From positions 1 through 64,000 of IMG/VR virus record IMGVR_UViG_3300047560_000921: a stretch of 64,000 nucleotides of DNA. The stretch is one strand, 5' to 3'. Positions 1 through 64,000 of the stretch are shown here, in pieces. The notes below the pieces were generated by a model. The model ran no database searches. It was given only the letters and a program-made list of their open reading frames with translations, and had not been told where the DNA came from. How positions within the stretch are numbered: position 1 is the stretch's first letter; every line of letters starts with the position of its first letter. The translations under genes and the position numbers were made by a program.

Positions 1-173
1 GTAACTTGCACACCTACGTGCCCGGCTGGCACAATAGTAAAAGATTCAAAGGCAATTACAACTGCAAGGAAAGCCAAGCCTAGTAAAATACCTGCCTTGC
101 TTTTCTCAAACAGAACATAAACTCCGCCTGCAATGGCAAGAGCAACAAGTACCGCGATGATTAAAATATACAT
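1..173 (-). CDS. SPFH/Band-7 (prohibitin-like) membrane protein, runs off the window edge
   Basis: Translated by hand from ATG at 173 (RBS AAGGA): MYILIIAVLVALAIAGGVYVLFEKSKAGILLGLAFLAVVIAFESFTIVPAGHVGVQV. Two TM helices are followed by the typical SPFH start 'FTIVPAGHVGV'. Confidence 0.75.
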   Translation of the reverse strand, partial: MYILIIAVLVALAIAGGVYVLFEKSKAGILLGLAFLAVVIAFESFTIVPAGHVGVQV

Positions 174-182
174 GATTTTTCC

Positions 183-356
183 TTAATAAAAGATTACAAA
201 CAAAAGCATTGCGCCCATGGTAAGCATGGAGCAAATTATACTATAAGCCAGCATTTTAGTCAATGACCAACGTTGGCTTAGATCCGTATTTCGAAACGCA
301 AAAGTGCTAACAACGAACAACACGAAAATAAACGCAAACGTCAGAAACATTCTCAT
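183..356 (-). CDS. small two-TM membrane protein (57 aa), not in ORF track
   Basis: MRMFLTFAFIFVLFVVSTFAFRNTDLSQRWSLTKMLAYSIICSMLTMGAMLLFVIFY. ATG overlaps the upstream TGA (ATGA), and the ORF fills the gap to the SPFH gene. Confidence 0.7.
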   Translation of the reverse strand: MRMFLTFAFIFVLFVVSTFAFRNTDLSQRWSLTKMLAYSIICSMLTMGAMLLFVIFY

Positions 357-787
357 GCAGTGTCTCCAAATTTAACTGTTGCTCCGCCCATTGTACCTGG
401 CATGGCCATTTTAATGGGAAGGTTGTCGTAGTAAGTGTCAGCAATATCAGCCATGTACTTTAGCATCAAATCGCCATAGTCAACTACGCTGTACTTGACA
501 TCGTCCCATGCTAGATACGGGTCCACTTCTCGTTCGCGACATTCATCAAAGTATTGCTGAACATGCGAAGTGTTATTCCACAGGAACGTTTGGTCTTGTC
601 CGGGAATCTCCATTGTAATTTGATATACTTCGTAGGTCTTTGTATCAAATACACAACTTGCAAAGCCCATGCCATCTGCATCGCAGAATTCCATGTACTG
701 TGCATTAGGACCAAAACAATTCCAAAGATACGAGTCGCCGCCATTCACTCGGCCCTTTGCGGCCGTAATAACGTCAAGTAGTTTCAT
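353..787 (-). CDS. hypothetical phage protein (144 aa)
   Basis: ORF track; tightly packed in the early operon. Confidence 0.75.
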   Translation of the reverse strand: MKLLDVITAAKGRVNGGDSYLWNCFGPNAQYMEFCDADGMGFASCVFDTKTYEVYQITMEIPGQDQTFLWNNTSHVQQYFDECREREVDPYLAWDDVKYSVVDYGDLMLKYMADIADTYYDNLPIKMAMPGTMGGATVKFGDTA

Positions 788-788
788 G

Positions 789-947
789 TTAAGCCTTTTC
801 AGGAACTTTGTCTGTTTCGATGATTACTTTAATAAAGCGAAGTGCTTTGCGTTGATTGTCAAAAACAAATTCGTCCTGACCCTCGTCTGTGTTTACAACG
901 ACGATGACGCCGTTCTTCGCTTTTCGTACTTCCAATGCTTCGAGCAT
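789..947 (-). CDS. small hypothetical protein (52 aa), not in ORF track
   Basis: MLEALEVRKAKNGVIVVVNTDEGQDEFVFDNQRKALRFIKVIIETDKVPEKA; RBS AAAGGA; directly after a consensus sigma70 promoter. Confidence 0.7.
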   Translation of the reverse strand: MLEALEVRKAKNGVIVVVNTDEGQDEFVFDNQRKALRFIKVIIETDKVPEKA

Positions 948-977
948 AGTGATTCCTTTCGTAAGAAGTGATACTGT

Positions 978-1006
978 ATTATAAATTAAAAGGAATTAAA
1001 TGTCAA
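978..1006 (-). promoter_or_regulatory. early sigma70-type promoter
   Basis: TTGACA-17 nt-TATAAT, perfect consensus. Confidence 0.85.
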
Positions 1007-1245
1007 TCGCCAGTAGACAGCGAAGTCATCAAATGCTCTTGTTCGGTCATGTGTGCTGTTACTGTAATGTAGCCTAGTTGGTGGTAGTACAGGATTTGGT
1101 CTTTAATGTGGGGAGGACAGTTTTTGGATATTTCAATGCTAGCCCTGGGCGTAATTGAAATGCCGTCTGAAAAGGTAAAGCCTTTGTCACCGGGTCGGAG
1201 ACTTACTGTTTTGGTTTTTGGGAATATAAACTTTAACAAATCCAT
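1003..1245 (-). CDS. hypothetical protein (80 aa), probably leaderless early gene
   Basis: ORF track; ATG lies 6 nt after the -10 box. Confidence 0.7.
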   Translation of the reverse strand: MDLLKFIFPKTKTVSLRPGDKGFTFSDGISITPRASIEISKNCPPHIKDQILYYHQLGYITVTAHMTEQEHLMTSLSTGD

Positions 1246-1251
1246 ACCTGC

Positions 1252-1280
1252 ATTATATAACAGGTATGGATTAATGTCAA
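1252..1280 (-). promoter_or_regulatory. early sigma70-type promoter inside a 10-bp inverted repeat
   Basis: TTGACA-17-TATAAT; TCCATACCTG (1241-1250) / CAGGTATGGA (1261-1270) flank the -10 box. Confidence 0.85.
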
Positions 1281-2852
1281 TTACTTTAGCTTGCGAGTCA
1301 TTGCGACTGGCGCTTTTTTGGTTTTGGCCGCTGTAGTTTGCGCTAATTCTGGAGCCAAATCTTGCGCTACGCTACCGGTGTCTGCCTTTTTGGACTTTTT
1401 CTTCTTGTCTCGGATTTCTTTACCGTAGGTAATTTTTGGAGCAACACTTTGAGTATCTGTCCAATTGTATAAGGTGCTGTTAAGTTCAAAATCGCCCCAC
1501 TGTTCACTCATTGCATCGGGACCTTTGATATAAGAGTAAGTGAACGTAGGCTGGTGAATGAACAAGATACCATCGTATGTTTGTCCTGTTTCGTCGCGAC
1601 TTGTTTCCATGTAGTACTTGTAAGTCATTAGGAACCATTGCTTGCGGAATTCTTCTACATCAAAACTACAAGACCTGTCAATTGTTTTTAGCAAGTCATT
1701 GTACATCGACTTATCCATTTTAGGATAAACGTGCATGATCATACCATGAAACATATCCTTAACTGTATTAGGTGTTGCTCCGTTTTTCTTTGCAAATAAC
1801 TTTAGTGCTTGTGACAATGCATTTAAGTTAGCTAGACCAAAGTGCAGTGGACTCTTTCCGTTGTTCCAACCTAAACTTGGTTTAGCTCCTTTAGTAGGCG
1901 GAGTTGCTTGTGTTAGCCAATCGCTACCTTCTTTACCGATGATGTTAAACAACTGTTGGTTAAAGTCTTTATAATATGTTGCTCCATCTCCGTATGTACC
2001 TTTGCCACCGAAGCCTTTAAGTCGAGCACCTTGAGCTTTAACTTCAACTTCCTTGCCGTTAATTTCCATTGGGCTAGGGTTATGCAGTTTATCTTTCTTT
2101 GTTACGCCAGCATTGCCAACGTTCAAGTCGCCCTTACCACGCTTAGTAATGCCTGCTCCTAAGATTAAGAAGAACGCTTCGCCATCACCTGTAGCCGCAG
2201 ATGTTGTACTAGGATAAACACGCATAGTAATCAAACGTGTCTTAATAAAGTCAACAACTGGATTCTTCTTGATCATAATCAAATCATCAATACTACCCTT
2301 ACCTTGTGTTGTAAGTTTCTTAGTGTTAATAATGCCACCACCAGTGTTTGGACGTTCACCAGTAGTGTCTAAACGCATAGCAATAGCTAACTTGTCTTCT
2401 AGTGTACCCGGGGCTTCTACAAACAAGTTAATGATACGCTGATGGTCGTCTGGGCGGTTTACGTCTTTTTCTAGTAGGGCAGGAACAATGTATTCTTCCA
2501 ACATCTTCTTGTTATAGAACGCCCATACTTGGTCAGCACGTTCTGGGTTTACTTGTTTAAGCAAACTTAGCAACTGTAGCTCGTCGGCATTAATAGCTTC
2601 GCCGACTGGAGGCTGTTCAGTTGGCTCTGCCACTGGGGCAGGTTGTACTTGTGCTTGCGGCTCTTGTGCGGCTTGTTGATCTGTTTGTGCTAGCTGTGTT
2701 AAAAACTGGACCATGCTAGCCATAACATTTTGGCTAACATCTCCTGCTTTAACGTCCGTAGCAATTTCTTGTAATTCAGGCTCTAATGCTTGAATTTCTG
2801 CATCTGGCTTAGATGCTTCTGAAATGATGTTAATATATTTTCTAAGACTCAT
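1281..2852 (-). CDS. putative PD-(D/E)xK nuclease-domain protein, possibly virion-internal
   Basis: Likely start ATG 2852 (MSLRKYINIISEA); motif G-E(AFF)...GDL...EVK; TAAATA late box at 2872-2877. Confidence 0.55.
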   Translation of the reverse strand: MSLRKYINIISEASKPDAEIQALEPELQEIATDVKAGDVSQNVMASMVQFLTQLAQTDQQAAQEPQAQVQPAPVAEPTEQPPVGEAINADELQLLSLLKQVNPERADQVWAFYNKKMLEEYIVPALLEKDVNRPDDHQRIINLFVEAPGTLEDKLAIAMRLDTTGERPNTGGGIINTKKLTTQGKGSIDDLIMIKKNPVVDFIKTRLITMRVYPSTTSAATGDGEAFFLILGAGITKRGKGDLNVGNAGVTKKDKLHNPSPMEINGKEVEVKAQGARLKGFGGKGTYGDGATYYKDFNQQLFNIIGKEGSDWLTQATPPTKGAKPSLGWNNGKSPLHFGLANLNALSQALKLFAKKNGATPNTVKDMFHGMIMHVYPKMDKSMYNDLLKTIDRSCSFDVEEFRKQWFLMTYKYYMETSRDETGQTYDGILFIHQPTFTYSYIKGPDAMSEQWGDFELNSTLYNWTDTQSVAPKITYGKEIRDKKKKSKKADTGSVAQDLAPELAQTTAAKTKKAPVAMTRKLK

Positions 2853-2871
2853 GGAAAACCCCGTAATCAAC

Positions 2872-2877
2872 TATTTA
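2872..2877 (-). promoter_or_regulatory. late promoter box TAAATA
   Basis: The same hexamer precedes most structural genes in the window. Confidence 0.6.
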
Positions 2878-2878
2878 G

Positions 2879-3337
2879 TTAACCCAGGGTTGCATCTTCC
2901 ATGCCAGCCACGCGGAGTTTGACAATATTGGTAATTTGCCATTGCTTAGTGTCCAAGCCTTTGATTACGCCCAGGAACTTGTTACGCAATAGTGCAAATT
3001 CGTTTATTAGCTTGCTCAAGCTAACAACTTCCGAGTCGCCGTCTACGTATCTATCCGCATCACGTGAACTTAGTGCCCTGTTGTAGTGTTCAATGAATTT
3101 CTTGAACTTGTCGCTACGCAATTTACGTAGGTCAATGTTAAGGTGCTCCAGGATAGCTTCAATGTCCTGTAGCTGATTAAATCTATGCTCAAAAATGCCG
3201 GGCATTTCCCGGCTTGCAATTTCAACGTTACCACGAAGCCTAATATCAGATTTTGCGTCTGCAATCTCAGCTTCGTAGTACTCTATGCAATTTGCTATTT
3301 GAGTTAAGTCCTGTGTGACTGTATTAAACCAAGTCAT
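2879..3337 (-). CDS. uvsY: UvsY-like recombination mediator
   Basis: Helical 152-aa protein ending 'KQWQITNIVKLRVAGMED'; adjacent to uvsX. Confidence 0.8.
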   Translation of the reverse strand: MTWFNTVTQDLTQIANCIEYYEAEIADAKSDIRLRGNVEIASREMPGIFEHRFNQLQDIEAILEHLNIDLRKLRSDKFKKFIEHYNRALSSRDADRYVDGDSEVVSLSKLINEFALLRNKFLGVIKGLDTKQWQITNIVKLRVAGMEDATLG

Positions 3338-3612
3338 TATTCTTCGTCATCGTAGTCGTCATAGTCTAGCGTATCGCTTTCGAAAGCTTCGTCATCCTCA
3401 TATTCCGAATCCGATTCGCTGTACTCATATAGCTCGTTAAGAGCAGAATCCAAAGTATTGTCTTGGCCGCGCATATCTGCAGAAATGCTTTCTACGTCGC
3501 CGAATTCTTCTGCTGTTCTAAGCATAGACACTGCGGCTTCGAGAGCTTCTTTCTTTTGAATATACGGCTTTAGGGTAAGCCAAAGGTTTACTAAAAATTC
3601 TGGATCATGCAT
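3337..3612 (-). CDS. acidic hypothetical protein (91 aa)
   Basis: ORF coupled between uvsX and uvsY; D/E-rich C-terminus. Confidence 0.75.
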   Translation of the reverse strand: MHDPEFLVNLWLTLKPYIQKKEALEAAVSMLRTAEEFGDVESISADMRGQDNTLDSALNELYEYSESDSEYEDDEAFESDTLDYDDYDDEE

Positions 3613-3613
3613 G

Positions 3614-4684
3614 TTATTCTTCCTCAGTTGAAATTTCCTCGGTATTTATTGCCGGTGCATTTAAATTTCTTAGTGTAAAGTCTGCCATAACTTTGTCAAG
3701 ACTTCCGTTGTCGTTACGTTCCCATGCCTTGCGGAATTGTTTAATAATTTCGCCGTCAATGGTTGTGTAAACCAAACTGTTGCCTTCTTTCTTTAATAGC
3801 TCTTTACCTTCGAACATGTCAACTAAGCCGCTGTAAGGACTCATACCAGTTTCATAAGGAATCTTTACCTGCACACTTTCAAAAGGTTTGGCATAACGTG
3901 TCTTCATGATTTTACATGCTGAACGAATACCTTTAACATCGCTGACTTTGTTACCTTCGTCGTCTTCTTTCAACTTCAGTTTACGCATTGCAACAACGAT
4001 TGAGCTTGCATAGATAAAGCCCTGTCCACCAGAAATTTTATCGTCTGGATCAAACATGTCTTGACTTGCGTATGTGTGGTTAGTTGCAACTAGACCCAAA
4101 TTCAAACTACCAAACATGTTAACACAGTTACGAACAAGTGCTGTAAGTGCTTTAGGCTTGCGACCCATGTCACCTTTCATGTCACCTGCTTCAAACTGAT
4201 TAACGTCAGTTGGTGTCAACAACATACCCAAGCTGTCCAGTACGAATAGTACTTTTGGCCTATCTGCTTCTGGTAGTGTTTTGTATTCCTTAACGAACTC
4301 ACTAATCATTTTAGCGACATCGTCAATCATAGCCATGTTAAGTTTTAGCAACTTAGATTCGCTAGTGTCAACGCCAAGTGCATGTAGCCATGCTTCGTCA
4401 AGGGCGTTTTCAGTGTCAACTAGAACAACATAAATGCCTTGTTCTTGTGCGTGACGAACTAAATTACCGCTGGCAATAAAACTCTTGCCTGCTCCAGATT
4501 CACCTGCTAGTACAGTTACTTTGCCTAGTGGTACTCCGCGATTGAAGTCGCCGCTAATCAAATAGTTCAGTGCATAGTTGCCTGTACTGATCCAATCTGT
4601 AGGATCGTTAAACCCAATACTAAGTCCGTCAATTGACTTAGTCAAGGTTTTGCGAAATTTGCTCGCGTCAAATGGTTTTGTCAT
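3614..4684 (-). CDS. uvsX: RecA-like recombinase UvsX
   Basis: Walker A GESGAGKS, 'VDTENA', 'LDSLG', 'NHTY', 'SGG.GFIYASS'. Confidence 0.93.
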   Translation of the reverse strand: MTKPFDASKFRKTLTKSIDGLSIGFNDPTDWISTGNYALNYLISGDFNRGVPLGKVTVLAGESGAGKSFIASGNLVRHAQEQGIYVVLVDTENALDEAWLHALGVDTSESKLLKLNMAMIDDVAKMISEFVKEYKTLPEADRPKVLFVLDSLGMLLTPTDVNQFEAGDMKGDMGRKPKALTALVRNCVNMFGSLNLGLVATNHTYASQDMFDPDDKISGGQGFIYASSIVVAMRKLKLKEDDEGNKVSDVKGIRSACKIMKTRYAKPFESVQVKIPYETGMSPYSGLVDMFEGKELLKKEGNSLVYTTIDGEIIKQFRKAWERNDNGSLDKVMADFTLRNLNAPAINTEEISTEEE

Positions 4685-4710
4685 ATTTCTTCCTATTAGA
4701 TTAAACAGAA

Positions 4711-4732
4711 TAGCAGGGGTTTCCCCCTGCTA
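4711..4732 (-). terminator. GAAA-tetraloop hairpin after the SSB gene
   Basis: TAGCAGGGG-GAAA-CCCCTGCTA on the minus strand, followed by TTCTGTTT. Confidence 0.65.
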
Positions 4733-4736
4733 GCAA

Positions 4737-5729
4737 TTAAGCCTGTTTACGATTACGAATCATGCTCAGCAAGTCGTCTACGCTGGGCTTACCAGCGCCA
4801 CTAGCTGTTACACTAGGTGCTTCAGCTTGCGCTGGAGCGGCAGGTGCCGGAGTTGGTGCGGCCACTGGGGCTGGGCGACTTACAACTGCTGGGGTATCTT
4901 CATCCATGTCGTCAGTGGAAGCAGTAGTACCGCTACCAGAGCTAAAGCCAGCTGGCTTGTAGAAGTTTGCCCAACGAGCTGGATCATACAACTCACCGTC
5001 AACGCTAGCTTCGAACATTTCGTAGATGGCGTTTAGTTCTTCAGCATTAGGCTTCTTAGGCATAAAGTCGTTTAAGTTGTACAAACCAAACTGAGCGATA
5101 GCGCCAAGTTCTTGTTCGTTCAAGCTACGTTCTTTACGTGCCCATGAGCTAGTGCTGTAGTCAGCGTATTGACCTTTAGTGGTCTTTGCAAGGCGGAAGT
5201 CTGTACCTTGCATGTAATCGGTTGGAAGTTCAACCATTTCAGGATCCATCAATGCTGTCTTGATGATGTTGAAAATGCTTGAGTTGATAACAAAGCGACG
5301 GATCGCATTTTCAGGAAGTGCGTCTTCTTGAAGTGGGCTGTTAACAACAAAGCCTTGGAACAAGTAACTACGCTTTTTCCAGTACTTACGTGCTGTTTCT
5401 TCCATGCGCTTGTCTTTGAACCATGGGCGAATTGCCGCATGGACTGGACATGTTTCATTCCACATTTCAACGCAAGGAACTGTTACTGTTACCTTCTTGT
5501 TTGTTTCTCCGCCTTTAATGCCAGCGAAGTCAATACGAATCATTTGACGTTCACGCCAAAAGAATGTGTTGCTTTCATCTGCGTCTGGGAGGAATCGTAG
5601 TGTTGCGGTGCTACCTTCTGGGATGTTCCAGAACGGATAAATTGCATTATCCATACCGCCTCGGCTGTTGCCTTTAGATTTGTTTTCTTCTTGAAGAAGT
5701 CTTGCGCGAATATCTGCCAATGATGCCAT
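4737..5729 (-). CDS. gp32: single-stranded DNA-binding protein (T4 gp32-like)
   Basis: 'ATLRFLPD', CVEM..ETCPV, 'ARKYWKKRSY', 'YADYSTS', acidic/low-complexity tail. Confidence 0.9.
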   Translation of the reverse strand: MASLADIRARLLQEENKSKGNSRGGMDNAIYPFWNIPEGSTATLRFLPDADESNTFFWRERQMIRIDFAGIKGGETNKKVTVTVPCVEMWNETCPVHAAIRPWFKDKRMEETARKYWKKRSYLFQGFVVNSPLQEDALPENAIRRFVINSSIFNIIKTALMDPEMVELPTDYMQGTDFRLAKTTKGQYADYSTSSWARKERSLNEQELGAIAQFGLYNLNDFMPKKPNAEELNAIYEMFEASVDGELYDPARWANFYKPAGFSSGSGTTASTDDMDEDTPAVVSRPAPVAAPTPAPAAPAQAEAPSVTASGAGKPSVDDLLSMIRNRKQA

Positions 5730-5790
5730 AATTTTTCTCCTTAATGTGCCATTGTTTGCCTAGAGAGGCTTACTATATGTAAGTCTCACG

Positions 5791-5820
5791 ATTATAACTG
5801 TACTACTCAGTGTAAGTCAA
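5791..5820 (-). promoter_or_regulatory. sigma70-type promoter for SSB/uvsX/uvsY
   Basis: TTGACT-18-TATAAT. Confidence 0.7.
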
Positions 5821-5824
5821 GTTA

Positions 5825-7120
5825 TTATTTTTGTTTGGTTAAAACAGATTTTACCGAATACTTTTGGCTTACGCCACGTACTAGATCAAATACTGATTCA
5901 TCCAAACTACGTGTTTCCACGTGTTCAGTATTTACGCTTTTAGATTTCCTGATCAGATTTCTAATTGCGCTGTTAAATGAATTTTTACCTTCTACGTCCA
6001 TTGTACCGTAATGCTCAGCCGCAGTGTCAATGACGTCTTTGTGCTGGGGATTAGTTAAATGGTCGCTGATGTAACGTGCTAAGTGTTTAAGTTTAGCATC
6101 GTGATCGTCGAATGTCAAGTTAATAGGATTGTCTGGATCATTTTCATCCAGGTCGCTGATATCAAATTTCGGTTGTGCATCAACTAAGCTAACCAAATCA
6201 CGTAAGGCTTTTTGGCTGGACTCTAGTTGCTCGCGTTCTTTAACCATGCTATACAAGAATGGTGCGGCGCTTTCGACTGCTTGGTTTAGTGTATGGCGTG
6301 TGAACTTAGCTGTAATAGGACTAATGTCATCGTCTTCACTTAATGTTACTGGTCGATACTTGATAGATTCAAATTTGTTGGTACGCACTGCACGTAGAAT
6401 TTCTTCGCTACGTGTGTTGGCCATTTCAACTAAGTCGCTAGTTTCTTCATTAATGAAACCTTGACCGTTAGCGTGACGTACAAACTTACGTAGACTTGCG
6501 TACTGTTCGCACAAGCCTAAAATCATTTGGCCGCGTTCATCGTATGGGTAGCCGCCTTCTGCAATGTGACGTGCCATACTACGTGCGCCTGTTAGCCAAC
6601 GCATTGGGAACTGGAAACGTTCGCCTTGGGCGTTTTCAATGTAAATGGACTTGATGCTACGGCTACGGGCGCCGCGGATCTCTTCGTTAACAGGCTTGCT
6701 GTGGCGAATGATTAAACGAGCATTACCTGTACTTTGGTAGCTACTGCGTGTTGAGCCCGACATTGGACTAAAACTTTCATCAACATGTTCTACGTTCATA
6801 AATGCAAAATTCTTAGGTTCTAGTTTCTTGCCAAAGTTCTTTACTGTGAACTTTAGCATATAGTGTTCTGCTGTATTTTTAACTGCGTTTTTCAATAACT
6901 CAATATCGTCGGGATCTGCTTGGTTGCTTACGTTCAAACTGACTTCGCCGTTTTTGTCATCAATGAAAACTAGTGAGTGCAAGTCTTCAATAAAGAATCG
7001 TACTGCTTCATTAGGGTCCAAGGTTTTCTTAGCTTCCTCGTCGCCCATGATAAATTTACGATTTGTACCAGTTAACAAATCAAATATTCTTTTACTAACG
7101 TTTTTGTAATTGACAGTCAT
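5825..7120 (-). CDS. hypothetical late protein, probably virion (head) associated
   Basis: Probable start ATG 7120, 5 nt after TAAATA (7126-7131); several (L/V/I)xE-S/E motifs resembling prohead-protease sites. Confidence 0.7.
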   Translation of the reverse strand: MTVNYKNVSKRIFDLLTGTNRKFIMGDEEAKKTLDPNEAVRFFIEDLHSLVFIDDKNGEVSLNVSNQADPDDIELLKNAVKNTAEHYMLKFTVKNFGKKLEPKNFAFMNVEHVDESFSPMSGSTRSSYQSTGNARLIIRHSKPVNEEIRGARSRSIKSIYIENAQGERFQFPMRWLTGARSMARHIAEGGYPYDERGQMILGLCEQYASLRKFVRHANGQGFINEETSDLVEMANTRSEEILRAVRTNKFESIKYRPVTLSEDDDISPITAKFTRHTLNQAVESAAPFLYSMVKEREQLESSQKALRDLVSLVDAQPKFDISDLDENDPDNPINLTFDDHDAKLKHLARYISDHLTNPQHKDVIDTAAEHYGTMDVEGKNSFNSAIRNLIRKSKSVNTEHVETRSLDESVFDLVRGVSQKYSVKSVLTKQK

Positions 7121-7133
7121 GCTTTTATTTATC

Positions 7134-8690
7134 TTATAGTACACCAATTGGCATTGGCATTATCAAGTCAGGATTGTGCCCAGATTTGTCTGTTAACGCT
7201 TCAAATAAACGCTCATCGTAGTTACTTAGGTACTGAATAACCCTTGTAGCTAATAGTAGCGCACTAACCAAGTCGTCAGTTTCACCTTCTTTAGCTTCAA
7301 AACTTACACCCTTGGCCACAAACGTTTTTAGCTCTCGTACCAAGTTCTTGCTCTTAGGAACAAGTTTATCTGTCTCAATCCAATGCTTTAACTTAGCACA
7401 GGCTGCAATCTTACTCTTGTTAGTAGTTGTGAAACCCCTGCGTTTATTACCTGGTTCACTTACAAAACTTCCTGCAATGTTTTCTTCACCAAATTCACTA
7501 ATAGCCATTAGTGCGGCTTCCCCTAGTGTGTTGTTTTCTACACTCCAGAACAGCTCGGATTTTTTACTGCCCTTTTTAACTTCATGATCAATGTATGCTA
7601 GTATACTTTGTACAATTCTTAATTGACCTCTGATGTCTGTTTTATTATGTTGCCATTCTGCTATTTGGAACATACTAGGTAATTCAATAACTTGAATAGC
7701 GGCATTGTCGCCACCTGTACCCAAGCTAGGATCCCAGCCTAGGATATAACTGCTGTTAGGGTCAACGTGTTTATAGTAACGAACTTGTCCTGCTTTGAGC
7801 AAGGGATCGTCTCCGTGCATAGTAAACAGTTTAAGACTGTTAATTAATGTTTCATCGTATACAACGAATTCACATAAGTGCTCGCGACGGAATCGTTCTT
7901 CGCCAATCTTGTTACGTTCTGCATCTGCCCATACTTGGTCGCGTTCTGGGTGTGCATCCCATATAAACTTAATGCTCTTAAATCCGTTAACACCAATACC
8001 AGTGTCGTTACCGTACTCGTCAGTGGTCTTACATGCCTGGCGCCAAATTTGAGCAAACTGGTCATCATCTTGGTTAGGTGTGCTTGTAATAATACACTTA
8101 CCACCTGTAGACAGTGTCGGGCTCAATGACGTCCAGAATTCGCTGGCAATGCGTGGCGGAACGAACGCAAATTCGTCCAAGTAAACTAATGTTAACGACA
8201 TACCACGACCAGTGTTTTCTGTTGTTGTAGCACTTACAATACGCGATCCGTTATCAAATTCGATACTACCCTTGTTGTAGCTAGTTACACCTGCACGTAA
8301 AAAGTTAGGTAAACTTTCATACATGAAACGAATACGTTGCATAATTTCCTGGCTACCAGTATGCTTGTGCGCGGCAATAAGAATAGTACTGTCCGGTTTA
8401 AACATTGCAAACCATAACAAGTATCCGCCTGCACATGTGGACTTACCCATCTGACGTCCTAGCATGTTAATGCTATAACGGTTTTCATGGTAACATTTTA
8501 ACAAGTCGATTTGATAGTCAAACAAATCAAACTTAACACGGCCTTTAGTAGGGTGTTGAATATATGCATGTGTGGTTAAAAAGTAAACAGGGTCGTCTGC
8601 ACATCTAACAAGTTCTTCAATTTGTTCGTGTGTATATTGTTCCTGTTGATAGGGCTTTTTAACTAATACGTTTTCTTGAGGTTGTGCCAT
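7134..8690 (-). CDS. gp17: terminase large subunit
   Basis: Walker A GRQMGKST, Walker B YLDEFAF, 'ITSTPN', RNase H-like WDPSLG and DDLV. Confidence 0.95.
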   Translation of the reverse strand: MAQPQENVLVKKPYQQEQYTHEQIEELVRCADDPVYFLTTHAYIQHPTKGRVKFDLFDYQIDLLKCYHENRYSINMLGRQMGKSTCAGGYLLWFAMFKPDSTILIAAHKHTGSQEIMQRIRFMYESLPNFLRAGVTSYNKGSIEFDNGSRIVSATTTENTGRGMSLTLVYLDEFAFVPPRIASEFWTSLSPTLSTGGKCIITSTPNQDDDQFAQIWRQACKTTDEYGNDTGIGVNGFKSIKFIWDAHPERDQVWADAERNKIGEERFRREHLCEFVVYDETLINSLKLFTMHGDDPLLKAGQVRYYKHVDPNSSYILGWDPSLGTGGDNAAIQVIELPSMFQIAEWQHNKTDIRGQLRIVQSILAYIDHEVKKGSKKSELFWSVENNTLGEAALMAISEFGEENIAGSFVSEPGNKRRGFTTTNKSKIAACAKLKHWIETDKLVPKSKNLVRELKTFVAKGVSFEAKEGETDDLVSALLLATRVIQYLSNYDERLFEALTDKSGHNPDLIMPMPIGVL

Positions 8691-8698
8691 TATGTAAG

Positions 8699-8704
8699 TA
8701 TTTA
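8699..8704 (-). promoter_or_regulatory. late promoter box TAAATA (terminase)
   Basis: 8 nt upstream of the terminase ATG. Confidence 0.6.
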
Positions 8705-8721
8705 ACCTTTTTCACAGATAA

Positions 8722-8744
8722 GAAAAGGTGCCAAGCACCTTTTC
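8722..8744 (-). terminator. hairpin terminator
   Basis: GAAAAGGTGC-caa-GCACCTTTTC inverted repeat after the 323-aa gene. Confidence 0.6.
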
Positions 8745-8758
8745 CATGTTTTAAAAAA

Positions 8759-9730
8759 TTACTTTAAACCTGCTAGTTTACGCATGTATGCCAATTGTTC
8801 TGCTGATTCGTTAGTCTTAGATTTCTTGTCTTTGATAGCTTTCTTCATAGGTTCTTTCTTGTCTCCGTCTTTATCAACGTCAAGGAAGTCTGGTTTAGAT
8901 TTAGCTTCTTTTACTTTATCTTTGCTTTCTGGTTTCTTACCTGTTTGCGGTACGCCTGATTTCTTTTGTAGGTCTTTGATTAATTCTTCATCGTCGCCAT
9001 GGCCTAGTGTATCTAAAGCCTTTTTACCAAATGCTTTAACTTTGTCCATAACGCCTTCGTTGGCCTTAAATTTCTTATAGCTTTCCATCATTGATTCAAA
9101 GGCCAATGGGTTGTCTCCTTGGCCTGGAGCTTTGTTTTGTCCGTAGTTCTTATTGCCTTCGCCTGTGCCAGCGGCACTTTGGTCAGCAATGTCACCATGA
9201 CTACGAGCTTGTCCGTCAGAACCTGCAGGAGTGTTACCCCAGTCGCCAGATTCTTCAACTTCGTCGTCTTCTTCGTCTTGGTCATCGTGCTCGGCTGCTT
9301 CTTCGTCATCAGTTTCGTGTTCTTCGTGGTCGTCGCCCATTTCAACATCGCCAGCATCAATAGTACCTAGTACTTCAACACCCACTGGTTCGTCGTGTGC
9401 AGGTTCGCCGCCCATACCAGGCAGGCCCAGACCCGTCAATTCGCCACTACCGTAACCAATGTCAGTAGCTGGCTCAACAGAGTGTGAACCAACTTCAACG
9501 CCGCCCAACTTCATCATATGAATAATGTCTTCAGGGTTAGTTGTACTAACTGTAACTGTTTTGTCGTTAGTTGTGATTGTTAAGTTATAACGATCTTCTT
9601 GTTGTTGCTGTAAAGGAGCTTGCCAATCCATTCCGCACTCTTTAAGAGCAGATTCGTTGATTTTAACTTTAGCGTTGCGTAAGATGCTAGTTACTTCTTC
9701 GCCTACTGTTTTGTTGTCTTTAAATGCCAT
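8759..9730 (-). CDS. acidic internal head/core-like protein
   Basis: Multiple xxE-S motifs, DxDxDG motif, C-terminal MRKLAGLK shared with the scaffold protein. Confidence 0.65.
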   Translation of the reverse strand: MAFKDNKTVGEEVTSILRNAKVKINESALKECGMDWQAPLQQQQEDRYNLTITTNDKTVTVSTTNPEDIIHMMKLGGVEVGSHSVEPATDIGYGSGELTGLGLPGMGGEPAHDEPVGVEVLGTIDAGDVEMGDDHEEHETDDEEAAEHDDQDEEDDEVEESGDWGNTPAGSDGQARSHGDIADQSAAGTGEGNKNYGQNKAPGQGDNPLAFESMMESYKKFKANEGVMDKVKAFGKKALDTLGHGDDEELIKDLQKKSGVPQTGKKPESKDKVKEAKSKPDFLDVDKDGDKKEPMKKAIKDKKSKTNESAEQLAYMRKLAGLK

Positions 9731-9731
9731 A

Positions 9732-10331
9732 TTATCTTCCTAGTTTCATTGGATCAGGGATTGTATTTCTACCGCTGATTGGACTTAATGATTTCTCTTG
9801 CTTTTGAGGCTTAGAAGGTTTAACTTCAGACTTCTTAGCAAACTCTTGCTTGCGCTTCTGTCCAGCTAAGTCCTTTAAGAAGCTTGCATTAAAGTCATCA
9901 CCAAATGCAGGCTTTGTTTTTGTTTTTTCGATTTCAGAGTAGTCCTCGTCTGTTAAACGTGCTACATACTCTTCTTCTGCTTCTTCTTGTTGATCCACTT
10001 CGTCTTCACGTGGAACATCTGGGTTACGTACTCGAACTAGGCTAGGATCCGCACATAACAAATCACATAGTTCTTGCTTAATAGTTTCGTAACTTACAGG
10101 AAGTGCTGTTACAGCATCAATCAAGTAAATCTCATATCCCTTGTATTCTGGGAAATCTGTAGGTTGGCTTTGTAGCATTAAACGTGCTACATCGCTTACA
10201 TCCTTTACATCATACTTCTTAAGGTGACGTTCTAGCGTTGCCATTTGGTCTTTGCTAGGTTCAAACGCCAGTTTGATGCGGATTTTATAATCTTTTTGGT
10301 TAGCTTCAATGTATTCTAATAGGGTCTTCAT
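9732..10331 (-). CDS. hypothetical late/virion protein
   Basis: ORF track; MKTLLEYIEA N-terminus; TAAATA at 10351-10356. Confidence 0.7.
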   Translation of the reverse strand: MKTLLEYIEANQKDYKIRIKLAFEPSKDQMATLERHLKKYDVKDVSDVARLMLQSQPTDFPEYKGYEIYLIDAVTALPVSYETIKQELCDLLCADPSLVRVRNPDVPREDEVDQQEEAEEEYVARLTDEDYSEIEKTKTKPAFGDDFNASFLKDLAGQKRKQEFAKKSEVKPSKPQKQEKSLSPISGRNTIPDPMKLGR

Positions 10332-10349
10332 TGCATAATCTCCGATGTA

Positions 10350-10910
10350 TTATTTATCGTTTTTGATTTGATTGACAATACCTTGAAGAAGCGCATTACG
10401 GTCCGTAACAATATAGCCTTCTCCTTCAACGATCCCAGCTGGGGTATCGGGTGCTTTGCCGCTTTGGAACTTGTCTTTGTCTAGCTGTAGCTTGCTGGCT
10501 TTAAGTTGAAGTTCAATCCTACGTAGTTTTGCATCTAGTTTGCTGTTCTTTGCAGATATGGCGTTGCTCATCATTTTACTGGCTACGTCAAATATCATAC
10601 CAGCATTTCTATCGTCTACGTTCATACCTAAGTCTACCAAGCGGTCATATGTTTCCATGGCTTTCTTGGCATACTCGTCTAAGTCTGCATCTGTACTGTC
10701 TACATCTTTAACTTGAGGCAATGCACGTTCAATCTTTTCAGCTAAGTCTAAGGTTGCTTTCAATTGTTCCTGGGGTACGATGTCGGTACCAGTTGTAATT
10801 TCTTCTTCAACATCTGCATCCTGCTTGGCAAGATCCCAGTCGGGGTCTTGTGTGTTAATCGTTGCATCATTTGGAGGGAGTCCAAATAACTCTTCAAGTT
10901 TGCGTGTCAT
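10350..10910 (-). CDS. putative terminase small subunit
   Basis: Helical central region plus C-terminal 'VTDRNALL'; upstream of the large subunit. Confidence 0.55.
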   Translation of the reverse strand: MTRKLEELFGLPPNDATINTQDPDWDLAKQDADVEEEITTGTDIVPQEQLKATLDLAEKIERALPQVKDVDSTDADLDEYAKKAMETYDRLVDLGMNVDDRNAGMIFDVASKMMSNAISAKNSKLDAKLRRIELQLKASKLQLDKDKFQSGKAPDTPAGIVEGEGYIVTDRNALLQGIVNQIKNDK

Positions 10911-11350
10911 TTTTTCTTCTGTCCCATTCTGTTGTAAATGTCTTCCTCAGTGACTACCCTGAACACTGCGCCGTGTTTGCGGCACCATGCTTTACAGGCT
11001 TCCCACTTTGCCATATTTAAGACCACTGCCGCCTTTTGTTGTTGACTACGTGCTTCTTCTAATCTAGCTTGGCCGCGTGGCTTAATTTCAATTACTTCTG
11101 TTGTTTTTTGGCCTTGTGGATTTTGATACATGATGACAAAATCTGGAACATAGAATGTTGGTTTGCCAGTAAAAGGATTAATATAAGGTATACGTAAACT
11201 TTCGCTGGCCCAGTTGATAATACCAGGATGGTTATCGCAGAAACGCATAAAAGTTAATTCCCATCCACTGCGATATTTAGGCGTGCTGTTGCCTATGTAT
11301 TTGTCTGGGTTTTGTACTGTGTATCTACCCTGTCTGTAATTTGCTGCCAT
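10907..11350 (-). CDS. gp4: head completion nuclease (T4 gp4/TnsA-like)
   Basis: 'KY.G...YRSGWE..FM..CD....W.SE...IPY...Y.PDF...EIKP...N.AKW'. Confidence 0.88.
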   Translation of the reverse strand: MAANYRQGRYTVQNPDKYIGNSTPKYRSGWELTFMRFCDNHPGIINWASESLRIPYINPFTGKPTFYVPDFVIMYQNPQGQKTTEVIEIKPRGQARLEEARSQQQKAAVVLNMAKWEACKAWCRKHGAVFRVVTEEDIYNRMGQKKK

Positions 11351-11667
11351 TAAACTATTGCACGAGAAATGAACTTATTAGTCTTAGCCAAATTCTCGAC
11401 TCCTAATTTGTTGCCTGCTCCACGCAATAAATTCAACTGGTCTATTAATTGTTGGTCAATGTTTAATCCGTTAGCAGAAATCTTTGCAAGGATAGCATTG
11501 TATGGTTGTTGTGTAATATTTGCAATCAACAATACTTCATAGGCTAGAACACGAGCAATGTTAGGTGTAATACCTTTACGCTCTAAGTTAGCTGTTACAA
11601 TATCGTATGTTTGTTGATTGATAGCATAATTTAAAGGGCTATCACCGGTAATAGTTGACGCTACCAT
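11350..11667 (-). CDS. hypothetical protein in tail operon
   Basis: ORF track; coupled to neighbours. Confidence 0.7.
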   Translation of the reverse strand: MVASTITGDSPLNYAINQQTYDIVTANLERKGITPNIARVLAYEVLLIANITQQPYNAILAKISANGLNIDQQLIDQLNLLRGAGNKLGVENLAKTNKFISRAIV

Positions 11668-11668
11668 A

Positions 11669-13018
11669 TTAACCCAATCTTATAAATTTTTGCAATGAAC
11701 TCATGTTTGCCAAGTTAGTAACAGAGCCAACGTCTACACCGTTAGCGGCTGCTTTGTCTAATGTTGCTTGTTCGTATTGGCTAGCTTGTTGATTAATTTT
11801 ACTGTCAGATGTTTCGCTACCAAATGCTTTACCGCCAAGGCCACTAATAGGAGGTAATTGCTTGGCTAAGGTAACTGCAACGCCTGCGGCTGCAATAGGA
11901 TTCTTTAACAGTCCGCCAACACCTTGTTGTTTAACCATAGATGCTACGCTCAGTGCTGCCGCAATAGTTGTAGGGTTAATAGCTTTGCCTACCCCAATGT
12001 TGCCGCCGCCTAACTTGTCGATGGCCGAACTACCTGCACTAACGATGTTATTCTTTAAGTTGCTAATCTTATCACCAATTTGTTCTGCTAGGTTAGCAGG
12101 AGGTTTGTTACCTGGGCCAGTAATAGCATCACCAGACGCTCCAGTCGTCCAACCTGGTTCTTGTTCGTCCATGCCAGCTTCGCCCTGTGCATCCCAACGT
12201 TCTTCAGGAGGAAAACCTGCAAGTTCGTCACTGCTTGCATTGGGACTGTCGCCACCAAACTCATTGGCTGCACTGTTTGAGTTAGCATACTGTGCTTGAT
12301 CTTCGTGCATAGTAGTTGGACGAAATACTACGCTTTCATACTGAATTGTAATAGTCCATGTTACTGGGCTACCGGTGTCAGTATAATCTAATGTATCGTG
12401 CTGTACTGCGGTAATCTTAGGGTTGATTAATAATGTCTGGTCAACCCAGCCGCCGTACTCCCTATTAACAACCATAGTGATGAAGAAATTGTTATTTGCA
12501 TCATCGACACTAGCATAGCCGTATTCGCCCTTAAACTCCAAACTCAATTGGTCAGGGTTCATGGCATTAAAGCCAGTATCGTTAAAGTTGTTAGGGAAAT
12601 AATATTCCATGTACGCCATTAACAATGCTTGGAATGCATTGTCAATAGTGTCAAAGAATTTAACTTGAACTTGTTGCCACTCTACTTTAGTGTGGACTAA
12701 TCTATGCTTATTGTATTGATTTAAACTTTGTGTACTAACGTTCCATGTTGGCAAGTCTACGCTTTGCGCTCTAAGGGTTAGTTCACTTAATAATTCACTG
12801 ACTTTGTCTGATCCTATTTTATTAGCCAATAGGTCAGTAGCACCTGGACTTAGCTCAAAGCCAACAGTCCAGTTGTGTTTAAGTCTTGGGATCCTACCGA
12901 ATTTGATCCAGTTAGTGCTAGACAGATCTTTATCACGAGATTCCGGGGTTTGGTTATTCCCCGGAACATAGTAACCAAATGCGTAGTGAGGATCTTGTTT
13001 AAGCTCGTAATCAGCCAT
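11669..13018 (-). CDS. tail-tube paralogue / tube initiator-like protein with low-complexity C-terminus
   Basis: 'SVDLP...NQYN...KVEWQQVQVKFFD' and 'HDTLDY....V..TITIQYE' follow the gp19 pattern. Confidence 0.7.
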   Translation of the reverse strand: MADYELKQDPHYAFGYYVPGNNQTPESRDKDLSSTNWIKFGRIPRLKHNWTVGFELSPGATDLLANKIGSDKVSELLSELTLRAQSVDLPTWNVSTQSLNQYNKHRLVHTKVEWQQVQVKFFDTIDNAFQALLMAYMEYYFPNNFNDTGFNAMNPDQLSLEFKGEYGYASVDDANNNFFITMVVNREYGGWVDQTLLINPKITAVQHDTLDYTDTGSPVTWTITIQYESVVFRPTTMHEDQAQYANSNSAANEFGGDSPNASSDELAGFPPEERWDAQGEAGMDEQEPGWTTGASGDAITGPGNKPPANLAEQIGDKISNLKNNIVSAGSSAIDKLGGGNIGVGKAINPTTIAAALSVASMVKQQGVGGLLKNPIAAAGVAVTLAKQLPPISGLGGKAFGSETSDSKINQQASQYEQATLDKAAANGVDVGSVTNLANMSSLQKFIRLG

Positions 13019-13643
13019 TTGTTGCAGACGAACCTGTAGTACGTAGTGATGGGCCTAAACCTAGTTCGCCCAATTGGCCTGGTAGGTTTGGAACAACTGC
13101 GTTACCAATTTGGTAATCAGCCGCATCGTACTGTACAGTCATCTGAATTGTAACGGCGTCGCTTGCGCTATAATCCATGTCGCCGAACTGAACGTCTTGC
13201 AAGAAGCAACCATTCAAGCTCCATGTATCGATAACACCAGTAACATCATCTTGACTTCCATCAAGAGTTTGAATTAGCATACCGAACTTATAGTTAGCGC
13301 CAGCTAATGGACCGCTTTGGTTAGCGTGATCCATTTGACGACCTAGTTGTGCAGAAATCAAACTTGTTACACTGTTGCTTACATCGTCACGAACTGTGAT
13401 GCTAATTGGGCTCCAGCTGTGCTTACCTGCAACATAGATTTTACTGTTGTAAACGTCTAGTTCAACTGCTTGGTGTTGTAGTTGTGGACGACCAACACTT
13501 ACAATTTGACTTGTGAATGTATTTGCGCCTGGCATTAAGCCGTTACCTGCACCAATAAAGACTACACGAAATCTATATTTTAGTTTAGGCATTAGGAGAG
13601 GTGTATCGCCACCTGGAACTCCGAATTTTGATAATTGTGCCAT
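13011..13643 (-). CDS. gp19: tail tube protein
   Basis: 'PKLKYRFRV', 'YVAGKHSWSPISITVRDD', 'W.L.GCF......GDMDY......I.MTVQYD'; directly after the sheath. Confidence 0.88.
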   Translation of the reverse strand: MAQLSKFGVPGGDTPLLMPKLKYRFRVVFIGAGNGLMPGANTFTSQIVSVGRPQLQHQAVELDVYNSKIYVAGKHSWSPISITVRDDVSNSVTSLISAQLGRQMDHANQSGPLAGANYKFGMLIQTLDGSQDDVTGVIDTWSLNGCFLQDVQFGDMDYSASDAVTIQMTVQYDAADYQIGNAVVPNLPGQLGELGLGPSLRTTGSSATNG

Positions 13644-13673
13644 GTTATAATAACTCCTTTACGGACATACATC

Positions 13674-13679
13674 TATTTA
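13674..13679 (-). promoter_or_regulatory. late promoter box TAAATA (tail tube)
   Basis: Upstream of the AAGGAG RBS of the tube gene. Confidence 0.6.
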
Positions 13680-13714
13680 GCCAAAAAGCCAGTAGAAAAT
13701 TAAGTACATATAGA

Positions 13715-13740
13715 AAAAGCCAGGATTTCTCCTGGCTTTT
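13715..13740 (-). terminator. rho-independent terminator after sheath
   Basis: AAAAGCCAGGA-GAAA-TCCTGGCTTTT hairpin ending in a U run. Confidence 0.75.
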
Positions 13741-13780
13741 AATGCCTATTACTAGGCGCTTCCCATCCCACGGGTTGTTT

Positions 13781-16165
13781 TTATTGTAATGCCCCTGTAT
13801 TAACGATACGTACTGGGATATAGATAAATTCAGCGGCCTTTGTTGGCTCGATTGCAATATCAATCCATAGTTCGTTAGCATCAATACGTGATGGTGTATT
13901 GTTTGTAGTATCGCAAACTACTAAGAAGTCATAGATACCACGTTTCTGCATGATGTCTCCTAGGAAACCATCAAACAATGTCTTAACGTTAGCTCTTGTT
14001 GCTGTATCGTTTGGTTCAAAGATGAACGGACGAGCTAGCGGATCAAAACGCTCACGCAAGTAAGCAACTAGACGTGCTACGTTTACACGGTCTAATGCGC
14101 TGGCAATTGGACTCAATGTCTTCTGACCGAATACTACTAAACCAGTACCAGGGAAGTTGACCAATGGGTTCATCTTGTTAGCATATAATGTATCACGTTG
14201 GCCGTTGTTTAGTGCCAATGGCATAAACTCGCCTTCGCCGTTAACATAACCAAAGTTAGAACAGTTAGTTACAACACCACGTGTTAAACCAGCTGGGGCA
14301 AACCATGGGTAGCTGATGCTGTCATTGTAAGCATAGGTACGCAACACTGCATAGCTAGCTGGGGCAACTACGTCATAACCGTTTAAGTCTGTAGTCAATA
14401 CGCTTGGGTAGTACACAGCGGCTTCGCTGGACTTAGTAACAATTCCGTCTTCGCCGTTTGTACCAGCGTTAACACCTGTTACCCACTCAACCCAACCCTG
14501 TGCATCTGGTGCTAAACGTAATGGGCTGTCAACGATAACAAACGCTGTTTCCTTGCGGTCAACGTTTAGAGTTAACATTTCGTCAATTAGTTCAGGATAT
14601 CCAGGAGCCGCAATCAATGTAAATGCCATTGTTTCTTCACGGATTTGTTGATTCTCAGTTACAGCCTTTTGCATTGCACGTACAATAACTTGACGTTGTG
14701 CTTTGCGGCCCATGTAAGGGGCGCCTGCATTTGGGCCAGCACTGATGTTACCGCTGATTGTATGCCATGCACCTTCAGTCGCATTGTACTGCTTAACGTT
14801 GTAAGTAGATACCATGCTGTTCCATAGCAACATACCATCTGGATGTGTTAATGGATCTGGTGTATCTACTTCGCTGTAAGGAGTTGCGCCATAACCGTTG
14901 TATGACTCATCCGCGGCTGTTGCTGTTAAGTCAGCAAATACCACACCCTCGGGAGTTGTTTGGTCAGCATTGTTACGTAGTTGCCATGCGCTACCATCGT
15001 AAACTTTAATTACTGGATAGTTTTCCAAGTCGTTAGTGTCAACCCAAACGTCAGCGATTTGAGCACCTTCTGGCTCTGCTGTATCGATTGTAACACTATT
15101 ACCGTTCTGAACTACGCTTCTCCACAAACCGTTAGACTTAACGTAAATGTCTGCTTGTAGTTCAGTGTTGTACCATAATGTACCGTCTGCTGTTGGGCCA
15201 GTTGGTTCTGTAGCTTTAGCTTCATAAACTAATGTGTCCCATACACCTGCACTGTAACGGCGTAGTTCAAACTGTGCATTGCCTGATGTAGACATTGCAT
15301 AGATACTGCCTGTTACTAAACCTGCGCCAAACGCTGTTTCTGCTTCAGCATCGTTGGCATATACGCTAACTGGCAAGCTGGCAAATTGTCCAGTTGTACT
15401 GCTGTAACGCTTAACTGCTGGCATGAAGCCTTTGTTAGGAGTTGTAGTTTTGAACCATACATCACCGTTGTTGCCTGTGTTTGGAACTTGGTAGTGTGGT
15501 GCTACAGTAACGTTTGTATAGTAACCTGTTGCGGTAGTTAAGCTGCCGCTGTTTACATCAAACCATTGTCCGTTGATTTTCTTGAAATAGTTGTTTGCTG
15601 TTGTGCTTACTACTACTGCGTACTCGCCGTTGGCACCGATGTTGCTCAATGGGAAACCGTTGTTTGTTGTTTCAGTAGTAACTACTGTTACGTCTTGTGC
15701 AATCCACTTACCGTCGATAGCTTCAAAGACGCCCCATACTGTTTCCGCTGTATCTAACCAGTATGTACCGTTAGCAGGTAAACCAGCTGGTTCAATTGCT
15801 GTTGCTTCTAATTGTGCTACGTCTACATCAGCACGTAATACATACGCACGATTTGCTAGGCCTAAGTAGCTGTATGCTGTTAATAAACCGTATTCGTTTA
15901 GTTCGCTTCCGTGTAGCGGTGTACCATTCAAGCTCTTAAATTCAGGAGCTCCGAAAAGTTGTGCTAGTTCACGTTGGCTTGTTAATAGTACCGGTTGTGC
16001 GGCCGCAGACTTAAGAGTCTTTGATGCTAAACCTGTTCCGCCAGGTACTGTCTTATTTTCTGCTGTTGCCAGGATAATAAGTGGCACTGTGCCTTGACCT
16101 GCGCTTGCATACGCACTTTCGTCAATAACACTTACCGCTACGCCTGGAGAAACTAATGTTGCCAT
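13781..16165 (-). CDS. gp18: contractile tail sheath protein
   Basis: Start MATLVSPGVAV (ATG 16165); C-terminal 'PWFAPAG..RG', 'FGQKT', 'RVNVARL', 'FEPND', 'CD.TNNT', 'P.KAAEFI'. Confidence 0.95.
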   Translation of the reverse strand: MATLVSPGVAVSVIDESAYASAGQGTVPLIILATAENKTVPGGTGLASKTLKSAAAQPVLLTSQRELAQLFGAPEFKSLNGTPLHGSELNEYGLLTAYSYLGLANRAYVLRADVDVAQLEATAIEPAGLPANGTYWLDTAETVWGVFEAIDGKWIAQDVTVVTTETTNNGFPLSNIGANGEYAVVVSTTANNYFKKINGQWFDVNSGSLTTATGYYTNVTVAPHYQVPNTGNNGDVWFKTTTPNKGFMPAVKRYSSTTGQFASLPVSVYANDAEAETAFGAGLVTGSIYAMSTSGNAQFELRRYSAGVWDTLVYEAKATEPTGPTADGTLWYNTELQADIYVKSNGLWRSVVQNGNSVTIDTAEPEGAQIADVWVDTNDLENYPVIKVYDGSAWQLRNNADQTTPEGVVFADLTATAADESYNGYGATPYSEVDTPDPLTHPDGMLLWNSMVSTYNVKQYNATEGAWHTISGNISAGPNAGAPYMGRKAQRQVIVRAMQKAVTENQQIREETMAFTLIAAPGYPELIDEMLTLNVDRKETAFVIVDSPLRLAPDAQGWVEWVTGVNAGTNGEDGIVTKSSEAAVYYPSVLTTDLNGYDVVAPASYAVLRTYAYNDSISYPWFAPAGLTRGVVTNCSNFGYVNGEGEFMPLALNNGQRDTLYANKMNPLVNFPGTGLVVFGQKTLSPIASALDRVNVARLVAYLRERFDPLARPFIFEPNDTATRANVKTLFDGFLGDIMQKRGIYDFLVVCDTTNNTPSRIDANELWIDIAIEPTKAAEFIYIPVRIVNTGALQ

Positions 16166-16206
16166 GATGTCTTCCTCTAAAATGTCCAAATACTTGGATG
16201 TCCAAA

Positions 16207-16212
16207 TATTTA
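16207..16212 (-). promoter_or_regulatory. late promoter box TAAATA (sheath)
   Basis: GATAAATA upstream of the sheath gene. Confidence 0.6.
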
Positions 16213-16264
16213 TCGATACTTAGCGGAAAACCGGGGTATTTAGCTGAACTTGTGTTTTTTGAGT

Positions 16265-16906
16265 TTAGGCGTGCATCGTGTCTAGCACTAGTTCTACTTG
16301 CGAATATAAGTCTTCAATGCTGTTGTCGTTGTTTAGAACAAAGTCAAACTGTGTACCTACCCATGAAGTTTCGCTGGCGTGTATATTTAACCTTCTTAGC
16401 TTATCTCTGCTGGTTGCCCACGTCATATTGCCCCACTCGCCTGCATTGGCACTAACTGCGGCATCGTACCATTCTGGCTCTGGTCCGCGCTTAACTCTTA
16501 GTACTGCGCCGCCGGCATTTTTAATTGCTTTGATTTCGTTAGGAAAGCGGCAATCACTAATAACAATATTGTCTTTACTAGTACGCAATTTGTTTTCTAA
16601 GCTAGCAATCCAGATATCATCATGAAAGCCTTTGCGGCAAACTTCTGTACCCCATTGCTGTAGTATGTAACGTGGAGTAATTGTCATACCTAAACGTTTA
16701 CTCCACCATTCGTCGGGCTGTTCTCTCCACTCTCTAGCTTCTTTTGTGCGGCCTTCTATCATAGTCCTGTCCCAACTGAACACAGAACTAACTGCATCCT
16801 TTAGTGTGTTGGCGAAACTTTCTCGCCTAAATTCATGTGTGTTAACTAGATAATCAGCTATTGTATCTTTACCGCTACCAATGAATCCGCAAATACCTAT
16901 AATCAT
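16265..16906 (-). CDS. deoxynucleoside monophosphate kinase (T4 gp1-like)
   Basis: Start MIIGICGFIGSGKDT (P-loop), 'SFA..LK', 'TPR.ILQ.WGTE', 'SDCRFPNE', 'HASE'. Confidence 0.9.
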   Translation of the reverse strand: MIIGICGFIGSGKDTIADYLVNTHEFRRESFANTLKDAVSSVFSWDRTMIEGRTKEAREWREQPDEWWSKRLGMTITPRYILQQWGTEVCRKGFHDDIWIASLENKLRTSKDNIVISDCRFPNEIKAIKNAGGAVLRVKRGPEPEWYDAAVSANAGEWGNMTWATSRDKLRRLNIHASETSWVGTQFDFVLNNDNSIEDLYSQVELVLDTMHA

Positions 16907-16929
16907 AAAAATGCCCCAGTGTGTAATAT

Positions 16930-16958
16930 ATTTTAGCACTGGGGTCAGATTATTTCAA
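16930..16958 (-). promoter_or_regulatory. sigma70-type promoter inside an 8-bp inverted repeat
   Basis: TTGAAA-17-TAAAAT with extended TG; CCCCAGTG (16914-16921) / CACTGGGG (16937-16944) flank the -10 box. Confidence 0.6.
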
Positions 16959-16965
16959 CTGCAAT

Positions 16966-17703
16966 TTAACCAATAACAAACGTATATGGGGTGCCGCCTT
17001 CTATGTATTGTGTTAATTCTGTTTCTAGCTTTTCAATTTCAGCTTGAGCTTCGGATTTTAAAGCATCGCCGTTAAGTGTGGTGCCGCCGCCAGGTCCAGC
17101 TACTTGGCTGAACTTGCTACGAGCTTGGCCTAGCATCATCTTACATTGTGCTAGTGCATAGTCACGTAACCATGGGCCACCGTATGGATCATCTAACAAG
17201 AACTCTTCTGGGCGGTGCATGTAAACGTGCAAAATAACACTGTCTGCGGCACGAATATTACGGTGCAATAACAGTGTATGACGCTGTGGGTACCAATTAA
17301 AAATCATGTGAGCGCCAAACATACGGCCAACTAATTCTCTGTATTGACTGTACAATTCGAATGTCAGCAAGCCGCCTGCTCGTGCGCTGTTAAGCAAATA
17401 TGTGTTAAGGAAACCTGCTTCAAACGGCTCGATATCTTGACCTGCTGTAGAAAGGCCGCCTGCTACCCTGCGGTAAACAACACGAACTTCCATTACTTCT
17501 GCAGGAAGTACATATTCGTTTTTACCTTCTTCTACTTCTAATACTAGAAACGCTTCTTCTACGCTTCTGCTACTACGCTGACGGAATTTTTGCAAGGATT
17601 TATCTATGCACAAGTCATAGTCCTCGCGGTCCAATTCAACATCAACCATACTGCCGCCTAGGCGGCGTTCTAGTTCACTAATAATTTTATCTCTTTGAGC
17701 CAT
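16966..17703 (-). CDS. gp13: neck protein (gp13-like)
   Basis: 'RLG..MVDVEL', 'W.RDYALA.CK..LG.ARSKF.....PGG...LNG..L'; TAAATA at 17722-17727. Confidence 0.85.
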   Translation of the reverse strand: MAQRDKIISELERRLGGSMVDVELDREDYDLCIDKSLQKFRQRSSRSVEEAFLVLEVEEGKNEYVLPAEVMEVRVVYRRVAGGLSTAGQDIEPFEAGFLNTYLLNSARAGGLLTFELYSQYRELVGRMFGAHMIFNWYPQRHTLLLHRNIRAADSVILHVYMHRPEEFLLDDPYGGPWLRDYALAQCKMMLGQARSKFSQVAGPGGGTTLNGDALKSEAQAEIEKLETELTQYIEGGTPYTFVIG

Positions 17704-17742
17704 AAAATCGTCCTTATCGACTATTTATGGCTCTTGGAGTTA

Positions 17743-18891
17743 TTACTTGAAGGCCCTGAGGATTAGAATGTCTTCGCTCAGTCGGCCGTTGAGCTTAGTA
17801 TCAACACTGCGTACACCTTTAAGCCACTTGCGAGCTCCGGCTTTGGTCATGCCCATGAACTCTTTAACTTGCTCTGCTGGCTTACGCATAGTCTTTTGGA
17901 TACTAGCAACTGCGTCAAAGCCTGTAATGCTAGTGCCTTTGATGCCCAATGGGCCCAATTGGCTGTCTGCAATATAGCAACCCAACTTGCGGGTCTTAGT
18001 GTTAAACACCCATACTTCGCTAGCGCCAACGATTTGTGCTGGTTGGGCAGATACAACTTTAAGGGCAGTGTCCTCTTTCTTGAACTTGACCTTAGCTGTA
18101 ATCTTTTCCACACTCTTGGGCTTTGCCAAGCGGGGTTTACGTGCAACCTTTTTAGTGTTAACGTAACTTTCCAAGTCTTTTACAATAAGTCCATAAGCCT
18201 TAATAAGTGCTTTCATTTGAACTTTATTCAAGAAGCTGTAGCCCTCTTTAAGCTGTGCATCTTTGCCTTCCAATGCTTCTGTTACTTCGGCAATGCGCGG
18301 AGTAAACATAGCAATCATCTTACTTGCTTGGACTTGTGGCAGGTTGTGCTGTTTAAGAATAGTAAACGCACCAATTTTATCTTCTTTGCAACCACTAGTA
18401 ACAAAGTCGTCGATACCGCCTTCAATATCGCCGGCACATTCATGCATCATTTCACGCAAGCGGTCCTGGATGTTAGGCTTCCACACTGCGGGCTCGTCGC
18501 TTTTCTCTGCCTTAACTACTACTTTTTCTACTGGCACTGCGTCAAGGATACGGATAACGTGTCGCATTTCACTAAGCGATGCTTTCCAGCCCATACGAAG
18601 CATACGGCACACCCAGCCAATTGTAGTTGTAATAGAGTCTGGATTACTTTTTACTGCCTGTACCAGCTTTTTACGCTTGGGCATAGTTTCAAGATACTGC
18701 ACTACAAACTCAACTGCCTGCTTGCTGTCACAATTATAGTTGTACCAGTTTAAGGAGCGCATCAATGCCGCACGACGATTGTCTGGCATAGTGTCCCAAA
18801 CGGGTTCTTCACCTACAAACTTGCCATCGCCGGCTCGGGCATGGATTTGTTTTGGACGTGCGGTAGGGTCAGCGGGTTTGCGAGTTGCCAT
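17743..18891 (-). CDS. basic hypothetical early protein (382 aa)
   Basis: ORF track; own sigma70 promoter and GGAG RBS; Lys-rich. Confidence 0.8.
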   Translation of the reverse strand: MATRKPADPTARPKQIHARAGDGKFVGEEPVWDTMPDNRRAALMRSLNWYNYNCDSKQAVEFVVQYLETMPKRKKLVQAVKSNPDSITTTIGWVCRMLRMGWKASLSEMRHVIRILDAVPVEKVVVKAEKSDEPAVWKPNIQDRLREMMHECAGDIEGGIDDFVTSGCKEDKIGAFTILKQHNLPQVQASKMIAMFTPRIAEVTEALEGKDAQLKEGYSFLNKVQMKALIKAYGLIVKDLESYVNTKKVARKPRLAKPKSVEKITAKVKFKKEDTALKVVSAQPAQIVGASEVWVFNTKTRKLGCYIADSQLGPLGIKGTSITGFDAVASIQKTMRKPAEQVKEFMGMTKAGARKWLKGVRSVDTKLNGRLSEDILILRAFK

Positions 18892-18913
18892 TTAAATCTC
18901 CAGTAAAAGTAGT

Positions 18914-18942
18914 ATTATATAGCCAAATTGAATTGTTGTCAA
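18914..18942 (-). promoter_or_regulatory. early sigma70-type promoter
   Basis: TTGACA-17-TATAAT perfect consensus. Confidence 0.85.
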
Positions 18943-19206
18943 CTATTTGCCCAAAGCGGCTATCATCAAGTGCATTTCCAGCTCTGTAATACTTTCGTTT
19001 ATCCTGGCAACCAGTTCCCTGTACTGTATACCAGGGGGACGCTTCATGCGCCTACAGTCTACTTCCATATTACCCAACTTTTTTACTTGGCTATCTATAG
19101 TTGACAAATACTTACTAAGGTGTGTGGGATTAGTTGACGCTTTTCTGCCAATTTGGCGTAGTTGGGAGCTTACATCTCCCCAATCAAGACTAGAATGTAT
19201 TTCCAT
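18943..19206 (-). CDS. hypothetical protein (87 aa), probably leaderless early gene
   Basis: ATG 6 nt after TATAAT. Confidence 0.7.
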   Translation of the reverse strand: MEIHSSLDWGDVSSQLRQIGRKASTNPTHLSKYLSTIDSQVKKLGNMEVDCRRMKRPPGIQYRELVARINESITELEMHLMIAALGK

Positions 19207-19212
19207 TTGTGT

Positions 19213-19241
19213 ATTATAACACCAAATTCTTTTACTGTCAA
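19213..19241 (-). promoter_or_regulatory. early sigma70-type promoter
   Basis: TTGACA-17-TATAAT perfect consensus, back-to-back with the late box of the neck operon. Confidence 0.85.
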
Positions 19242-19247
19242 TTTAGG

Positions 19248-19253
19248 TAAATA
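19248..19253 (+). promoter_or_regulatory. late promoter box TAAATA (gp14-15 operon)
   Basis: Upstream of the AGGA RBS and ATG 19272. Confidence 0.6.
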
Positions 19254-19271
19254 TTGCTATTAGGACACGAA

Positions 19272-20279
19272 ATGGCACGTTTATCGCTTTGGAGAAACCA
19301 CAAAAGTAAGGACTATTATTTTATTGATAGTGCTGTAAAGAACCAATTTGAAATTGGCGGTACCGGCGTCTATGTACACAAATACCTAGGTCCAGACGTA
19401 AGTGATCAAAAAGTTAAAAATAAAGACATTCCTGAAATAACTATCCAAGACGTTGTTTTCATGGAAAACAGGGATCGTAAATATGAAACTGATGTTTATG
19501 AGCTTCGTGGTGTTTATCAAGTAAGCGATGCCGACTTTGATCTAAGTCAGTTTGGACTATTTTTACAAACTGATACAATTTTTATTACATTCCATATCAA
19601 TGACATGATTGCAAGAATGGGACGTAAGCTAATGGCCGGTGACGTATTAGAGTTGCCGCACCAAATCGACGACACTGCACTAGACACTACTAAAGCTCCG
19701 GTTAAGAAGTTTTATGTTGTACAAGATGCTAGCAAAGGACAAGAAGGTTATAGCCCTACATGGTGGCCGCATATTTGGCGTGTTAAATGTGTGCCGTTAA
19801 CTGACAGTCAAGAATACAAGCAGATTCTCGGAGATCCTAATGATCCTAACAGTATCAGCGCACAACAAAGTACATTGAATACACTGTTAGATATCACCGA
19901 TGCTATTGTAGCAGAAGCAGAATCTAATAGCCCAACAGTTACTCCATTGACACAACACCTAGTTAACTATGCAGATGAAACTCCGGGATGGGAACCAGGA
20001 CAGGCGGTGCCAATTGGAGATTCATTCCCAATGGAACCTAATCAAGGAGACTTGTACATTCGTAGCGACTTTAAACCGCATCGTTTATTCCAGTATCGCG
20101 GTAAACGCTGGCACAGAATGTACGATAACGTTGACACTAGCACATGGACTAGCAAAACAATCAACGCTGGTGGCTTTATCAATAACGAAAACGTTACGGC
20201 CATTGGCAAGCGCGAATTTGATGAACGTCAAGCTCTTAGCAAAATTGTTACTAACAGAAAACCTAAGGCGGACAATTAA
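19272..20279 (+). CDS. gp14: neck/head-closure protein (gp14-like)
   Basis: Start MARLSLW; 'LSQFGLF...D...ITF', 'GDVLELPH'; precedes the gp15-like gene. Confidence 0.7.
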   Translation: MARLSLWRNHKSKDYYFIDSAVKNQFEIGGTGVYVHKYLGPDVSDQKVKNKDIPEITIQDVVFMENRDRKYETDVYELRGVYQVSDADFDLSQFGLFLQTDTIFITFHINDMIARMGRKLMAGDVLELPHQIDDTALDTTKAPVKKFYVVQDASKGQEGYSPTWWPHIWRVKCVPLTDSQEYKQILGDPNDPNSISAQQSTLNTLLDITDAIVAEAESNSPTVTPLTQHLVNYADETPGWEPGQAVPIGDSFPMEPNQGDLYIRSDFKPHRLFQYRGKRWHRMYDNVDTSTWTSKTINAGGFINNENVTAIGKREFDERQALSKIVTNRKPKADN

Positions 20280-21628
20280 TGCAACAATTCTTTTATGACC
20301 AACAAGTTAAACGCTATCTAGAGCAATTCATGCGCCTGTTCGCAGGCCTTAGTGTTCGCATGGGCGTAGACAAAGACGGAACTGAAATATTCCAACGTGT
20401 GCCTATTCGTTATGGCGATACTAGCCGTATGGTTGCACATATTTTGGCTAACAACAGTGAAAATGCTCTGAACACTGTGCCAATGATTAGTGTACACATT
20501 CAAGCATTTAACATGAATGCCGCACGTAGAAACAATCCTACGTTCCAAGACAAAGTACAAGTATATGAAAAACGATACAACAAAGACTTGGGCGTATATG
20601 AAAACAACACTGGCGATACTTACACTGTCGAACGTTACATGCCTGTGCCTTATGACTTAGAAGTAGTATGTGACATTTGTACTAGCAACACTGACCAGAA
20701 GATGCAAATCTTAGAGCAGCTGGCTGTGGCTTTTAACCCTGGTGTTAACATTCGCAGTAGCGGTAACGTATTCGATTGGAGTGCGTTAACTTACGTAGAA
20801 ATGACTAATGTACAGTGGAGTAACCGTAGCTTGCCAGTGGGCAATGACGAGCAATTAGACTTTGCCACTGTTACATTCTTAATGCCAATATGGATCAACC
20901 CTCCTGCTAAGGTCAAGCGTCAGGTTCTTATCTATAACATCATTGGGAGTATTCAAACTGCTTCAAGTAGTTTTGATTTAAGTACTTTCCCAGAAACGTT
21001 TACTACCGATGAGCCAACCACTAAACAATACTTGGTACTTACATTTGAGAACTATAAGATTGATGTAGAAGGTGATAAAGTTTACTTGCTTAACAGTATA
21101 GGACAAAACGTTGGTGCAGATTGGTTAAATGAAATCAAGCCTTATGGCGAACTGCGTCCGGGTGTTAGTCAGTTACGTTTACGTCCTAGCGAAGCAGTGA
21201 ATCCTGGATTCAAAGACGATGACATCATTGGTACTATTGTCTATGACGAAGATCCTAATCGCTTACACTTTACTATTGACAGAAATACATTACCGGCCGA
21301 TACTTTAAGTATGGTTAACGGTATTATTGACCCTAGCAAGAACGCACCAGGACAAGGTAACTTGCCACATGCCGCTGTTGGTCAGAGATATTTGTTAATT
21401 GCAGAAACTCCTGACATTCCTGAATGGAATAATGTAGGTGGTAAGCCTAACGACATTATTCAGTTTAACGGAACAAACTGGTACATCGCATTTAATAGTG
21501 CAACAGAGCAGGAACTAAATATTGTAACTAATGCTAACACTATGTTAAAATACAAGTGGGTAGACGGAGAATGGATAGACGTTTACCAAGGCATATACAA
21601 AGAAGGTTACTGGAGATTATATCTGTGA
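20279..21628 (+). CDS. gp15: tail sheath stabiliser/terminator (gp15-like) with C-terminal extension
   Basis: 'FFYD.Q.KRY...F..LF', 'VPI.YG', 'MPVPYDL', 'QILEQ....FNP', 'WINPP'. Confidence 0.8.
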   Translation: MQQFFYDQQVKRYLEQFMRLFAGLSVRMGVDKDGTEIFQRVPIRYGDTSRMVAHILANNSENALNTVPMISVHIQAFNMNAARRNNPTFQDKVQVYEKRYNKDLGVYENNTGDTYTVERYMPVPYDLEVVCDICTSNTDQKMQILEQLAVAFNPGVNIRSSGNVFDWSALTYVEMTNVQWSNRSLPVGNDEQLDFATVTFLMPIWINPPAKVKRQVLIYNIIGSIQTASSSFDLSTFPETFTTDEPTTKQYLVLTFENYKIDVEGDKVYLLNSIGQNVGADWLNEIKPYGELRPGVSQLRLRPSEAVNPGFKDDDIIGTIVYDEDPNRLHFTIDRNTLPADTLSMVNGIIDPSKNAPGQGNLPHAAVGQRYLLIAETPDIPEWNNVGGKPNDIIQFNGTNWYIAFNSATEQELNIVTNANTMLKYKWVDGEWIDVYQGIYKEGYWRLYL

Positions 21629-22116
21629 AGACTGTTAGCGCAACTGGAGCAATATTTTATAGTATAAACACTAACAGAGTGTTAATGCAGTTGCGTAGCA
21701 CAGAATGTAGTTTTCCACTTACATGGAGTTTATGGGGTGGCAAACGTGAACACGATGAGCGCCCTGTGCAAACTTTACTGCGTGAAATTCAAGAAGAAAT
21801 TGGCTTTGTACCTGAGCTAATTAAAGTATATCCCTTACATCAATATCAAAGCAGAGACGGTGGCTTTGTATATGATAGTTTTTGTTGTGTCGTGCAAGAC
21901 GAATTCATCCCAAACATTAATCACGAAAGTGCAGGATACTGCTGGATTAATTTAGGCCATTGGCCTAAGCCGTTGCATCAAGGTGCTAAGAGTCTGTTGC
22001 TTAGTAAAAGTTTCCGTAACAAACTAGATGCGATGATTAAACATATAAGAACAAAAGATCATGACAGCGAAAGTAATACCATTTCCTATTACACAGCCCG
22101 CACAGCCGCAGTATAA
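21625..22116 (+). CDS. NUDIX hydrolase
   Basis: Nudix box GGKREHDERPVQTLLREIQEEIG; probable GTG start overlapping the gp15 stop. Confidence 0.88.
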   Translation: MKTVSATGAIFYSINTNRVLMQLRSTECSFPLTWSLWGGKREHDERPVQTLLREIQEEIGFVPELIKVYPLHQYQSRDGGFVYDSFCCVVQDEFIPNINHESAGYCWINLGHWPKPLHQGAKSLLLSKSFRNKLDAMIKHIRTKDHDSESNTISYYTARTAAV

Positions 22117-22456
22117 GTTAGTAGAGTTCAGAAGTATAGACTTACTACATTGTTGGTCTAAACAATTTTTCAATCCGTATCTCAATCGTCTTTATCAAGA
22201 CAACATCAGTTATGTGCAACGTTGGTATTTTGAAGTTGCACACTGTTTCAATTTAGAAAATACCACAGCCGTATCAAAACAATTAATTTACGACCATGAA
22301 TTTAGAGAAGGGCTCATTAAGGCCTGTGATTTAGATTTTGACCGTTGTCAGCATTATGCACAGTACGCCGAGTATGAAGCGGCCGCACTGTACTGGATGC
22401 CAAAGTTAAAACGCTGGAAAGGCAAGTTTGTTGCTTGCCGTTCACTTGCCGCGTAG
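22061..22456 (+). CDS. hypothetical protein (131 aa)
   Basis: ORF track; last gene of the plus-strand operon. Confidence 0.65.
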   Translation: MTAKVIPFPITQPAQPQYKLVEFRSIDLLHCWSKQFFNPYLNRLYQDNISYVQRWYFEVAHCFNLENTTAVSKQLIYDHEFREGLIKACDLDFDRCQHYAQYAEYEAAALYWMPKLKRWKGKFVACRSLAA

Positions 22457-25400
22457 TTCAATCAATTCTGCTTTTACAGCATCTAGCTCTGCTTTTAAGT
22501 CTTTGATACTTTCAATCAATAGACCCACCATGCTGCCGTAGTTAACAGATAGGATGTCGCCTTCATGTCCTGCTTTAACTGCTTCTGGTAATACCTTTTG
22601 TACTTCCTGAGCAATTACACCAGTACCATGAGTCTTGGTATCGATACGTGTAAATGTTACACCACGTAGTTGTAATACTTTTCCTAACGCATCTGGAATA
22701 ACTTGTACATTCTCTTTTAGTCTAGCGTCAGAGTAAGCTGTAACTTCACCCGTTGCAGTAATGTCGCCGCGACAGTCTAATGCGCCATGACGCATACCAG
22801 TGTAGCCTGTGCCTGCACTCCAGCCGTATGTGCTGAATACGTTATCGGTATCTAAACCAAAGTGAGCGCCGTATACACCTTCTCTGTGGAAGCTGATGTT
22901 ACATGCACCGCTACCTGCGTTGTTGATTTCCAATTGGCTGCTGTTACCTGTTGCCAACGTTACGCCAGTCATACGTGGAGTAATTTTAGCAGTAGTTTGT
23001 AAACCAGCAAACCAACTGTAGCCAGCGCCGATGCCGCCACTTACAACTAATGCACCACTAGCAGTGCTAGAACTTCCAGTTGTATTAGTAATGCTGATTG
23101 CGCTACCTGTACTGCTTCCGCGGCCGGTTACACTACTTAATGTGTCTGCTTCAGTTGCAGTTACAGTTACAGTCTTGTTTGTGCTGTTAAAGCTAACGCT
23201 GGCAATACCTGCGCCAGCAAAACGTAAACTGTCAGTATTTGAACCTGCACTGAATTGGGTAGTACCTGCACTGTCTGCAATGTTCTTGAAGATATTTTGT
23301 GCAGAACCTTTATCAGTGTTAGTTACACGCAATGCCACGTTAGTAGTATCAACGTCAACATCAACACCGGCGCCACTTACTACACGTAAGTTTGTACCAA
23401 CTGCACTTGTACCAGTTGCGCTCCATATAAATCCGCTGTCCGAATCAACTGCCTGGACTGTTTGTAGTGCGCTTAGTGTTGTTGTGCTTAGACTTGTAAT
23501 GTGGCCAGATGCGTTGACAGCAATAACCGGAATAGCATTACTTGCACCGTATGTACCACTTGTAACACCGCTGTTAGCGTGAGTCAATGTTACTGAACCT
23601 GTGCTTGCACTTGCTACAATTGGAGTTGTAGCTGTGATGCTAGTTACACCAGTGTTAGTGATTGTAACTGCACCAGTGGCGCCACTTACACTAATACCTG
23701 TGCCGGCCACGTTGCTTGTTACACCTGTGTTAGTTACTGTAACTGCGGCGTTGTTAGTTCCACTACCACTAATACTAATACCAGTGCCTGCACCAACTGT
23801 AGCGACATAGTTGCCAGAAGTTTCTGTACTTAAACTGATTGTAGCTGAACCAAAACGGATATCATAGTAGTTAGTTCCGTCATTGGTAATTTGCCATTTG
23901 CCGCTAGATCCGTTTTCTAACCAACGTAGTGCCGTTGTAGCTTGTGCTCCGCGGCGCACTTCGATACCTGCGTTCTCTGTCGGAGTACCGCTAGTATAGT
24001 CACTATTCAATGTAACGATATTATCTGCTACGCTTAATGTAGCAGTGTTGATTGTTGTAGTTGTACCTGCAACAGTTAAGTTTCCGCCTACGTACAAGTT
24101 CTTAGCAATACCAACACCACCTGTTACTATTACAGAACCAGTTGTTGCACTAGTAGAATCTGTTGCGTCAGAGAATGTACTTGGCACTACATGACTTACA
24201 GAACTTGCCGTTATAGTCATAGCGTTGTTAATGTTTAAGCTAGATGTATTTGAGTTAAACGCAATACCTGTGCTGGCAACACCTATCGTCTTATTGCCTG
24301 AACCAGTTGTTGTAACCCAAGTTGGATACAATACTGTGTTAGTGCTGTAGTCACTGACTGCTACTGTGCTTGCATTTACACTAGTTAAACCAGATCCGTT
24401 GCCTGTCACAGTTCCGCCAACTTGCAAGTTGCCGCCGATACCTACACCGCCTGTTACAACTACTGCACCAGTCGATGTGGTTGTACTAGCAGTTGCATTG
24501 GTAAATGTTACTGCTGTACTTGTTGTTGCTCCGCGGCTTGTAACAGTTGCCAGTGTATCTGTTTCGGCGAATGATGTCACGCTACCGCTTATTACACGAC
24601 CTTTGGCATCAACTGTTACAGTGTTGTATGTGCCTGCTGTGACGCCAGTGTTAGAAAGAGTTGCTGTAATACTTGTGCTACCCGATCCACTAACGTCGCC
24701 GCTAATGCTAATAGTTTGGTTGCCTGTCAGGTAAGCAGTATTTGAACCTGCTGTTACACGACCTTTAGTGTCTACAGTTACAGTGTTGTATGTACCTGCA
24801 CCGACTCCGCTAGTTGCTAAGGTTGCTGTATTTGAACCAGCGTTAATTGTAATATCACCGCTAATAGCTGGTTGAATGATTTGCCATGTGCTACCTGTGT
24901 CGCGATATAATGTGTTAACTGTAGTATCAATATACATACGGCCAACTGTACCTGCCGCTGGGCGGTTTACAGTTGTATCAACTTGTACGCTTACTGCATT
25001 ACCCGCATTGATAACTTGCAAGCTGTTGGCAACGTTTGCCAAGCCCACATCCGTTTTGGTCAATGAAACTGCGCCTGTCTTACCAGCTACGCTAGAAACA
25101 GGATATACAATGCTTAGGTTACCTACTTGAGTAACTTGGCCTTTGCTGTTAACTGTTAACTGTGGCACTGCTGTAGTAGTACCGTACTGGCCGATGGTTG
25201 CGTTTACATCTGCCAATGTTAAGTTAATGCTAGTAGTTCCAGAACCAGTTGCATCTCCACTTACTGTAATAGTCTGGTTACCTGTAATATATGATGCGTT
25301 GCTGCCGCTAGTTACACGACCTTTGGCGTCAACTGTAACAGTGTTATATGTACCTGCGCTTACGCCTGTAGTTGCCAATGTTGCTGTTGTACCGCCGGCA

Positions 25401-28400
25401 CTGATTGCAATATCACCTGTAATTGCAGGAGTTTGTAATTCCCAACCAGTACCAGAATCTCTATAAATGCTTCTTGTATCTGTACTAATCCAAATACGGC
25501 CAGCAGTACCGAACAATGGTCTTGTGCTAGCAATACCTTGTGCAATGCTAGGCGTGTTGCCTGCATTAATAACTTGTAAACTGTTTACAACGTTGTTTAA
25601 TCCAACATCAGTATTAGTTAAAGTAACTGCACCTGTCTTACCAGCTACACTAGACACTGCATTGACTACGGCATTTGTTGTTACGCTAGTAATACGACCT
25701 TTGGCATCAACAGTAAAGCTAGGAATCGACGATCCAGTACCATATGTACCAGCAGTAACACCGGTTACCATCAATGATGTAGATATACTAGTTGTACCAG
25801 AACCTGTTACGTCACCGTTAAGTGTAATCGTTTGATTACCGGTTAGATATGCGGTATTTAAACCAGTTGTTACACGACCATATGCATCTACAGAAACTGT
25901 GTTATATGTGCCTGCGGTGACACCAGTAGTAGCTAAGTCAATGTTGTCTGCGTTAACAACAATGCGACTTGTACTTGCTGTACCAATATCAAGCTGGCTG
26001 TAAGTTTTGTACAGGCCGGCACCGGCTGTCACTTGCGGAGCACTTAAGAATACACCAAATGTTAGTGGAGTAACGTCTAGTGTAATCGGAGCAGGAGTTG
26101 TTAATACAAAACTGTAAGCGGCAAAAGTATCACCGTATAGAACAGGCATATAAACGCCGGTTTGCATTTCAGCTGAAGAATTCAAGTCTACGCTACGAGC
26201 CCATGGGCCAGCGGCTGCAACATATACACCGTTTTGACTAGCTGTGTTTTGTGCTTTAACTAAAACTCTATCACCTGCAACAAGTTGATAGTTGTCAATC
26301 ATTGGCAAGCCCGACAACGTAATGTCAGCAGTCGTTGCCACTGCCACTGGATCTTTGGCAGAAATGTTTGATAATCCGTAAAGAGCTTGATCTACGTATG
26401 CTTTGCTTGCGGCGTGTGCTGGTAAATCTGGAGTCAATACAGACAAGTAACCAGCCATAGAATCACCTGCTCGGTTAACAGGAGTATATCCAAGAGTAGT
26501 TGTAATGTCGCTATCAGTTAATGGCACATTACTTGCACTAGTAATACGGCCTTTACCGTCGATAACCAATTGCGGGAAAGTCACGCCGCCGCCATATGTG
26601 CCCGATGTAACACCCGTTGATGCTAATGTTAAACCTGCACTTACGTTACCAGATCCATTGAAGTTTACGGTCCAGCTAGCATCGCCTGTAGCAGTAATAC
26701 TACGAGTTGTTTGTAGTGTGCCAGCTGTGCTTGCATTGCCGCTTAAACTAGCAGTGATAGTTCCTGCGCTAAAGTTACCGACTGCATCCCTGTAAACAAT
26801 AGTACTTGGAGTATTTGCATTGGTTGCATTGCTGGTAATAATACCAGTCAACGAATCGTAACTTAATCCGTTACCACTTACGCTGATAGCACTTCTTGCT
26901 CTTGCATTAGTAAAGAATAGCTTGCTTATACCTTCTATAATACCGTCGGTATTTGGTGTTGTATAACTCATTACACCTGTTGCACTGTTGTACGACAAGT
27001 TTCCGCTTGCACTAATGCTACTACGAGCTCGTAGCGTTGTAAAGTATAAGTTGTTGTAACCTTCTAAAATTTCATCGGTAGTGTCTTTAGTAGCAACAGC
27101 GTCGTCTACATATTGTTTTGTTGCCAATTGGTTTGGCATAGTAGGGGCATTGGCGCTAACTGTTCCGTTAACTTGTAGAGCATCGATGCCATTATCAAAA
27201 GAATTAATCAATACACGGCCAGCGCCGTTGACTTTAAGCCTATCGTTGCCAGCGGTAACAATACTAATCTCGTTGGCTGCTGGGCTAAACAATCCTGCCG
27301 ATGTAGTCGTGCCAAAGTACAAGCCAGGGTCAGTTACAGTACCAATAGCAAGTCCAAGTGCTCCGGACATTACGTCTCCTGCACGGTTAACTGGAGTGTA
27401 ACCCAGGTAATTCTTAATGTCTAAACTGGTTAATTGGCTACCTGCAAATGCGCGGCCTTTACTATCTACACTTAGCTTTGTGTATGTACCGCTGGTAATA
27501 CCAGTTGTGCTCAGCGTACTGTTTCCTGCGTTTGCAGGAATAATAACATCACCAGTTACAGCTGGTCGTAAAATTTCCCATGCACCACCGTTGTCACGAG
27601 CAATACTTAATGTATCTGTAGCAATATACAAACGTCCGACTACACTGGCAGCAGGACGGTTAGCAGTTAAGCCTGCAAGTACACCAGGAACGTTACCATA
27701 GTTAACTACTTGGACTTGGTTAGTAACGTTACTCAAACTAACATCGCTAGGTGTTAGCACAATAGCACCGTAACGTCCTGCTACACTAGTAACAGGGAAA
27801 GCAATAGGATTATCCTGTGCTGTGATAATTCTACCTTTGCTATCGACAATAGCAGAGAATGAACTTGTTGTGCTACCGTATGTTCCAGCAGATACGCCAG
27901 TGTCTGCTAATGTAGTAGTAATGTTTGTTGTACCAGTACCAGTTACATCTCCGTTGATAGTAATCGATTCGTTGGCTGTTAGGAATACTTCGCTGCCTAA
28001 TGCAGTAATGCGGCCTTTAGTGTCAATAGTTAAACCATTCCATGTACCCGCAGTAACGCCTGTGTCAGCAAGAGTAATAGCAATGTCAGTTTTACCTGTA
28101 CCGGTTGCATCACCGGTAAAGTTTAATGTTTGGTTTTCAGTTAGATAATTATTTTCTACTGCCCCAACAACACGGCCGTATTCGTCGATGGTTAAACCAT
28201 TATATGTACCTTGTAGTACATCTACAATGGCCAAGTCTAAGCCGGCCGCATTGGCAGTAATTCTACTTGCATTACCTAGTTTGGCGCTTAATGTATTTCC
28301 GGAAAACTCAATGCCTGGGCCAGCTACTAAACTACCTACGCCAGTGAACTGCACAAAGTCCAATGGAGTTACATCAAGTTCCACTGTTTCTTTAGTAGTT

Positions 28401-28849
28401 AAAATCCAACCAGTTCTAGCCCATTGCTGGCCTTCTGTAACAAGGGCATACATACCAGATGTAATGTCAGAGCTAGTGTTTGCATCCTCTGCTCGTGTTA
28501 ACGGTACACCAGCGCCGTTATATGTATAGATACCGTTTTGGGGTCTAAATGTTTGTCCTACTAGGAAAATTCTATCGCCGGCTTGCGGATCATGTCCGTC
28601 AATTTCAGCAGGTGCTATAGCAATGTTAATATTGTTGCGAGCAAGTAAATGACAGTTAGCTTTTACGTCTAAGCCTTGGGCAACACTGTCCACATAGGCT
28701 TTAGTTACAGCATGATTTAAGTCTGTAGGAGGTTGTTGTAGCACTAAGTGGCCACGGATTACTTCTAAATCACCTACTTCGTTAACTAGAATTTGATCCT
28801 GGTTATCAGTGTTTAAGATGTACTTACTTTGAGCTTTGGTTTTTAGCAT
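22442..28849 (-). CDS. long tail fibre protein (2135 aa) with C-terminal intramolecular chaperone (peptidase S74-type)
   Basis: About 12 'GTY..VTVD.KGRV' repeats; C-terminal 'YSDARLKENV...GVIAQEV...VNYG'; TAAATA at 28876-28881. Confidence 0.88.
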   Translation of the reverse strand: MLKTKAQSKYILNTDNQDQILVNEVGDLEVIRGHLVLQQPPTDLNHAVTKAYVDSVAQGLDVKANCHLLARNNINIAIAPAEIDGHDPQAGDRIFLVGQTFRPQNGIYTYNGAGVPLTRAEDANTSSDITSGMYALVTEGQQWARTGWILTTKETVELDVTPLDFVQFTGVGSLVAGPGIEFSGNTLSAKLGNASRITANAAGLDLAIVDVLQGTYNGLTIDEYGRVVGAVENNYLTENQTLNFTGDATGTGKTDIAITLADTGVTAGTWNGLTIDTKGRITALGSEVFLTANESITINGDVTGTGTTNITTTLADTGVSAGTYGSTTSSFSAIVDSKGRIITAQDNPIAFPVTSVAGRYGAIVLTPSDVSLSNVTNQVQVVNYGNVPGVLAGLTANRPAASVVGRLYIATDTLSIARDNGGAWEILRPAVTGDVIIPANAGNSTLSTTGITSGTYTKLSVDSKGRAFAGSQLTSLDIKNYLGYTPVNRAGDVMSGALGLAIGTVTDPGLYFGTTTSAGLFSPAANEISIVTAGNDRLKVNGAGRVLINSFDNGIDALQVNGTVSANAPTMPNQLATKQYVDDAVATKDTTDEILEGYNNLYFTTLRARSSISASGNLSYNSATGVMSYTTPNTDGIIEGISKLFFTNARARSAISVSGNGLSYDSLTGIITSNATNANTPSTIVYRDAVGNFSAGTITASLSGNASTAGTLQTTRSITATGDASWTVNFNGSGNVSAGLTLASTGVTSGTYGGGVTFPQLVIDGKGRITSASNVPLTDSDITTTLGYTPVNRAGDSMAGYLSVLTPDLPAHAASKAYVDQALYGLSNISAKDPVAVATTADITLSGLPMIDNYQLVAGDRVLVKAQNTASQNGVYVAAAGPWARSVDLNSSAEMQTGVYMPVLYGDTFAAYSFVLTTPAPITLDVTPLTFGVFLSAPQVTAGAGLYKTYSQLDIGTASTSRIVVNADNIDLATTGVTAGTYNTVSVDAYGRVTTGLNTAYLTGNQTITLNGDVTGSGTTSISTSLMVTGVTAGTYGTGSSIPSFTVDAKGRITSVTTNAVVNAVSSVAGKTGAVTLTNTDVGLNNVVNSLQVINAGNTPSIAQGIASTRPLFGTAGRIWISTDTRSIYRDSGTGWELQTPAITGDIAISAGGTTATLATTGVSAGTYNTVTVDAKGRVTSGSNASYITGNQTITVSGDATGSGTTSINLTLADVNATIGQYGTTTAVPQLTVNSKGQVTQVGNLSIVYPVSSVAGKTGAVSLTKTDVGLANVANSLQVINAGNAVSVQVDTTVNRPAAGTVGRMYIDTTVNTLYRDTGSTWQIIQPAISGDITINAGSNTATLATSGVGAGTYNTVTVDTKGRVTAGSNTAYLTGNQTISISGDVSGSGSTSITATLSNTGVTAGTYNTVTVDAKGRVISGSVTSFAETDTLATVTSRGATTSTAVTFTNATASTTTSTGAVVVTGGVGIGGNLQVGGTVTGNGSGLTSVNASTVAVSDYSTNTVLYPTWVTTTGSGNKTIGVASTGIAFNSNTSSLNINNAMTITASSVSHVVPSTFSDATDSTSATTGSVIVTGGVGIAKNLYVGGNLTVAGTTTTINTATLSVADNIVTLNSDYTSGTPTENAGIEVRRGAQATTALRWLENGSSGKWQITNDGTNYYDIRFGSATISLSTETSGNYVATVGAGTGISISGSGTNNAAVTVTNTGVTSNVAGTGISVSGATGAVTITNTGVTSITATTPIVASASTGSVTLTHANSGVTSGTYGASNAIPVIAVNASGHITSLSTTTLSALQTVQAVDSDSGFIWSATGTSAVGTNLRVVSGAGVDVDVDTTNVALRVTNTDKGSAQNIFKNIADSAGTTQFSAGSNTDSLRFAGAGIASVSFNSTNKTVTVTATEADTLSSVTGRGSSTGSAISITNTTGSSSTASGALVVSGGIGAGYSWFAGLQTTAKITPRMTGVTLATGNSSQLEINNAGSGACNISFHREGVYGAHFGLDTDNVFSTYGWSAGTGYTGMRHGALDCRGDITATGEVTAYSDARLKENVQVIPDALGKVLQLRGVTFTRIDTKTHGTGVIAQEVQKVLPEAVKAGHEGDILSVNYGSMVGLLIESIKDLKAELDAVKAELIELRGK

Positions 28850-28884
28850 TTGAATTCCAAACGGTTATATCCTAATATTTATTC

Positions 28885-28910
28885 AAAAAAATAGCGGCCG
28901 AAGCCGCTAT
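28885..28910 (-). terminator. T4-style C(UUCG)G tetraloop terminator
   Basis: ATAGCGGC-TTCG-GCCGCTAT-TTTTTT on the minus strand. Confidence 0.85.
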
Positions 28911-28927
28911 ACTAAAAACTAAGCAAA

Positions 28928-29620
28928 TTATTCTAAGTTAGGCTCTACTAAGTCGGTAGTGTAAGCAAAACTGCCCACATGCTGTAGCTTAGTGCTTAAC
29001 TCATTGTCGACTTGCACCGTATATCCCGCAGATTTCAATGCCCTACAGTGATACATGTCTTCGCCCATGTGATCATCGCTTTTAGCTTGATACTCTAAGG
29101 CGAACCATGGCTTAGGAAGTACTTTATAAACGTCAGTGCGTTCTAACATACAGCCCATGCCAATACCTTCTACTTCAGTAAGTCCTTTTGTATTTTTATC
29201 ATGAACAAGATAACTGCGCCAATCTAAAATTCTCTTATAAGCTACAGTTTTAAAAGGTGTTCTGCGAGTAGCATAATTACCTGCAACAACTGCCTTATCA
29301 TGAGCTAGTAGTCGTTCCACTGTGTCTTTAGGGAATCCCATGTCGCTGTCAATCCACATAATATGTGTAGCTCCAACATCTAAGGCTTGCTGAACTAGTG
29401 TTTCTCTCTGATTTACTACCAGGGTACCCATGTTAAAATGTACGCTGGTTCTAATACCTTTTTGTGCGTTATAGTTCATTAGTTCTGCTAGGCCAAAAGC
29501 AAAAACAGTATGTACCATATCCCTACTAGGAACACAAATTGCCACGCTAACATTTTCTAAAGATTGCTCTTTAGACTGTGATTGCAATGGCTTTTGTAAT
29601 GCGTTTTTAAGTAAACTCAT
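28928..29620 (-). CDS. GT-A fold glycosyltransferase (GT2-like)
   Basis: 'AICVPS', 'R..LV..AL', DxD motif WIDSD, 'GMGCML', 'GED..HC', 'HVG'. Confidence 0.82.
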   Translation of the reverse strand: MSLLKNALQKPLQSQSKEQSLENVSVAICVPSRDMVHTVFAFGLAELMNYNAQKGIRTSVHFNMGTLVVNQRETLVQQALDVGATHIMWIDSDMGFPKDTVERLLAHDKAVVAGNYATRRTPFKTVAYKRILDWRSYLVHDKNTKGLTEVEGIGMGCMLERTDVYKVLPKPWFALEYQAKSDDHMGEDMYHCRALKSAGYTVQVDNELSTKLQHVGSFAYTTDLVEPNLE

Positions 29621-30129
29621 CCTTGGATATCGCTACCAGTACCTAGGCCTTCTGCTTCGCTACCAAACGCTTCTTGTTCGATACGGGCAGTGGTACTACG
29701 GATATATTCCATGATTCTGTTTGTAATGATTACACTATTCTTAAAGTCTTCGATTGGCAATAGTGCTAGCTTGTCTAATGTTGCTGGACTAGGGCGATCC
29801 ATTGTTAGACTTTCAATTGCGGCTACTTTACCTAAGTAAGCGGCCCAATATTGTCCTTCTTCTGCTTCAAAGTTAGCCAGTGTTGCTTCGATTTGTTCTT
29901 CAGTAAAGCTGTCCAATACTGTGTTAACTTGTGCTAGTTCTTTTTGATATCTATCATTAAGTCTAAACTCGCCAGCACTTTCCTGAACTGCATGTTCTAA
30001 TTGTTCTTTTTCAACAAGTAAGTCTCTTACGTAACGTGCTTCAGAATTTGCGCCGCCGGTGACAAAATTATCAAATTCGTATTGGCTACGACCGATTGGC
30101 ACATTAGCCAATAATTTCTTAACATCCAT
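29617..30129 (-). CDS. helical hypothetical protein in the fibre cluster
   Basis: ORF track; RBS AGGAG; coupled to the glycosyltransferase. Confidence 0.75.
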   Translation of the reverse strand: MDVKKLLANVPIGRSQYEFDNFVTGGANSEARYVRDLLVEKEQLEHAVQESAGEFRLNDRYQKELAQVNTVLDSFTEEQIEATLANFEAEEGQYWAAYLGKVAAIESLTMDRPSPATLDKLALLPIEDFKNSVIITNRIMEYIRSTTARIEQEAFGSEAEGLGTGSDIQG

Positions 30130-30153
30130 GTGTGTCTCCTAGTGTGTTTAAAT

Positions 30154-30348
30154 TTAGTATGTGCCTGGGTAAGTTTGGCCACCCATCTTAGAACTGAATG
30201 CCCAAGGCGATGATGTTGTGTCAGCACCAGGGTAAGCTCTTTTGGCACCTAAGCCGGCACGCAATGTGATAGTTCCCGAAAGGTTATAAGCATTTCGGGT
30301 TCTGCCCATTGTAATTGTAGTGCCAGTTGCTGGTAATGTTCCTGCCAT
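30154..30348 (-). CDS. small Gly/Thr-rich fibre-associated protein (64 aa)
   Basis: MAGTLPATGTTITMG...GGQTYPGTY; follows an S74 fibre gene. Confidence 0.7.
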   Translation of the reverse strand: MAGTLPATGTTITMGRTRNAYNLSGTITLRAGLGAKRAYPGADTTSSPWAFSSKMGGQTYPGTY

Positions 30349-30363
30349 AGTTAAATTCTCGTG

Positions 30364-33300
30364 TTATTTAGTACTTAGCAATTCTTTAACCAGAGCTTTT
30401 AGCTCGGCGATTTCTTTTGCCTGTGCTTCAATCTTATCATTCAAATCTTTGGTAGATTCGATTAATGCACCAACCATTGCACCGTGATTAACGTGCAGGG
30501 TCTTCATTTCATCATTGGCTTCACCAACAACTTCTGGGAATACTTCTCTGATTTCTTGTGCAATTACACCAATTTGGCGTTTGCCGTCTTTGTCAAAGTA
30601 TACACCACGTAATTTTACAACCTTGTCTAGTGCCTTGTCAATGGTTACAATGTTTGTTTTCAAACGTGCGTCTGAGTAAGCGGTAACTTCGCCGGCAAAT
30701 GTTGCGTTACCTGTGTTAGAGATAGATGCTTTGTTACCGTTGGTTGTATCACGGAAAATCCAACCGCGGTTAGCAGTTGAGTCCATTGTAAAGTATGTTG
30801 CCCAATCTGCTGTTACGTTACCGTGTGTACCCCACGACGCAGTTTGTCCAAAGAATATACCGTATGTTGGTTGACCTGCTACTGCACCGTTGTACAACGA
30901 TAAACCATAACCTGTGCCGCCACTTGTGTTTTGTACACCTAAATAGTTACCGTTAACTGTACCGCCGCTGGTGTTTGTAGCTGTAGTAGCAGTAGACGAG
31001 TTGCCGGAGCAACTTGTAGAGCTACCGCTAATGTTCATTGATTGGCCAGAAAGAAACGCGGCCACTTTGGCGGCGCTGGCACTTCTATGGTAGTTGTCGC
31101 CAAACTTAGCCATTATGTAAGTAACACTACCAGTATTAACATCATCAGATGTATTCAAGTAACCGTAGAAACCGTAGTTACCAGTAATGTGACCGCTGCC
31201 GTCGCGATATACAATAGTATTTGCTGTAGCCGCAGTAGTTGGGTTGTTATATCCGCTAATAGAGCCAGCTGTACCTGTTACGTTAATGCCCCATGTGCCG
31301 CTGGCTCCAGTACCAGTTAGTGTTGGACTGTAGCTGTTGTAGTTGGCCGCTGTTAGCACTTCATAGAAGCTGTTCCATGTGCTATCAATACCGTTACGAA
31401 TTCTCAGTCTTGGTGTGCCAGAACCGTTAGTTGCCGTTGAACCAAATGCCAGCTGATAAGATGCATCACCAGTACTTGCACTAGTTCCAGTATATGGTGC
31501 AAATGTCATTACACCACCATAGTTACCACTTGTACCAATTGCACTAGCGTTAACAAAGTCAAAACGTACACTTTGTCCGAATGTTGTTGGCAATGTGCTG
31601 GCTAAGGATCTATCTCTGTCGTAGCTAGGAATTGCAGTTGCGCTAGCAACCGTACCAGTAACGTTAACGGTTACTGCGCCAGTTGAGCCGCTCAGTGATA
31701 TATTTGTACCAGCAGCCAAACTAGTTACACCAGTGTTAGTAATAGTCAATGGATTAGTACCGCTTACACTAATACCAGTACCTGCACTTGCTGTAATAAT
31801 ACCAGTGTTTGTAACTGTTGTACCACTTACACTAATACCTGTGCCTGCTGTATGCACTGTCACGTCTGCACTACCGTTGAATGATACGCCGTTAATTAAG
31901 CGAGCTGTTTGCAATGTTGTGGCTGTGGTTGCGTTACCGCTTACCGCACCAGTATGGGTTCCTTCTGTGTTTGCTTTTAATGTATCTATTGCAAACGTAG
32001 GATCAGTTAACGTAATAGTACCAGCAGTCTGCGGTTCAGTTGTCACACCGCTGAATAATCTCCATTTTCCGTCTGCCGCAGAACGGGCTAAACCAGTATG
32101 TTGATATGTACCGTTGTTAAAATGGCCTACAAAACCAATGTCATTGGAGTTACCACTATTACCAGAAGCCAAATAAATTAGCGCATCACTAATGCTCAAA
32201 TTTGTTGCACTAATTGTTGTACTAGTACCGTTAACTGTTAAGTTGCCGGTAACTGTTAAATCTCCGGGCACGGTTACTGCACTTGGCAAGCTCAATGTTA
32301 CGCCACCAGTGCTAGCACTGGCTGTGATTTGGTTTGCTGTACCTGCAATACTTGTTACACCTGTGTTAGTTACTGTAACTGCACCAGTTGCGCCGCTTAC
32401 ACTAATACCTGTGCCAGCTACAGCACTAGTTACACCAGCGTTAGTTACTGTAGTGCCGCTAATACTAATGCCAGTGCCAGCAGTGTGTACAGTTACATCA
32501 GCACTGCCGTTAAACGACACGCCGTTAATTAAGCGAGCAGTTTGTAATGTAGTGGCTGTACTAGCGTTACCGGTAACGTTACCTGTTAGTGCACCAGTAA
32601 ACGCTGTACTTGTTACACTGGTTAATCCGGCCAATGTAGTAGAACTCGCGCCTAGGCTAATAGCAGTTGTACCAATAGTAACTGCGCTGTTTGATAGTTT
32701 TGCATTAGAAATGCTACCAGCCAACATTGTATTAGTTACTGTACCACTGTCGCCAGTTGTTACCACTGTGCCAGTCGTTGCCGGTAGTGTTAATACAGTA
32801 CCAGTCCCTGCTGTGGCTGCTGGAATAACTTGTACCGATCCACTGCTACTACCAGGAAGTGTAACACTGCTAATACCAGTTAATGCCAGGTTAGCACTTG
32901 CACGGTTTAATGCAACAGATGTTGTACCAATGAAATGTGCATCAGCTTTTAATGCTACAGTGCTATCAATGCCTACGGTAATAGCCGCTGTTTCGCTACC
33001 GCTACCACTAACAGTAATTCCAGATCCGGCGGTTACAGTAGCAATATAGTTACCGGTTGTATCTGTTCCTAAGACTACAGTGTTTGCACCAATTGTAGTT
33101 GAAATAGTAGCGTTTGACGAACCGTCGAAACTTACACTACCTGTTACATCACCTGTTAAAGCAATTGTTCTAGGAGTTAGTAATTTGTTAGCAATCGTAT
33201 ATGTACCAGCAATACCGTCTTCTGCGTCTGTTAAAAACGCGGCTGCGGCCAAGACTGTAATATTCTTTTCAACAGCATCTAGTCGATCACTGATGTTGGA

Positions 33301-33462
33301 TTTTTTACCGATGATAACAATGTCGCTAGTTGTAACGGACGCATCGTCTGTAAACGTATCGTATGCGCCAGTTGTTCTATTCAACTTATAGTTGTTTGTT
33401 CCGCTGGTAAGGTCAGCGCCTACACCTGCGTTTCTAATTTGATATTTTCTAGAGTTTGACAT
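30364..33462 (-). CDS. tail fibre protein (1032 aa) with peptidase S74-type chaperone
   Basis: 'ASTATTLQTAR.I' repeats; C-terminal 'YSDARLKTNI...GVIAQEI'. Confidence 0.85.
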   Translation of the reverse strand: MSNSRKYQIRNAGVGADLTSGTNNYKLNRTTGAYDTFTDDASVTTSDIVIIGKKSNISDRLDAVEKNITVLAAAAFLTDAEDGIAGTYTIANKLLTPRTIALTGDVTGSVSFDGSSNATISTTIGANTVVLGTDTTGNYIATVTAGSGITVSGSGSETAAITVGIDSTVALKADAHFIGTTSVALNRASANLALTGISSVTLPGSSSGSVQVIPAATAGTGTVLTLPATTGTVVTTGDSGTVTNTMLAGSISNAKLSNSAVTIGTTAISLGASSTTLAGLTSVTSTAFTGALTGNVTGNASTATTLQTARLINGVSFNGSADVTVHTAGTGISISGTTVTNAGVTSAVAGTGISVSGATGAVTVTNTGVTSIAGTANQITASASTGGVTLSLPSAVTVPGDLTVTGNLTVNGTSTTISATNLSISDALIYLASGNSGNSNDIGFVGHFNNGTYQHTGLARSAADGKWRLFSGVTTEPQTAGTITLTDPTFAIDTLKANTEGTHTGAVSGNATTATTLQTARLINGVSFNGSADVTVHTAGTGISVSGTTVTNTGIITASAGTGISVSGTNPLTITNTGVTSLAAGTNISLSGSTGAVTVNVTGTVASATAIPSYDRDRSLASTLPTTFGQSVRFDFVNASAIGTSGNYGGVMTFAPYTGTSASTGDASYQLAFGSTATNGSGTPRLRIRNGIDSTWNSFYEVLTAANYNSYSPTLTGTGASGTWGINVTGTAGSISGYNNPTTAATANTIVYRDGSGHITGNYGFYGYLNTSDDVNTGSVTYIMAKFGDNYHRSASAAKVAAFLSGQSMNISGSSTSCSGNSSTATTATNTSGGTVNGNYLGVQNTSGGTGYGLSLYNGAVAGQPTYGIFFGQTASWGTHGNVTADWATYFTMDSTANRGWIFRDTTNGNKASISNTGNATFAGEVTAYSDARLKTNIVTIDKALDKVVKLRGVYFDKDGKRQIGVIAQEIREVFPEVVGEANDEMKTLHVNHGAMVGALIESTKDLNDKIEAQAKEIAELKALVKELLSTK

Positions 33463-33474
33463 CTGTTATCCTAT

Positions 33475-35697
33475 TTAAATGTATGTAAATGTAGAGATTT
33501 CTAATTCATCGCCTACATCTAGCACGCCTGAACCAAAGGTAATTGTACCGTTTGAATTCACTGTATACTCTGCCCCGCGCATTTTCAATCTGTTAAAGAA
33601 CACCGTAACGTTATCTGGGTTAACTGCAATTGGTGTTGTGTTCAATGTAAATGTATATGTTAACGTAGATGCGTTAGTGACTGTAATTACATCGCTATGC
33701 ACTGTACCAATGTGAACTTCTGTGATACCGGTTACACGACCTTTGGCATCAACAATTACAGTACCAACTGTTCTTGAATTTGCTGTACCATATGTGCCTG
33801 CTGTAACACCACTGTTAGACAATGTTACGCTAATGTTCGTTCCGCCCGAACCTGTTGCGTCGCCACTTAGGTTAACAGTTTGGTTAGTTGTTAAGTAACC
33901 TACGGTGCTTGCCGCTGTAACACGGCCGTTTATGTCAACTGTTACGCTGTTATATGTTCCTGCCGCAACACCAGTGTTAGTTAATTCTAACGACAGCTTG
34001 TTTGTGTTGTCATAATAAATTGTACTAATACCAACGTGTGTAGCATTAGTAATCATTGCACTAGCACTATCTTGAACTGCTTCAGTCCAATCAGTAACTT
34101 GTGTGCTTGGGATAGCAATGTCTTGCTGTGCGGCACTAGTTAAACGGCCTTTAGCATCAACTGTATATGTTGTTGTTTTGGTTGCACTACCGTATGTACC
34201 AGCAGTAACACCAGTAGTTGACAGCGATGTGCTAATTGTTGCGTTAGCGGTGCCGTTAAATGTTGTTGTGCCGGTTACATCACCGCTAACTGCTAATGAT
34301 CTAGATGTTTGCAGTGCTGTAGCTGTACTTGCGTTACCTGTTAACGCACCCTCTACGTTGGCCACTAGTGTATCTGTAGTCCATGTTGTAAAATCAACAG
34401 TGTTGGTTACTTCCGGGACCACTCCGCTAAACAATTTCCACTTACCATCAGTTGCATCTTTTACTAAACCTGTATGTTGGTATATGCCTGGGTTAAAGTG
34501 TCCTACAAAACCAATGTCATTGACGTTGCCGCTATTTCCTGTTGCAAGGTAGATAATTGGATCACTTAATTCCAAGTTAGTAGAACTAATTGTAGTTGTT
34601 GTGCCGCTAATAGTTAAGTTGCCGCCCACTGTTATGTTACCAGTTGTAGTAACTGTTCCGAATGTTACATCACTAGTTGTTGCAACTGCTTGGCCAATAC
34701 TAAAAGTCACGTTGCCTGTTGCGCCACTTACGCTTACGCCTGTGCCTGCTACTGCACTTAACACACCAGTGTTAGATACAGTAATAGCCGCAGTTTCTGA
34801 ACCAGAACCGCTAATACTAATACCAGAACCTGCTGTAGCTGTAGCAACATAGTTACCAGTTGTATCTGTACCAAGTGCAACACTGTCCGGTTGGATAGTT
34901 GCCGTAATTGTTGCATTAGCACTGCCGTTAAATGATACGCTGCCTACAACGTCGCCTGATAAGGCGATTGTTCTTGCTGTTTGTAATGTTGTGGCTGTAC
35001 TTGCGTTACCTGTCAGTGCTCCAACAAACGATGTTGCGGTTACAGTTGTTAGCCCGCCCAATGTAGTAGAACTTGCGCCCAATGCAATACTTGTTGTACC
35101 AACTGTAACAGTGCTGTTAGCTAGTTTTGAGTTGGCGATTGCCGCTGATGCGCTGATATCTCCGTTAACAATACTAGAAGTTAAGTTTAGCTTACTATAG
35201 GCAATTGCCGCAGAACTATTAATATCAGTGTTTACAATCGTATCGTTGGCAATCATTGTACTTGTGACTGTACCGCTATCGCCAGTGGTTACCACTGTAC
35301 CAGTGGTTGCTGGCAAAGTAATTGTAACTGTAGATCCTGTTGCGCTAGGAATTAGCAATACACTGCCACTTGTACTGCCCGGTAATGTAACACTACTAAT
35401 ACCTGTTAAAGCCAAGTTACCGCTTAGTCTATTTAAAGCAACGCTAGTTGTACCGATATAATGAGTATTATCAGTAAAAGCGATTGTTTTCCTATCAAAT
35501 CCTGGGGTAAAGAATAAGTCAGTCCCGTCGAATTCCATTGCACCTTGGTAGGGCGTAGTTAATGTATCACCGTCTGCAAATAGCAACGGCGCCGCGGTAG
35601 TTGTACCTGCGGGTAAAGTAATGGTGCTAGTGAACGTTGCACTACTTGGGGTGATTACGCCAGTTAATAAACTTGCTCTTACTCTTGTTAAACTCAT
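33475..35697 (-). CDS. tail fibre-like structural protein (740 aa)
   Basis: Shares modules with the 1032-aa and 2135-aa fibres; TAAATA at 35718-35723. Confidence 0.8.
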   Translation of the reverse strand: MSLTRVRASLLTGVITPSSATFTSTITLPAGTTTAAPLLFADGDTLTTPYQGAMEFDGTDLFFTPGFDRKTIAFTDNTHYIGTTSVALNRLSGNLALTGISSVTLPGSTSGSVLLIPSATGSTVTITLPATTGTVVTTGDSGTVTSTMIANDTIVNTDINSSAAIAYSKLNLTSSIVNGDISASAAIANSKLANSTVTVGTTSIALGASSTTLGGLTTVTATSFVGALTGNASTATTLQTARTIALSGDVVGSVSFNGSANATITATIQPDSVALGTDTTGNYVATATAGSGISISGSGSETAAITVSNTGVLSAVAGTGVSVSGATGNVTFSIGQAVATTSDVTFGTVTTTGNITVGGNLTISGTTTTISSTNLELSDPIIYLATGNSGNVNDIGFVGHFNPGIYQHTGLVKDATDGKWKLFSGVVPEVTNTVDFTTWTTDTLVANVEGALTGNASTATALQTSRSLAVSGDVTGTTTFNGTANATISTSLSTTGVTAGTYGSATKTTTYTVDAKGRLTSAAQQDIAIPSTQVTDWTEAVQDSASAMITNATHVGISTIYYDNTNKLSLELTNTGVAAGTYNSVTVDINGRVTAASTVGYLTTNQTVNLSGDATGSGGTNISVTLSNSGVTAGTYGTANSRTVGTVIVDAKGRVTGITEVHIGTVHSDVITVTNASTLTYTFTLNTTPIAVNPDNVTVFFNRLKMRGAEYTVNSNGTITFGSGVLDVGDELEISTFTYI

Positions 35698-35760
35698 GTT
35701 AGGATCCTATATCCAAATATTTATCAAATACTCTACCGAAGTATTTTGAATTCATTTACT

Positions 35761-36219
35761 TTACGGTTTTTCGGGCCAAATTATAGCGTTAGGAAAACCT
35801 TCTTGATTTGTAATATCTCTTAATGCTTGTCTGTACTCAGTCCACTGCGATGATACTGCATCCGGAATGTCTTTTGCTTGGGTCCAGTCACATTCTTCTA
35901 ATAACCTGTTTCTGCGATTTCTTGCAAATCCAGCGGCAGCATTAGTATCTAATAACTGTTGATAATCGTCAAGCAAAATCCACGACGCTGTGTATTCCCC
36001 TGATTCGGACTTAGACACTGCTAGTACAGAGTCTGCAGGCTGTTGCTCTATAGGTTCTTCTACAGCAATATAGCCTGCGGCGCTGATTTGTTCTGCGGTT
36101 GTACTTTCAGAAAATCCCAGCCATGTCATGTTTTGTATACTCTCAGCCGACAATACCTCTGTTGTCGGAAATACTGTTAAGTTAGGTTTAATATATATTG
36201 TCATTTTAATAATTTCCAA
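35761..36219 (-). CDS. tail fibre assembly chaperone
   Basis: C-terminal 'RNRRNRLLEECDWTQ..D....W..YRQALRDI..Q.GFP..I.WP.KP'. Confidence 0.85.
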   Translation of the reverse strand: MEIIKMTIYIKPNLTVFPTTEVLSAESIQNMTWLGFSESTTAEQISAAGYIAVEEPIEQQPADSVLAVSKSESGEYTASWILLDDYQQLLDTNAAAGFARNRRNRLLEECDWTQAKDIPDAVSSQWTEYRQALRDITNQEGFPNAIIWPEKP

Positions 36220-38968
36220 AGTAATAACCGTTCACGCCATATGATCCAGTAAACCCGGCCAATGAACCAATTGGCGGGTTGCCTATTGAATTATTCCAGA
36301 ACGATGCAGGAACTTTAATAAAAGTAAACCCGGCCATAGAATCATAATATGCTGTCACGCCTGCGGCTGCTTGAAAATTGTTCATGTCGTAGCCACCGCC
36401 GCCGCCTTGCAAGTATAATATACCGTAAAAATAATTTGTAGTTGACCAATATTGGTTGCCGTATTGTTGCGGTGCATTAAACATCGAAAAGTTACCGTCC
36501 GGGCTATATAAGCCAGCACCACCGTTGAAACAGGCCATTGTCGATGGATCAGTTGTGCTATCTAAAACCCATCCTAATATATCCATGCTACCGGAACCGC
36601 CGTTTGCATAGTTAGTGCTAACATGCACCGTTGTGCCTGATGCGATCGACTGAGACGAATACCATGGATATTGCTGGCCGCTTGGACCGTAATACGGAGC
36701 GTTGAGTAGTTGATTGAAAGGACCTAAACCAGGTCCTCCTACTGACATAATCGACTCATTAAATGACATTGGTTGCACTAACAGTTTACCTGTGACTGGC
36801 ATAGTAAATGTGGCGTCACCGTTTGTGTATGCCACACTAGATGGACCCATTTTTGTAACAAAAGGAGGAACATTACTGCCTCCGCCACTACTGCCTCCGC
36901 CACCTGTTGAGCTAATAGTAATAGTTCTTGATCCTGAGTTAGATGTTAATGTTACATTTGACCCTGCCGCAAAGTTAACATAGTCGCTCCCTGACGCCAT
37001 CATCGATGGTGAACCGTTGACATATATTTGTGTATAAGCGTCTGTCATACCAGCACTTGGTAAGGTAAAGCCATTTTTCGTTACTGCTACCACTCTGCCG
37101 TATTCGTCAACTTGTAATGTTGGTAGTTCTACATAGTTGTTAGAGTTGTTATAACTTCCGTATAAGCCAGGAATAACAGATGTTTGCGACAATCCAATAG
37201 TTGTTGCTGTGTTGCCATTAAATGCTAGCGAACTGAAATTGTATAATACAACCATGCCGCCGCCTTGGTTTTGCCAGCCAGACCCGCCGCCACTGCTTAA
37301 TTCTCCAGGGGCGCCGATGGCAGCTGACGTTCCAGACAAAGATACTGCACCACCAAATGAATCTCGCTGGTAGTTACCTTCTGCACCAATGGGGTTAGGT
37401 GAGTAGATTGTTTTTATTAATGTACCTGTGTTTAAGTCGTATAAGTGAGCCGCACCTGGTGTGTCGTTACTGTCGCTGAAACTTTCACCTACTAATAGTT
37501 GAGTACCTGATATCGATATAGATCCACCAAACCATTGGCCACCGTTTATAACCGGTGCAGGAGAATATATTGTGTACAGCAATGCATTGTTGTCTAATGT
37601 ATTGAATACGTACACTGCTCCGACTTGTTGTTTGCCGCCTGATGTCGGAGGTACGTTTCCTCCTATCCATGGTGCGCCGACTGCAATATAAATGCCGTTG
37701 GTTGCAACAGAGAAACCAAAGTATGCGGCTGCGTTGTTTGGGTTCGGTCTATTGATAGTAACACCGTACGATGACCAGTTAGACGAACTTACTGTACTTC
37801 CTTGCGGAGCAAAGTTAGCTAAGTCAATCTTATATGCTTTACCGTTGGAGTTATTATAGCTATCGCCTTCGATATACGCACCCATAACTACCATATTACC
37901 AGATATTGCCACAGAACATCCAAAGAAGTCACCTGTGCCGTTAGACGAATATGCATTAGGATTAGTAATAGTCCAACGTAATACGTTATCGGCTAGTGTG
38001 TAAATGTACACTGCCCCAGCCTGGCTATTATTCCCTTGCGCTCCTACTACTAATCTTGTTGTGGACATGGCAATAGCTGATCCAAATCCGGCACCTGTGG
38101 GTGCCGCTACTGGATTAGAAATCGTAGCAGTTGCAGATGTAATAGTTATAGTAGAGCCAGAATATGTTGTCCATGTTGACATGTCAAATAAACAAACCCT
38201 GCCAGCAGTTGACCAATTGTCTCCGATGGCAATAATATTATTTGAGTTAATACATACTGCGCCATTCAAATAATAGTTTGTCATCTGAATTTTATACAAG
38301 CACTTACCTGTTGCATTTGAAAATACATAAGCGTAGAATGCCGAACCGCCTCCTGCTACAACTGTATAAGTTCCGTTAGTAGAAACTTTACCACCAAAAT
38401 ATGTGTTTTCTACAACTGGCGAGTATAAGATTTGCGATAGTTCATTACTAGTTGTCAATCCGTTACCAATTGTAAGTGCATTTGTAGTTGTTCCGCTACT
38501 ACCACCTCCGCCGGCAACTGTGCCCCAGCTTAGTGTAGTACCGTCTGTAGTCAAGTATTTGCCAGTGTTACCAGTTTGCGATGGTAATGATGTTCCGCCA
38601 CCAGTAGACGAAATAATGCCATTACTAATAGTAATCGTAGAACCGTCTACTTTTACGCCGCCCAATGTGCTAGTACTTGCTGTTGGCAATGTATATGGTG
38701 CTGGCGGCGTAAATGTAAATGCTCCGCCGCTGTAGCTCAATCCGCCATTACCGCTAGCAGACGCTGTACTTACGCTAATGTTACTAGCAGTAATAAATCC
38801 TGCACCGTTAGTCAATTGGCTAGTATTAGACGGGATAGAAATAATACCAGTTAGTGGGTTAAAGCCTGCGGTACCAGCCGTAACACTAATTAAATTTCGA
38901 GCTGTAGCATCTGCAGAGTTATCTGCACTGTATGTTCTATCAACTCTGGTTTTTATGGTTGCTGCCAT
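36206..38968 (-). CDS. fibre/receptor-binding protein with FG-GAP-like beta-propeller repeats
   Basis: About six 'FG.(S/A)(V/I)(A/S)......VGA.......G.VY' repeats. Confidence 0.75.
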   Translation of the reverse strand: MAATIKTRVDRTYSADNSADATARNLISVTAGTAGFNPLTGIISIPSNTSQLTNGAGFITASNISVSTASASGNGGLSYSGGAFTFTPPAPYTLPTASTSTLGGVKVDGSTITISNGIISSTGGGTSLPSQTGNTGKYLTTDGTTLSWGTVAGGGGSSGTTTNALTIGNGLTTSNELSQILYSPVVENTYFGGKVSTNGTYTVVAGGGSAFYAYVFSNATGKCLYKIQMTNYYLNGAVCINSNNIIAIGDNWSTAGRVCLFDMSTWTTYSGSTITITSATATISNPVAAPTGAGFGSAIAMSTTRLVVGAQGNNSQAGAVYIYTLADNVLRWTITNPNAYSSNGTGDFFGCSVAISGNMVVMGAYIEGDSYNNSNGKAYKIDLANFAPQGSTVSSSNWSSYGVTINRPNPNNAAAYFGFSVATNGIYIAVGAPWIGGNVPPTSGGKQQVGAVYVFNTLDNNALLYTIYSPAPVINGGQWFGGSISISGTQLLVGESFSDSNDTPGAAHLYDLNTGTLIKTIYSPNPIGAEGNYQRDSFGGAVSLSGTSAAIGAPGELSSGGGSGWQNQGGGMVVLYNFSSLAFNGNTATTIGLSQTSVIPGLYGSYNNSNNYVELPTLQVDEYGRVVAVTKNGFTLPSAGMTDAYTQIYVNGSPSMMASGSDYVNFAAGSNVTLTSNSGSRTITISSTGGGGSSGGGSNVPPFVTKMGPSSVAYTNGDATFTMPVTGKLLVQPMSFNESIMSVGGPGLGPFNQLLNAPYYGPSGQQYPWYSSQSIASGTTVHVSTNYANGGSGSMDILGWVLDSTTDPSTMACFNGGAGLYSPDGNFSMFNAPQQYGNQYWSTTNYFYGILYLQGGGGGYDMNNFQAAAGVTAYYDSMAGFTFIKVPASFWNNSIGNPPIGSLAGFTGSYGVNGYYFGNY

Positions 38969-38986
38969 GTTACAATATTCCCTTTA

Positions 38987-41047
38987 TTATATTAATTTAA
39001 ATGCTGTGGCTCTAACTTTAAACTTAGTGTTTGCGTTTGTTGGTGTAACTAATAGTTTCAAATTTCCACCAGTGACTGTTGCATCGTAAGTAGCTTGGAA
39101 AGGTGTTACAGTTGAAATTAATGTCACTGTGTTGATGTACGGTGTTGTACCGCTGTAGGTTAGTGATATTTCTACTAGTTCTGTACCTGTTGAATTAATT
39201 GCTTCTACAATATACTTTACTGATGTATAGCTAGCAACTGCTAGTGTATCTAAGACTTGGTTCGCTGTAGTTGTTGATGCGTTCAAATACACTACATATT
39301 CGTCCGCAACACTAGTGCTACCAGTTTTCATTACAGTAGCGCCTGTGATAGTAGGTGTTGTTATTGCAGGACTCGATCCAGTTATAAAACTAGAATCGTT
39401 AGTTAATTGACTAACTGCTGTTGGTATTGTTGGCTTATTAGTTAAGTCAGTATAGCTACCGCTTGTCGACACTGTAGCTAGTCCCAAGTTAGTCACTGCG
39501 TTAGCTTTTTGCTGTGTAGTTAAACTTTGTGTGTTTATATCCACACGCAATCTGTTACCCAACGCTGTGCTAACTGTTGTAGAATAGTTTGCGTCACTGC
39601 CTAATGCTTGTGCTAGTTCGTTTAAGGTGTTTAATGCACTTGGAGCACTGGCCACCAAATCACTTACTGCTGTGTTAACATAGGTTTCTGTAGCGTAACC
39701 AGTCAAACTAGGAATTGTCGGTTTGTTTGTTAAGTCGTTATAGTCGCCGCTAAAGCTAGATGGATTTATTCCTCCACCACTTGCTCCTGCTGTATAATCT
39801 GCACTAAAATTCCAAGCATCGTCTGTATAAATGCCTGTAACGACTACTGGGAATTGGCTTACGTTTCCAAAAGGTTTATATGTTGCATTCGTACTAACTG
39901 TGGACTCTCCTAGTACTACGGTACGCAAGCGAGATACTGTAATATCTATGTCCGATACTGTTCCTGCGCCCGGTACAAACTGAATAATCTGGCCTTCTAT
40001 TCCAGGATCTAATGTATACGCATACGAGCCAGTCCAACTAAGTTTATGAACTTGCTTGCTTAAATCAATAGGTGTATCTACGCCGATGCCGTCATTATTT
40101 TCTGCGATTGTAGTTGCCGCAGTAGTCGATGTAGTTGCATCAATCGGGCTTCCAGTTATAAGTGTAAGTTCTAACCAATCACCTGCGGGAATAGACTCGC
40201 TTAGTGTCAGCGTATAATCTAATGTAGTGTATGCATCAGTGTGTTGATATAAGCCGTTCCATACTACCTTACACAAGTCGCCAGCTTGTAAACTATATCC
40301 CATGTTAAACACGGCAGTTGTGCTAGTGGCCAGCAACGTCATTTTTTTAATGTTTAGTGTTGGGCTATACGTTAGTATTTCTATTAGGCTTCCAGATTCT
40401 GGTGCTTCTGACAAAATAAGCTGACTTTTCTTGTCGATAATGACGATTTCTATTAGTGTATCTGTAGGAATTGCTTCGGAGAAAGAAACAGTATCATCTG
40501 TTAATGTATATGCCGAAGTGTCTTTTTGTAATAAGCCTTGCAAGTATACTTCAATGTAAGATGCATCGACTGGCGTAACTGTTAGTACGAAATCTGTTTG
40601 AATGCCGTTACCAGTAAATGTGTTCTTAATACCTGTACCTGATCCAGCTGTAAACGAATCTTTCTTTTGGTACACACCATCGATGTACAAGTCTACATAG
40701 TCAGGTGCTTTTGGAGCAACGTCTAAAATGTATGTTAATGTGCTTCCGTTGCCAATGATTTCTTGTCTATTAATTGTATAAGCGGCTGTACCTGCGCTGA
40801 TAACACCTGTTTGACTAACGGTAATCGATGTACCGTCAACTTTAACACCGCCCAATACACTAGTAGTTGCAACTGGCAAGCTATAGCCGGCGCTAACGTC
40901 GACGATAGTGTCATTGCCTGCGGCAGAGCGTCTTAGGTATAATTTACCGTCGTAGGTATTAATTGCAAGTTCGCCAAGCTCCAAGTCTTGGACTACCGGA
41001 ACGCGACCCGGTACCGCTGAACGTTTCAGCTTAATATTAGAAGCCAT
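38987..41047 (-). CDS. fibre/whisker-like structural protein (686 aa)
   Basis: N-terminal 'IKLKRSAVPG.VP...L..GELAINT.DGKLY'; three 'VY..G..Q....YT' repeats; 'AP..LNTLNELA.ALG.D.N'. Confidence 0.75.
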   Translation of the reverse strand: MASNIKLKRSAVPGRVPVVQDLELGELAINTYDGKLYLRRSAAGNDTIVDVSAGYSLPVATTSVLGGVKVDGTSITVSQTGVISAGTAAYTINRQEIIGNGSTLTYILDVAPKAPDYVDLYIDGVYQKKDSFTAGSGTGIKNTFTGNGIQTDFVLTVTPVDASYIEVYLQGLLQKDTSAYTLTDDTVSFSEAIPTDTLIEIVIIDKKSQLILSEAPESGSLIEILTYSPTLNIKKMTLLATSTTAVFNMGYSLQAGDLCKVVWNGLYQHTDAYTTLDYTLTLSESIPAGDWLELTLITGSPIDATTSTTAATTIAENNDGIGVDTPIDLSKQVHKLSWTGSYAYTLDPGIEGQIIQFVPGAGTVSDIDITVSRLRTVVLGESTVSTNATYKPFGNVSQFPVVVTGIYTDDAWNFSADYTAGASGGGINPSSFSGDYNDLTNKPTIPSLTGYATETYVNTAVSDLVASAPSALNTLNELAQALGSDANYSTTVSTALGNRLRVDINTQSLTTQQKANAVTNLGLATVSTSGSYTDLTNKPTIPTAVSQLTNDSSFITGSSPAITTPTITGATVMKTGSTSVADEYVVYLNASTTTANQVLDTLAVASYTSVKYIVEAINSTGTELVEISLTYSGTTPYINTVTLISTVTPFQATYDATVTGGNLKLLVTPTNANTKFKVRATAFKLI

Positions 41048-41080
41048 ATGGCAGTAATCCTTTTTCTATATAGAAAAGCA

Positions 41081-41109
41081 AAACAGGATAGTATGTAACT
41101 ATCCTGTTT
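41081..41109. terminator. 12-bp inverted repeat between fibre genes
   Basis: AAACAGGATAGT-atgta-ACTATCCTGTTT. Confidence 0.6.
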
Positions 41110-41133
41110 ATGGTATATAACATACTCTGTTAT

Positions 41134-43710
41134 TTAGTATGTGCCGCCATCAATTTCATTGCTAAAATATGGAGCGCCCGAAGCATCTTGACGTAAGAAG
41201 CTACCTGCTACTGTAGCAACTGCTGTAACTTGTAATGCACCAGTGCCGTTGCCGTAGATTACACCATTGCTTGTGAATGTTGTAGCACCAGTACCACCTT
41301 GTGCTACGGCGACAGTAGTAAAACCTGTACCTAAAGCACCGCTAGTTAATGTGCCAACAGTAACAATGCTGTTTTGACCAGCGTATGTGCTAGCAATGTC
41401 AATACTATCAGCGTTAACTGTGATACGGTTTGCAGTACCAACTACGTCTAATACGCCGCTTGTGTAAGTTAAACCAGCACCAGCTACTGTAGTTGCAAGA
41501 GCAACGTCGTTGGCGTTAACTGTAATACCTAAGCCTGCACCAACGTCAATTTGGTTACCAGTCTTAGTTAAACCAGCACCAGCAATTAACTGGCCTGCAC
41601 CGCTGAACTGTGCAAATGTTAGGGCTGTTGTACCTAATGTTACTGTACCGTCGTTGGTCAATACCCAACCAGAGTCAGCGTTTGTTGTACCTTCTTCAAC
41701 GAAAGTAAACATACCTGGGTTAACTTCGTTGCTTCCGTTGCCTGCATCTGCGCTGTTATTAGCATCCAATGCACGAGTCCATGCACCACCGCTTACAACA
41801 ACGTAAATACCGTTTTGGCTAGCAGTTGTTTGATCTTTAACAAGAACACGGTCACCAGCGGCTAGTGCAATACTGTCAACCGTTTGAGTGTTGCTTAGTG
41901 TAATGTTGGCTGTTGTAGCAACACGTACACTTTGTTTTACGTCCAAACCGTTACGGCTTGCATCAACGTAGGCTTTTGTAGCGGCATCTTGTGGGTTAAC
42001 CGGATCAGCCAAGCCAGTGATGTAGTTGCTACCCATTGCAATGTTTGCACTGTGAGTAGTAACCCCAGTTACTGCCAATGTACCACTTAATGTTGTGTTA
42101 CCAGTTACTGCCAATGTACCAGCTACGCTAGTGTTACCACTGGCTGCTACTACTGTAAACTTGTTTGTATTAACTGCAAAGTCGCCTGCAACGCCTGCTG
42201 TACCAGCAATAACAGTGTTACCGCTAGCGGCAGCTACAGTAAACTTGTTTGTATTAATAGCTACATCACCAGCAACACCTAAAGTACCAGCAATCGCTGT
42301 GTTACCACTTGCGGCTGTTACTGTAAACTTGTTTGTGTTAACTGACAAATCGCCAGTAATACCAACTGTACCACCAAATGTAGCATTACCAGTGTGAGCA
42401 CTTGTACCAGTTACGCTGAATGTACCTGCAACTGCTGTGTTACCTGAACTAGCGGCTACTGTAAACTTGTTTGTGTTTACACTGAAATCGCCAACTACGT
42501 TTGCAGTACCACTTAGTGTTGTGTTACCAGTTACACCCAATGTACCTGCTACAGTAGCGTTATTCTTAATAGCTGTTGTACCTGTTGCGGCGCCGATGTT
42601 AACTGTTGTGCCAGCGCCAGCAAAGTTAACTGTAGTTGCTGTAGAGTTTACTAAGTTAAATGTTGTTGCTGTTGTAGTGATGTCGCCACCGTTAACTGCT
42701 AAATCGCCAGTTAATGTAGTATCGCCAGTGATACCAACTGTACCACCAAATGTAGCATTACCAGTGTGGGCACTTGTACCAGTTACGCTGAATGTACCTG
42801 CAATGGTAGTGTTACCGCTAGCAGTGTCTACTTGGAACTTAGTTACGCCTGATGCGTTGTTTAATGTTAAGTATTCTGTTGCGGCAGTATCTGAACCAGA
42901 TAATGTCAAACCGTTGTTAAAAGTAACGCTACCGATAGCTGTTTCAGTTCCAGTTAGAACTAAGTTACCACCAACATACAAGTTACCAGCAATACCAGCA
43001 CCGCCAGCAACTACAAGGGCACCTGTTGTTGTGCTAGAACTTGCTGTTGTTTGTAGTAAATTTAACTTTGTTGTGTTTAATTGAGCGACTTCAACGGCTG
43101 TAGTGTTATTACTTGCATAGAAGTGGATAATGTCATCGCTAGCACCTGGGCTACTTTCAGCAATAACATAAGTTAAACCGTCGACGCTACGCACGCCGCC
43201 CAAGCTACTCCAGTTAGTACCACTATAGCCTTCAAATTGGCTAATAGTTGTGTTGTAACGGATAGCACCCTGGATCGCAGGACCTTGTTGTGCTGTTGTG
43301 CCTACTGGAATTACTAAGCCGTTTGTACCAGATATAGAAACGTAACCAGTGCCGTTTGGTGTTAATACGATGTTACCGTTGGCGTTTGTTGCGCTAATTG
43401 TGTTGGTACTACCAGTTGTAGTTAAGTTACCAACGTTAATAACATCAATCTTGTTATTTGAATCAGTGATAAGCGCACTGTCAGCAGTTAATGTACCATG
43501 TACATGGTCCATCATATCTGTAAAGTACTTACCGCCAATTACATAGTGGTTGGCAGCATTACCAGAGGATTCAGTACCGAAACCAATGTATAATCTGTCG
43601 CCGCCGTTTGCCTGCGTTCCTGCTAATGCAGAATAGGCTAGTTCGCCTGCCAACAAGGCTGCTGGATTGCCATTGGTAGACGAACGTTTAATTCTAATTG
43701 TTGATGCCAT
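41134..43710 (-). CDS. fibre-like structural protein (858 aa)
   Basis: 'MASTIRIKRS..GELAYS'; repeated 'GD..VNTNKFTV.A.SGNT..AGT'; ends 'IDGGTY'. Confidence 0.8.
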   Translation of the reverse strand: MASTIRIKRSSTNGNPAALLAGELAYSALAGTQANGGDRLYIGFGTESSGNAANHYVIGGKYFTDMMDHVHGTLTADSALITDSNNKIDVINVGNLTTTGSTNTISATNANGNIVLTPNGTGYVSISGTNGLVIPVGTTAQQGPAIQGAIRYNTTISQFEGYSGTNWSSLGGVRSVDGLTYVIAESSPGASDDIIHFYASNNTTAVEVAQLNTTKLNLLQTTASSSTTTGALVVAGGAGIAGNLYVGGNLVLTGTETAIGSVTFNNGLTLSGSDTAATEYLTLNNASGVTKFQVDTASGNTTIAGTFSVTGTSAHTGNATFGGTVGITGDTTLTGDLAVNGGDITTTATTFNLVNSTATTVNFAGAGTTVNIGAATGTTAIKNNATVAGTLGVTGNTTLSGTANVVGDFSVNTNKFTVAASSGNTAVAGTFSVTGTSAHTGNATFGGTVGITGDLSVNTNKFTVTAASGNTAIAGTLGVAGDVAINTNKFTVAAASGNTVIAGTAGVAGDFAVNTNKFTVVAASGNTSVAGTLAVTGNTTLSGTLAVTGVTTHSANIAMGSNYITGLADPVNPQDAATKAYVDASRNGLDVKQSVRVATTANITLSNTQTVDSIALAAGDRVLVKDQTTASQNGIYVVVSGGAWTRALDANNSADAGNGSNEVNPGMFTFVEEGTTNADSGWVLTNDGTVTLGTTALTFAQFSGAGQLIAGAGLTKTGNQIDVGAGLGITVNANDVALATTVAGAGLTYTSGVLDVVGTANRITVNADSIDIASTYAGQNSIVTVGTLTSGALGTGFTTVAVAQGGTGATTFTSNGVIYGNGTGALQVTAVATVAGSFLRQDASGAPYFSNEIDGGTY
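42349..42803. repeat. 83-bp near-identical direct repeat inside a fibre gene (42349-42431 and 42721-42803)
   Basis: Copies differ at 2 positions only. Confidence 0.8.
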
Positions 43711-43724
43711 TTATAATTTCTCCA

Positions 43725-44144
43725 TTAAAATTCGCCTGCATCCATGACTTGTTGATACAGGTAATTTGAAACTAACCACTTGTCGATATCCGCCGCGTAA
43801 ATTAATACGTCACCTGATCTTAAACCATCTCCTGGCGTTGGATCTTGCACGTTAGATAATTGTTGTAACTTTAAATTAGCAATGTAGTTGTTAACTTGTG
43901 CTATAGCAGAGTCTAAATCGTCTTTGATTGGAATCTGCTTAACTACTAATTGCCCTGAATCATTCAGAGCGGACATTTTAATGTGCTTATCAGTAGTATT
44001 GTACCAAACTCTTCCAGATACTGTGAGTGATGGGTCTGTGCTTACACGCTCAACGTTCAGGTTTTCCACCATTGTACTTTGAAAGTTCAATGTTTCGTTA
44101 GAAGTTGTTAGTGCATTGTCTTGATGGTTGAGATTAATGGCCAT
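43725..44144 (-). CDS. small structural protein (139 aa)
   Basis: 'GRVWYNTTD', ends 'MDAGEF'; TATAAATA at 44170-44177. Confidence 0.7.
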   Translation of the reverse strand: MAINLNHQDNALTTSNETLNFQSTMVENLNVERVSTDPSLTVSGRVWYNTTDKHIKMSALNDSGQLVVKQIPIKDDLDSAIAQVNNYIANLKLQQLSNVQDPTPGDGLRSGDVLIYAADIDKWLVSNYLYQQVMDAGEF

Positions 44145-44169
44145 GTTTATTCAGTTACTAATATTGTTA

Positions 44170-44177
44170 TATTTATA
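44170..44177 (-). promoter_or_regulatory. T4-consensus late promoter TATAAATA
   Basis: Exact T4 late consensus heading the fibre cluster. Confidence 0.7.
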
Positions 44178-44220
44178 CCAAAAATGTTTTTTATTTTTGA
44201 AACTTCCTGATTTGCTCAAC

Positions 44221-44246
44221 AAAAAAGCGCCTTGCGGCGCTTTTTT
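44221..44246 (-). terminator. rho-independent terminator after the major capsid gene
   Basis: AAAAAAGCGCC-GCAA-GGCGCTTTTTT. Confidence 0.88.
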
Positions 44247-44270
44247 GATTTTGCTAAAGCAATCCTTGGA

Positions 44271-45440
44271 TTACTGGAAGCTGATGTTAGCCATTGCAAT
44301 TTTTGCAACGTAGTCAGCAGCGTTACCAAGAGAGCTTGCAGTGTTTGTAAGCTCAACATAGCCATAACGTGTCATGAACGAAACAACTGGTTCGAATGTT
44401 GTTGGGTCAAGAACAACACCAGAGCTCATCAATGGAATGTATGGGCAGTAGAAAGCAGCCGCATCCATCTCGTTAGGACCTTTGTAACCAACTAGAACTG
44501 GGCTAGTTTCGTTAGCATAGCTGTTTACGTAAACACGCATAGAGCTATTCAATGTACCAACGAACTTAGTGTTTGTTGGAGCTTCGAATGTACCTTCAGT
44601 TGTACGTGCGAATGCAGATGTAGTAGCACTTTGTAGTACTGTCAATGCTGTTGGGCTAACAACAACATAGTTACCTGCGCCACGACGTGTACGCTGAGCG
44701 ATCAAGTTAGCGGCGTTGTTGATAAGGATAGCAAGAACGGCATGACGATCACCAACGTATGTAGGTGTACCAGTGAAAGCACCAGTGTTGTTCATGTCGA
44801 ATGTGCTTACTGGAGTACCAGCTAGGCTCAATAACGAACCGATAACTTCTTGGTCGATTTCAGCAGTGATTTCTTGTGCTAGAGCAGCCATGATTTCTGC
44901 TTCAACGTCCAAACCGTGCATAGCTTGAGCATCTTGAGCAGCTTCGAAAGTCCAGCGAGCGCTTAACTTACGAGTTTTAGCTTCAACAGTTTGCTTCAAT
45001 ACTTGAATGCTTAGTTTGTTACCAGCTTCAGCTTCTAGTGCGCTTGTAGCGGCAGCTTTACCTGTGCTAGCACCAGAGTAGGCTTCAGCGATTTTGAATG
45101 GGCTTAGAGCTTCTTCACCAGCAGTTGCGCCGTTAGCAGTTTGTGCATAACGTACACGCAATGTGTGGATTTGACCAACTGGGCCAGTCATTGGCTGAAC
45201 ACCAACGATTTCGTTAGCGATAACAGTAGGCATAACACGACGGATAACTGGCAGAATTACTTTGTTTAAAACTGCAACGTTACCGCTAGATGTAGCACCA
45301 GCTGAAACAGATTCGCTCAAATACTTACGTGTATTTTCTAATGTTGTTTCCATTACGGCCTTCTTGTTGCCGTCGAGTCCTTCTAGCAGAGCTTCTTTAG
45401 TAGCTGACCAGTTTTGTGACTCAAAAAGTTGACTTGACAT
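44271..45440 (-). CDS. gp23: major capsid protein (gp23 family)
   Basis: 'PVIRRVMP..IANEIVGVQPMTGP.GQI', 'AKTRKL.A.WT.E..QD..A.HGLD.E', 'FYCPYIPL', 'TRYG'. Confidence 0.97.
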   Translation of the reverse strand: MSSQLFESQNWSATKEALLEGLDGNKKAVMETTLENTRKYLSESVSAGATSSGNVAVLNKVILPVIRRVMPTVIANEIVGVQPMTGPVGQIHTLRVRYAQTANGATAGEEALSPFKIAEAYSGASTGKAAATSALEAEAGNKLSIQVLKQTVEAKTRKLSARWTFEAAQDAQAMHGLDVEAEIMAALAQEITAEIDQEVIGSLLSLAGTPVSTFDMNNTGAFTGTPTYVGDRHAVLAILINNAANLIAQRTRRGAGNYVVVSPTALTVLQSATTSAFARTTEGTFEAPTNTKFVGTLNSSMRVYVNSYANETSPVLVGYKGPNEMDAAAFYCPYIPLMSSGVVLDPTTFEPVVSFMTRYGYVELTNTASSLGNAADYVAKIAMANISFQ

Positions 45441-45457
45441 TTAATGTCTCCTTACTT

Positions 45458-46558
45458 TTATAATCCTGCAAGTTTGCGTAGTGCAACAATCTCAGCTTTA
45501 CCTGTGGATTGATCTGCGCTAACAGACTTGTTACCAGTAAACACAGTACTCTGTGCTTTGGCGCTCTCAACTAGCGTGGATTTAGCTGTCTTGCTAACTG
45601 CTTCGTTAAGAACTGCTGGTAGATATTTTTCAAAAGATTCCTTAAGATTTGTTGTCTTTACTGTTTGCAGTAAATCTTCCATAATCTCACGCTTCTCTTT
45701 GGACAATGGAGCTACCAGCTCCTGCATTACACGGGTACGTTTTGCTACGTCTTCTGCGACTGTGGCCTTACGTACAGCTTCTGCAATCATATTGTCTTTT
45801 TGTGCTAGTCGTTGAGCGGACTCATCCAACTTAGCTTGAAGTTCGGCAACTTGTTTGCCCATCTTCTTAACTTCAGTTCCATCTGCAAAGTGGCTTGCCA
45901 TGAATTCTGCGGCGAATGTTTCCATGATCTTACGACCAAACGCATTTTCACGAGCAACCTTGATGTCTTCTTTAAGCTGAGTTAGCTCAGTCTTCATAGC
46001 ACTAGAAATAATGCCTTCAACTTTGCCAGCGGCTTCTTTAACAAACTTAGCCTTTGCATCTGCAATAATCTTTTTACCCTCTTGAACCATACGAACACGA
46101 GCTGTGCGTAGAGCCTGCTCATCTTCATGTAATTCATTAAGTTCACCGGTTAGACGTTGTAACACAAATTCTTCTAACTTAGCAAAGTTAGTTTCATGTG
46201 CTTGGCGGTCTTTTCTCAATTCACCGATTTCACGTGCAAGAGCTTCCATAACAAACTTGTTTAAAAGTTCATTGTGTTCAGCAACTTTCTTTTTGTAAGC
46301 TACACGAGCTTCAACTAGAGCGTCTTTATCTTGCTTGAATTCTACGATTTCTTGTTTAATTGCTTCTTCAATCATTTGATTCATTGATTCAACAATTAGA
46401 CCCTTATCGTGCTCATAACGCTGAGCAAATTCTTCGCGAAGGTTGGCTGTCATTTCTGCCTTAGCTTCATTTACTTTCTGTTCGAAAGCTTCAGCTAATT
46501 TAGATTTAACGTCTTCTGAGAGTACCTCTGAACCGAGTAGTTCCGAAAAAACTGTCAT
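45458..46558 (-). CDS. gp22: prohead core scaffold protein (gp22-like)
   Basis: Coiled-coil, 'LSEDVK..L.EAFE', located between protease and capsid genes. Confidence 0.8.
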   Translation of the reverse strand: MTVFSELLGSEVLSEDVKSKLAEAFEQKVNEAKAEMTANLREEFAQRYEHDKGLIVESMNQMIEEAIKQEIVEFKQDKDALVEARVAYKKKVAEHNELLNKFVMEALAREIGELRKDRQAHETNFAKLEEFVLQRLTGELNELHEDEQALRTARVRMVQEGKKIIADAKAKFVKEAAGKVEGIISSAMKTELTQLKEDIKVARENAFGRKIMETFAAEFMASHFADGTEVKKMGKQVAELQAKLDESAQRLAQKDNMIAEAVRKATVAEDVAKRTRVMQELVAPLSKEKREIMEDLLQTVKTTNLKESFEKYLPAVLNEAVSKTAKSTLVESAKAQSTVFTGNKSVSADQSTGKAEIVALRKLAGL

Positions 46559-46570
46559 TATACCTTCTCC

Positions 46571-47212
46571 TTAGACTTTAAGGTTTTGGATAAACTTCAG
46601 AACCTCTTCCTGGAGGTATTTCTGTGCTTTAGAGTCATACTTTACAGCCTCTGCGACTTCCATGATTTGTCTCTGACGAGAGCTCATCATTACTCGTTCG
46701 TAAATAGCCTTAGGATACGCCTCTGGCGCACTAGGGTTCGCAACAATATCAACCGTAACGATTTCAAAGTCTTTGACTTCGCCGCTTTCGTTGACATTAC
46801 CTGAACCTCTAGAACTTACACCCAATTTTACACCGCTTTCTAACAATGTTTTCACAATGTTGCCCATCGGTGTTGGTAGGATCTTTAGCTTGCCCAAACC
46901 ATTACCACCATCCATGTAGATGTCAGTAATCATGTGGCTTACACGATCCAAATTCACTTGTAAATCATCTGGGTGATCTGCCTCACCCAATACACTATAT
47001 CCCGAATTAATGCGTTCTTTTATACTCTTGACGGCACGACCAATTTCGTTTACAGGGTAAACTCGTTGGTTTTGATTTTTAACGCCGCCTTGTATAAAAA
47101 TACCACTCATAAACAAGTCCTTAGACTTGCCGTCTTGGCCTTCACGGCTTTCCACGACAAGCTGGGCTTGATCGAAAGTCAGTGCTTCTTTAAGTGGTAC
47201 GTATTTCATCAT
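46571..47212 (-). CDS. gp21: prohead protease
   Basis: 'GIFIQ....N.N.RVYP', 'LGEADHP', 'GVSSRGSG', 'DIVA.PSAP.A'. Confidence 0.95.
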   Translation of the reverse strand: MMKYVPLKEALTFDQAQLVVESREGQDGKSKDLFMSGIFIQGGVKNQNQRVYPVNEIGRAVKSIKERINSGYSVLGEADHPDDLQVNLDRVSHMITDIYMDGGNGLGKLKILPTPMGNIVKTLLESGVKLGVSSRGSGNVNESGEVKDFEIVTVDIVANPSAPEAYPKAIYERVMMSSRQRQIMEVAEAVKYDSKAQKYLQEEVLKFIQNLKV

Positions 47213-48066
47213 TAACGTCCTGCAACTGGAGAGCGTGTGTTACCAGCAGCTTCGCCTTTAGCAGGCTTAGCAACTGCACTTAAACTAGGAGCTTTTTTGT
47301 TGCCAGTAGTGTTTACGTTACCAGCATTGTCTTCCTTAGTAGATGGGTTTAAAAGTCCACCTTGTGTACCGCCTTTGTTGCTTTCACTTCCGCCTAGCTT
47401 GAATGGCTTAGCAGCCATACCTTTTGCACCACTGTTAGCGGCTACTGGGCTCTTAGTGTTATTACCGTTGTCGCCGTGTGATGGCTTTGCAACTGCAATA
47501 AGGTCAGCGCTTTCGTCTAGTTCGTCAGCATCTTCGAACTGGAAACTTTCTTCTGTTTCTTCTTCATCACCGAAGTCGTCACCAAGATCGTCACCGCCCA
47601 AGTCGTCGCCTAGATCGTCGCCTGTACCGTTTTCGTCTTTTAATTGAGCAAATAAGCTCTTTAGCTCGTCTAAAGCATCTTCAACGTCCATAACAGCGTC
47701 GTCGATTTGGTCTTCAGTGTCACCACCTGCATCATCACCAAACTCGTCGCCCATGTCTTCGTCGCCACCTAGCTCTTCGCTATCGTCGCCGAATTCTAGT
47801 TCGTCTTCGTCTTCTTCGCTAAACATTTCTTCGCTAGCGATGTCTTCTTTAGCGGCGCTAATATCGTCGCCGAAGTCATCTTGCATGTCGCCGTCTAATT
47901 CTTCAGTTTCTAAAACTTCTTCCTCAGACACGTCATCGCTCTCGATTAAGCCTTCATAAATGCTACGACCTTTCTCTACGAAGAAAGAGTGTAGTAAATC
48001 TTGAGCTTTGTCTTCTTCCTTATTCAGGATGTGCTCTAGCACTTGTTCTAATATCTTTTTTGACAT
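47212..48066 (-). CDS. acidic prohead core protein
   Basis: Probable ATG 48066; very D/E-rich; between portal and protease; TAAATA at 48110-48115. Confidence 0.7.
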   Translation of the reverse strand: MSKKILEQVLEHILNKEEDKAQDLLHSFFVEKGRSIYEGLIESDDVSEEEVLETEELDGDMQDDFGDDISAAKEDIASEEMFSEEDEDELEFGDDSEELGGDEDMGDEFGDDAGGDTEDQIDDAVMDVEDALDELKSLFAQLKDENGTGDDLGDDLGGDDLGDDFGDEEETEESFQFEDADELDESADLIAVAKPSHGDNGNNTKSPVAANSGAKGMAAKPFKLGGSESNKGGTQGGLLNPSTKEDNAGNVNTTGNKKAPSLSAVAKPAKGEAAGNTRSPVAGR

Positions 48067-48200
48067 TCCTATATCTCCTTTGGCCAAAGATAGTTTATTA
48101 TCGTAACAATATTTAAATGATGGGAGTAAAATACCCTTAGAAAAGGCCTAAAAAACGTAGTTTTTTGATTCTAGGCCTTGGCATAAGTATGCCTAGGGTA

Positions 48201-48428
48201 TTATTGTGCTGATGCTCTAGCGTAAATTACGCCAAGTTTTTGCGCTTTTTTATTGACTTCTGCTTTACGTAGCTCTTTCATCTTACGCAATTTATTCAAG
48301 TGCATAAGCGTTAAACGGCTTCTACGTGTGTCCGTTTTACGTAATTGATCCAATTGTCCTTTGAAAATATCATTGGACGTTTGCTCTTGTTGCTCTTCTG
48401 CACTTTCACGCAATTCTAGGAATTTCAT
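48201..48428 (-). CDS. small head-module protein (75 aa)
   Basis: 'MKFLELRES', 'DTRRSRLTL.HLNKLRKM'; coupled to portal. Confidence 0.7.
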   Translation of the reverse strand: MKFLELRESAEEQQEQTSNDIFKGQLDQLRKTDTRRSRLTLMHLNKLRKMKELRKAEVNKKAQKLGVIYARASAQ

Positions 48429-50116
48429 TGTGGGGCTCCTTCTGGAGGTGCTTCGCCTCCCATATCGCCGCCTTCTGGAGGTGCTTCTTCGCCGCCTTCA
48501 GCCGGAGGCTGTACGCCAACTGCGCCTAGTTCGTTGGTACCAATGCCGCCTGCTGTGCCTGCGCTCATCATGTCGTCCGAACCTACACCAGCATCTTCGT
48601 GCTTGTCTGGGTTCTCTTCTAACCACAACTCTTCGTTTTCTACAATCTCGTCTTCTTCTAAGCCTAGATATTTCTGTAGTACAAAGCGTCTGCTTAGGAA
48701 TGGTACCTCTGCTAGCTGTGTAAACACGCTGGCTCTGCTTGCATTTAGTTCGGTTTCTCTGTATGCCGCAAAGTTTTGTGGCGGTAGGAAACGCAAATCA
48801 AATGTACTTGCATCAATCTCGATGCCTTTGAACTTTAAGAATAGTTTAAATTCTTCGTCAAAACGTGGGGCAATTAAACCCTGAATACGTTGGCAATACT
48901 TGTTAAAGCGGAACTCTTGAATAAACGCTGTTCCTACTTTACCGTCTTGATATGCGGCTGTTCCGTCGTCTGGTCCAGTAGGCAAATAGCTACTAGGAAT
49001 ACGCAATGCTCGCATCATTTTGTTAGTAAAGAACTTCAAGTCATCAATTTGACCTAAGTTTTCACCGCCTGGAAGTGTTTCTACTTTACTGCCACGGCCG
49101 TCTGCTGTTGTGGCAAAGAAGTAGTCTTCCATCATAGATAGCGGATTGTAACCAGCATCCATAACTGTTTGTCCCCCGCCGTTACGGCTAGGAATACGGC
49201 GTTGGTGAATTTCGTTTTTAACACGTTCAACAAAAGCCATGGCCATGTGCGCTGGCATGTTACCTGTGTCAATATAGAATACACGACGTTCTGGCGCACG
49301 TTGTACGCGGTAGATAATAATAGCGTCTTCTAATAATTCTTTTTGCTTGTAAATCTTAAAAATACTATCAAGGATACTTGTACCAAAAGGCCAGTTGTTG
49401 TCCATACCTTCAGTCATTGACAAATGTACAACGTGGTCACTGTCAATACCAAATTCTTCAATTTGTCCTTGATTGCTTTTGCTACCATAGTTCATAGCTT
49501 GACCAGGTTGAATGTTACCTAGTCTGCTCATTGCACTCATGGCCATAAACTGTGTATCGTGCTTGATAACATCAGTTGCTGTTTTGTCCATAATATCTAA
49601 CGACAAATTCTTAACAACGTATTGCTCAGGTTTCTTGCCTTTAGTTTGGTTAATAATAATCTTTGTCAGTGCAGTTGGGTCTAACCAAATCCACTCAAAC
49701 GTTTCTGGATCACGAATGAAAAAGTTGTCGCCATACTTTAGTACGCTACGCACTGCTCTGAATAATCGCTTGTCCCATTCATTAATACGGCACCATTGCT
49801 GTAGTGCTTTACGCAATACTTTAACTTCACTGTCAGTTGGTGTATCGTTAAAATGTACGTCAAATGGAACGTTTGTCTTGGCATCGAACTGTGTACAAAA
49901 CTCAGCAATAGTGTCTAGGGCCGCATTGATTTCACTGTCCATGTCCATTTGGTCATATTGCATATAACGGTCAACACGGTTTGGTGTACCAGTGTACACT
50001 TCATTAAGATAACTAGAAAATTTGCTAGTAGTGACGCTTCTGGAATTGGAGCTTTGTGGCTGATTTCCAGTATTAAACGACGATTTTTGAACGTTAAAGT
50101 ATTTTTTCCAAGACAT
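48425..50116 (-). CDS. gp20: portal protein
   Basis: 'LLEDAIIIYRVQRAPERRVFYIDTGNMP', 'MEDYFF', 'VETLPGG.NL', 'ALRIP.S'. Confidence 0.96.
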   Translation of the reverse strand: MSWKKYFNVQKSSFNTGNQPQSSNSRSVTTSKFSSYLNEVYTGTPNRVDRYMQYDQMDMDSEINAALDTIAEFCTQFDAKTNVPFDVHFNDTPTDSEVKVLRKALQQWCRINEWDKRLFRAVRSVLKYGDNFFIRDPETFEWIWLDPTALTKIIINQTKGKKPEQYVVKNLSLDIMDKTATDVIKHDTQFMAMSAMSRLGNIQPGQAMNYGSKSNQGQIEEFGIDSDHVVHLSMTEGMDNNWPFGTSILDSIFKIYKQKELLEDAIIIYRVQRAPERRVFYIDTGNMPAHMAMAFVERVKNEIHQRRIPSRNGGGQTVMDAGYNPLSMMEDYFFATTADGRGSKVETLPGGENLGQIDDLKFFTNKMMRALRIPSSYLPTGPDDGTAAYQDGKVGTAFIQEFRFNKYCQRIQGLIAPRFDEEFKLFLKFKGIEIDASTFDLRFLPPQNFAAYRETELNASRASVFTQLAEVPFLSRRFVLQKYLGLEEDEIVENEELWLEENPDKHEDAGVGSDDMMSAGTAGGIGTNELGAVGVQPPAEGGEEAPPEGGDMGGEAPPEGAPQ

Positions 50117-50123
50117 AGTTGTA

Positions 50124-50129
50124 TATTTA
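50124..50129 (-). promoter_or_regulatory. late promoter box TAAATA (portal)
   Basis: 7 nt upstream of the portal ATG. Confidence 0.6.
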
Positions 50130-50130
50130 G

Positions 50131-52260
50131 TTAACCGTAAGCCCCTGCCTGTTCAACAGCTTTGCCAGTTCTTTCAGTATTATCTGCAATAACTTTCTGT
50201 TGGGCAACACCGGCTTTAGTAGCATCTGCCATATCCTGCATTAATTGCATTTGCGCTTTTTGTACGTCTGCTTGGGTTCCATATGAATATGATTCACGTT
50301 TAGTTGCGGCTGCAACCACTGAACTACTAGCATCACTTACTTCGCTACCCATAACAGGATTGCCCATAGCATCTGTCTGCGAAGGACCTGACGCCATATC
50401 GTCTTTACTAATACCTAGAACTTTACGGCCTAGCCATGAGCTCTTTAGCCAATCCCATAATAGTGTAAATGGTTGCATTGCAAACTCGCCAACTTTGGCT
50501 AACATCTTAAATGGCAAAGATATAACATCAAATAATACTGATGCCAAGCCCTTTGCAAGATCCCACAATAGGCCAGGTACATTACCTAGTCCTGTTGCTA
50601 GTGAATCCCAAATCTTTTCAAAGTTTAATTCAACTAGACCTTCTACTACACCCGACAGAGTATCAAATAAATTCTTAAAGATTGCCCACACTGGTTTAAT
50701 TACTTTAAAGGTTTCTCCAATTACCCATCCCAGTGATTTGAAAACTGGCATTAACAACGATTTAGTAATATTAATTAACGACCCTAATACATCAACGGCG
50801 ATAGACAATGTATCAGATAAGCCATCGATCATTTCTTCCGGGATTAAGTCGATAAATCCAAACAGTTTGCTACTTAATTTTTCAAATGTAGCACCCATCT
50901 TTTCGCTGATGCTTTTTAATTTTTCTTCTGCACGGCCTTTGGCTTTCATTGCTTCAAGCTCTTCGGTACTCATTTCTGTATATTTTTTAGCACTATTATA
51001 CATATCAAGCAGTCGCTTGGCGCTAGCATCGCCTTGTTGTGCTAACAACTGCAAGGTAGGAATGTTAGGTGCCATACTGCTGACCATGGCTTGTGCGCTG
51101 GCACCAAATTCACCTGCGCTAACTGTATTGTCTTTTAATTTCTTTTGGAAGTTGTCTAATACTTGAATATCAGCAAACGGTGCAATTTCTTGACCTAGCT
51201 TGGTGTTAATAATACTCAAACCTGCGCTTTGTGCTTCTGCAACTTGATTGAATAGTTCTTTACCTATCTGACCAAAAACTGCTTCAAAGCCGCTTGCACC
51301 ACGTGCTAGTGCTTCTACTGCTTCGCCTGTGCTACGACCAAATGCACGTAGACCGTTAATAATAACTGGACTCTTTAACAAGTCACCTAGGCTCTTTTTC
51401 ATTGCATTCATATCAGCACCTGTTGCAATGCTAACTTTACGCAATGTTTCTAAACTTTTACCGTATGCATGTGCGGCGCCGCTTACTGCATCGGCACCTT
51501 TAGCGCCTGTTGCGGCAAATACATTAATAAAGTCTGCACTGCCCTTGGCTAAGTCTGAGGCACTCATACCAAACGTGCCATAAGTGTCTCTTACTTGTGT
51601 TTGTAAGTCACCAAACGCACGGGCAGCATCCATACCATTTGAGCCTAGTGCTCTGTATGCTTGACCTGTTTCTTTTAATGCACCATAAAAACTCTTTAAT
51701 GCTAGTCCGCTGTTAGCGGCAATTTCTGCACTTTCGCCTAATTTGCTACTATAACCCAAGCCAGCATTAACCATGTCTTCCATGCTGTCAAGGTATTCTT
51801 TAGTTTTATTGGCCAGCATCATTAAGCCTTGTGCGCCTACTTGTAATGCTAGTCCCCATGGACCGCCCATCATTGATCCAATGGCAGACATACCACTACT
51901 CATGGTGCCCATTGCACCGGCAAAGCTATTACTACTACCAGCTATTTTGTATAATTCTTTAGAACCTTGGAATGCAGCGGTGCCTAGCATACCTAGTGTA
52001 CTGCTGTGACGCAGAGCGTTTGTGCCCATATCGCCAAAATTCTTTTTAAGTGTCTTGGCTGTTTCGCCTAAATCATCTAATTGTTCTGCTGGATTTTTAG
52101 TAGCAGGTGCGCCGCCGCCTGCTTTTCCTGCACTTGCACCAGTGGCGCCGGCACTACCACCGCCAAACTTATCTAGCAGTTTAAGTAGCGTTTCTTCTGT
52201 TGCCCATTGCGGTCTACTCGACCCGTCGGGTAAGTTAATATCCTGTGGTGGTTTAGCCAT
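50131..52260 (-). CDS. probable tape measure protein
   Basis: 709 aa, Ala/Gly-rich helical with W/F-spaced amphipathic region; divergent from the gp26-like gene. Confidence 0.65.
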   Translation of the reverse strand: MAKPPQDINLPDGSSRPQWATEETLLKLLDKFGGGSAGATGASAGKAGGGAPATKNPAEQLDDLGETAKTLKKNFGDMGTNALRHSSTLGMLGTAAFQGSKELYKIAGSSNSFAGAMGTMSSGMSAIGSMMGGPWGLALQVGAQGLMMLANKTKEYLDSMEDMVNAGLGYSSKLGESAEIAANSGLALKSFYGALKETGQAYRALGSNGMDAARAFGDLQTQVRDTYGTFGMSASDLAKGSADFINVFAATGAKGADAVSGAAHAYGKSLETLRKVSIATGADMNAMKKSLGDLLKSPVIINGLRAFGRSTGEAVEALARGASGFEAVFGQIGKELFNQVAEAQSAGLSIINTKLGQEIAPFADIQVLDNFQKKLKDNTVSAGEFGASAQAMVSSMAPNIPTLQLLAQQGDASAKRLLDMYNSAKKYTEMSTEELEAMKAKGRAEEKLKSISEKMGATFEKLSSKLFGFIDLIPEEMIDGLSDTLSIAVDVLGSLINITKSLLMPVFKSLGWVIGETFKVIKPVWAIFKNLFDTLSGVVEGLVELNFEKIWDSLATGLGNVPGLLWDLAKGLASVLFDVISLPFKMLAKVGEFAMQPFTLLWDWLKSSWLGRKVLGISKDDMASGPSQTDAMGNPVMGSEVSDASSSVVAAATKRESYSYGTQADVQKAQMQLMQDMADATKAGVAQQKVIADNTERTGKAVEQAGAYG

Positions 52261-52270
52261 TATCTATGTA

Positions 52271-52298
52271 TATAAATACTCCAGTACACTATTATTTA
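52271..52298. promoter_or_regulatory. face-to-face late promoters (+ TATAAATA 52271-52278; - TAAATA 52293-52298)
   Basis: Each box points at the ATG of the divergent gene on the far side. Confidence 0.6.
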
Positions 52299-52312
52299 TC
52301 GGAGTAAAAACC

Positions 52313-53158
52313 ATGGAAAACACACGCACAAACCCACTGATTCAATACAATCGCAGGCCAGCCAGATATGTTAAGTTGCCTAGCATGGGCAAATGCTATC
52401 TTAAAGGGATCGACTTAACAGATACTAACGAAGTAGCTGTGTATCCAATGACTGCCAAAGACGAACTATTATTGAAAAGCCCAGATGCATTGCTTAACGG
52501 CGAGTCTATCAAGCAAGTATTCAAGGCTTGTGTACCTGGCATTGTAGATCCAAACGAAATCCCTATTATCGACCAAGATGCTATTATGGTTGGTATTCGC
52601 ATGGCCACGTATGGCGACCATATGGAATTAGACTTTACTCATGATTGTGAACCTGATGCTGTTACACAAGTTAACGTTAACTTGGGTTCTATTTTAGATA
52701 GCACTACATTCTACGGCGGTGATGTTGAAGTTGTATTACCTAGCAGTGGTATGCGAGTATTCGTTAAGCCTTATACACTAGTGGAACAAAACAAAGTTAA
52801 TATTGCTGGATTTGAAGAAATGGCTAAAAGCCAACAAGTTGAAGCAGAAGTCAAAGAACAGTTACAAAAGCTAAAAATGGCAGGCAAGAGCTTTACCCGC
52901 TTGCTAGATGCAACACTAGACTTGATTACTGCCAGCATTGACAAAGTTATCACGCCCGACAATCAAGAGTTCATCGACAAGCGCATGATCCGCGAATGGG
53001 TTACTACTATTAGTAAACCGGAATTTGACTTAATAGATCGCGCTCTTAAAAGCATTACCGAAGTAGGCGTTAATAGTAAAATCACAGTTAAGTGCGCCAA
53101 ATGCGGACAAGACTATGAAGCTGAGCTAACTTTCAACCCTAGCGATTTTTTCGGTTAA
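52313..53158 (+). CDS. gp26: baseplate hub / tail assembly chaperone (gp26-like)
   Basis: Start MENTRTNPL (ATG 52313); 'LPS.G..Y', 'MTAKDEL.L', 'IR.ATYG', C-terminal CxxC and 'FNPSDFFG'. Confidence 0.75.
   Translation: MENTRTNPLIQYNRRPARYVKLPSMGKCYLKGIDLTDTNEVAVYPMTAKDELLLKSPDALLNGESIKQVFKACVPGIVDPNEIPIIDQDAIMVGIRMATYGDHMELDFTHDCEPDAVTQVNVNLGSILDSTTFYGGDVEVVLPSSGMRVFVKPYTLVEQNKVNIAGFEEMAKSQQVEAEVKEQLQKLKMAGKSFTRLLDATLDLITASIDKVITPDNQEFIDKRMIREWVTTISKPEFDLIDRALKSITEVGVNSKITVKCAKCGQDYEAELTFNPSDFFG
53146..53152 (+). other. -1 ribosomal frameshift slippery heptamer T TTT TTC
   Basis: In-frame X XXY YYZ immediately before the last sense codon; the -1 frame is open from 53143 to the stop at 53388. 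Confidence 0.6.
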
Positions 53159-53193
53159 GGCTTTCTCAATTACTGAAAGAGCCCGCTAAACTA

Positions 53194-53388
53194 ATGCAAT
53201 TCGTTAGCTCTTTCGAAAAAGACCAGAAGGCCATACAAAAAGATTTAATGCTATTAGCCATATACAGCGGAATGCCTTACAGCGAAATCTATAACTTATG
53301 CCCAGAAGAACGCAATGCTCTTTCCGAGGCATTACAGTATAAAGCTGAACAAGAAGAAAGAGCAATGAAAGAATCGACAAGAAGATAA
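53194..53388 (+). CDS. gp51-like / tail-chaperone extension ORF, possibly made as a frameshift fusion
   Basis: 'GMPYSEIYNLCPEER' resembles tail-chaperone C-terminal extensions; no strong SD. Confidence 0.6.
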   Translation: MQFVSSFEKDQKAIQKDLMLLAIYSGMPYSEIYNLCPEERNALSEALQYKAEQEERAMKESTRR

Positions 53389-53863
53389 TAGCTGTGTAAA
53401 CACAGCTTATTCTTCACTTTACTGCGTAAAGCTCGAATAATTTATTGTTTAATAATTGTTGAATGATTAAGTATTATCCTGAGTTCAGTCACACTTAGCC
53501 TTAAGCAAAGGCCAAGTATTCGAGACATTATCCTTCATCCATATGTCACACTCTAAATAAGCAACTTGTTTTGACCAAGTAAGGGCGGTTCCGCTGTACC
53601 CTTTTACGCTAGACTTAAACGCAACTACACAACACTTTTAGAGCAGTTTGTGTAACCTGTGAGTTGTAATTGTCAACAGAGCTCACTCTTTTCAGCTTTA
53701 CATATACTAAACCCAGTTCTTTTCAAGCAATTGAACTTCGTCCTGTTAAGGATAGTGGTTTTAGTCTCTGCTACGGCGCAGAAGTTCCATCCCTGTGCTC
53801 ACGCTTGGCCAGGTATAGGATCCCTTAATATGCGGCCGGGACTGGGCCTTTCCGTAGTTGTTA
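53389..53863 (-). ncRNA. candidate large structured non-coding RNA (~475 nt), family unrecognised
   Basis: Only long ORF-free gap in the window; at least 9 hairpins, several needing G-U pairs possible only on the minus strand; putative 8-bp pseudoknot. Confidence 0.6.
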
Positions 53864-54292
53864 TTAGAGTTTGTTTATAATGTGGGAGCCATGGACGCGA
53901 ACTTGAATGTGCCCGTTGTAATAATCTGCTGATTCCAGTACTCTGTGAGTAAACTGTTCTCTAGCTTCTATGTACGAGCATTGAGCCTTAGATGTACAGT
54001 AAAATAAGATTTCTCTAGTAAAATTATCTTTACCTAGGGTCTCTACGTCCTTGTTGAGTTCAATGTTTGAGCCAAAATATTCGCGCCAATCAGAATCGAT
54101 TTTGCTACGAATTTTCTTTTTCTTTTTTGTGCCGTTTTTGAGTTTAACTGTTTTGTATGTGGTTTTAGAGAATTTTGCTAATTTCTTGCCGATGTATTTG
54201 CGGCCTGTTGCATTATTTGTGATAATGTAAACAAACCCAATACAATCTTCCGGAAGTGCTTCCACTTCAACTCCCTGATATAGCCAAGTCAT
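53864..54292 (-). CDS. stand-alone GIY-YIG family endonuclease (142 aa)
   Basis: GFVYIIT....RKYIGKK, 'YFGS', conserved E (YIEAREQ) and YYN; Lys-rich insertion; no C-terminal DNA-binding domain. Confidence 0.8.
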   Translation of the reverse strand: MTWLYQGVEVEALPEDCIGFVYIITNNATGRKYIGKKLAKFSKTTYKTVKLKNGTKKKKKIRSKIDSDWREYFGSNIELNKDVETLGKDNFTREILFYCTSKAQCSYIEAREQFTHRVLESADYYNGHIQVRVHGSHIINKL

Positions 54293-54309
54293 AGCTTACT
54301 ATATAGTCG

Positions 54310-54948
54310 TCATGCTTGATTTGTATCACTTTCAGGCGAAAAACCTAGCACCATGGGAAGTTTAGATAGTTGTATTCTATTAGAGTTTATAAGTTGAGCC
54401 GTTGCGTCTTGATAATATTGTTCTACTAATTCTATGGTTTCTGCTGTTTGGATTTTGTTATTAAATGTGTATCTTAAGGATTCTAGTTGAAAAACAGATG
54501 TTTCGTATTCTTCTTGTTTAAATTTTAAAAGTTTTTGTGCGCTATCTGCAGAGCAGTTATGTACGTGCTGGAACACATCGACCCACTGATCTATAGATTT
54601 TAAATTATTGTAAAATTGATGATTGCTGTAATTGTATTTTTCAAATTGAAAGTCTACTGCACTGTTTACATAATTGATAGCCAGTGCTTTAGCCCGCATG
54701 AACTGCAACTGCTTGAATTCTGTGGGATTAGTAGTCTTTGCTTTTTTGTATAGTATACGTTTTCCGTTGTCGTAAAACAACTGGTATGTGCAGTAAAGAT
54801 GCCAAACAGACAACTTAGTTTCACCGTTAAACACATTGTAGCTAAGATTGCTTTCAAAGTTAGGAGGCTGATTATCGATGTAATAACTCAGCCAAACTAC
54901 TTGGTCAGTAATTTGATCGACTAACATTTTAAATCGATGAATAGCCAT
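54310..54948 (-). CDS. hypothetical protein (212 aa), last gene of the enzyme cassette
   Basis: ORF track; overlaps the upstream gene. Confidence 0.7.
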   Translation of the reverse strand: MAIHRFKMLVDQITDQVVWLSYYIDNQPPNFESNLSYNVFNGETKLSVWHLYCTYQLFYDNGKRILYKKAKTTNPTEFKQLQFMRAKALAINYVNSAVDFQFEKYNYSNHQFYNNLKSIDQWVDVFQHVHNCSADSAQKLLKFKQEEYETSVFQLESLRYTFNNKIQTAETIELVEQYYQDATAQLINSNRIQLSKLPMVLGFSPESDTNQA

Positions 54949-55999
54949 CTATACTCCTTACATTGGAAAACTTTATTACTCCATCTTCTTCGTAAATTTG
55001 TGTCTTGTATGTTTGTCGCAATGACATGCGTTGACTAAATGCCTTTTGTTTATTCATGTAACTAACATCATTAGTTGCATTAACAATATATCGTTTAGGC
55101 CATAGCTTGTTGTCTATGTAGTTGTGGTATTCTGGATTAGTGCTCATGTACTCAAAACTAAACGTCATTACGTCGTCATCGTAGAAGAAACGGAATATTT
55201 TGTTTTGTGTAGCAATGTCGCTAAGGTCACCGGTCGTACTCCAGTACCATGGACGTATTAAGTCGTCTTGGTGATCCAATGCATTTGCCCACCACCAACT
55301 TAGTTGGTTAATAGACTTAATTTCAAAAGGAGCTTGTCTTGCTAGTTTGATAATTATATCCTGATACAGTGTCGAGTTATCAATCCTAGTAATGTATGGC
55401 AGTAAGTTAATCCACGGATCCATTAAATCTAAGTCGCTGACATTGCCTTTAGAAAATTTTAAAATATCTGTAGACCCTATGACATGGTCGCCCATGTCTC
55501 CCGTTACTAATAATACATTAGGGTCACTCATTAGCTTGGGATAGTTTAATGGAACGATAGGAATGTTTGGTAGTATGTCTCTGTAAAATAGTTCAGGATA
55601 CTCGCCAATACTATATGATGTCATGGCAAGATTAAATTTGCCTGCTTCTAAAAATTCTTTAAATTTAGGATGCTTACGTAATGATACCAATGCACATACG
55701 CTATCGATACCACCACTGTACATTAATGTTATAGTTCTATTGCCCGCAGTGGTATAAATCTTATCAGCAACAGAATCTAGTATACTGTAGTATCTATCTT
55801 CCCAGTCATTGGTTAAGTTCTCTAATTTATACTTGGGGTCTTTAACTATACTGTAGCAAGGAAGTTCGATAGTATCTTTTAATAAGTTAAACCGATCCAC
55901 AGGGAATTCAAAGTTACCCACAACATTACGAAAGCTAGCCCGGTAAGGCAGCTTATCATATGGCATGCTACTCCAATTGACCCACAAGTATTGCTTCAT
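54929..55999 (-). CDS. N-type ATP pyrophosphatase (asparagine-synthetase C-domain-like)
   Basis: PP-loop MYSGGIDS, 'VTGDMGD', no glutaminase domain. Confidence 0.7.
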   Translation of the reverse strand: MKQYLWVNWSSMPYDKLPYRASFRNVVGNFEFPVDRFNLLKDTIELPCYSIVKDPKYKLENLTNDWEDRYYSILDSVADKIYTTAGNRTITLMYSGGIDSVCALVSLRKHPKFKEFLEAGKFNLAMTSYSIGEYPELFYRDILPNIPIVPLNYPKLMSDPNVLLVTGDMGDHVIGSTDILKFSKGNVSDLDLMDPWINLLPYITRIDNSTLYQDIIIKLARQAPFEIKSINQLSWWWANALDHQDDLIRPWYWSTTGDLSDIATQNKIFRFFYDDDVMTFSFEYMSTNPEYHNYIDNKLWPKRYIVNATNDVSYMNKQKAFSQRMSLRQTYKTQIYEEDGVIKFSNVRSIDGYSSI

Positions 56000-57072
56000 G
56001 CATTTGGTCCGCTGAGTTTTCTAGTAGCCACTAAGTTGTGCGTATGCGGCGTAGTAAGGTATGTAATTAAGTCAGCAATAGGAGTTGCGATTACTTGCCC
56101 GCTACTAATACCACCGGCAGCTTCATCGACATACGCTTGATATAGCATTTCTTTGCCTGAGTTAAAGTTTTTTCCTTGTAGCTGTTCAAAGCCTGTGTAT
56201 TTTCTAGCAGGTAACATTTCTGGCCATTCACGCTGAGTCATCAACGGCTTGAACAACATATGGAAACAACGCCACCACATTCTGGGATGTGGTAACCAGC
56301 GTATAAACACTTCGTAGATAACATCTTGTGTGTTTAAAAAGTCTTTTACAGCAGGATCAGTTAAGTATGCAACAATTAGCTCAGGGGTGTAAAGATAAAA
56401 TTTACTAGTACCCTCGTAACCCATGGCCATCATGTGTTGCATAATTGGCAAAGGGGTTTGCCACCAAACTGGCTTTGCAACTCCGGGCACGTTATCTAGT
56501 TCGGGTAAATCTAAATCAGGAGTTAATGTTTTCTTATAAGGTGCAAATACAATGTCTCCGCCTGCCATAATATAACAGTAGTCGGGACAAATAAAATCCA
56601 TAGTAGCACATTGCAACAAAACGTGAACACCAGTGAATCCATACTTTGCCGCGTACTCTTTGCCCTTAGTTGCATAAAATTCATCAGGATTAATTTTAAA
56701 ATCGATGTATTCTATGTTGTACTTTTCGCAAAAAGCATAAGCATTTTTAATGTCATGGTCGTTGAGTATGCGCCCGTCGGCATCAACCATACTAACGATA
56801 ACAGTTTTAAAAGGAATGTCGGCTTGCATAAAACTCAAACATGCCATTTGACTATCACTGCCGCCACTGAGTCCTACACAAATAGGCTTAGTAGCTTTAC
56901 TGGCAATTAGTCTAGCAGTGTTAATACATTCCTGTCTGAATGATTGTATAGGCCTGGTTGTATGGCCTAACTGTATTTGATATTGTTTAGTGGGATCGGG
57001 CTTGTTGTACCACTCGCCGCCAAATCCCCATTTAAAATGGTTGTTTTCTGTGTATTCAAACTTTAAGTCCAT
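55996..57072 (-). CDS. N-type ATP pyrophosphatase (asparagine-synthetase C-domain-like)
   Basis: PP-loop GLSGGSDS, 'MAGGD', 'RKYTGFE'; probable start MDLKFEY at 57072. Confidence 0.7.
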   Translation of the reverse strand: MDLKFEYTENNHFKWGFGGEWYNKPDPTKQYQIQLGHTTRPIQSFRQECINTARLIASKATKPICVGLSGGSDSQMACLSFMQADIPFKTVIVSMVDADGRILNDHDIKNAYAFCEKYNIEYIDFKINPDEFYATKGKEYAAKYGFTGVHVLLQCATMDFICPDYCYIMAGGDIVFAPYKKTLTPDLDLPELDNVPGVAKPVWWQTPLPIMQHMMAMGYEGTSKFYLYTPELIVAYLTDPAVKDFLNTQDVIYEVFIRWLPHPRMWWRCFHMLFKPLMTQREWPEMLPARKYTGFEQLQGKNFNSGKEMLYQAYVDEAAGGISSGQVIATPIADLITYLTTPHTHNLVATRKLSGPNA

Positions 57073-57583
57073 AATGTTCATTCCACCACTGTGTGTTTTT
57101 AAATCCAACGGATCTAATAGGTCTCTTAAACGGCAACTTTAGTTTCCAAATCAAGTAAGAACTAAATGTGTTGCAGTTTGCTTTTAATAAATTAAACTCT
57201 GTAATAGGATAGCTTTTTGTTGCATACAATATGTCACTAAAGTCTACAGCAGGACAGCTATCAATGATTTTTACTTTGTGGCCAAACCAACGAGCATTGT
57301 ATACTCTGTTAGTGATATAAGGAGCACGTTCATAATAGTCCATGGTACCTGCATAGATAGCATTGCATTTTTGCACATCTAGCGTTTCTCGGTCTGTAAC
57401 TTCCGCAACAAACCAAACCCCGCGAGATTTATCATAGCAGGCTATAAACGAATGGGTACCGCCCAGCAACCCTTTAAGGTGCCAGGCAGTAGCGTGTAGA
57501 TAATATGTTTTCTCTGTGTCTAATATTAAATCAAAGTCTTGACTAATATCGCACTGTTTCCAATCTTTAAACAGCATGATCAA
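57056..57583 (-). CDS. permuted papain-like Cys hydrolase (DUF3750/PPPDE-like)
   Basis: N-terminal His 'GGTHSFI', 'RWFG', 'SYP', C-terminal nucleophile motif 'NCNTF'. Confidence 0.6.
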   Translation of the reverse strand: MIMLFKDWKQCDISQDFDLILDTEKTYYLHATAWHLKGLLGGTHSFIACYDKSRGVWFVAEVTDRETLDVQKCNAIYAGTMDYYERAPYITNRVYNARWFGHKVKIIDSCPAVDFSDILYATKSYPITEFNLLKANCNTFSSYLIWKLKLPFKRPIRSVGFKNTQWWNEHYGLKV

Positions 57584-58403
57584 ATTTTGTATAAGGGCTT
57601 GCTGGACTTTGTTCCATTTTGTAGTAGTTATCGTGCTGTCTGTCGTAAGCGGCTTTCCAGTTAACTACGTCGGTGTCCCAATCACCTGTTGGTGCAGGAT
57701 CATGTTGCATATAGTTGTTCTTGTCTTCACCTGCAACCATTACAGTTGATTCTGGTGCAATGTTTAAGATAGGCTTACATTCGGTACTTGCAAGAATCAT
57801 GCCCATAGCAACACGAGGAGTGCTAGCCATATTAGGACCAGAACCGTGAATAATATAAGGGCTGTGTAACAATACACTTCCTGCAGGTACTACAGTTTTA
57901 ACACGCTCCTTAGGTAGATCTTCGTCTACAGTTTGGCCACGCATTAGTAAGTTAGTATCTGTTTTAACGTCTTTGTGCTTACGCTGGAATACGCGATGAC
58001 TACCTTGTACATATTCAATGCTACCGTGTTCTTCTGTAACATCGTCGAAAGCAAACCATGCGGTAACTGCTAGGTGTTTATTATCAAAGTTCCAGTAAGT
58101 AGCGTCTTGATGGAAGCTGACGTCTTTGCCGTCGCCAGGCTTCTTAACCCAAAACAATGTGTCCCAACAATGAATGTTAGGACCGATGAGTTGTGTTAAT
58201 GCTTCTATAAGTTTAGGACTGCGGCTAATTTTATCAACGAACGGAAATAGTACATTACTCTTACAACGATAATCGCTGTTCATAAGATGTAGTTGTTCTT
58301 CGGCTTCTAATACTAGCTTTTTAAGTTCCAGGGCTTCTTCCCTGGACATAATTTCGATGGGCCCAACCCAACCATTGTTTTCAAATTGTTCTTTTAATGT
58401 CAT
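57567..58403 (-). CDS. Fe(II)/2-oxoglutarate dioxygenase, PhyH/EctD family
   Basis: 'FHQDATYW' (HxD), 'GSH', 'HGSGPN....R'. Confidence 0.9.
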   Translation of the reverse strand: MTLKEQFENNGWVGPIEIMSREEALELKKLVLEAEEQLHLMNSDYRCKSNVLFPFVDKISRSPKLIEALTQLIGPNIHCWDTLFWVKKPGDGKDVSFHQDATYWNFDNKHLAVTAWFAFDDVTEEHGSIEYVQGSHRVFQRKHKDVKTDTNLLMRGQTVDEDLPKERVKTVVPAGSVLLHSPYIIHGSGPNMASTPRVAMGMILASTECKPILNIAPESTVMVAGEDKNNYMQHDPAPTGDWDTDVVNWKAAYDRQHDNYYKMEQSPASPYTKFDHAV

Positions 58404-58855
58404 AATGTTTTTTCCATCCTAATAAAATCGGGCTTCATACCAACCGATGCACAACTGGCTTGACGCACTTTGTTGTCTACATGTACATGACTGGCAATAC
58501 GTTTGCTGCCTGCATTGCGTACGATTTGCTCAAAGTGTCTATGCATGATGTTATATAGGCCGCGACGTCGGAACCCGTCTTCTACACAACTGAATACAAT
58601 CCATGCAGTTTTGTAATTGTCTTCTAAAATGTCGTATACAATGTGCCCTGCTACTTGGCCGTTGATTTCTATATAAACAGCTTTGCTTTTGTTAGTGCCA
58701 AACATAAACGGATTTGAATGGCCTGCATCAATTAGCCCGGCATAATTACGCAAGAAAAACGGCATTACTGGACTGCCGCCAATTTGTTGTGCCATTTTAA
58801 TAGTCACATCTTGTCCAGTTTTGTCTTTTTCCGTTGCAATAGTTATGTCTGCCAT
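58400..58855 (-). CDS. GNAT acetyltransferase
   Basis: Motif A 'V...FRRRGLY', 'N' before the last helix, 'GM'; probable ATG 58855 just after the gp46 stop. Confidence 0.82.
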   Translation of the reverse strand: MADITIATEKDKTGQDVTIKMAQQIGGSPVMPFFLRNYAGLIDAGHSNPFMFGTNKSKAVYIEINGQVAGHIVYDILEDNYKTAWIVFSCVEDGFRRRGLYNIMHRHFEQIVRNAGSKRIASHVHVDNKVRQASCASVGMKPDFIRMEKTL

Positions 58856-58856
58856 G

Positions 58857-60632
58857 TTATACCTCAATCATATCTACGTCCAGACCAAATGTAGTAAACC
58901 CATTCTCTTTGGTAACTTGTAGGATTGTATTTACACGACTGACCAGTTCGTCTCTGTGACTGATTAAGAATATGTTTTTGCTTTGTTCACGTGCCATTTT
59001 CTTAAGGATGCCTAACGCACTGTCCACGCCGTTTGGATCCATACCGCTGTCAATCATTTCGTCGATGAACAAAATGTTAATAGGTGTGTTTAGACTTTCA
59101 TAAACATCGCGGAAGCTCCAGCTTAGTCCCAAGATTAAACGATTACGCTCGCCACGTGACAAATTGTCAAAGTCGAACTCTTGGCCCAGCTGACTAATAG
59201 TAACCGACAAGTCACTTTGGAACTTAACTTCATGTGGCAGTGCTAGTTTTTCTAAATAGTATTCTAGCCTATGGTTCAAGTAGCTTAAATTCTGCTCGAT
59301 AATTTTACGGCGAATAAAGCTGTCTTTGTTTGTTAACAGTTTAAGCAAGAACTCTTGGTGTTCAATTAGTCTTGTCAGTTCGTTAACTCTAGTCCAGTCT
59401 AGTTCAGACAATGCTGTTGCCTTAAGGTGATTAATTTGTTCATCGTAAGGATCGGTTTCTAACAGTTTGTTTTCTAACTGATTGTATGTATTGTCTAATG
59501 TAGTTTTGTGATTAATTGCATCGTCCAAACTAGCATACTTTAGAACAGGACATGCACCTAAGTCGCCCAGTGCAAGAATTGCATCGCTGGCTTCTTTTTC
59601 TAATGCTTGCTCTTTAGTTAGGTCTGTTTGGATCAAACTAACTGCTTCTTTAATTTCGTTAAGCATCGACTCTTGCTTTGAATCGTGGATGTCTTGCCCG
59701 CAAGCATGGCACTTGTGATCCTCAGCTTTAACTAATGCGTTGGTCAATTCGGTTAGTTGAATGGTTAAACGTTTTACTGCACTTTGGTGTGTGCTTAGGT
59801 CTTTGTTAAATCGCTTTAATTTGTTTTCTTTTTCGCGCCATGCTGTTACTAATTGGTGATTAGCAAGTTCAGCGTTAATGTCAATGTTTTCTAACTCTTC
59901 GATTACACGTTGCAACATAACAATGTCGTCTTCGTGCTTCTTAAGCCATACGCCACTGCGACGCTCTAAGTCTTCGATTGAAGTCTTAATCTTGTTATTG
60001 CTTTCTTGTTGAGCTTTGATGCGGAACTCTTCTTCTTTCAAAGAATCTCTGCTACCTTTAGTAAGCTCTTTAAGTATGTCAGCCTTTTCACTTAACAGTG
60101 TAATGCCCAACAACTGCTCGATAATGGCACGTTGGTCGTTGCTCTTCATACTCAGGAACGGCTCAGTAAAAGTATTAAGAGCTAGAATATGCTTAAACAT
60201 ATCATAGCTCATACCTAATACTTGTTCGATATGTTCCTGAGTTAGTCTGTTCTCACCCTGTCCCTCGTCGCTAGCGTTACCAGCAATCTCGCTTTCGTTG
60301 ACAATGAATTTGAAAATGTTAGGCTTGCGACCTCTTTCGATTCTGTACGTTGATCCGTTCTTTTCGAAGTCGATAGTAACCAGCATATTTTTGGCATTGG
60401 TTTTGTTAACAAGATTGTCTTTCCTAATGTTAGTAATAGCTTGACCATACAAGCCATAGCACAGTGCATTAACTAAAGTAGTTTTTCCTGTTCCGTTACG
60501 ACTACCGTCGCCGCCAAGGTCCATGTTATTACCTAGCACCAACGTTAGTCCGTGTTGATCCAATTGAACAGCTTGGGTCACATTGCCCACGCTCATAAAG
60601 TTTTTGATTGTTAGATTTTTAACTGTAATCAT
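58857..60632 (-). CDS. gp46: recombination endonuclease ATPase subunit (Rad50/SbcC-like)
   Basis: 'KNFMSVGN', NGTGKT, zinc hook CHAC, LSRGE, FIDE, ISH. Confidence 0.93.
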   Translation of the reverse strand: MITVKNLTIKNFMSVGNVTQAVQLDQHGLTLVLGNNMDLGGDGSRNGTGKTTLVNALCYGLYGQAITNIRKDNLVNKTNAKNMLVTIDFEKNGSTYRIERGRKPNIFKFIVNESEIAGNASDEGQGENRLTQEHIEQVLGMSYDMFKHILALNTFTEPFLSMKSNDQRAIIEQLLGITLLSEKADILKELTKGSRDSLKEEEFRIKAQQESNNKIKTSIEDLERRSGVWLKKHEDDIVMLQRVIEELENIDINAELANHQLVTAWREKENKLKRFNKDLSTHQSAVKRLTIQLTELTNALVKAEDHKCHACGQDIHDSKQESMLNEIKEAVSLIQTDLTKEQALEKEASDAILALGDLGACPVLKYASLDDAINHKTTLDNTYNQLENKLLETDPYDEQINHLKATALSELDWTRVNELTRLIEHQEFLLKLLTNKDSFIRRKIIEQNLSYLNHRLEYYLEKLALPHEVKFQSDLSVTISQLGQEFDFDNLSRGERNRLILGLSWSFRDVYESLNTPINILFIDEMIDSGMDPNGVDSALGILKKMAREQSKNIFLISHRDELVSRVNTILQVTKENGFTTFGLDVDMIEV

Positions 60633-60642
60633 GTCTTATAGT

Positions 60643-61662
60643 TTACTGCAATCCGTTGTAAATGTCAACGAGCAACTGTTTATCAATTACTTTGCTTTCA
60701 ATTGCTGTCAATTGGCCTAGCACAATAGTATCAACACTTTCGAAATGTATATCCCCGCCTTCCCATTCTGTTGCGTGGTCTTCTTTCTTACCTGGAATAA
60801 AACTAATTTCCCTCAGCTTGTATGTGTCCATAAAGTTTTCTTTAAGGAACGTACTTTCTTCGTAGCTAATGTCAACGTCAACAGTTACACGAATGAATGT
60901 GTTGTTGTTAAGATAGTAGTCGGGATTTTCAATTAGCTGTGTTAGTGTAACGTTTCTAAATCTAGGCTGCTGATCCCACGTTATGTATTCAGGCTTGCCG
61001 CCCCATTCCAATAACATCATACCGCGGTCATCGTCGCCAGCATCTGCATAGTTGTGCGGGAACGCATTACCAATGTAATGAATGTTACCGCGACTTTGAC
61101 GTTTGTGGAAATGTCCACTAAACACATATTCTTGATTAGGGAAATGTCCGCTGTTAAGTCCGCCATGATCCGGCATAGCAACCATGGCGTTCATGTAAAA
61201 GTTAGGAAGTTCAAAATGTCCAAACACATAACGTTCTTTCAAGTTACGCATCTTTGTCCATTCATCTTCTACAAGCCAAGGAATGATAGCAACATCACCT
61301 AACTGTAGTACTTCGTCTACCATAATAATGTTGTCAATGTTCTTGGCAAACGGCAAACTGTTAAGCTCTCGCTTTTCCCTATAGTACAAATCGTGGTTAC
61401 CGGTTATAAAGTAAACCTTTTCAAAGTTTTTGCTTAATGTTTCCAGGTTGTTAACAGTATAGTTTAAGGTACTAACGTTAACAGTGGCACGGTGATGATG
61501 CCAGTCACCTAAGAAGATACAAGTTTCTGCACCAGCTGCCTTGGCAGTTTCGCAAAACCAATTGATAAAGTTTTCACAGTCTTGGTTGTGTGCCCTGCTG
61601 TTTTGTCGCATACCAAAGTGTATGTCTGTAAAACACGCTACCTTTTTAAACAGTTGATCCAT
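60643..61662 (-). CDS. gp47: recombination endonuclease nuclease subunit (Mre11/SbcD-like)
   Basis: DIH, GDWHH, GNHD, GHF, GHFH; start MDQLFKK at 61662. Confidence 0.93.
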   Translation of the reverse strand: MDQLFKKVACFTDIHFGMRQNSRAHNQDCENFINWFCETAKAAGAETCIFLGDWHHHRATVNVSTLNYTVNNLETLSKNFEKVYFITGNHDLYYREKRELNSLPFAKNIDNIIMVDEVLQLGDVAIIPWLVEDEWTKMRNLKERYVFGHFELPNFYMNAMVAMPDHGGLNSGHFPNQEYVFSGHFHKRQSRGNIHYIGNAFPHNYADAGDDDRGMMLLEWGGKPEYITWDQQPRFRNVTLTQLIENPDYYLNNNTFIRVTVDVDISYEESTFLKENFMDTYKLREISFIPGKKEDHATEWEGGDIHFESVDTIVLGQLTAIESKVIDKQLLVDIYNGLQ

Positions 61663-61859
61663 TATACTAGTTCCTCTAGAATGCCTAAACATTCGGCAAG
61701 CATTAAGAATCCAGCTGTAACTTTAAGCCAAGAGGTCATTAGTTCTGGATTAGCGCCTGCTAAGAATAGTGTAACGCCTCCTGAAATACGTAGAAAACTT
61801 TTTAACAAACTAACATAAAAATGTCCGCGACTTGTATCTTTAGGTTGTACTTCAATCAT
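61662..61859 (-). CDS. small membrane protein (65 aa)
   Basis: Two hydrophobic segments; coupled at both ends. Confidence 0.65.
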   Translation of the reverse strand: MIEVQPKDTSRGHFYVSLLKSFLRISGGVTLFLAGANPELMTSWLKVTAGFLMLAECLGILEELV

Positions 61860-62796
61860 TTACTTCTCCCTCCGCTGCCTCAGTTTCGCCTTCAGTGGCT
61901 TCTGCTACAGCTTCTTCAGCTTCACGCAACGCATTATTGCGTTCACGTTCTTGTGACATTAGTGCTTCGTACTCTAGCTGTCTAGTATAGCTAGGCAGTT
62001 GTCCGCTGTCAATTAACAAGTCATCGCGGATAACTTGGTTTTTCTTTTCGATATTAAGAATACGTGTAAATGAGTTTGTAATCGCCGCAGTGTAGTAAGC
62101 AAACGGGTTTTCTGATTTTGATTCGTCAAACTGTAAACCAATTTGACTTAACTGTAGTAATGCTTGACCGCGCATTTCTTCTACGTAAGTGTAACCGCGC
62201 CAGTTGCTACGCATACTATAACGTTCGCAAAGTTTGATATACATTTGGGCTAAACCACGTGTAGTTTGTCCATGGTCAACACTAAATGATCCTGTAGCCA
62301 AATCGCCCTTCCAGTGACTGCGGGCAACTTCTTCCCATGCACCGTTAATTTTAGCAAAGTGCTTGTATGGTGGGAAATTTACTTTGCTGTGATAGTCAGA
62401 TGTAATCTTAGGCTTGTTTTTGCGCCCAGGCTCTTCGGGAATATGCCCAAACGTCATTAGTCTAATAACTAAGTCGTCGGCATTAATAGTTTCTGGATCT
62501 ACTTTGTGCTGAATAGCTTTTGGCCTTTCGCCCTTGCTGTTGCGTACTTCTTCCCATTCTTTAAGAGCGGCTTCGTGTGCTTTTACGCTGAGTACACTGG
62601 CTCTGTTAGCTTTTGCTTCAGCAATAACGCCGTTAGGGAATTTTTCAGTGGGAGTATCGTTAAAATCATTTAAATCACGTACAATAATGTCATATTGAAA
62701 GTATTCTGGGGCTTTGAGCCAGGAGTAAGTCATCTTACTTTTGTGAATTTCTTTAAGCAATTCTTTGTTGCTTAGATATATTTTAGGTGCGGTCAT
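61852..62796 (-). CDS. gp55: late transcription sigma factor (gp55-like)
   Basis: Start MTAPKIYLSNKELL; 'NWRGYTY.EEM', 'FD..KS.NPFAYYT....NSF.R....EKK'. Confidence 0.8.
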   Translation of the reverse strand: MTAPKIYLSNKELLKEIHKSKMTYSWLKAPEYFQYDIIVRDLNDFNDTPTEKFPNGVIAEAKANRASVLSVKAHEAALKEWEEVRNSKGERPKAIQHKVDPETINADDLVIRLMTFGHIPEEPGRKNKPKITSDYHSKVNFPPYKHFAKINGAWEEVARSHWKGDLATGSFSVDHGQTTRGLAQMYIKLCERYSMRSNWRGYTYVEEMRGQALLQLSQIGLQFDESKSENPFAYYTAAITNSFTRILNIEKKNQVIRDDLLIDSGQLPSYTRQLEYEALMSQERERNNALREAEEAVAEATEGETEAAEGEVND

Positions 62797-62802
62797 AAGG
62801 CT

Positions 62803-62832
62803 ATTGTAACAGTTATGCAGTACAAGAGTCAA
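62803..62832 (-). promoter_or_regulatory. sigma70-type promoter of the late sigma factor gene
   Basis: TTGACT-18-TACAAT with extended TG; palindrome ACAAGAGT-ca-ACTCTTGT (62822-62839) over the -35 box. Confidence 0.6.
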
Positions 62833-62894
62833 CTCTTGTCAACGTCAAAAACACCGTTTTTACTTGCCATAAATATTAGATAAGGATCCGTAAT

Positions 62895-63515
62895 ATGAGA
62901 TTTAGTCAAATTAGCAAAAACTTTGTAGTAGTATATCCAGGCCGTTTTCAGCCTTTCCACTTAGGGCACAGGGGTGTTTACGACCATTTAGTGCATCAGT
63001 TTGGTGCAAGTGCTGTGAGTATTGCTACCAGCGATAAAGTTGAATTGCCTAAAAGTCCGTTTAGTTTTGCGGAAAAGAAAGCATTAATGATGCTTACTGG
63101 TGTACCGGGCAATGCAATCGTACAGACTAAAAACCCATATCAAGCTCAAGAAATTACAGCACAGCACAATCCTGCAAAAGACGTTCTAGTATTTGCAGTG
63201 AGCCAAAAAGATATGGACGAAGATCCTAGGTTTAAGTTTGGCACTAAAAAGGACGGAAGTCCAAGCTATTTACAGCCTTTTAAGAAAGATTTCGATTTCG
63301 CAACGTTTGACAAGCATGGCTACGTTTATGTTGCGCCTACGGTACAATTTAAGATTCTGGGACAGGAAATTCAAAGCGCCAGTGAGATTAGACGCATGTT
63401 TGCAGAATCAGATACAGAAACAAAAATGAAGTTGTTTACTGAGTTGTTTGGGAAGTTTGACCAGCAGTTGTTTAATATGGTTGATGCTAAACTAGGAGCA
63501 ATCCAGCATGATTGA
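62895..63515 (+). CDS. cytidylyltransferase-like (HxGH) nucleotidyltransferase
   Basis: 'YPGRFQPFHLGH', 'PFSF.EK', 'SASEIR'; TAAATA at 62870-62875. Confidence 0.82.
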   Translation: MRFSQISKNFVVVYPGRFQPFHLGHRGVYDHLVHQFGASAVSIATSDKVELPKSPFSFAEKKALMMLTGVPGNAIVQTKNPYQAQEITAQHNPAKDVLVFAVSQKDMDEDPRFKFGTKKDGSPSYLQPFKKDFDFATFDKHGYVYVAPTVQFKILGQEIQSASEIRRMFAESDTETKMKLFTELFGKFDQQLFNMVDAKLGAIQHD

Positions 63516-64000
63516 TTATACAAAAAGAGTAGCATTGGCCAGCAAGAAAGGTGTTGCTGATCCATTGTTTACTAGTCCTATGCTTGCACCGCTAAAGCAG
63601 TTTGGCGGCGTAATGTTTCCTTACATGCCCGACATTCAATACGATGTGCGAGCAGTATGGGACCCACAGCCGTTAACACATACAAACTACGCACCTAACA
63701 TTTATCAAAGAACAGAAAACCCAAAGATAAGTATTAACAATGCTAAGTTTACAGCCAGTACAAAAGAAGAAGCAGAGTACATGGTTGCAGTTATGCATTT
63801 CTTTAAAACTGTAACTAAGATGCACTTTGGTGTAAACGACAGTTTACGTGGCAGTCCTCCTCCTGTACTAGAGTTTAGTGCGTATGGTCCTGCTATATTC
63901 CAAAGCGTTCCGGTAGTAATCAGTTCTGTAAACTACAGATACCCTAGTGATGTAGACTACACTCCAGTAGATACCCCAATCGGGCAAGTGGTTGTTCCTG
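63508..64000 (+). CDS. baseplate tube-cap/tube-initiator-like protein, truncated by window end (not in ORF track)
   Basis: ATG 63508 after AGGAG; MIDYTKRVAL...GVMFPYMP...HTNY...HFFKTVTKMHFG...GSPPPVLEFSAYG..F..VPVVI..V.Y.YP.DVDY. Confidence 0.7.
   Translation, partial: MIDYTKRVALASKKGVADPLFTSPMLAPLKQFGGVMFPYMPDIQYDVRAVWDPQPLTHTNYAPNIYQRTENPKISINNAKFTASTKEEAEYMVAVMHFFKTVTKMHFGVNDSLRGSPPPVLEFSAYGPAIFQSVPVVISSVNYRYPSDVDYTPVDTPIGQVVVP

What the first reader, a model, noticed from the sequence alone, without database searches (positions are those of the whole stretch)
54310..58855. Six-gene biosynthetic/tailoring cassette inserted after gp46: GNAT, PhyH dioxygenase, papain-like hydrolase, two adenylating enzymes, unknown
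Seen: all six ORFs overlap or abut (two ATGA overlaps), forming one coupled unit between gp46 and the GIY-YIG gene. Motifs: RRRG (GNAT), HQD...H...R (Fe/2OG), His...NCNTF (permuted papain-like), and two divergent SGGxDS PP-loop proteins without glutaminase domains. Established: a glutaminase-less asparagine-synthetase homologue plus a Cys peptidase is the core logic of lasso-peptide maturation, and PP-loop enzymes also modify tRNA and nucleobases. Inference: a phage-encoded pathway that makes amide/isopeptide bonds and hydroxylates/acetylates a peptide, virion protein, small molecule or nucleic acid, possibly the neighbouring RNA. No precursor peptide or RRE was identifiable in this window, so the substrate is unknown.
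Basis: partly seen in the sequence, partly recalled or inferred. Interest (0 to 1): 0.75.

Follow-up and report, generated by a model that had tools for sequence, protein, structure and literature searches.

The report
Phage amide-synthetase tailoring gene cassette
An uncultivated large phage carries a conserved six-gene cassette built from two modules, each centred on a glutaminase-less asparagine-synthetase-like enzyme; these modules are common in environmental phages, almost absent from cultured ones, and their substrate is still unknown, with a virion tail protein as my best guess.

Summary
Six tightly coupled minus-strand genes (54310-58867) follow gp46: GNAT, PhyH dioxygenase, a permuted papain-like Cys hydrolase, two PP-loop enzymes and a 212-aa unknown. 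AlphaFold models (pLDDT 93-95) show that both PP-loop proteins are stand-alone asparagine-synthetase-type synthetase domains. Their nearest solved folds are beta-lactam synthetase, AsnB/ASNS and carbapenam synthetase (Z 12-14).

The cassette is syntenic in six related phage contigs. Across 124 non-redundant phage loci it resolves into two modules.
- PhyH, the Cys hydrolase and PP1 recur in 16 loci, and the hydrolase gene always overlaps the PP1 start.
- PP2 sits next to a helical partner, the superfamily of the 212-aa protein: 50 of 52 partner genes adjoin a PP2 gene.

The partner has no invariant residue. By protein-language-model features it resembles the helical domain of tail-fibre assembly proteins. 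Several PP2 modules lie beside tail-fibre genes.

The lasso-peptide reading fails its tests: no RRE, no transglutaminase protease, no precursor gene, no N-terminal cyclase domain. A tRNA link is weak and inconsistent.

Best guess, at moderate-to-low confidence: ATP-dependent amide or isopeptide chemistry on a virion tail protein, with hydroxylation and acetylation. A small-molecule or lipid substrate remains a serious rival. These are new, phage-specific variants of a known enzyme class.

The parts
58400..58867 (-). GNAT N-acetyltransferase (151-155 aa; probable ATG at 58855, one base after the gp46 stop)
   Evidence: Pfam Acetyltransf_1 2.4e-8, above its cut-off; weak RimI-like NCBIfam hit. 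GNAT genes lie within 3 kb of PP1/PP2 genes in 16 of 18 loci that have one.
57567..58403 (-). PhyH-family Fe(II)/2-oxoglutarate dioxygenase (278 aa); first gene of the PhyH-C97-PP1 module
   Evidence: Pfam PhyH 3.7e-24. HQD...H...R is present. It is the most conserved cassette gene, 79-91% identical in relatives. It sits upstream of C97-PP1 in distant loci L017, L018, L026, L165.
57056..57583 (-). Permuted papain-like Cys hydrolase or transferase (PPPDE/DUF3750-like, 173 aa from the ATG at 57577)
   Evidence: Invariant H42, Q69, C135 (NCNTF), E59 and E64 in 15 homologues. Pfam Peptidase_C97 is below cut-off. Two relatives carry DUF3750. Atlas feature hits of 0.90-0.94 go to IcsB_M, DUF3750, TseH, C97, CLN5 and Lnb_N. 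In 16 loci its 3' end overlaps the PP1 start. It evolves fast.
55996..57108 (-). PP1: stand-alone asparagine-synthetase-type synthetase domain (361 aa from the ATG at 57081), PP-loop SGGSDS
   Evidence: AF2 pLDDT 94.6. VIA-align Z 14.1-12.4 to beta-lactam synthetase, AsnB, ASNS and carbapenam synthetase, against at most 11 for LarE and NadE. Atlas TM 0.73-0.75 to phage-only clusters and 0.62-0.64 to Asn_synthase clusters. Nineteen invariant residues in 41 homologues.
54929..55999 (-). PP2: second, very divergent stand-alone asparagine-synthetase-type synthetase domain (356 aa), PP-loop SGGIDS
   Evidence: AF2 pLDDT 93.0. VIA-align Z 12.8-9.9 to the same AsnB-class set, with the next fold at 8.7. 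Atlas and AFDB TM up to 0.77. The family motif VTGExGDQxFGS is present. Profile similarity to PP1 is limited to the PP-loop.
54310..54948 (-). unk212: non-enzymatic helical partner of PP2 (212 aa), possibly like the helical domain of tail-fibre assembly proteins
   Evidence: hhalign gives 97% probability to partner family f4 and 80% to f26. Fifty of 52 partner genes adjoin a PP2 gene. No invariant column in 49 sequences. Atlas leads point to HI1402_helical, DUF4376 and Caudo_TAP. It evolves fast.
53864..54292 (-). SegE-like GIY-YIG protein (142 aa), syntenic with the cassette; whether it belongs functionally is unknown
   Evidence: Pfam SegE_GIY-YIG 6.5e-33. It is 84-96% identical at the same position in relatives, and a 42% homologue follows the partner gene in L006. 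A SegE-like gene also follows PP2 in L120, L131 and L150.
53706..53847 (-). Polynucleobacter-1 RNA at the 3' end of the transcription unit (context, not shown to be part of the system)
   Evidence: Rfam RF01718, 91.6 bits. It holds the same position in L001, L002, L003, L005 and L009.

Best explanation
The cassette joins two conserved phage modules, each built on an ATP-dependent, carboxylate-adenylating amide synthetase of the asparagine-synthetase (AsnB) class that has no glutaminase domain.

Module 1 is PhyH, the Cys hydrolase and PP1. The Fe/2OG dioxygenase hydroxylates the substrate. The translationally coupled papain-like Cys enzyme does one of two things: it trims or de-acylates the substrate to expose a reactive group, or it supplies ammonia as an amidohydrolase subunit. 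PP1 then adenylates a carboxylate and closes an amide bond.

Module 2 is PP2 and unk212. The fast-evolving, residue-unconstrained helical partner works as a specificity adaptor that brings a target to PP2. The GNAT adds an acetyl group.

The most likely target is a phage protein, in particular a tail-fibre or baseplate protein. Its Asp, Glu or C-terminal carboxylates would be amidated or cross-linked as isopeptides, and it would also be hydroxylated and acetylated.

Shown here: the enzyme classes, the intact catalytic motifs, the module architecture and the co-occurrence. Inferred: the chemistry beyond adenylation, the adaptor role of the partner, and the protein (tail) substrate.
For: - Fold class of PP1 and PP2.
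- Conserved PP-loop and AsnB-like acidic motif.
- Conserved His/Cys/Gln in the hydrolase and its constant overlap with the PP1 start in 16 loci.
- Partner-PP2 adjacency (50 of 52) and no invariant partner residue.
- The own genome holds three partner-PP2 pairs, one from each partner subfamily, as expected of specificity adaptors.
- The partner and the Cys hydrolase are the fastest-evolving genes, between conserved enzymes.
- A partner family member scores 0.91 with 174-176 shared features to HI1402_helical clusters, and also hits Caudo_TAP, Caudo_TAP_N, XkdW and YomQ_N. unk212 itself gives weaker versions of the same leads, by features and by structure.
- PP2 or PP1 modules lie directly beside PHROG-confirmed tail-fibre or baseplate genes in L103, L125, L128, L017, the cultured phage Cygsa01 and two paralogous modules of the own genome. 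The cassette itself lies about 0.7 kb from baseplate-hub and tape-measure-like genes.
- Frequent neighbours are protein-hydroxylase-type oxygenases (Asp/Asn beta-hydroxylase, P4H-type 2OG-FeII_Oxy_3, cupin) and radical SAM enzymes.
Against: - No substrate was identified, and no modified virion protein is known.
- The tail-fibre adjacency was never tested against a background, and tail genes are abundant in large phages.
- The link from partner to tail-fibre assembly proteins rests on language-model features and TM scores near 0.5. PF27318 is not in the local Pfam copy, and DUF4376 gives no hit.
- In the window, the cassette is co-oriented with the early/middle-type genes gp46 and gp47, not with late structural genes.
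- The commonest neighbour of the wider PP1 family is a membrane fatty-acid-desaturase-like enzyme. TctC and DctP solute-binding-protein homologues sit directly upstream of some PP genes. Both point to lipids or small carboxylates.
Confidence: 0.38

Rival explanations
1. This is a small-molecule or lipid tailoring pathway, an auxiliary metabolic cassette. PP1 and PP2 amidate or ligate a free carboxylate such as an amino-acid derivative, organic acid or acyl chain. PhyH hydroxylates it, as ectoine or phytanoyl-CoA hydroxylases do. The GNAT N-acylates it, and the papain-like enzyme acts as an acyl-transferase or thioesterase.
For: - The nearest solved folds are small-molecule enzymes: beta-lactam synthetase, carbapenam synthetase, AsnB and TsnB9.
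- FA_desaturase-like genes lie within 3 kb of PP genes in 33 loci.
- TctC and DctP solute-binding homologues, TauD and Rieske oxygenases are recurrent direct neighbours.
- The feature-relatives of the Cys hydrolase include the lipid acyl-transferases and thioesterases IcsB and CLN5.
- The PhyH protein has weak ectoine-hydroxylase and halogenase-family hits.
Against: - The partner protein has no conserved residues and resembles a tail-fibre assembly domain.
- Three partner-PP2 pairs in one genome fit macromolecular specificity better than metabolite specificity.
- The window cassette itself has no desaturase or solute-binding-protein gene.
- Several modules sit inside tail-fibre gene runs.
Confidence: 0.27
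2. The cassette modifies nucleic acid, either tRNA or phage DNA or the adjacent structured RNA. The PP-loop enzymes would adenylate a base carbonyl or carboxyl, as TilS, QueC or GMP synthetase do, and the oxygenase and GNAT would decorate it further.
For: - Twenty-eight of 124 loci have tRNAs within 10 kb, and the cluster is embedded in or abuts large tRNA arrays in L018, L007/L025, L087, L144 and L148.
- The cassette follows ThyX and ribonucleotide reductase genes in L006.
- Weak sequence hits of PP1 go to the PP-loops of NcsA, TilS and MnmA.
- A conserved RNA lies at the 3' end in close relatives.
Against: - By fold, both proteins group with the AsnB class and not with tRNA- or base-modifying PP-loop enzymes.
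- In the complete relative that shares the PP1-PP2-partner core, the tRNA array is 22 kb away. In another contig it is 85 kb away, and two others have none.
- No tRNA occurs in the own 231-kb record, although that record is only 65% complete.
- PP1, PP2 and the partner are mildly acidic, with median pI about 6.
- The RNA does not travel with the modules outside the closest relatives.
Confidence: 0.13
3. One reading: lasso-like or other RiPP maturation. The Cys peptidase removes a leader, an AsnB-like cyclase forms a macrolactam, and PhyH and the GNAT tailor the peptide. The precursor would be encoded elsewhere.
For: - AsnB-like enzymes and a Cys hydrolase are adjacent and translationally coupled.
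- Radical SAM enzymes, including B12-dependent ones, and small ORFs of about 100-115 aa recur near PP2 genes in other phages.
Against: - There is no PqqD/RRE and no Transglut_core3 protease in the record.
- PP1 and PP2 (about 360 aa) lack the N-terminal domain that lasso cyclases share with AsnB. This comparison rests on established knowledge of the family.
- The hydrolase is of the permuted PPPDE type, not the B2 type.
- No intergenic space or small ORF exists inside the cassette.
- NCBIfam gave no lasso-cyclase hit.
Confidence: 0.08

Closest known systems
Asparagine synthetase B-class synthetase domains (AsnB/ASNS, beta-lactam synthetase, carbapenam synthetase, TsnB9)
   Same: They share the PP-loop SGGxDS, the overall fold of the C-terminal synthetase domain (Z 12-14) and, in the PP2 family, the acidic GExGxD-type motif. 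The implied chemistry is carboxylate adenylation followed by attack of an amine or ammonia.
   Different: PP1 and PP2 have no N-terminal Ntn glutaminase domain at all. The window proteins are below Pfam PF00733 detection. Sequence identity is 8-14%. They form phage-restricted families and have different gene partners.
Lasso-peptide maturation (B1 RRE, B2 protease, C cyclase)
   Same: An AsnB-like enzyme sits next to a papain-superfamily Cys enzyme. PhyH-like and GNAT tailoring enzymes occur in some lasso clusters; this last point is from established knowledge and was not tested here.
   Different: There is no RRE, no transglutaminase-type protease, no precursor gene and no cyclase N-terminal domain.
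PPPDE/DeSI (Peptidase_C97) and DUF3750 permuted papain-like enzymes
   Same: The His-before-Cys order, the NCNxF Cys motif and a conserved Gln are shared. There is a sub-threshold Pfam C97 hit, and two relatives carry DUF3750.
   Different: The score is below the Pfam gathering threshold. This is a small phage-only family (36 clusters), always coupled to PP1. Its substrate is unknown.
Phage tail-fibre assembly proteins (Caudo_TAP with HI1402_helical or DUF4376 domains)
   Same: The partner family resembles their helical domain by language-model features (0.91, 174-176 shared) and by weak structural matches (TM about 0.5). Some partner-PP2 pairs lie next to tail-fibre genes.
   Different: No HMM-level match was found, and no Caudo_TAP domain proper. 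The partner is always paired with an AsnB-like enzyme, which is not known for tail-fibre assembly proteins.
Pseudomonas phage Cygsa01 'MnmA' genes (PP179332, Cygsa01_00008 and _00010)
   Same: This is the only cultured-phage relative of the PP2 family found: 24% identity, E 8e-9, with both genes confirmed by HMM. The genes lie right after the long-tail-fibre distal subunit.
   Different: It has two PP2-like genes with a 90-aa ORF between them. It has no PhyH, C97, GNAT or detectable partner. The MnmA annotation is probably wrong.

Membership tests
Asparagine synthetase class (Asn_synthase, PF00733) synthetase domain | PP-loop SGGxDS ATP-pyrophosphatase motif | tested here: met
   SGGSDS in PP1 and SGGIDS in PP2. 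The motif is invariant in 41 and 61 homologues.
Asparagine synthetase class (Asn_synthase, PF00733) synthetase domain | Fold of the AsnB C-terminal domain, closer than to other PP-loop folds | tested here: met
   PP1 scores Z 14.1-12.4 to the AsnB-class set (TsnB9 11.3) against at most 11.1 for LarE and NadE. PP2 scores Z 12.8-9.9 against at most 8.7. Atlas TM is about 0.62 to PF00733 clusters.
Asparagine synthetase class (Asn_synthase, PF00733) synthetase domain | Sequence match to PF00733 above the curated cut-off | tested here: not met
   PP1 and PP2 give no PF00733 hit. Seven of 61 PP2 relatives hit it weakly, best 1.5e-4. The own-genome paralogues score 12-16 bits against a cut-off of 21.
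Asparagine synthetase class (Asn_synthase, PF00733) synthetase domain | N-terminal Ntn glutaminase domain (glutamine-dependent AsnB) | tested here: not met
   The proteins are 356-361 aa, and no GATase Pfam hit was found. The models consist of the synthetase domain plus short N-terminal strands.
Lasso-peptide biosynthetic cluster | PqqD-like RRE (B1) | tested here: not met
   PF05402 has no match in the 231-kb record, while the same search rings in 6 of the 14 control genomes. None was found in the cassette proteins.
Lasso-peptide biosynthetic cluster | Transglutaminase-like leader peptidase (B2) | tested here: not met
   PF13471 has no match in the record. The Cys enzyme present is of the permuted His...Cys type.
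Lasso-peptide biosynthetic cluster | Short precursor gene in or next to the cluster | tested here: inconclusive
   The cassette genes overlap or abut, so none fits inside. The record is only 65% complete, and no genome-wide precursor search was made.
Peptidase_C97 / PPPDE | Permuted catalytic His...Cys with an NCNxF-type Cys motif | tested here: met
   H42 and C135 (NCNTF) are invariant in 15 sequences.
Peptidase_C97 / PPPDE | Pfam PF05903 score above the gathering threshold | tested here: not met
   The score is 18.3 bits against 29.2, and it covers only the Cys-motif region.
PhyH Fe(II)/2OG dioxygenases | PF05721 above cut-off, plus the HxD...H metal triad and a 2OG-binding Arg | tested here: met
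   The score is 86.6 bits against 22. HQD, a later His and an Arg are present in the sequence. The structure was not modelled.
GNAT acetyltransferases | PF00583 above cut-off and an acetyl-CoA-binding R/Q-x-x-G-x-G/A-like motif | tested here: met
   The score is 34.7 bits against 20.7. RRRGLY is present, though its last position is not G or A.
tRNA- or base-modifying PP-loop enzymes (TilS, MnmA, TtcA/NcsA, QueC) | Family HMM at cut-off, or nearest fold | tested here: not met
   All hits are far below cut-off and limited to the PP-loop. By fold they rank below the AsnB class.
Tail-fibre assembly proteins (HI1402_helical / DUF4376 / Caudo_TAP), for unk212 | Profile match to the family domains | tested here: inconclusive
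   PF27318 is not in the local library. DUF4376 gives no hit in the record. No Pfam hit was found among 49 partner sequences. Only the Atlas feature and structure leads exist.

The most novel reading that the evidence does not exclude
Environmental phages carry a previously unrecognised ATP-dependent post-translational modification system for their own tail fibres or other virion proteins. Glutaminase-less AsnB-like ligases would be aimed at their targets by fast-evolving adaptors that resemble tail-fibre assembly proteins. A second branch would pair an AsnB-like ligase with a papain-fold partner, which may be a new kind of ammonia-donating subunit. Together with oxygenases and an acetyltransferase, the system would install amide or isopeptide, hydroxyl and acetyl marks that alter fibre stability or receptor specificity.
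Probability: 0.2. Interest if true: 0.85.

Novelty: new variant of a known kind. Interest (0 to 1): 0.62.

Why it matters
These AsnB-like families are large in uncultivated phages. Atlas clusters hold up to 800 members that are 78-100% viral. About 205 representative clusters at 50% identity match PP2, and 364 IMG/VR stretches were confirmed in one scan. Yet among 50,697 deposited phage records they appear in only one cultured phage, and among 185,579 species genomes in one contig of a metagenome-assembled genome. No paper found in the library addresses their function.

The finding gives a defined, testable architecture: two modules with intact catalytic residues and a likely adaptor. It applies to a recurrent block of 'hypothetical' genes that sits among the many oxygenase genes of aquatic phages, whose roles are unexplained. 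If the substrate is a tail protein, this would be a new enzymatic route for phages to tune adsorption organelles. If it is a metabolite or lipid, it is a new auxiliary pathway.

Tried and rejected
- Megablast and tblastn of the region, PP1, PP2 and two own-genome paralogues against 50,697 phage records found nothing. Only a distant PP2 relative found Cygsa01.
- PHROGs has no family for PhyH, C97, PP1 or PP2. NCBIfam gave only sub-threshold hits.
- PDB sequence-profile searches recognised only the PP-loop in PP1 and PP2 and gave nothing significant for the partner or C97.
- Lasso reading: rejected.
- tRNA link: 28 of 124 loci have tRNAs within 10 kb, but whole-contig checks were mixed, at 3.7 kb, 22 kb, 85 kb and none in two contigs. 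I left it as a weak rival.
- T4 late-promoter timing: TATAAATA is not used, with 2 copies against 5.35 expected. Sigma-70-like and terminator scans are at background. Expression timing could therefore not be inferred.
- Literature searches for phage AsnB-like proteins gave only bare annotations, for example PaBG gene 180 and Dickeya and Erwinia jumbo phages.
The PP1 alignment found one real relative, a Herminiimonas MAG contig carrying the same gene set.
- The structure-prediction cap (2 jobs) prevented models of C97, the partner, PhyH, the GNAT or any complex.
- dN/dS is mostly saturated.

Full report
**What is there.**
The window is the first 64 kb of a 231,384-bp linear IMG/VR virus record (41% GC, CheckV completeness 65%). 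By gp46, its nearest cultured relatives are the PA5oct-like Pseudomonas jumbo phages, at only 50% identity. On the minus strand, gp47 (60643-61692) and gp46 (58857-60632) are followed without gaps by six ORFs. Junctions read from the sequence confirm the coupling. Two are ATGA overlaps (GNAT/PhyH and PP1/PP2), three are overlaps of 11-26 nt, and a single base separates the gp46 stop from the GNAT ATG. A SegE-like GIY-YIG gene follows after 17 nt (PF19835, 6.5e-33). Next comes a Polynucleobacter-1 RNA (RF01718, 91.6 bits). A hairpin at 53390-53407 can be read as a terminator on either strand. Base composition across the cassette is unremarkable.

**Domain calls.**
The GNAT (PF00583, 2.4e-8) and PhyH (PF05721, 3.7e-24) pass Pfam's cut-offs. 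The third protein hits Peptidase_C97 only below cut-off. PP1 has sub-threshold PP-loop hits to NAD_synthase, ATP_bind_3 and tRNA_Me_trans. PP2 and unk212 hit nothing meaningful.

**Fold of the two PP-loop proteins.**
AlphaFold models built on family alignments are confident: PP1 pLDDT 94.6 and PP2 pLDDT 93.0.
- Foldseek and VIA-align put both closest to the asparagine-synthetase class. For PP1, beta-lactam synthetase, E. coli AsnB, human ASNS and carbapenam synthetase score Z 14.1-12.4 and TsnB9 11.3. For PP2 the same set scores Z 12.8-9.9.
- Other PP-loop folds rank lower: LarE, NadE, NcsA and TilS at 11 or less for PP1, and 8.7 or less for PP2.
- In the ESM Atlas, both match phage-only clusters at TM 0.72-0.77 and Asn_synthase clusters at about 0.62. 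BFVD hits are 'uncultured Caudovirales phage' proteins, some already named asparagine synthase.
- Neither protein has a glutaminase domain.
- PP1 has 19 invariant residues, including the PP-loop. The PP2 family keeps SGGIDS and a motif, VTGExGDQxFGS, that resembles AsnB's acidic loop from my own knowledge of AsnB. The window's PP2 reads TGDMGDH there.
- The two families are recognisably related only in the PP-loop.

**The Cys enzyme.**
Fifteen homologues share invariant H42, Q69 and C135 (NCNTF), plus E59, E64 and R91. This is the permuted His-then-Cys arrangement of PPPDE-type papain-fold enzymes. Two of 36 database relatives carry DUF3750. Atlas feature neighbours are IcsB_M, DUF3750, TseH, Peptidase_C97, CLN5 and Lnb_N. 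From my own knowledge, that set mixes hydrolases with acyl-transferases.

**Conservation and module structure.**
The full order gp46-GNAT-PhyH-C97-PP1-PP2-unk212-SegE recurs in related IMG/VR contigs. I collected 124 non-redundant phage loci holding PP1 or PP2 relatives. In these the cassette splits in two.
- Module 1: C97-like genes occur in 16 loci. In every one they lie immediately upstream of a PP1 gene and overlap its start, usually after a PhyH gene. A Herminiimonas MAG contig, the only real PP1 relative among 185,579 species genomes, carries cupin, PP2-like, PP1, PhyH and C97 genes.
- Module 2: unk212 is homologous to two larger de novo families, f4 (hhalign 97%) and f26 (80%; f4 to f26 is 97%). 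Of 52 partner genes, 50 adjoin a PP2 gene, and 51 of 93 PP2 genes have a partner.
- L006 keeps GNAT-PP1-PP2-partner-SegE without PhyH and C97. L007 carries both modules plus extra PP1 copies.
- The own genome holds four PP2-type and two PP1-type genes. Three partner-PP2 pairs are present, one from each partner subfamily.
- Recurrent neighbours across the loci are FA_desaturase-like membrane proteins, Asp/Asn beta-hydroxylases, cupins, 2OG-FeII_Oxy_3, Rieske and radical SAM enzymes, TctC and DctP homologues and ThyX.
- All cassette genes show dN far below dS wherever dS is not saturated. C97 and the partner evolve fastest, at 48% and 50% identity to L002, where PhyH is 85% and PP1 76%.

**What the partner might be.**
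An alignment of 49 partner sequences has no invariant column and 19% mean identity, so it is unlikely to be an enzyme. No Pfam or PDB profile hit is significant. The Atlas gives consistent leads. For unk212, feature and structure hits go to DUF4376, HI1402_helical and Caudo_TAP proteins, with scores of 0.78-0.83 and TM of 0.42-0.51. For an f4 member about 15% identical to unk212, HI1402_helical clusters score 0.91 with 174-176 shared features. Caudo_TAP_N, Caudo_TAP, XkdW and YomQ_N appear further down. These are domains of tail-fibre assembly proteins. PF27318 is not in the local Pfam copy, so no HMM test was possible.

**Genomic company of tail genes.**
PHROGs confirm tail-fibre or baseplate genes directly beside PP modules in several places:
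- L103: a long-tail-fibre distal subunit
- L125 and L128: a tail-fibre-assembly-like protein and fibre proteins
- L017: a baseplate wedge-fibre connector right after PhyH-C97
- Cygsa01: two PP2-like genes after the distal fibre subunit

In the own genome, one PP2 paralogue lies downstream of tail-fibre and minor-tail genes. Another partner-PP2 pair is about 3 kb from a fibre-like gene. The cassette itself is about 0.7 kb from baseplate-hub and tape-measure-like genes. This is suggestive but was not compared with a background.

**Alternatives.**
- Lasso-type RiPP logic fails on every testable defining feature.
- A nucleic-acid substrate is suggested by tRNA arrays near 28 of 124 loci, sometimes enclosing the cluster. 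Whole-contig checks are inconsistent, the fold class argues against it, and the proteins are mildly acidic.
- A small-molecule or lipid substrate is a serious rival. It rests on the desaturase-like, TauD, Rieske and solute-binding-protein neighbours, and on the small-molecule chemistry of the nearest solved folds.

**Conclusion.**
The cassette is best described as two conserved, phage-specific modules built on glutaminase-less AsnB-class amide synthetases, plus a GNAT. The substrate is not established. I favour a virion tail protein (confidence about 0.38), ahead of a metabolite or lipid (about 0.27), nucleic acid (about 0.13) and a RiPP (about 0.08).

Noticed in passing
window 53706-53847 (-); L001 6614-6755, L002 11250-11390, L003 6843-6981, L005 11290-11428, L009 2199-2339: A full-length Polynucleobacter-1 RNA (RF01718, 81-92 bits) sits right after the SegE-like gene in the window and in five close relatives, at the 3' end of the operon. 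That position is not the 5' UTR expected of a cis-regulator. Weinberg et al. 2010 (PMC2864571) list the motif for Burkholderiales and fresh water or estuary, which hints at the phage's host and habitat. It is absent from L006.
   Followed up: partly
G000:C1:99759-109116 (L014): A second, larger tailoring operon lies in the same genome. It holds f3, f17, an f5 (possibly GNAT-like) gene, a PP2 paralogue, an f4 partner, a B12-binding radical SAM enzyme, an FA_desaturase-like gene, another f5 gene, a PP1 paralogue, TauD and two Asp/Asn beta-hydroxylase-like genes. In L007 this set and the cassette are contiguous.
   Followed up: partly
G000:C1:170149-174256 (L015) and C1:186354-191762 (L016): Two further PP2 paralogues exist. 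One follows a methyltransferase, an alpha/beta hydrolase and an f26 partner. The other ends a minus-strand run that starts with tail-fibre and minor-tail genes.
   Followed up: partly
window 53864-54292 (-): The SegE-like GIY-YIG protein is only 142 aa, the nuclease domain alone. It is 84-96% identical and syntenic in relatives, which is unlike a freely mobile homing endonuclease. Its best PHROG (phrog_447) is labelled 'NAD synthetase', probably a mislabel. SegE-like genes also follow PP2 genes in L120, L131 and L150.
   Followed up: partly
whole record G000:C1: ARAGORN finds no tRNA gene in 231 kb, whereas relatives such as the L006 and L007 contigs carry arrays of 27-37 tRNAs. The record is only 65% complete, so the array may lie in the missing part.
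   Followed up: partly
L018 10248-10612: A tmRNA (alpha_tmRNA or permuted tmRNA models, 77-100 bits) lies inside a phage tRNA array that also encloses a PP2-cupin-PhyH-C97-PP1 cluster and a ClpP-like gene.
   Followed up: no
window, whole: The T4 late-promoter consensus TATAAATA occurs only twice in 64 kb, against 5.35 expected. This T4-like-looking phage probably uses a different late promoter.
   Followed up: no
L164 (Pseudomonas phage Cygsa01, PP179332) 7715-9864 and 9967-14787: The two genes annotated 'tRNA-specific 2-thiouridylase MnmA' are PP2-family AsnB-like proteins. On the opposite strand, a 1606-aa ORF has no CDS in the record's feature table, which lists only a tRNA-Ala there.
   Followed up: no
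G000:C1:73404-73493 (+), 221-aa open frame: Another weak PP-loop/Asn_synthase-like match (12.9 bits) lies just outside the window. It was not examined.
   Followed up: no
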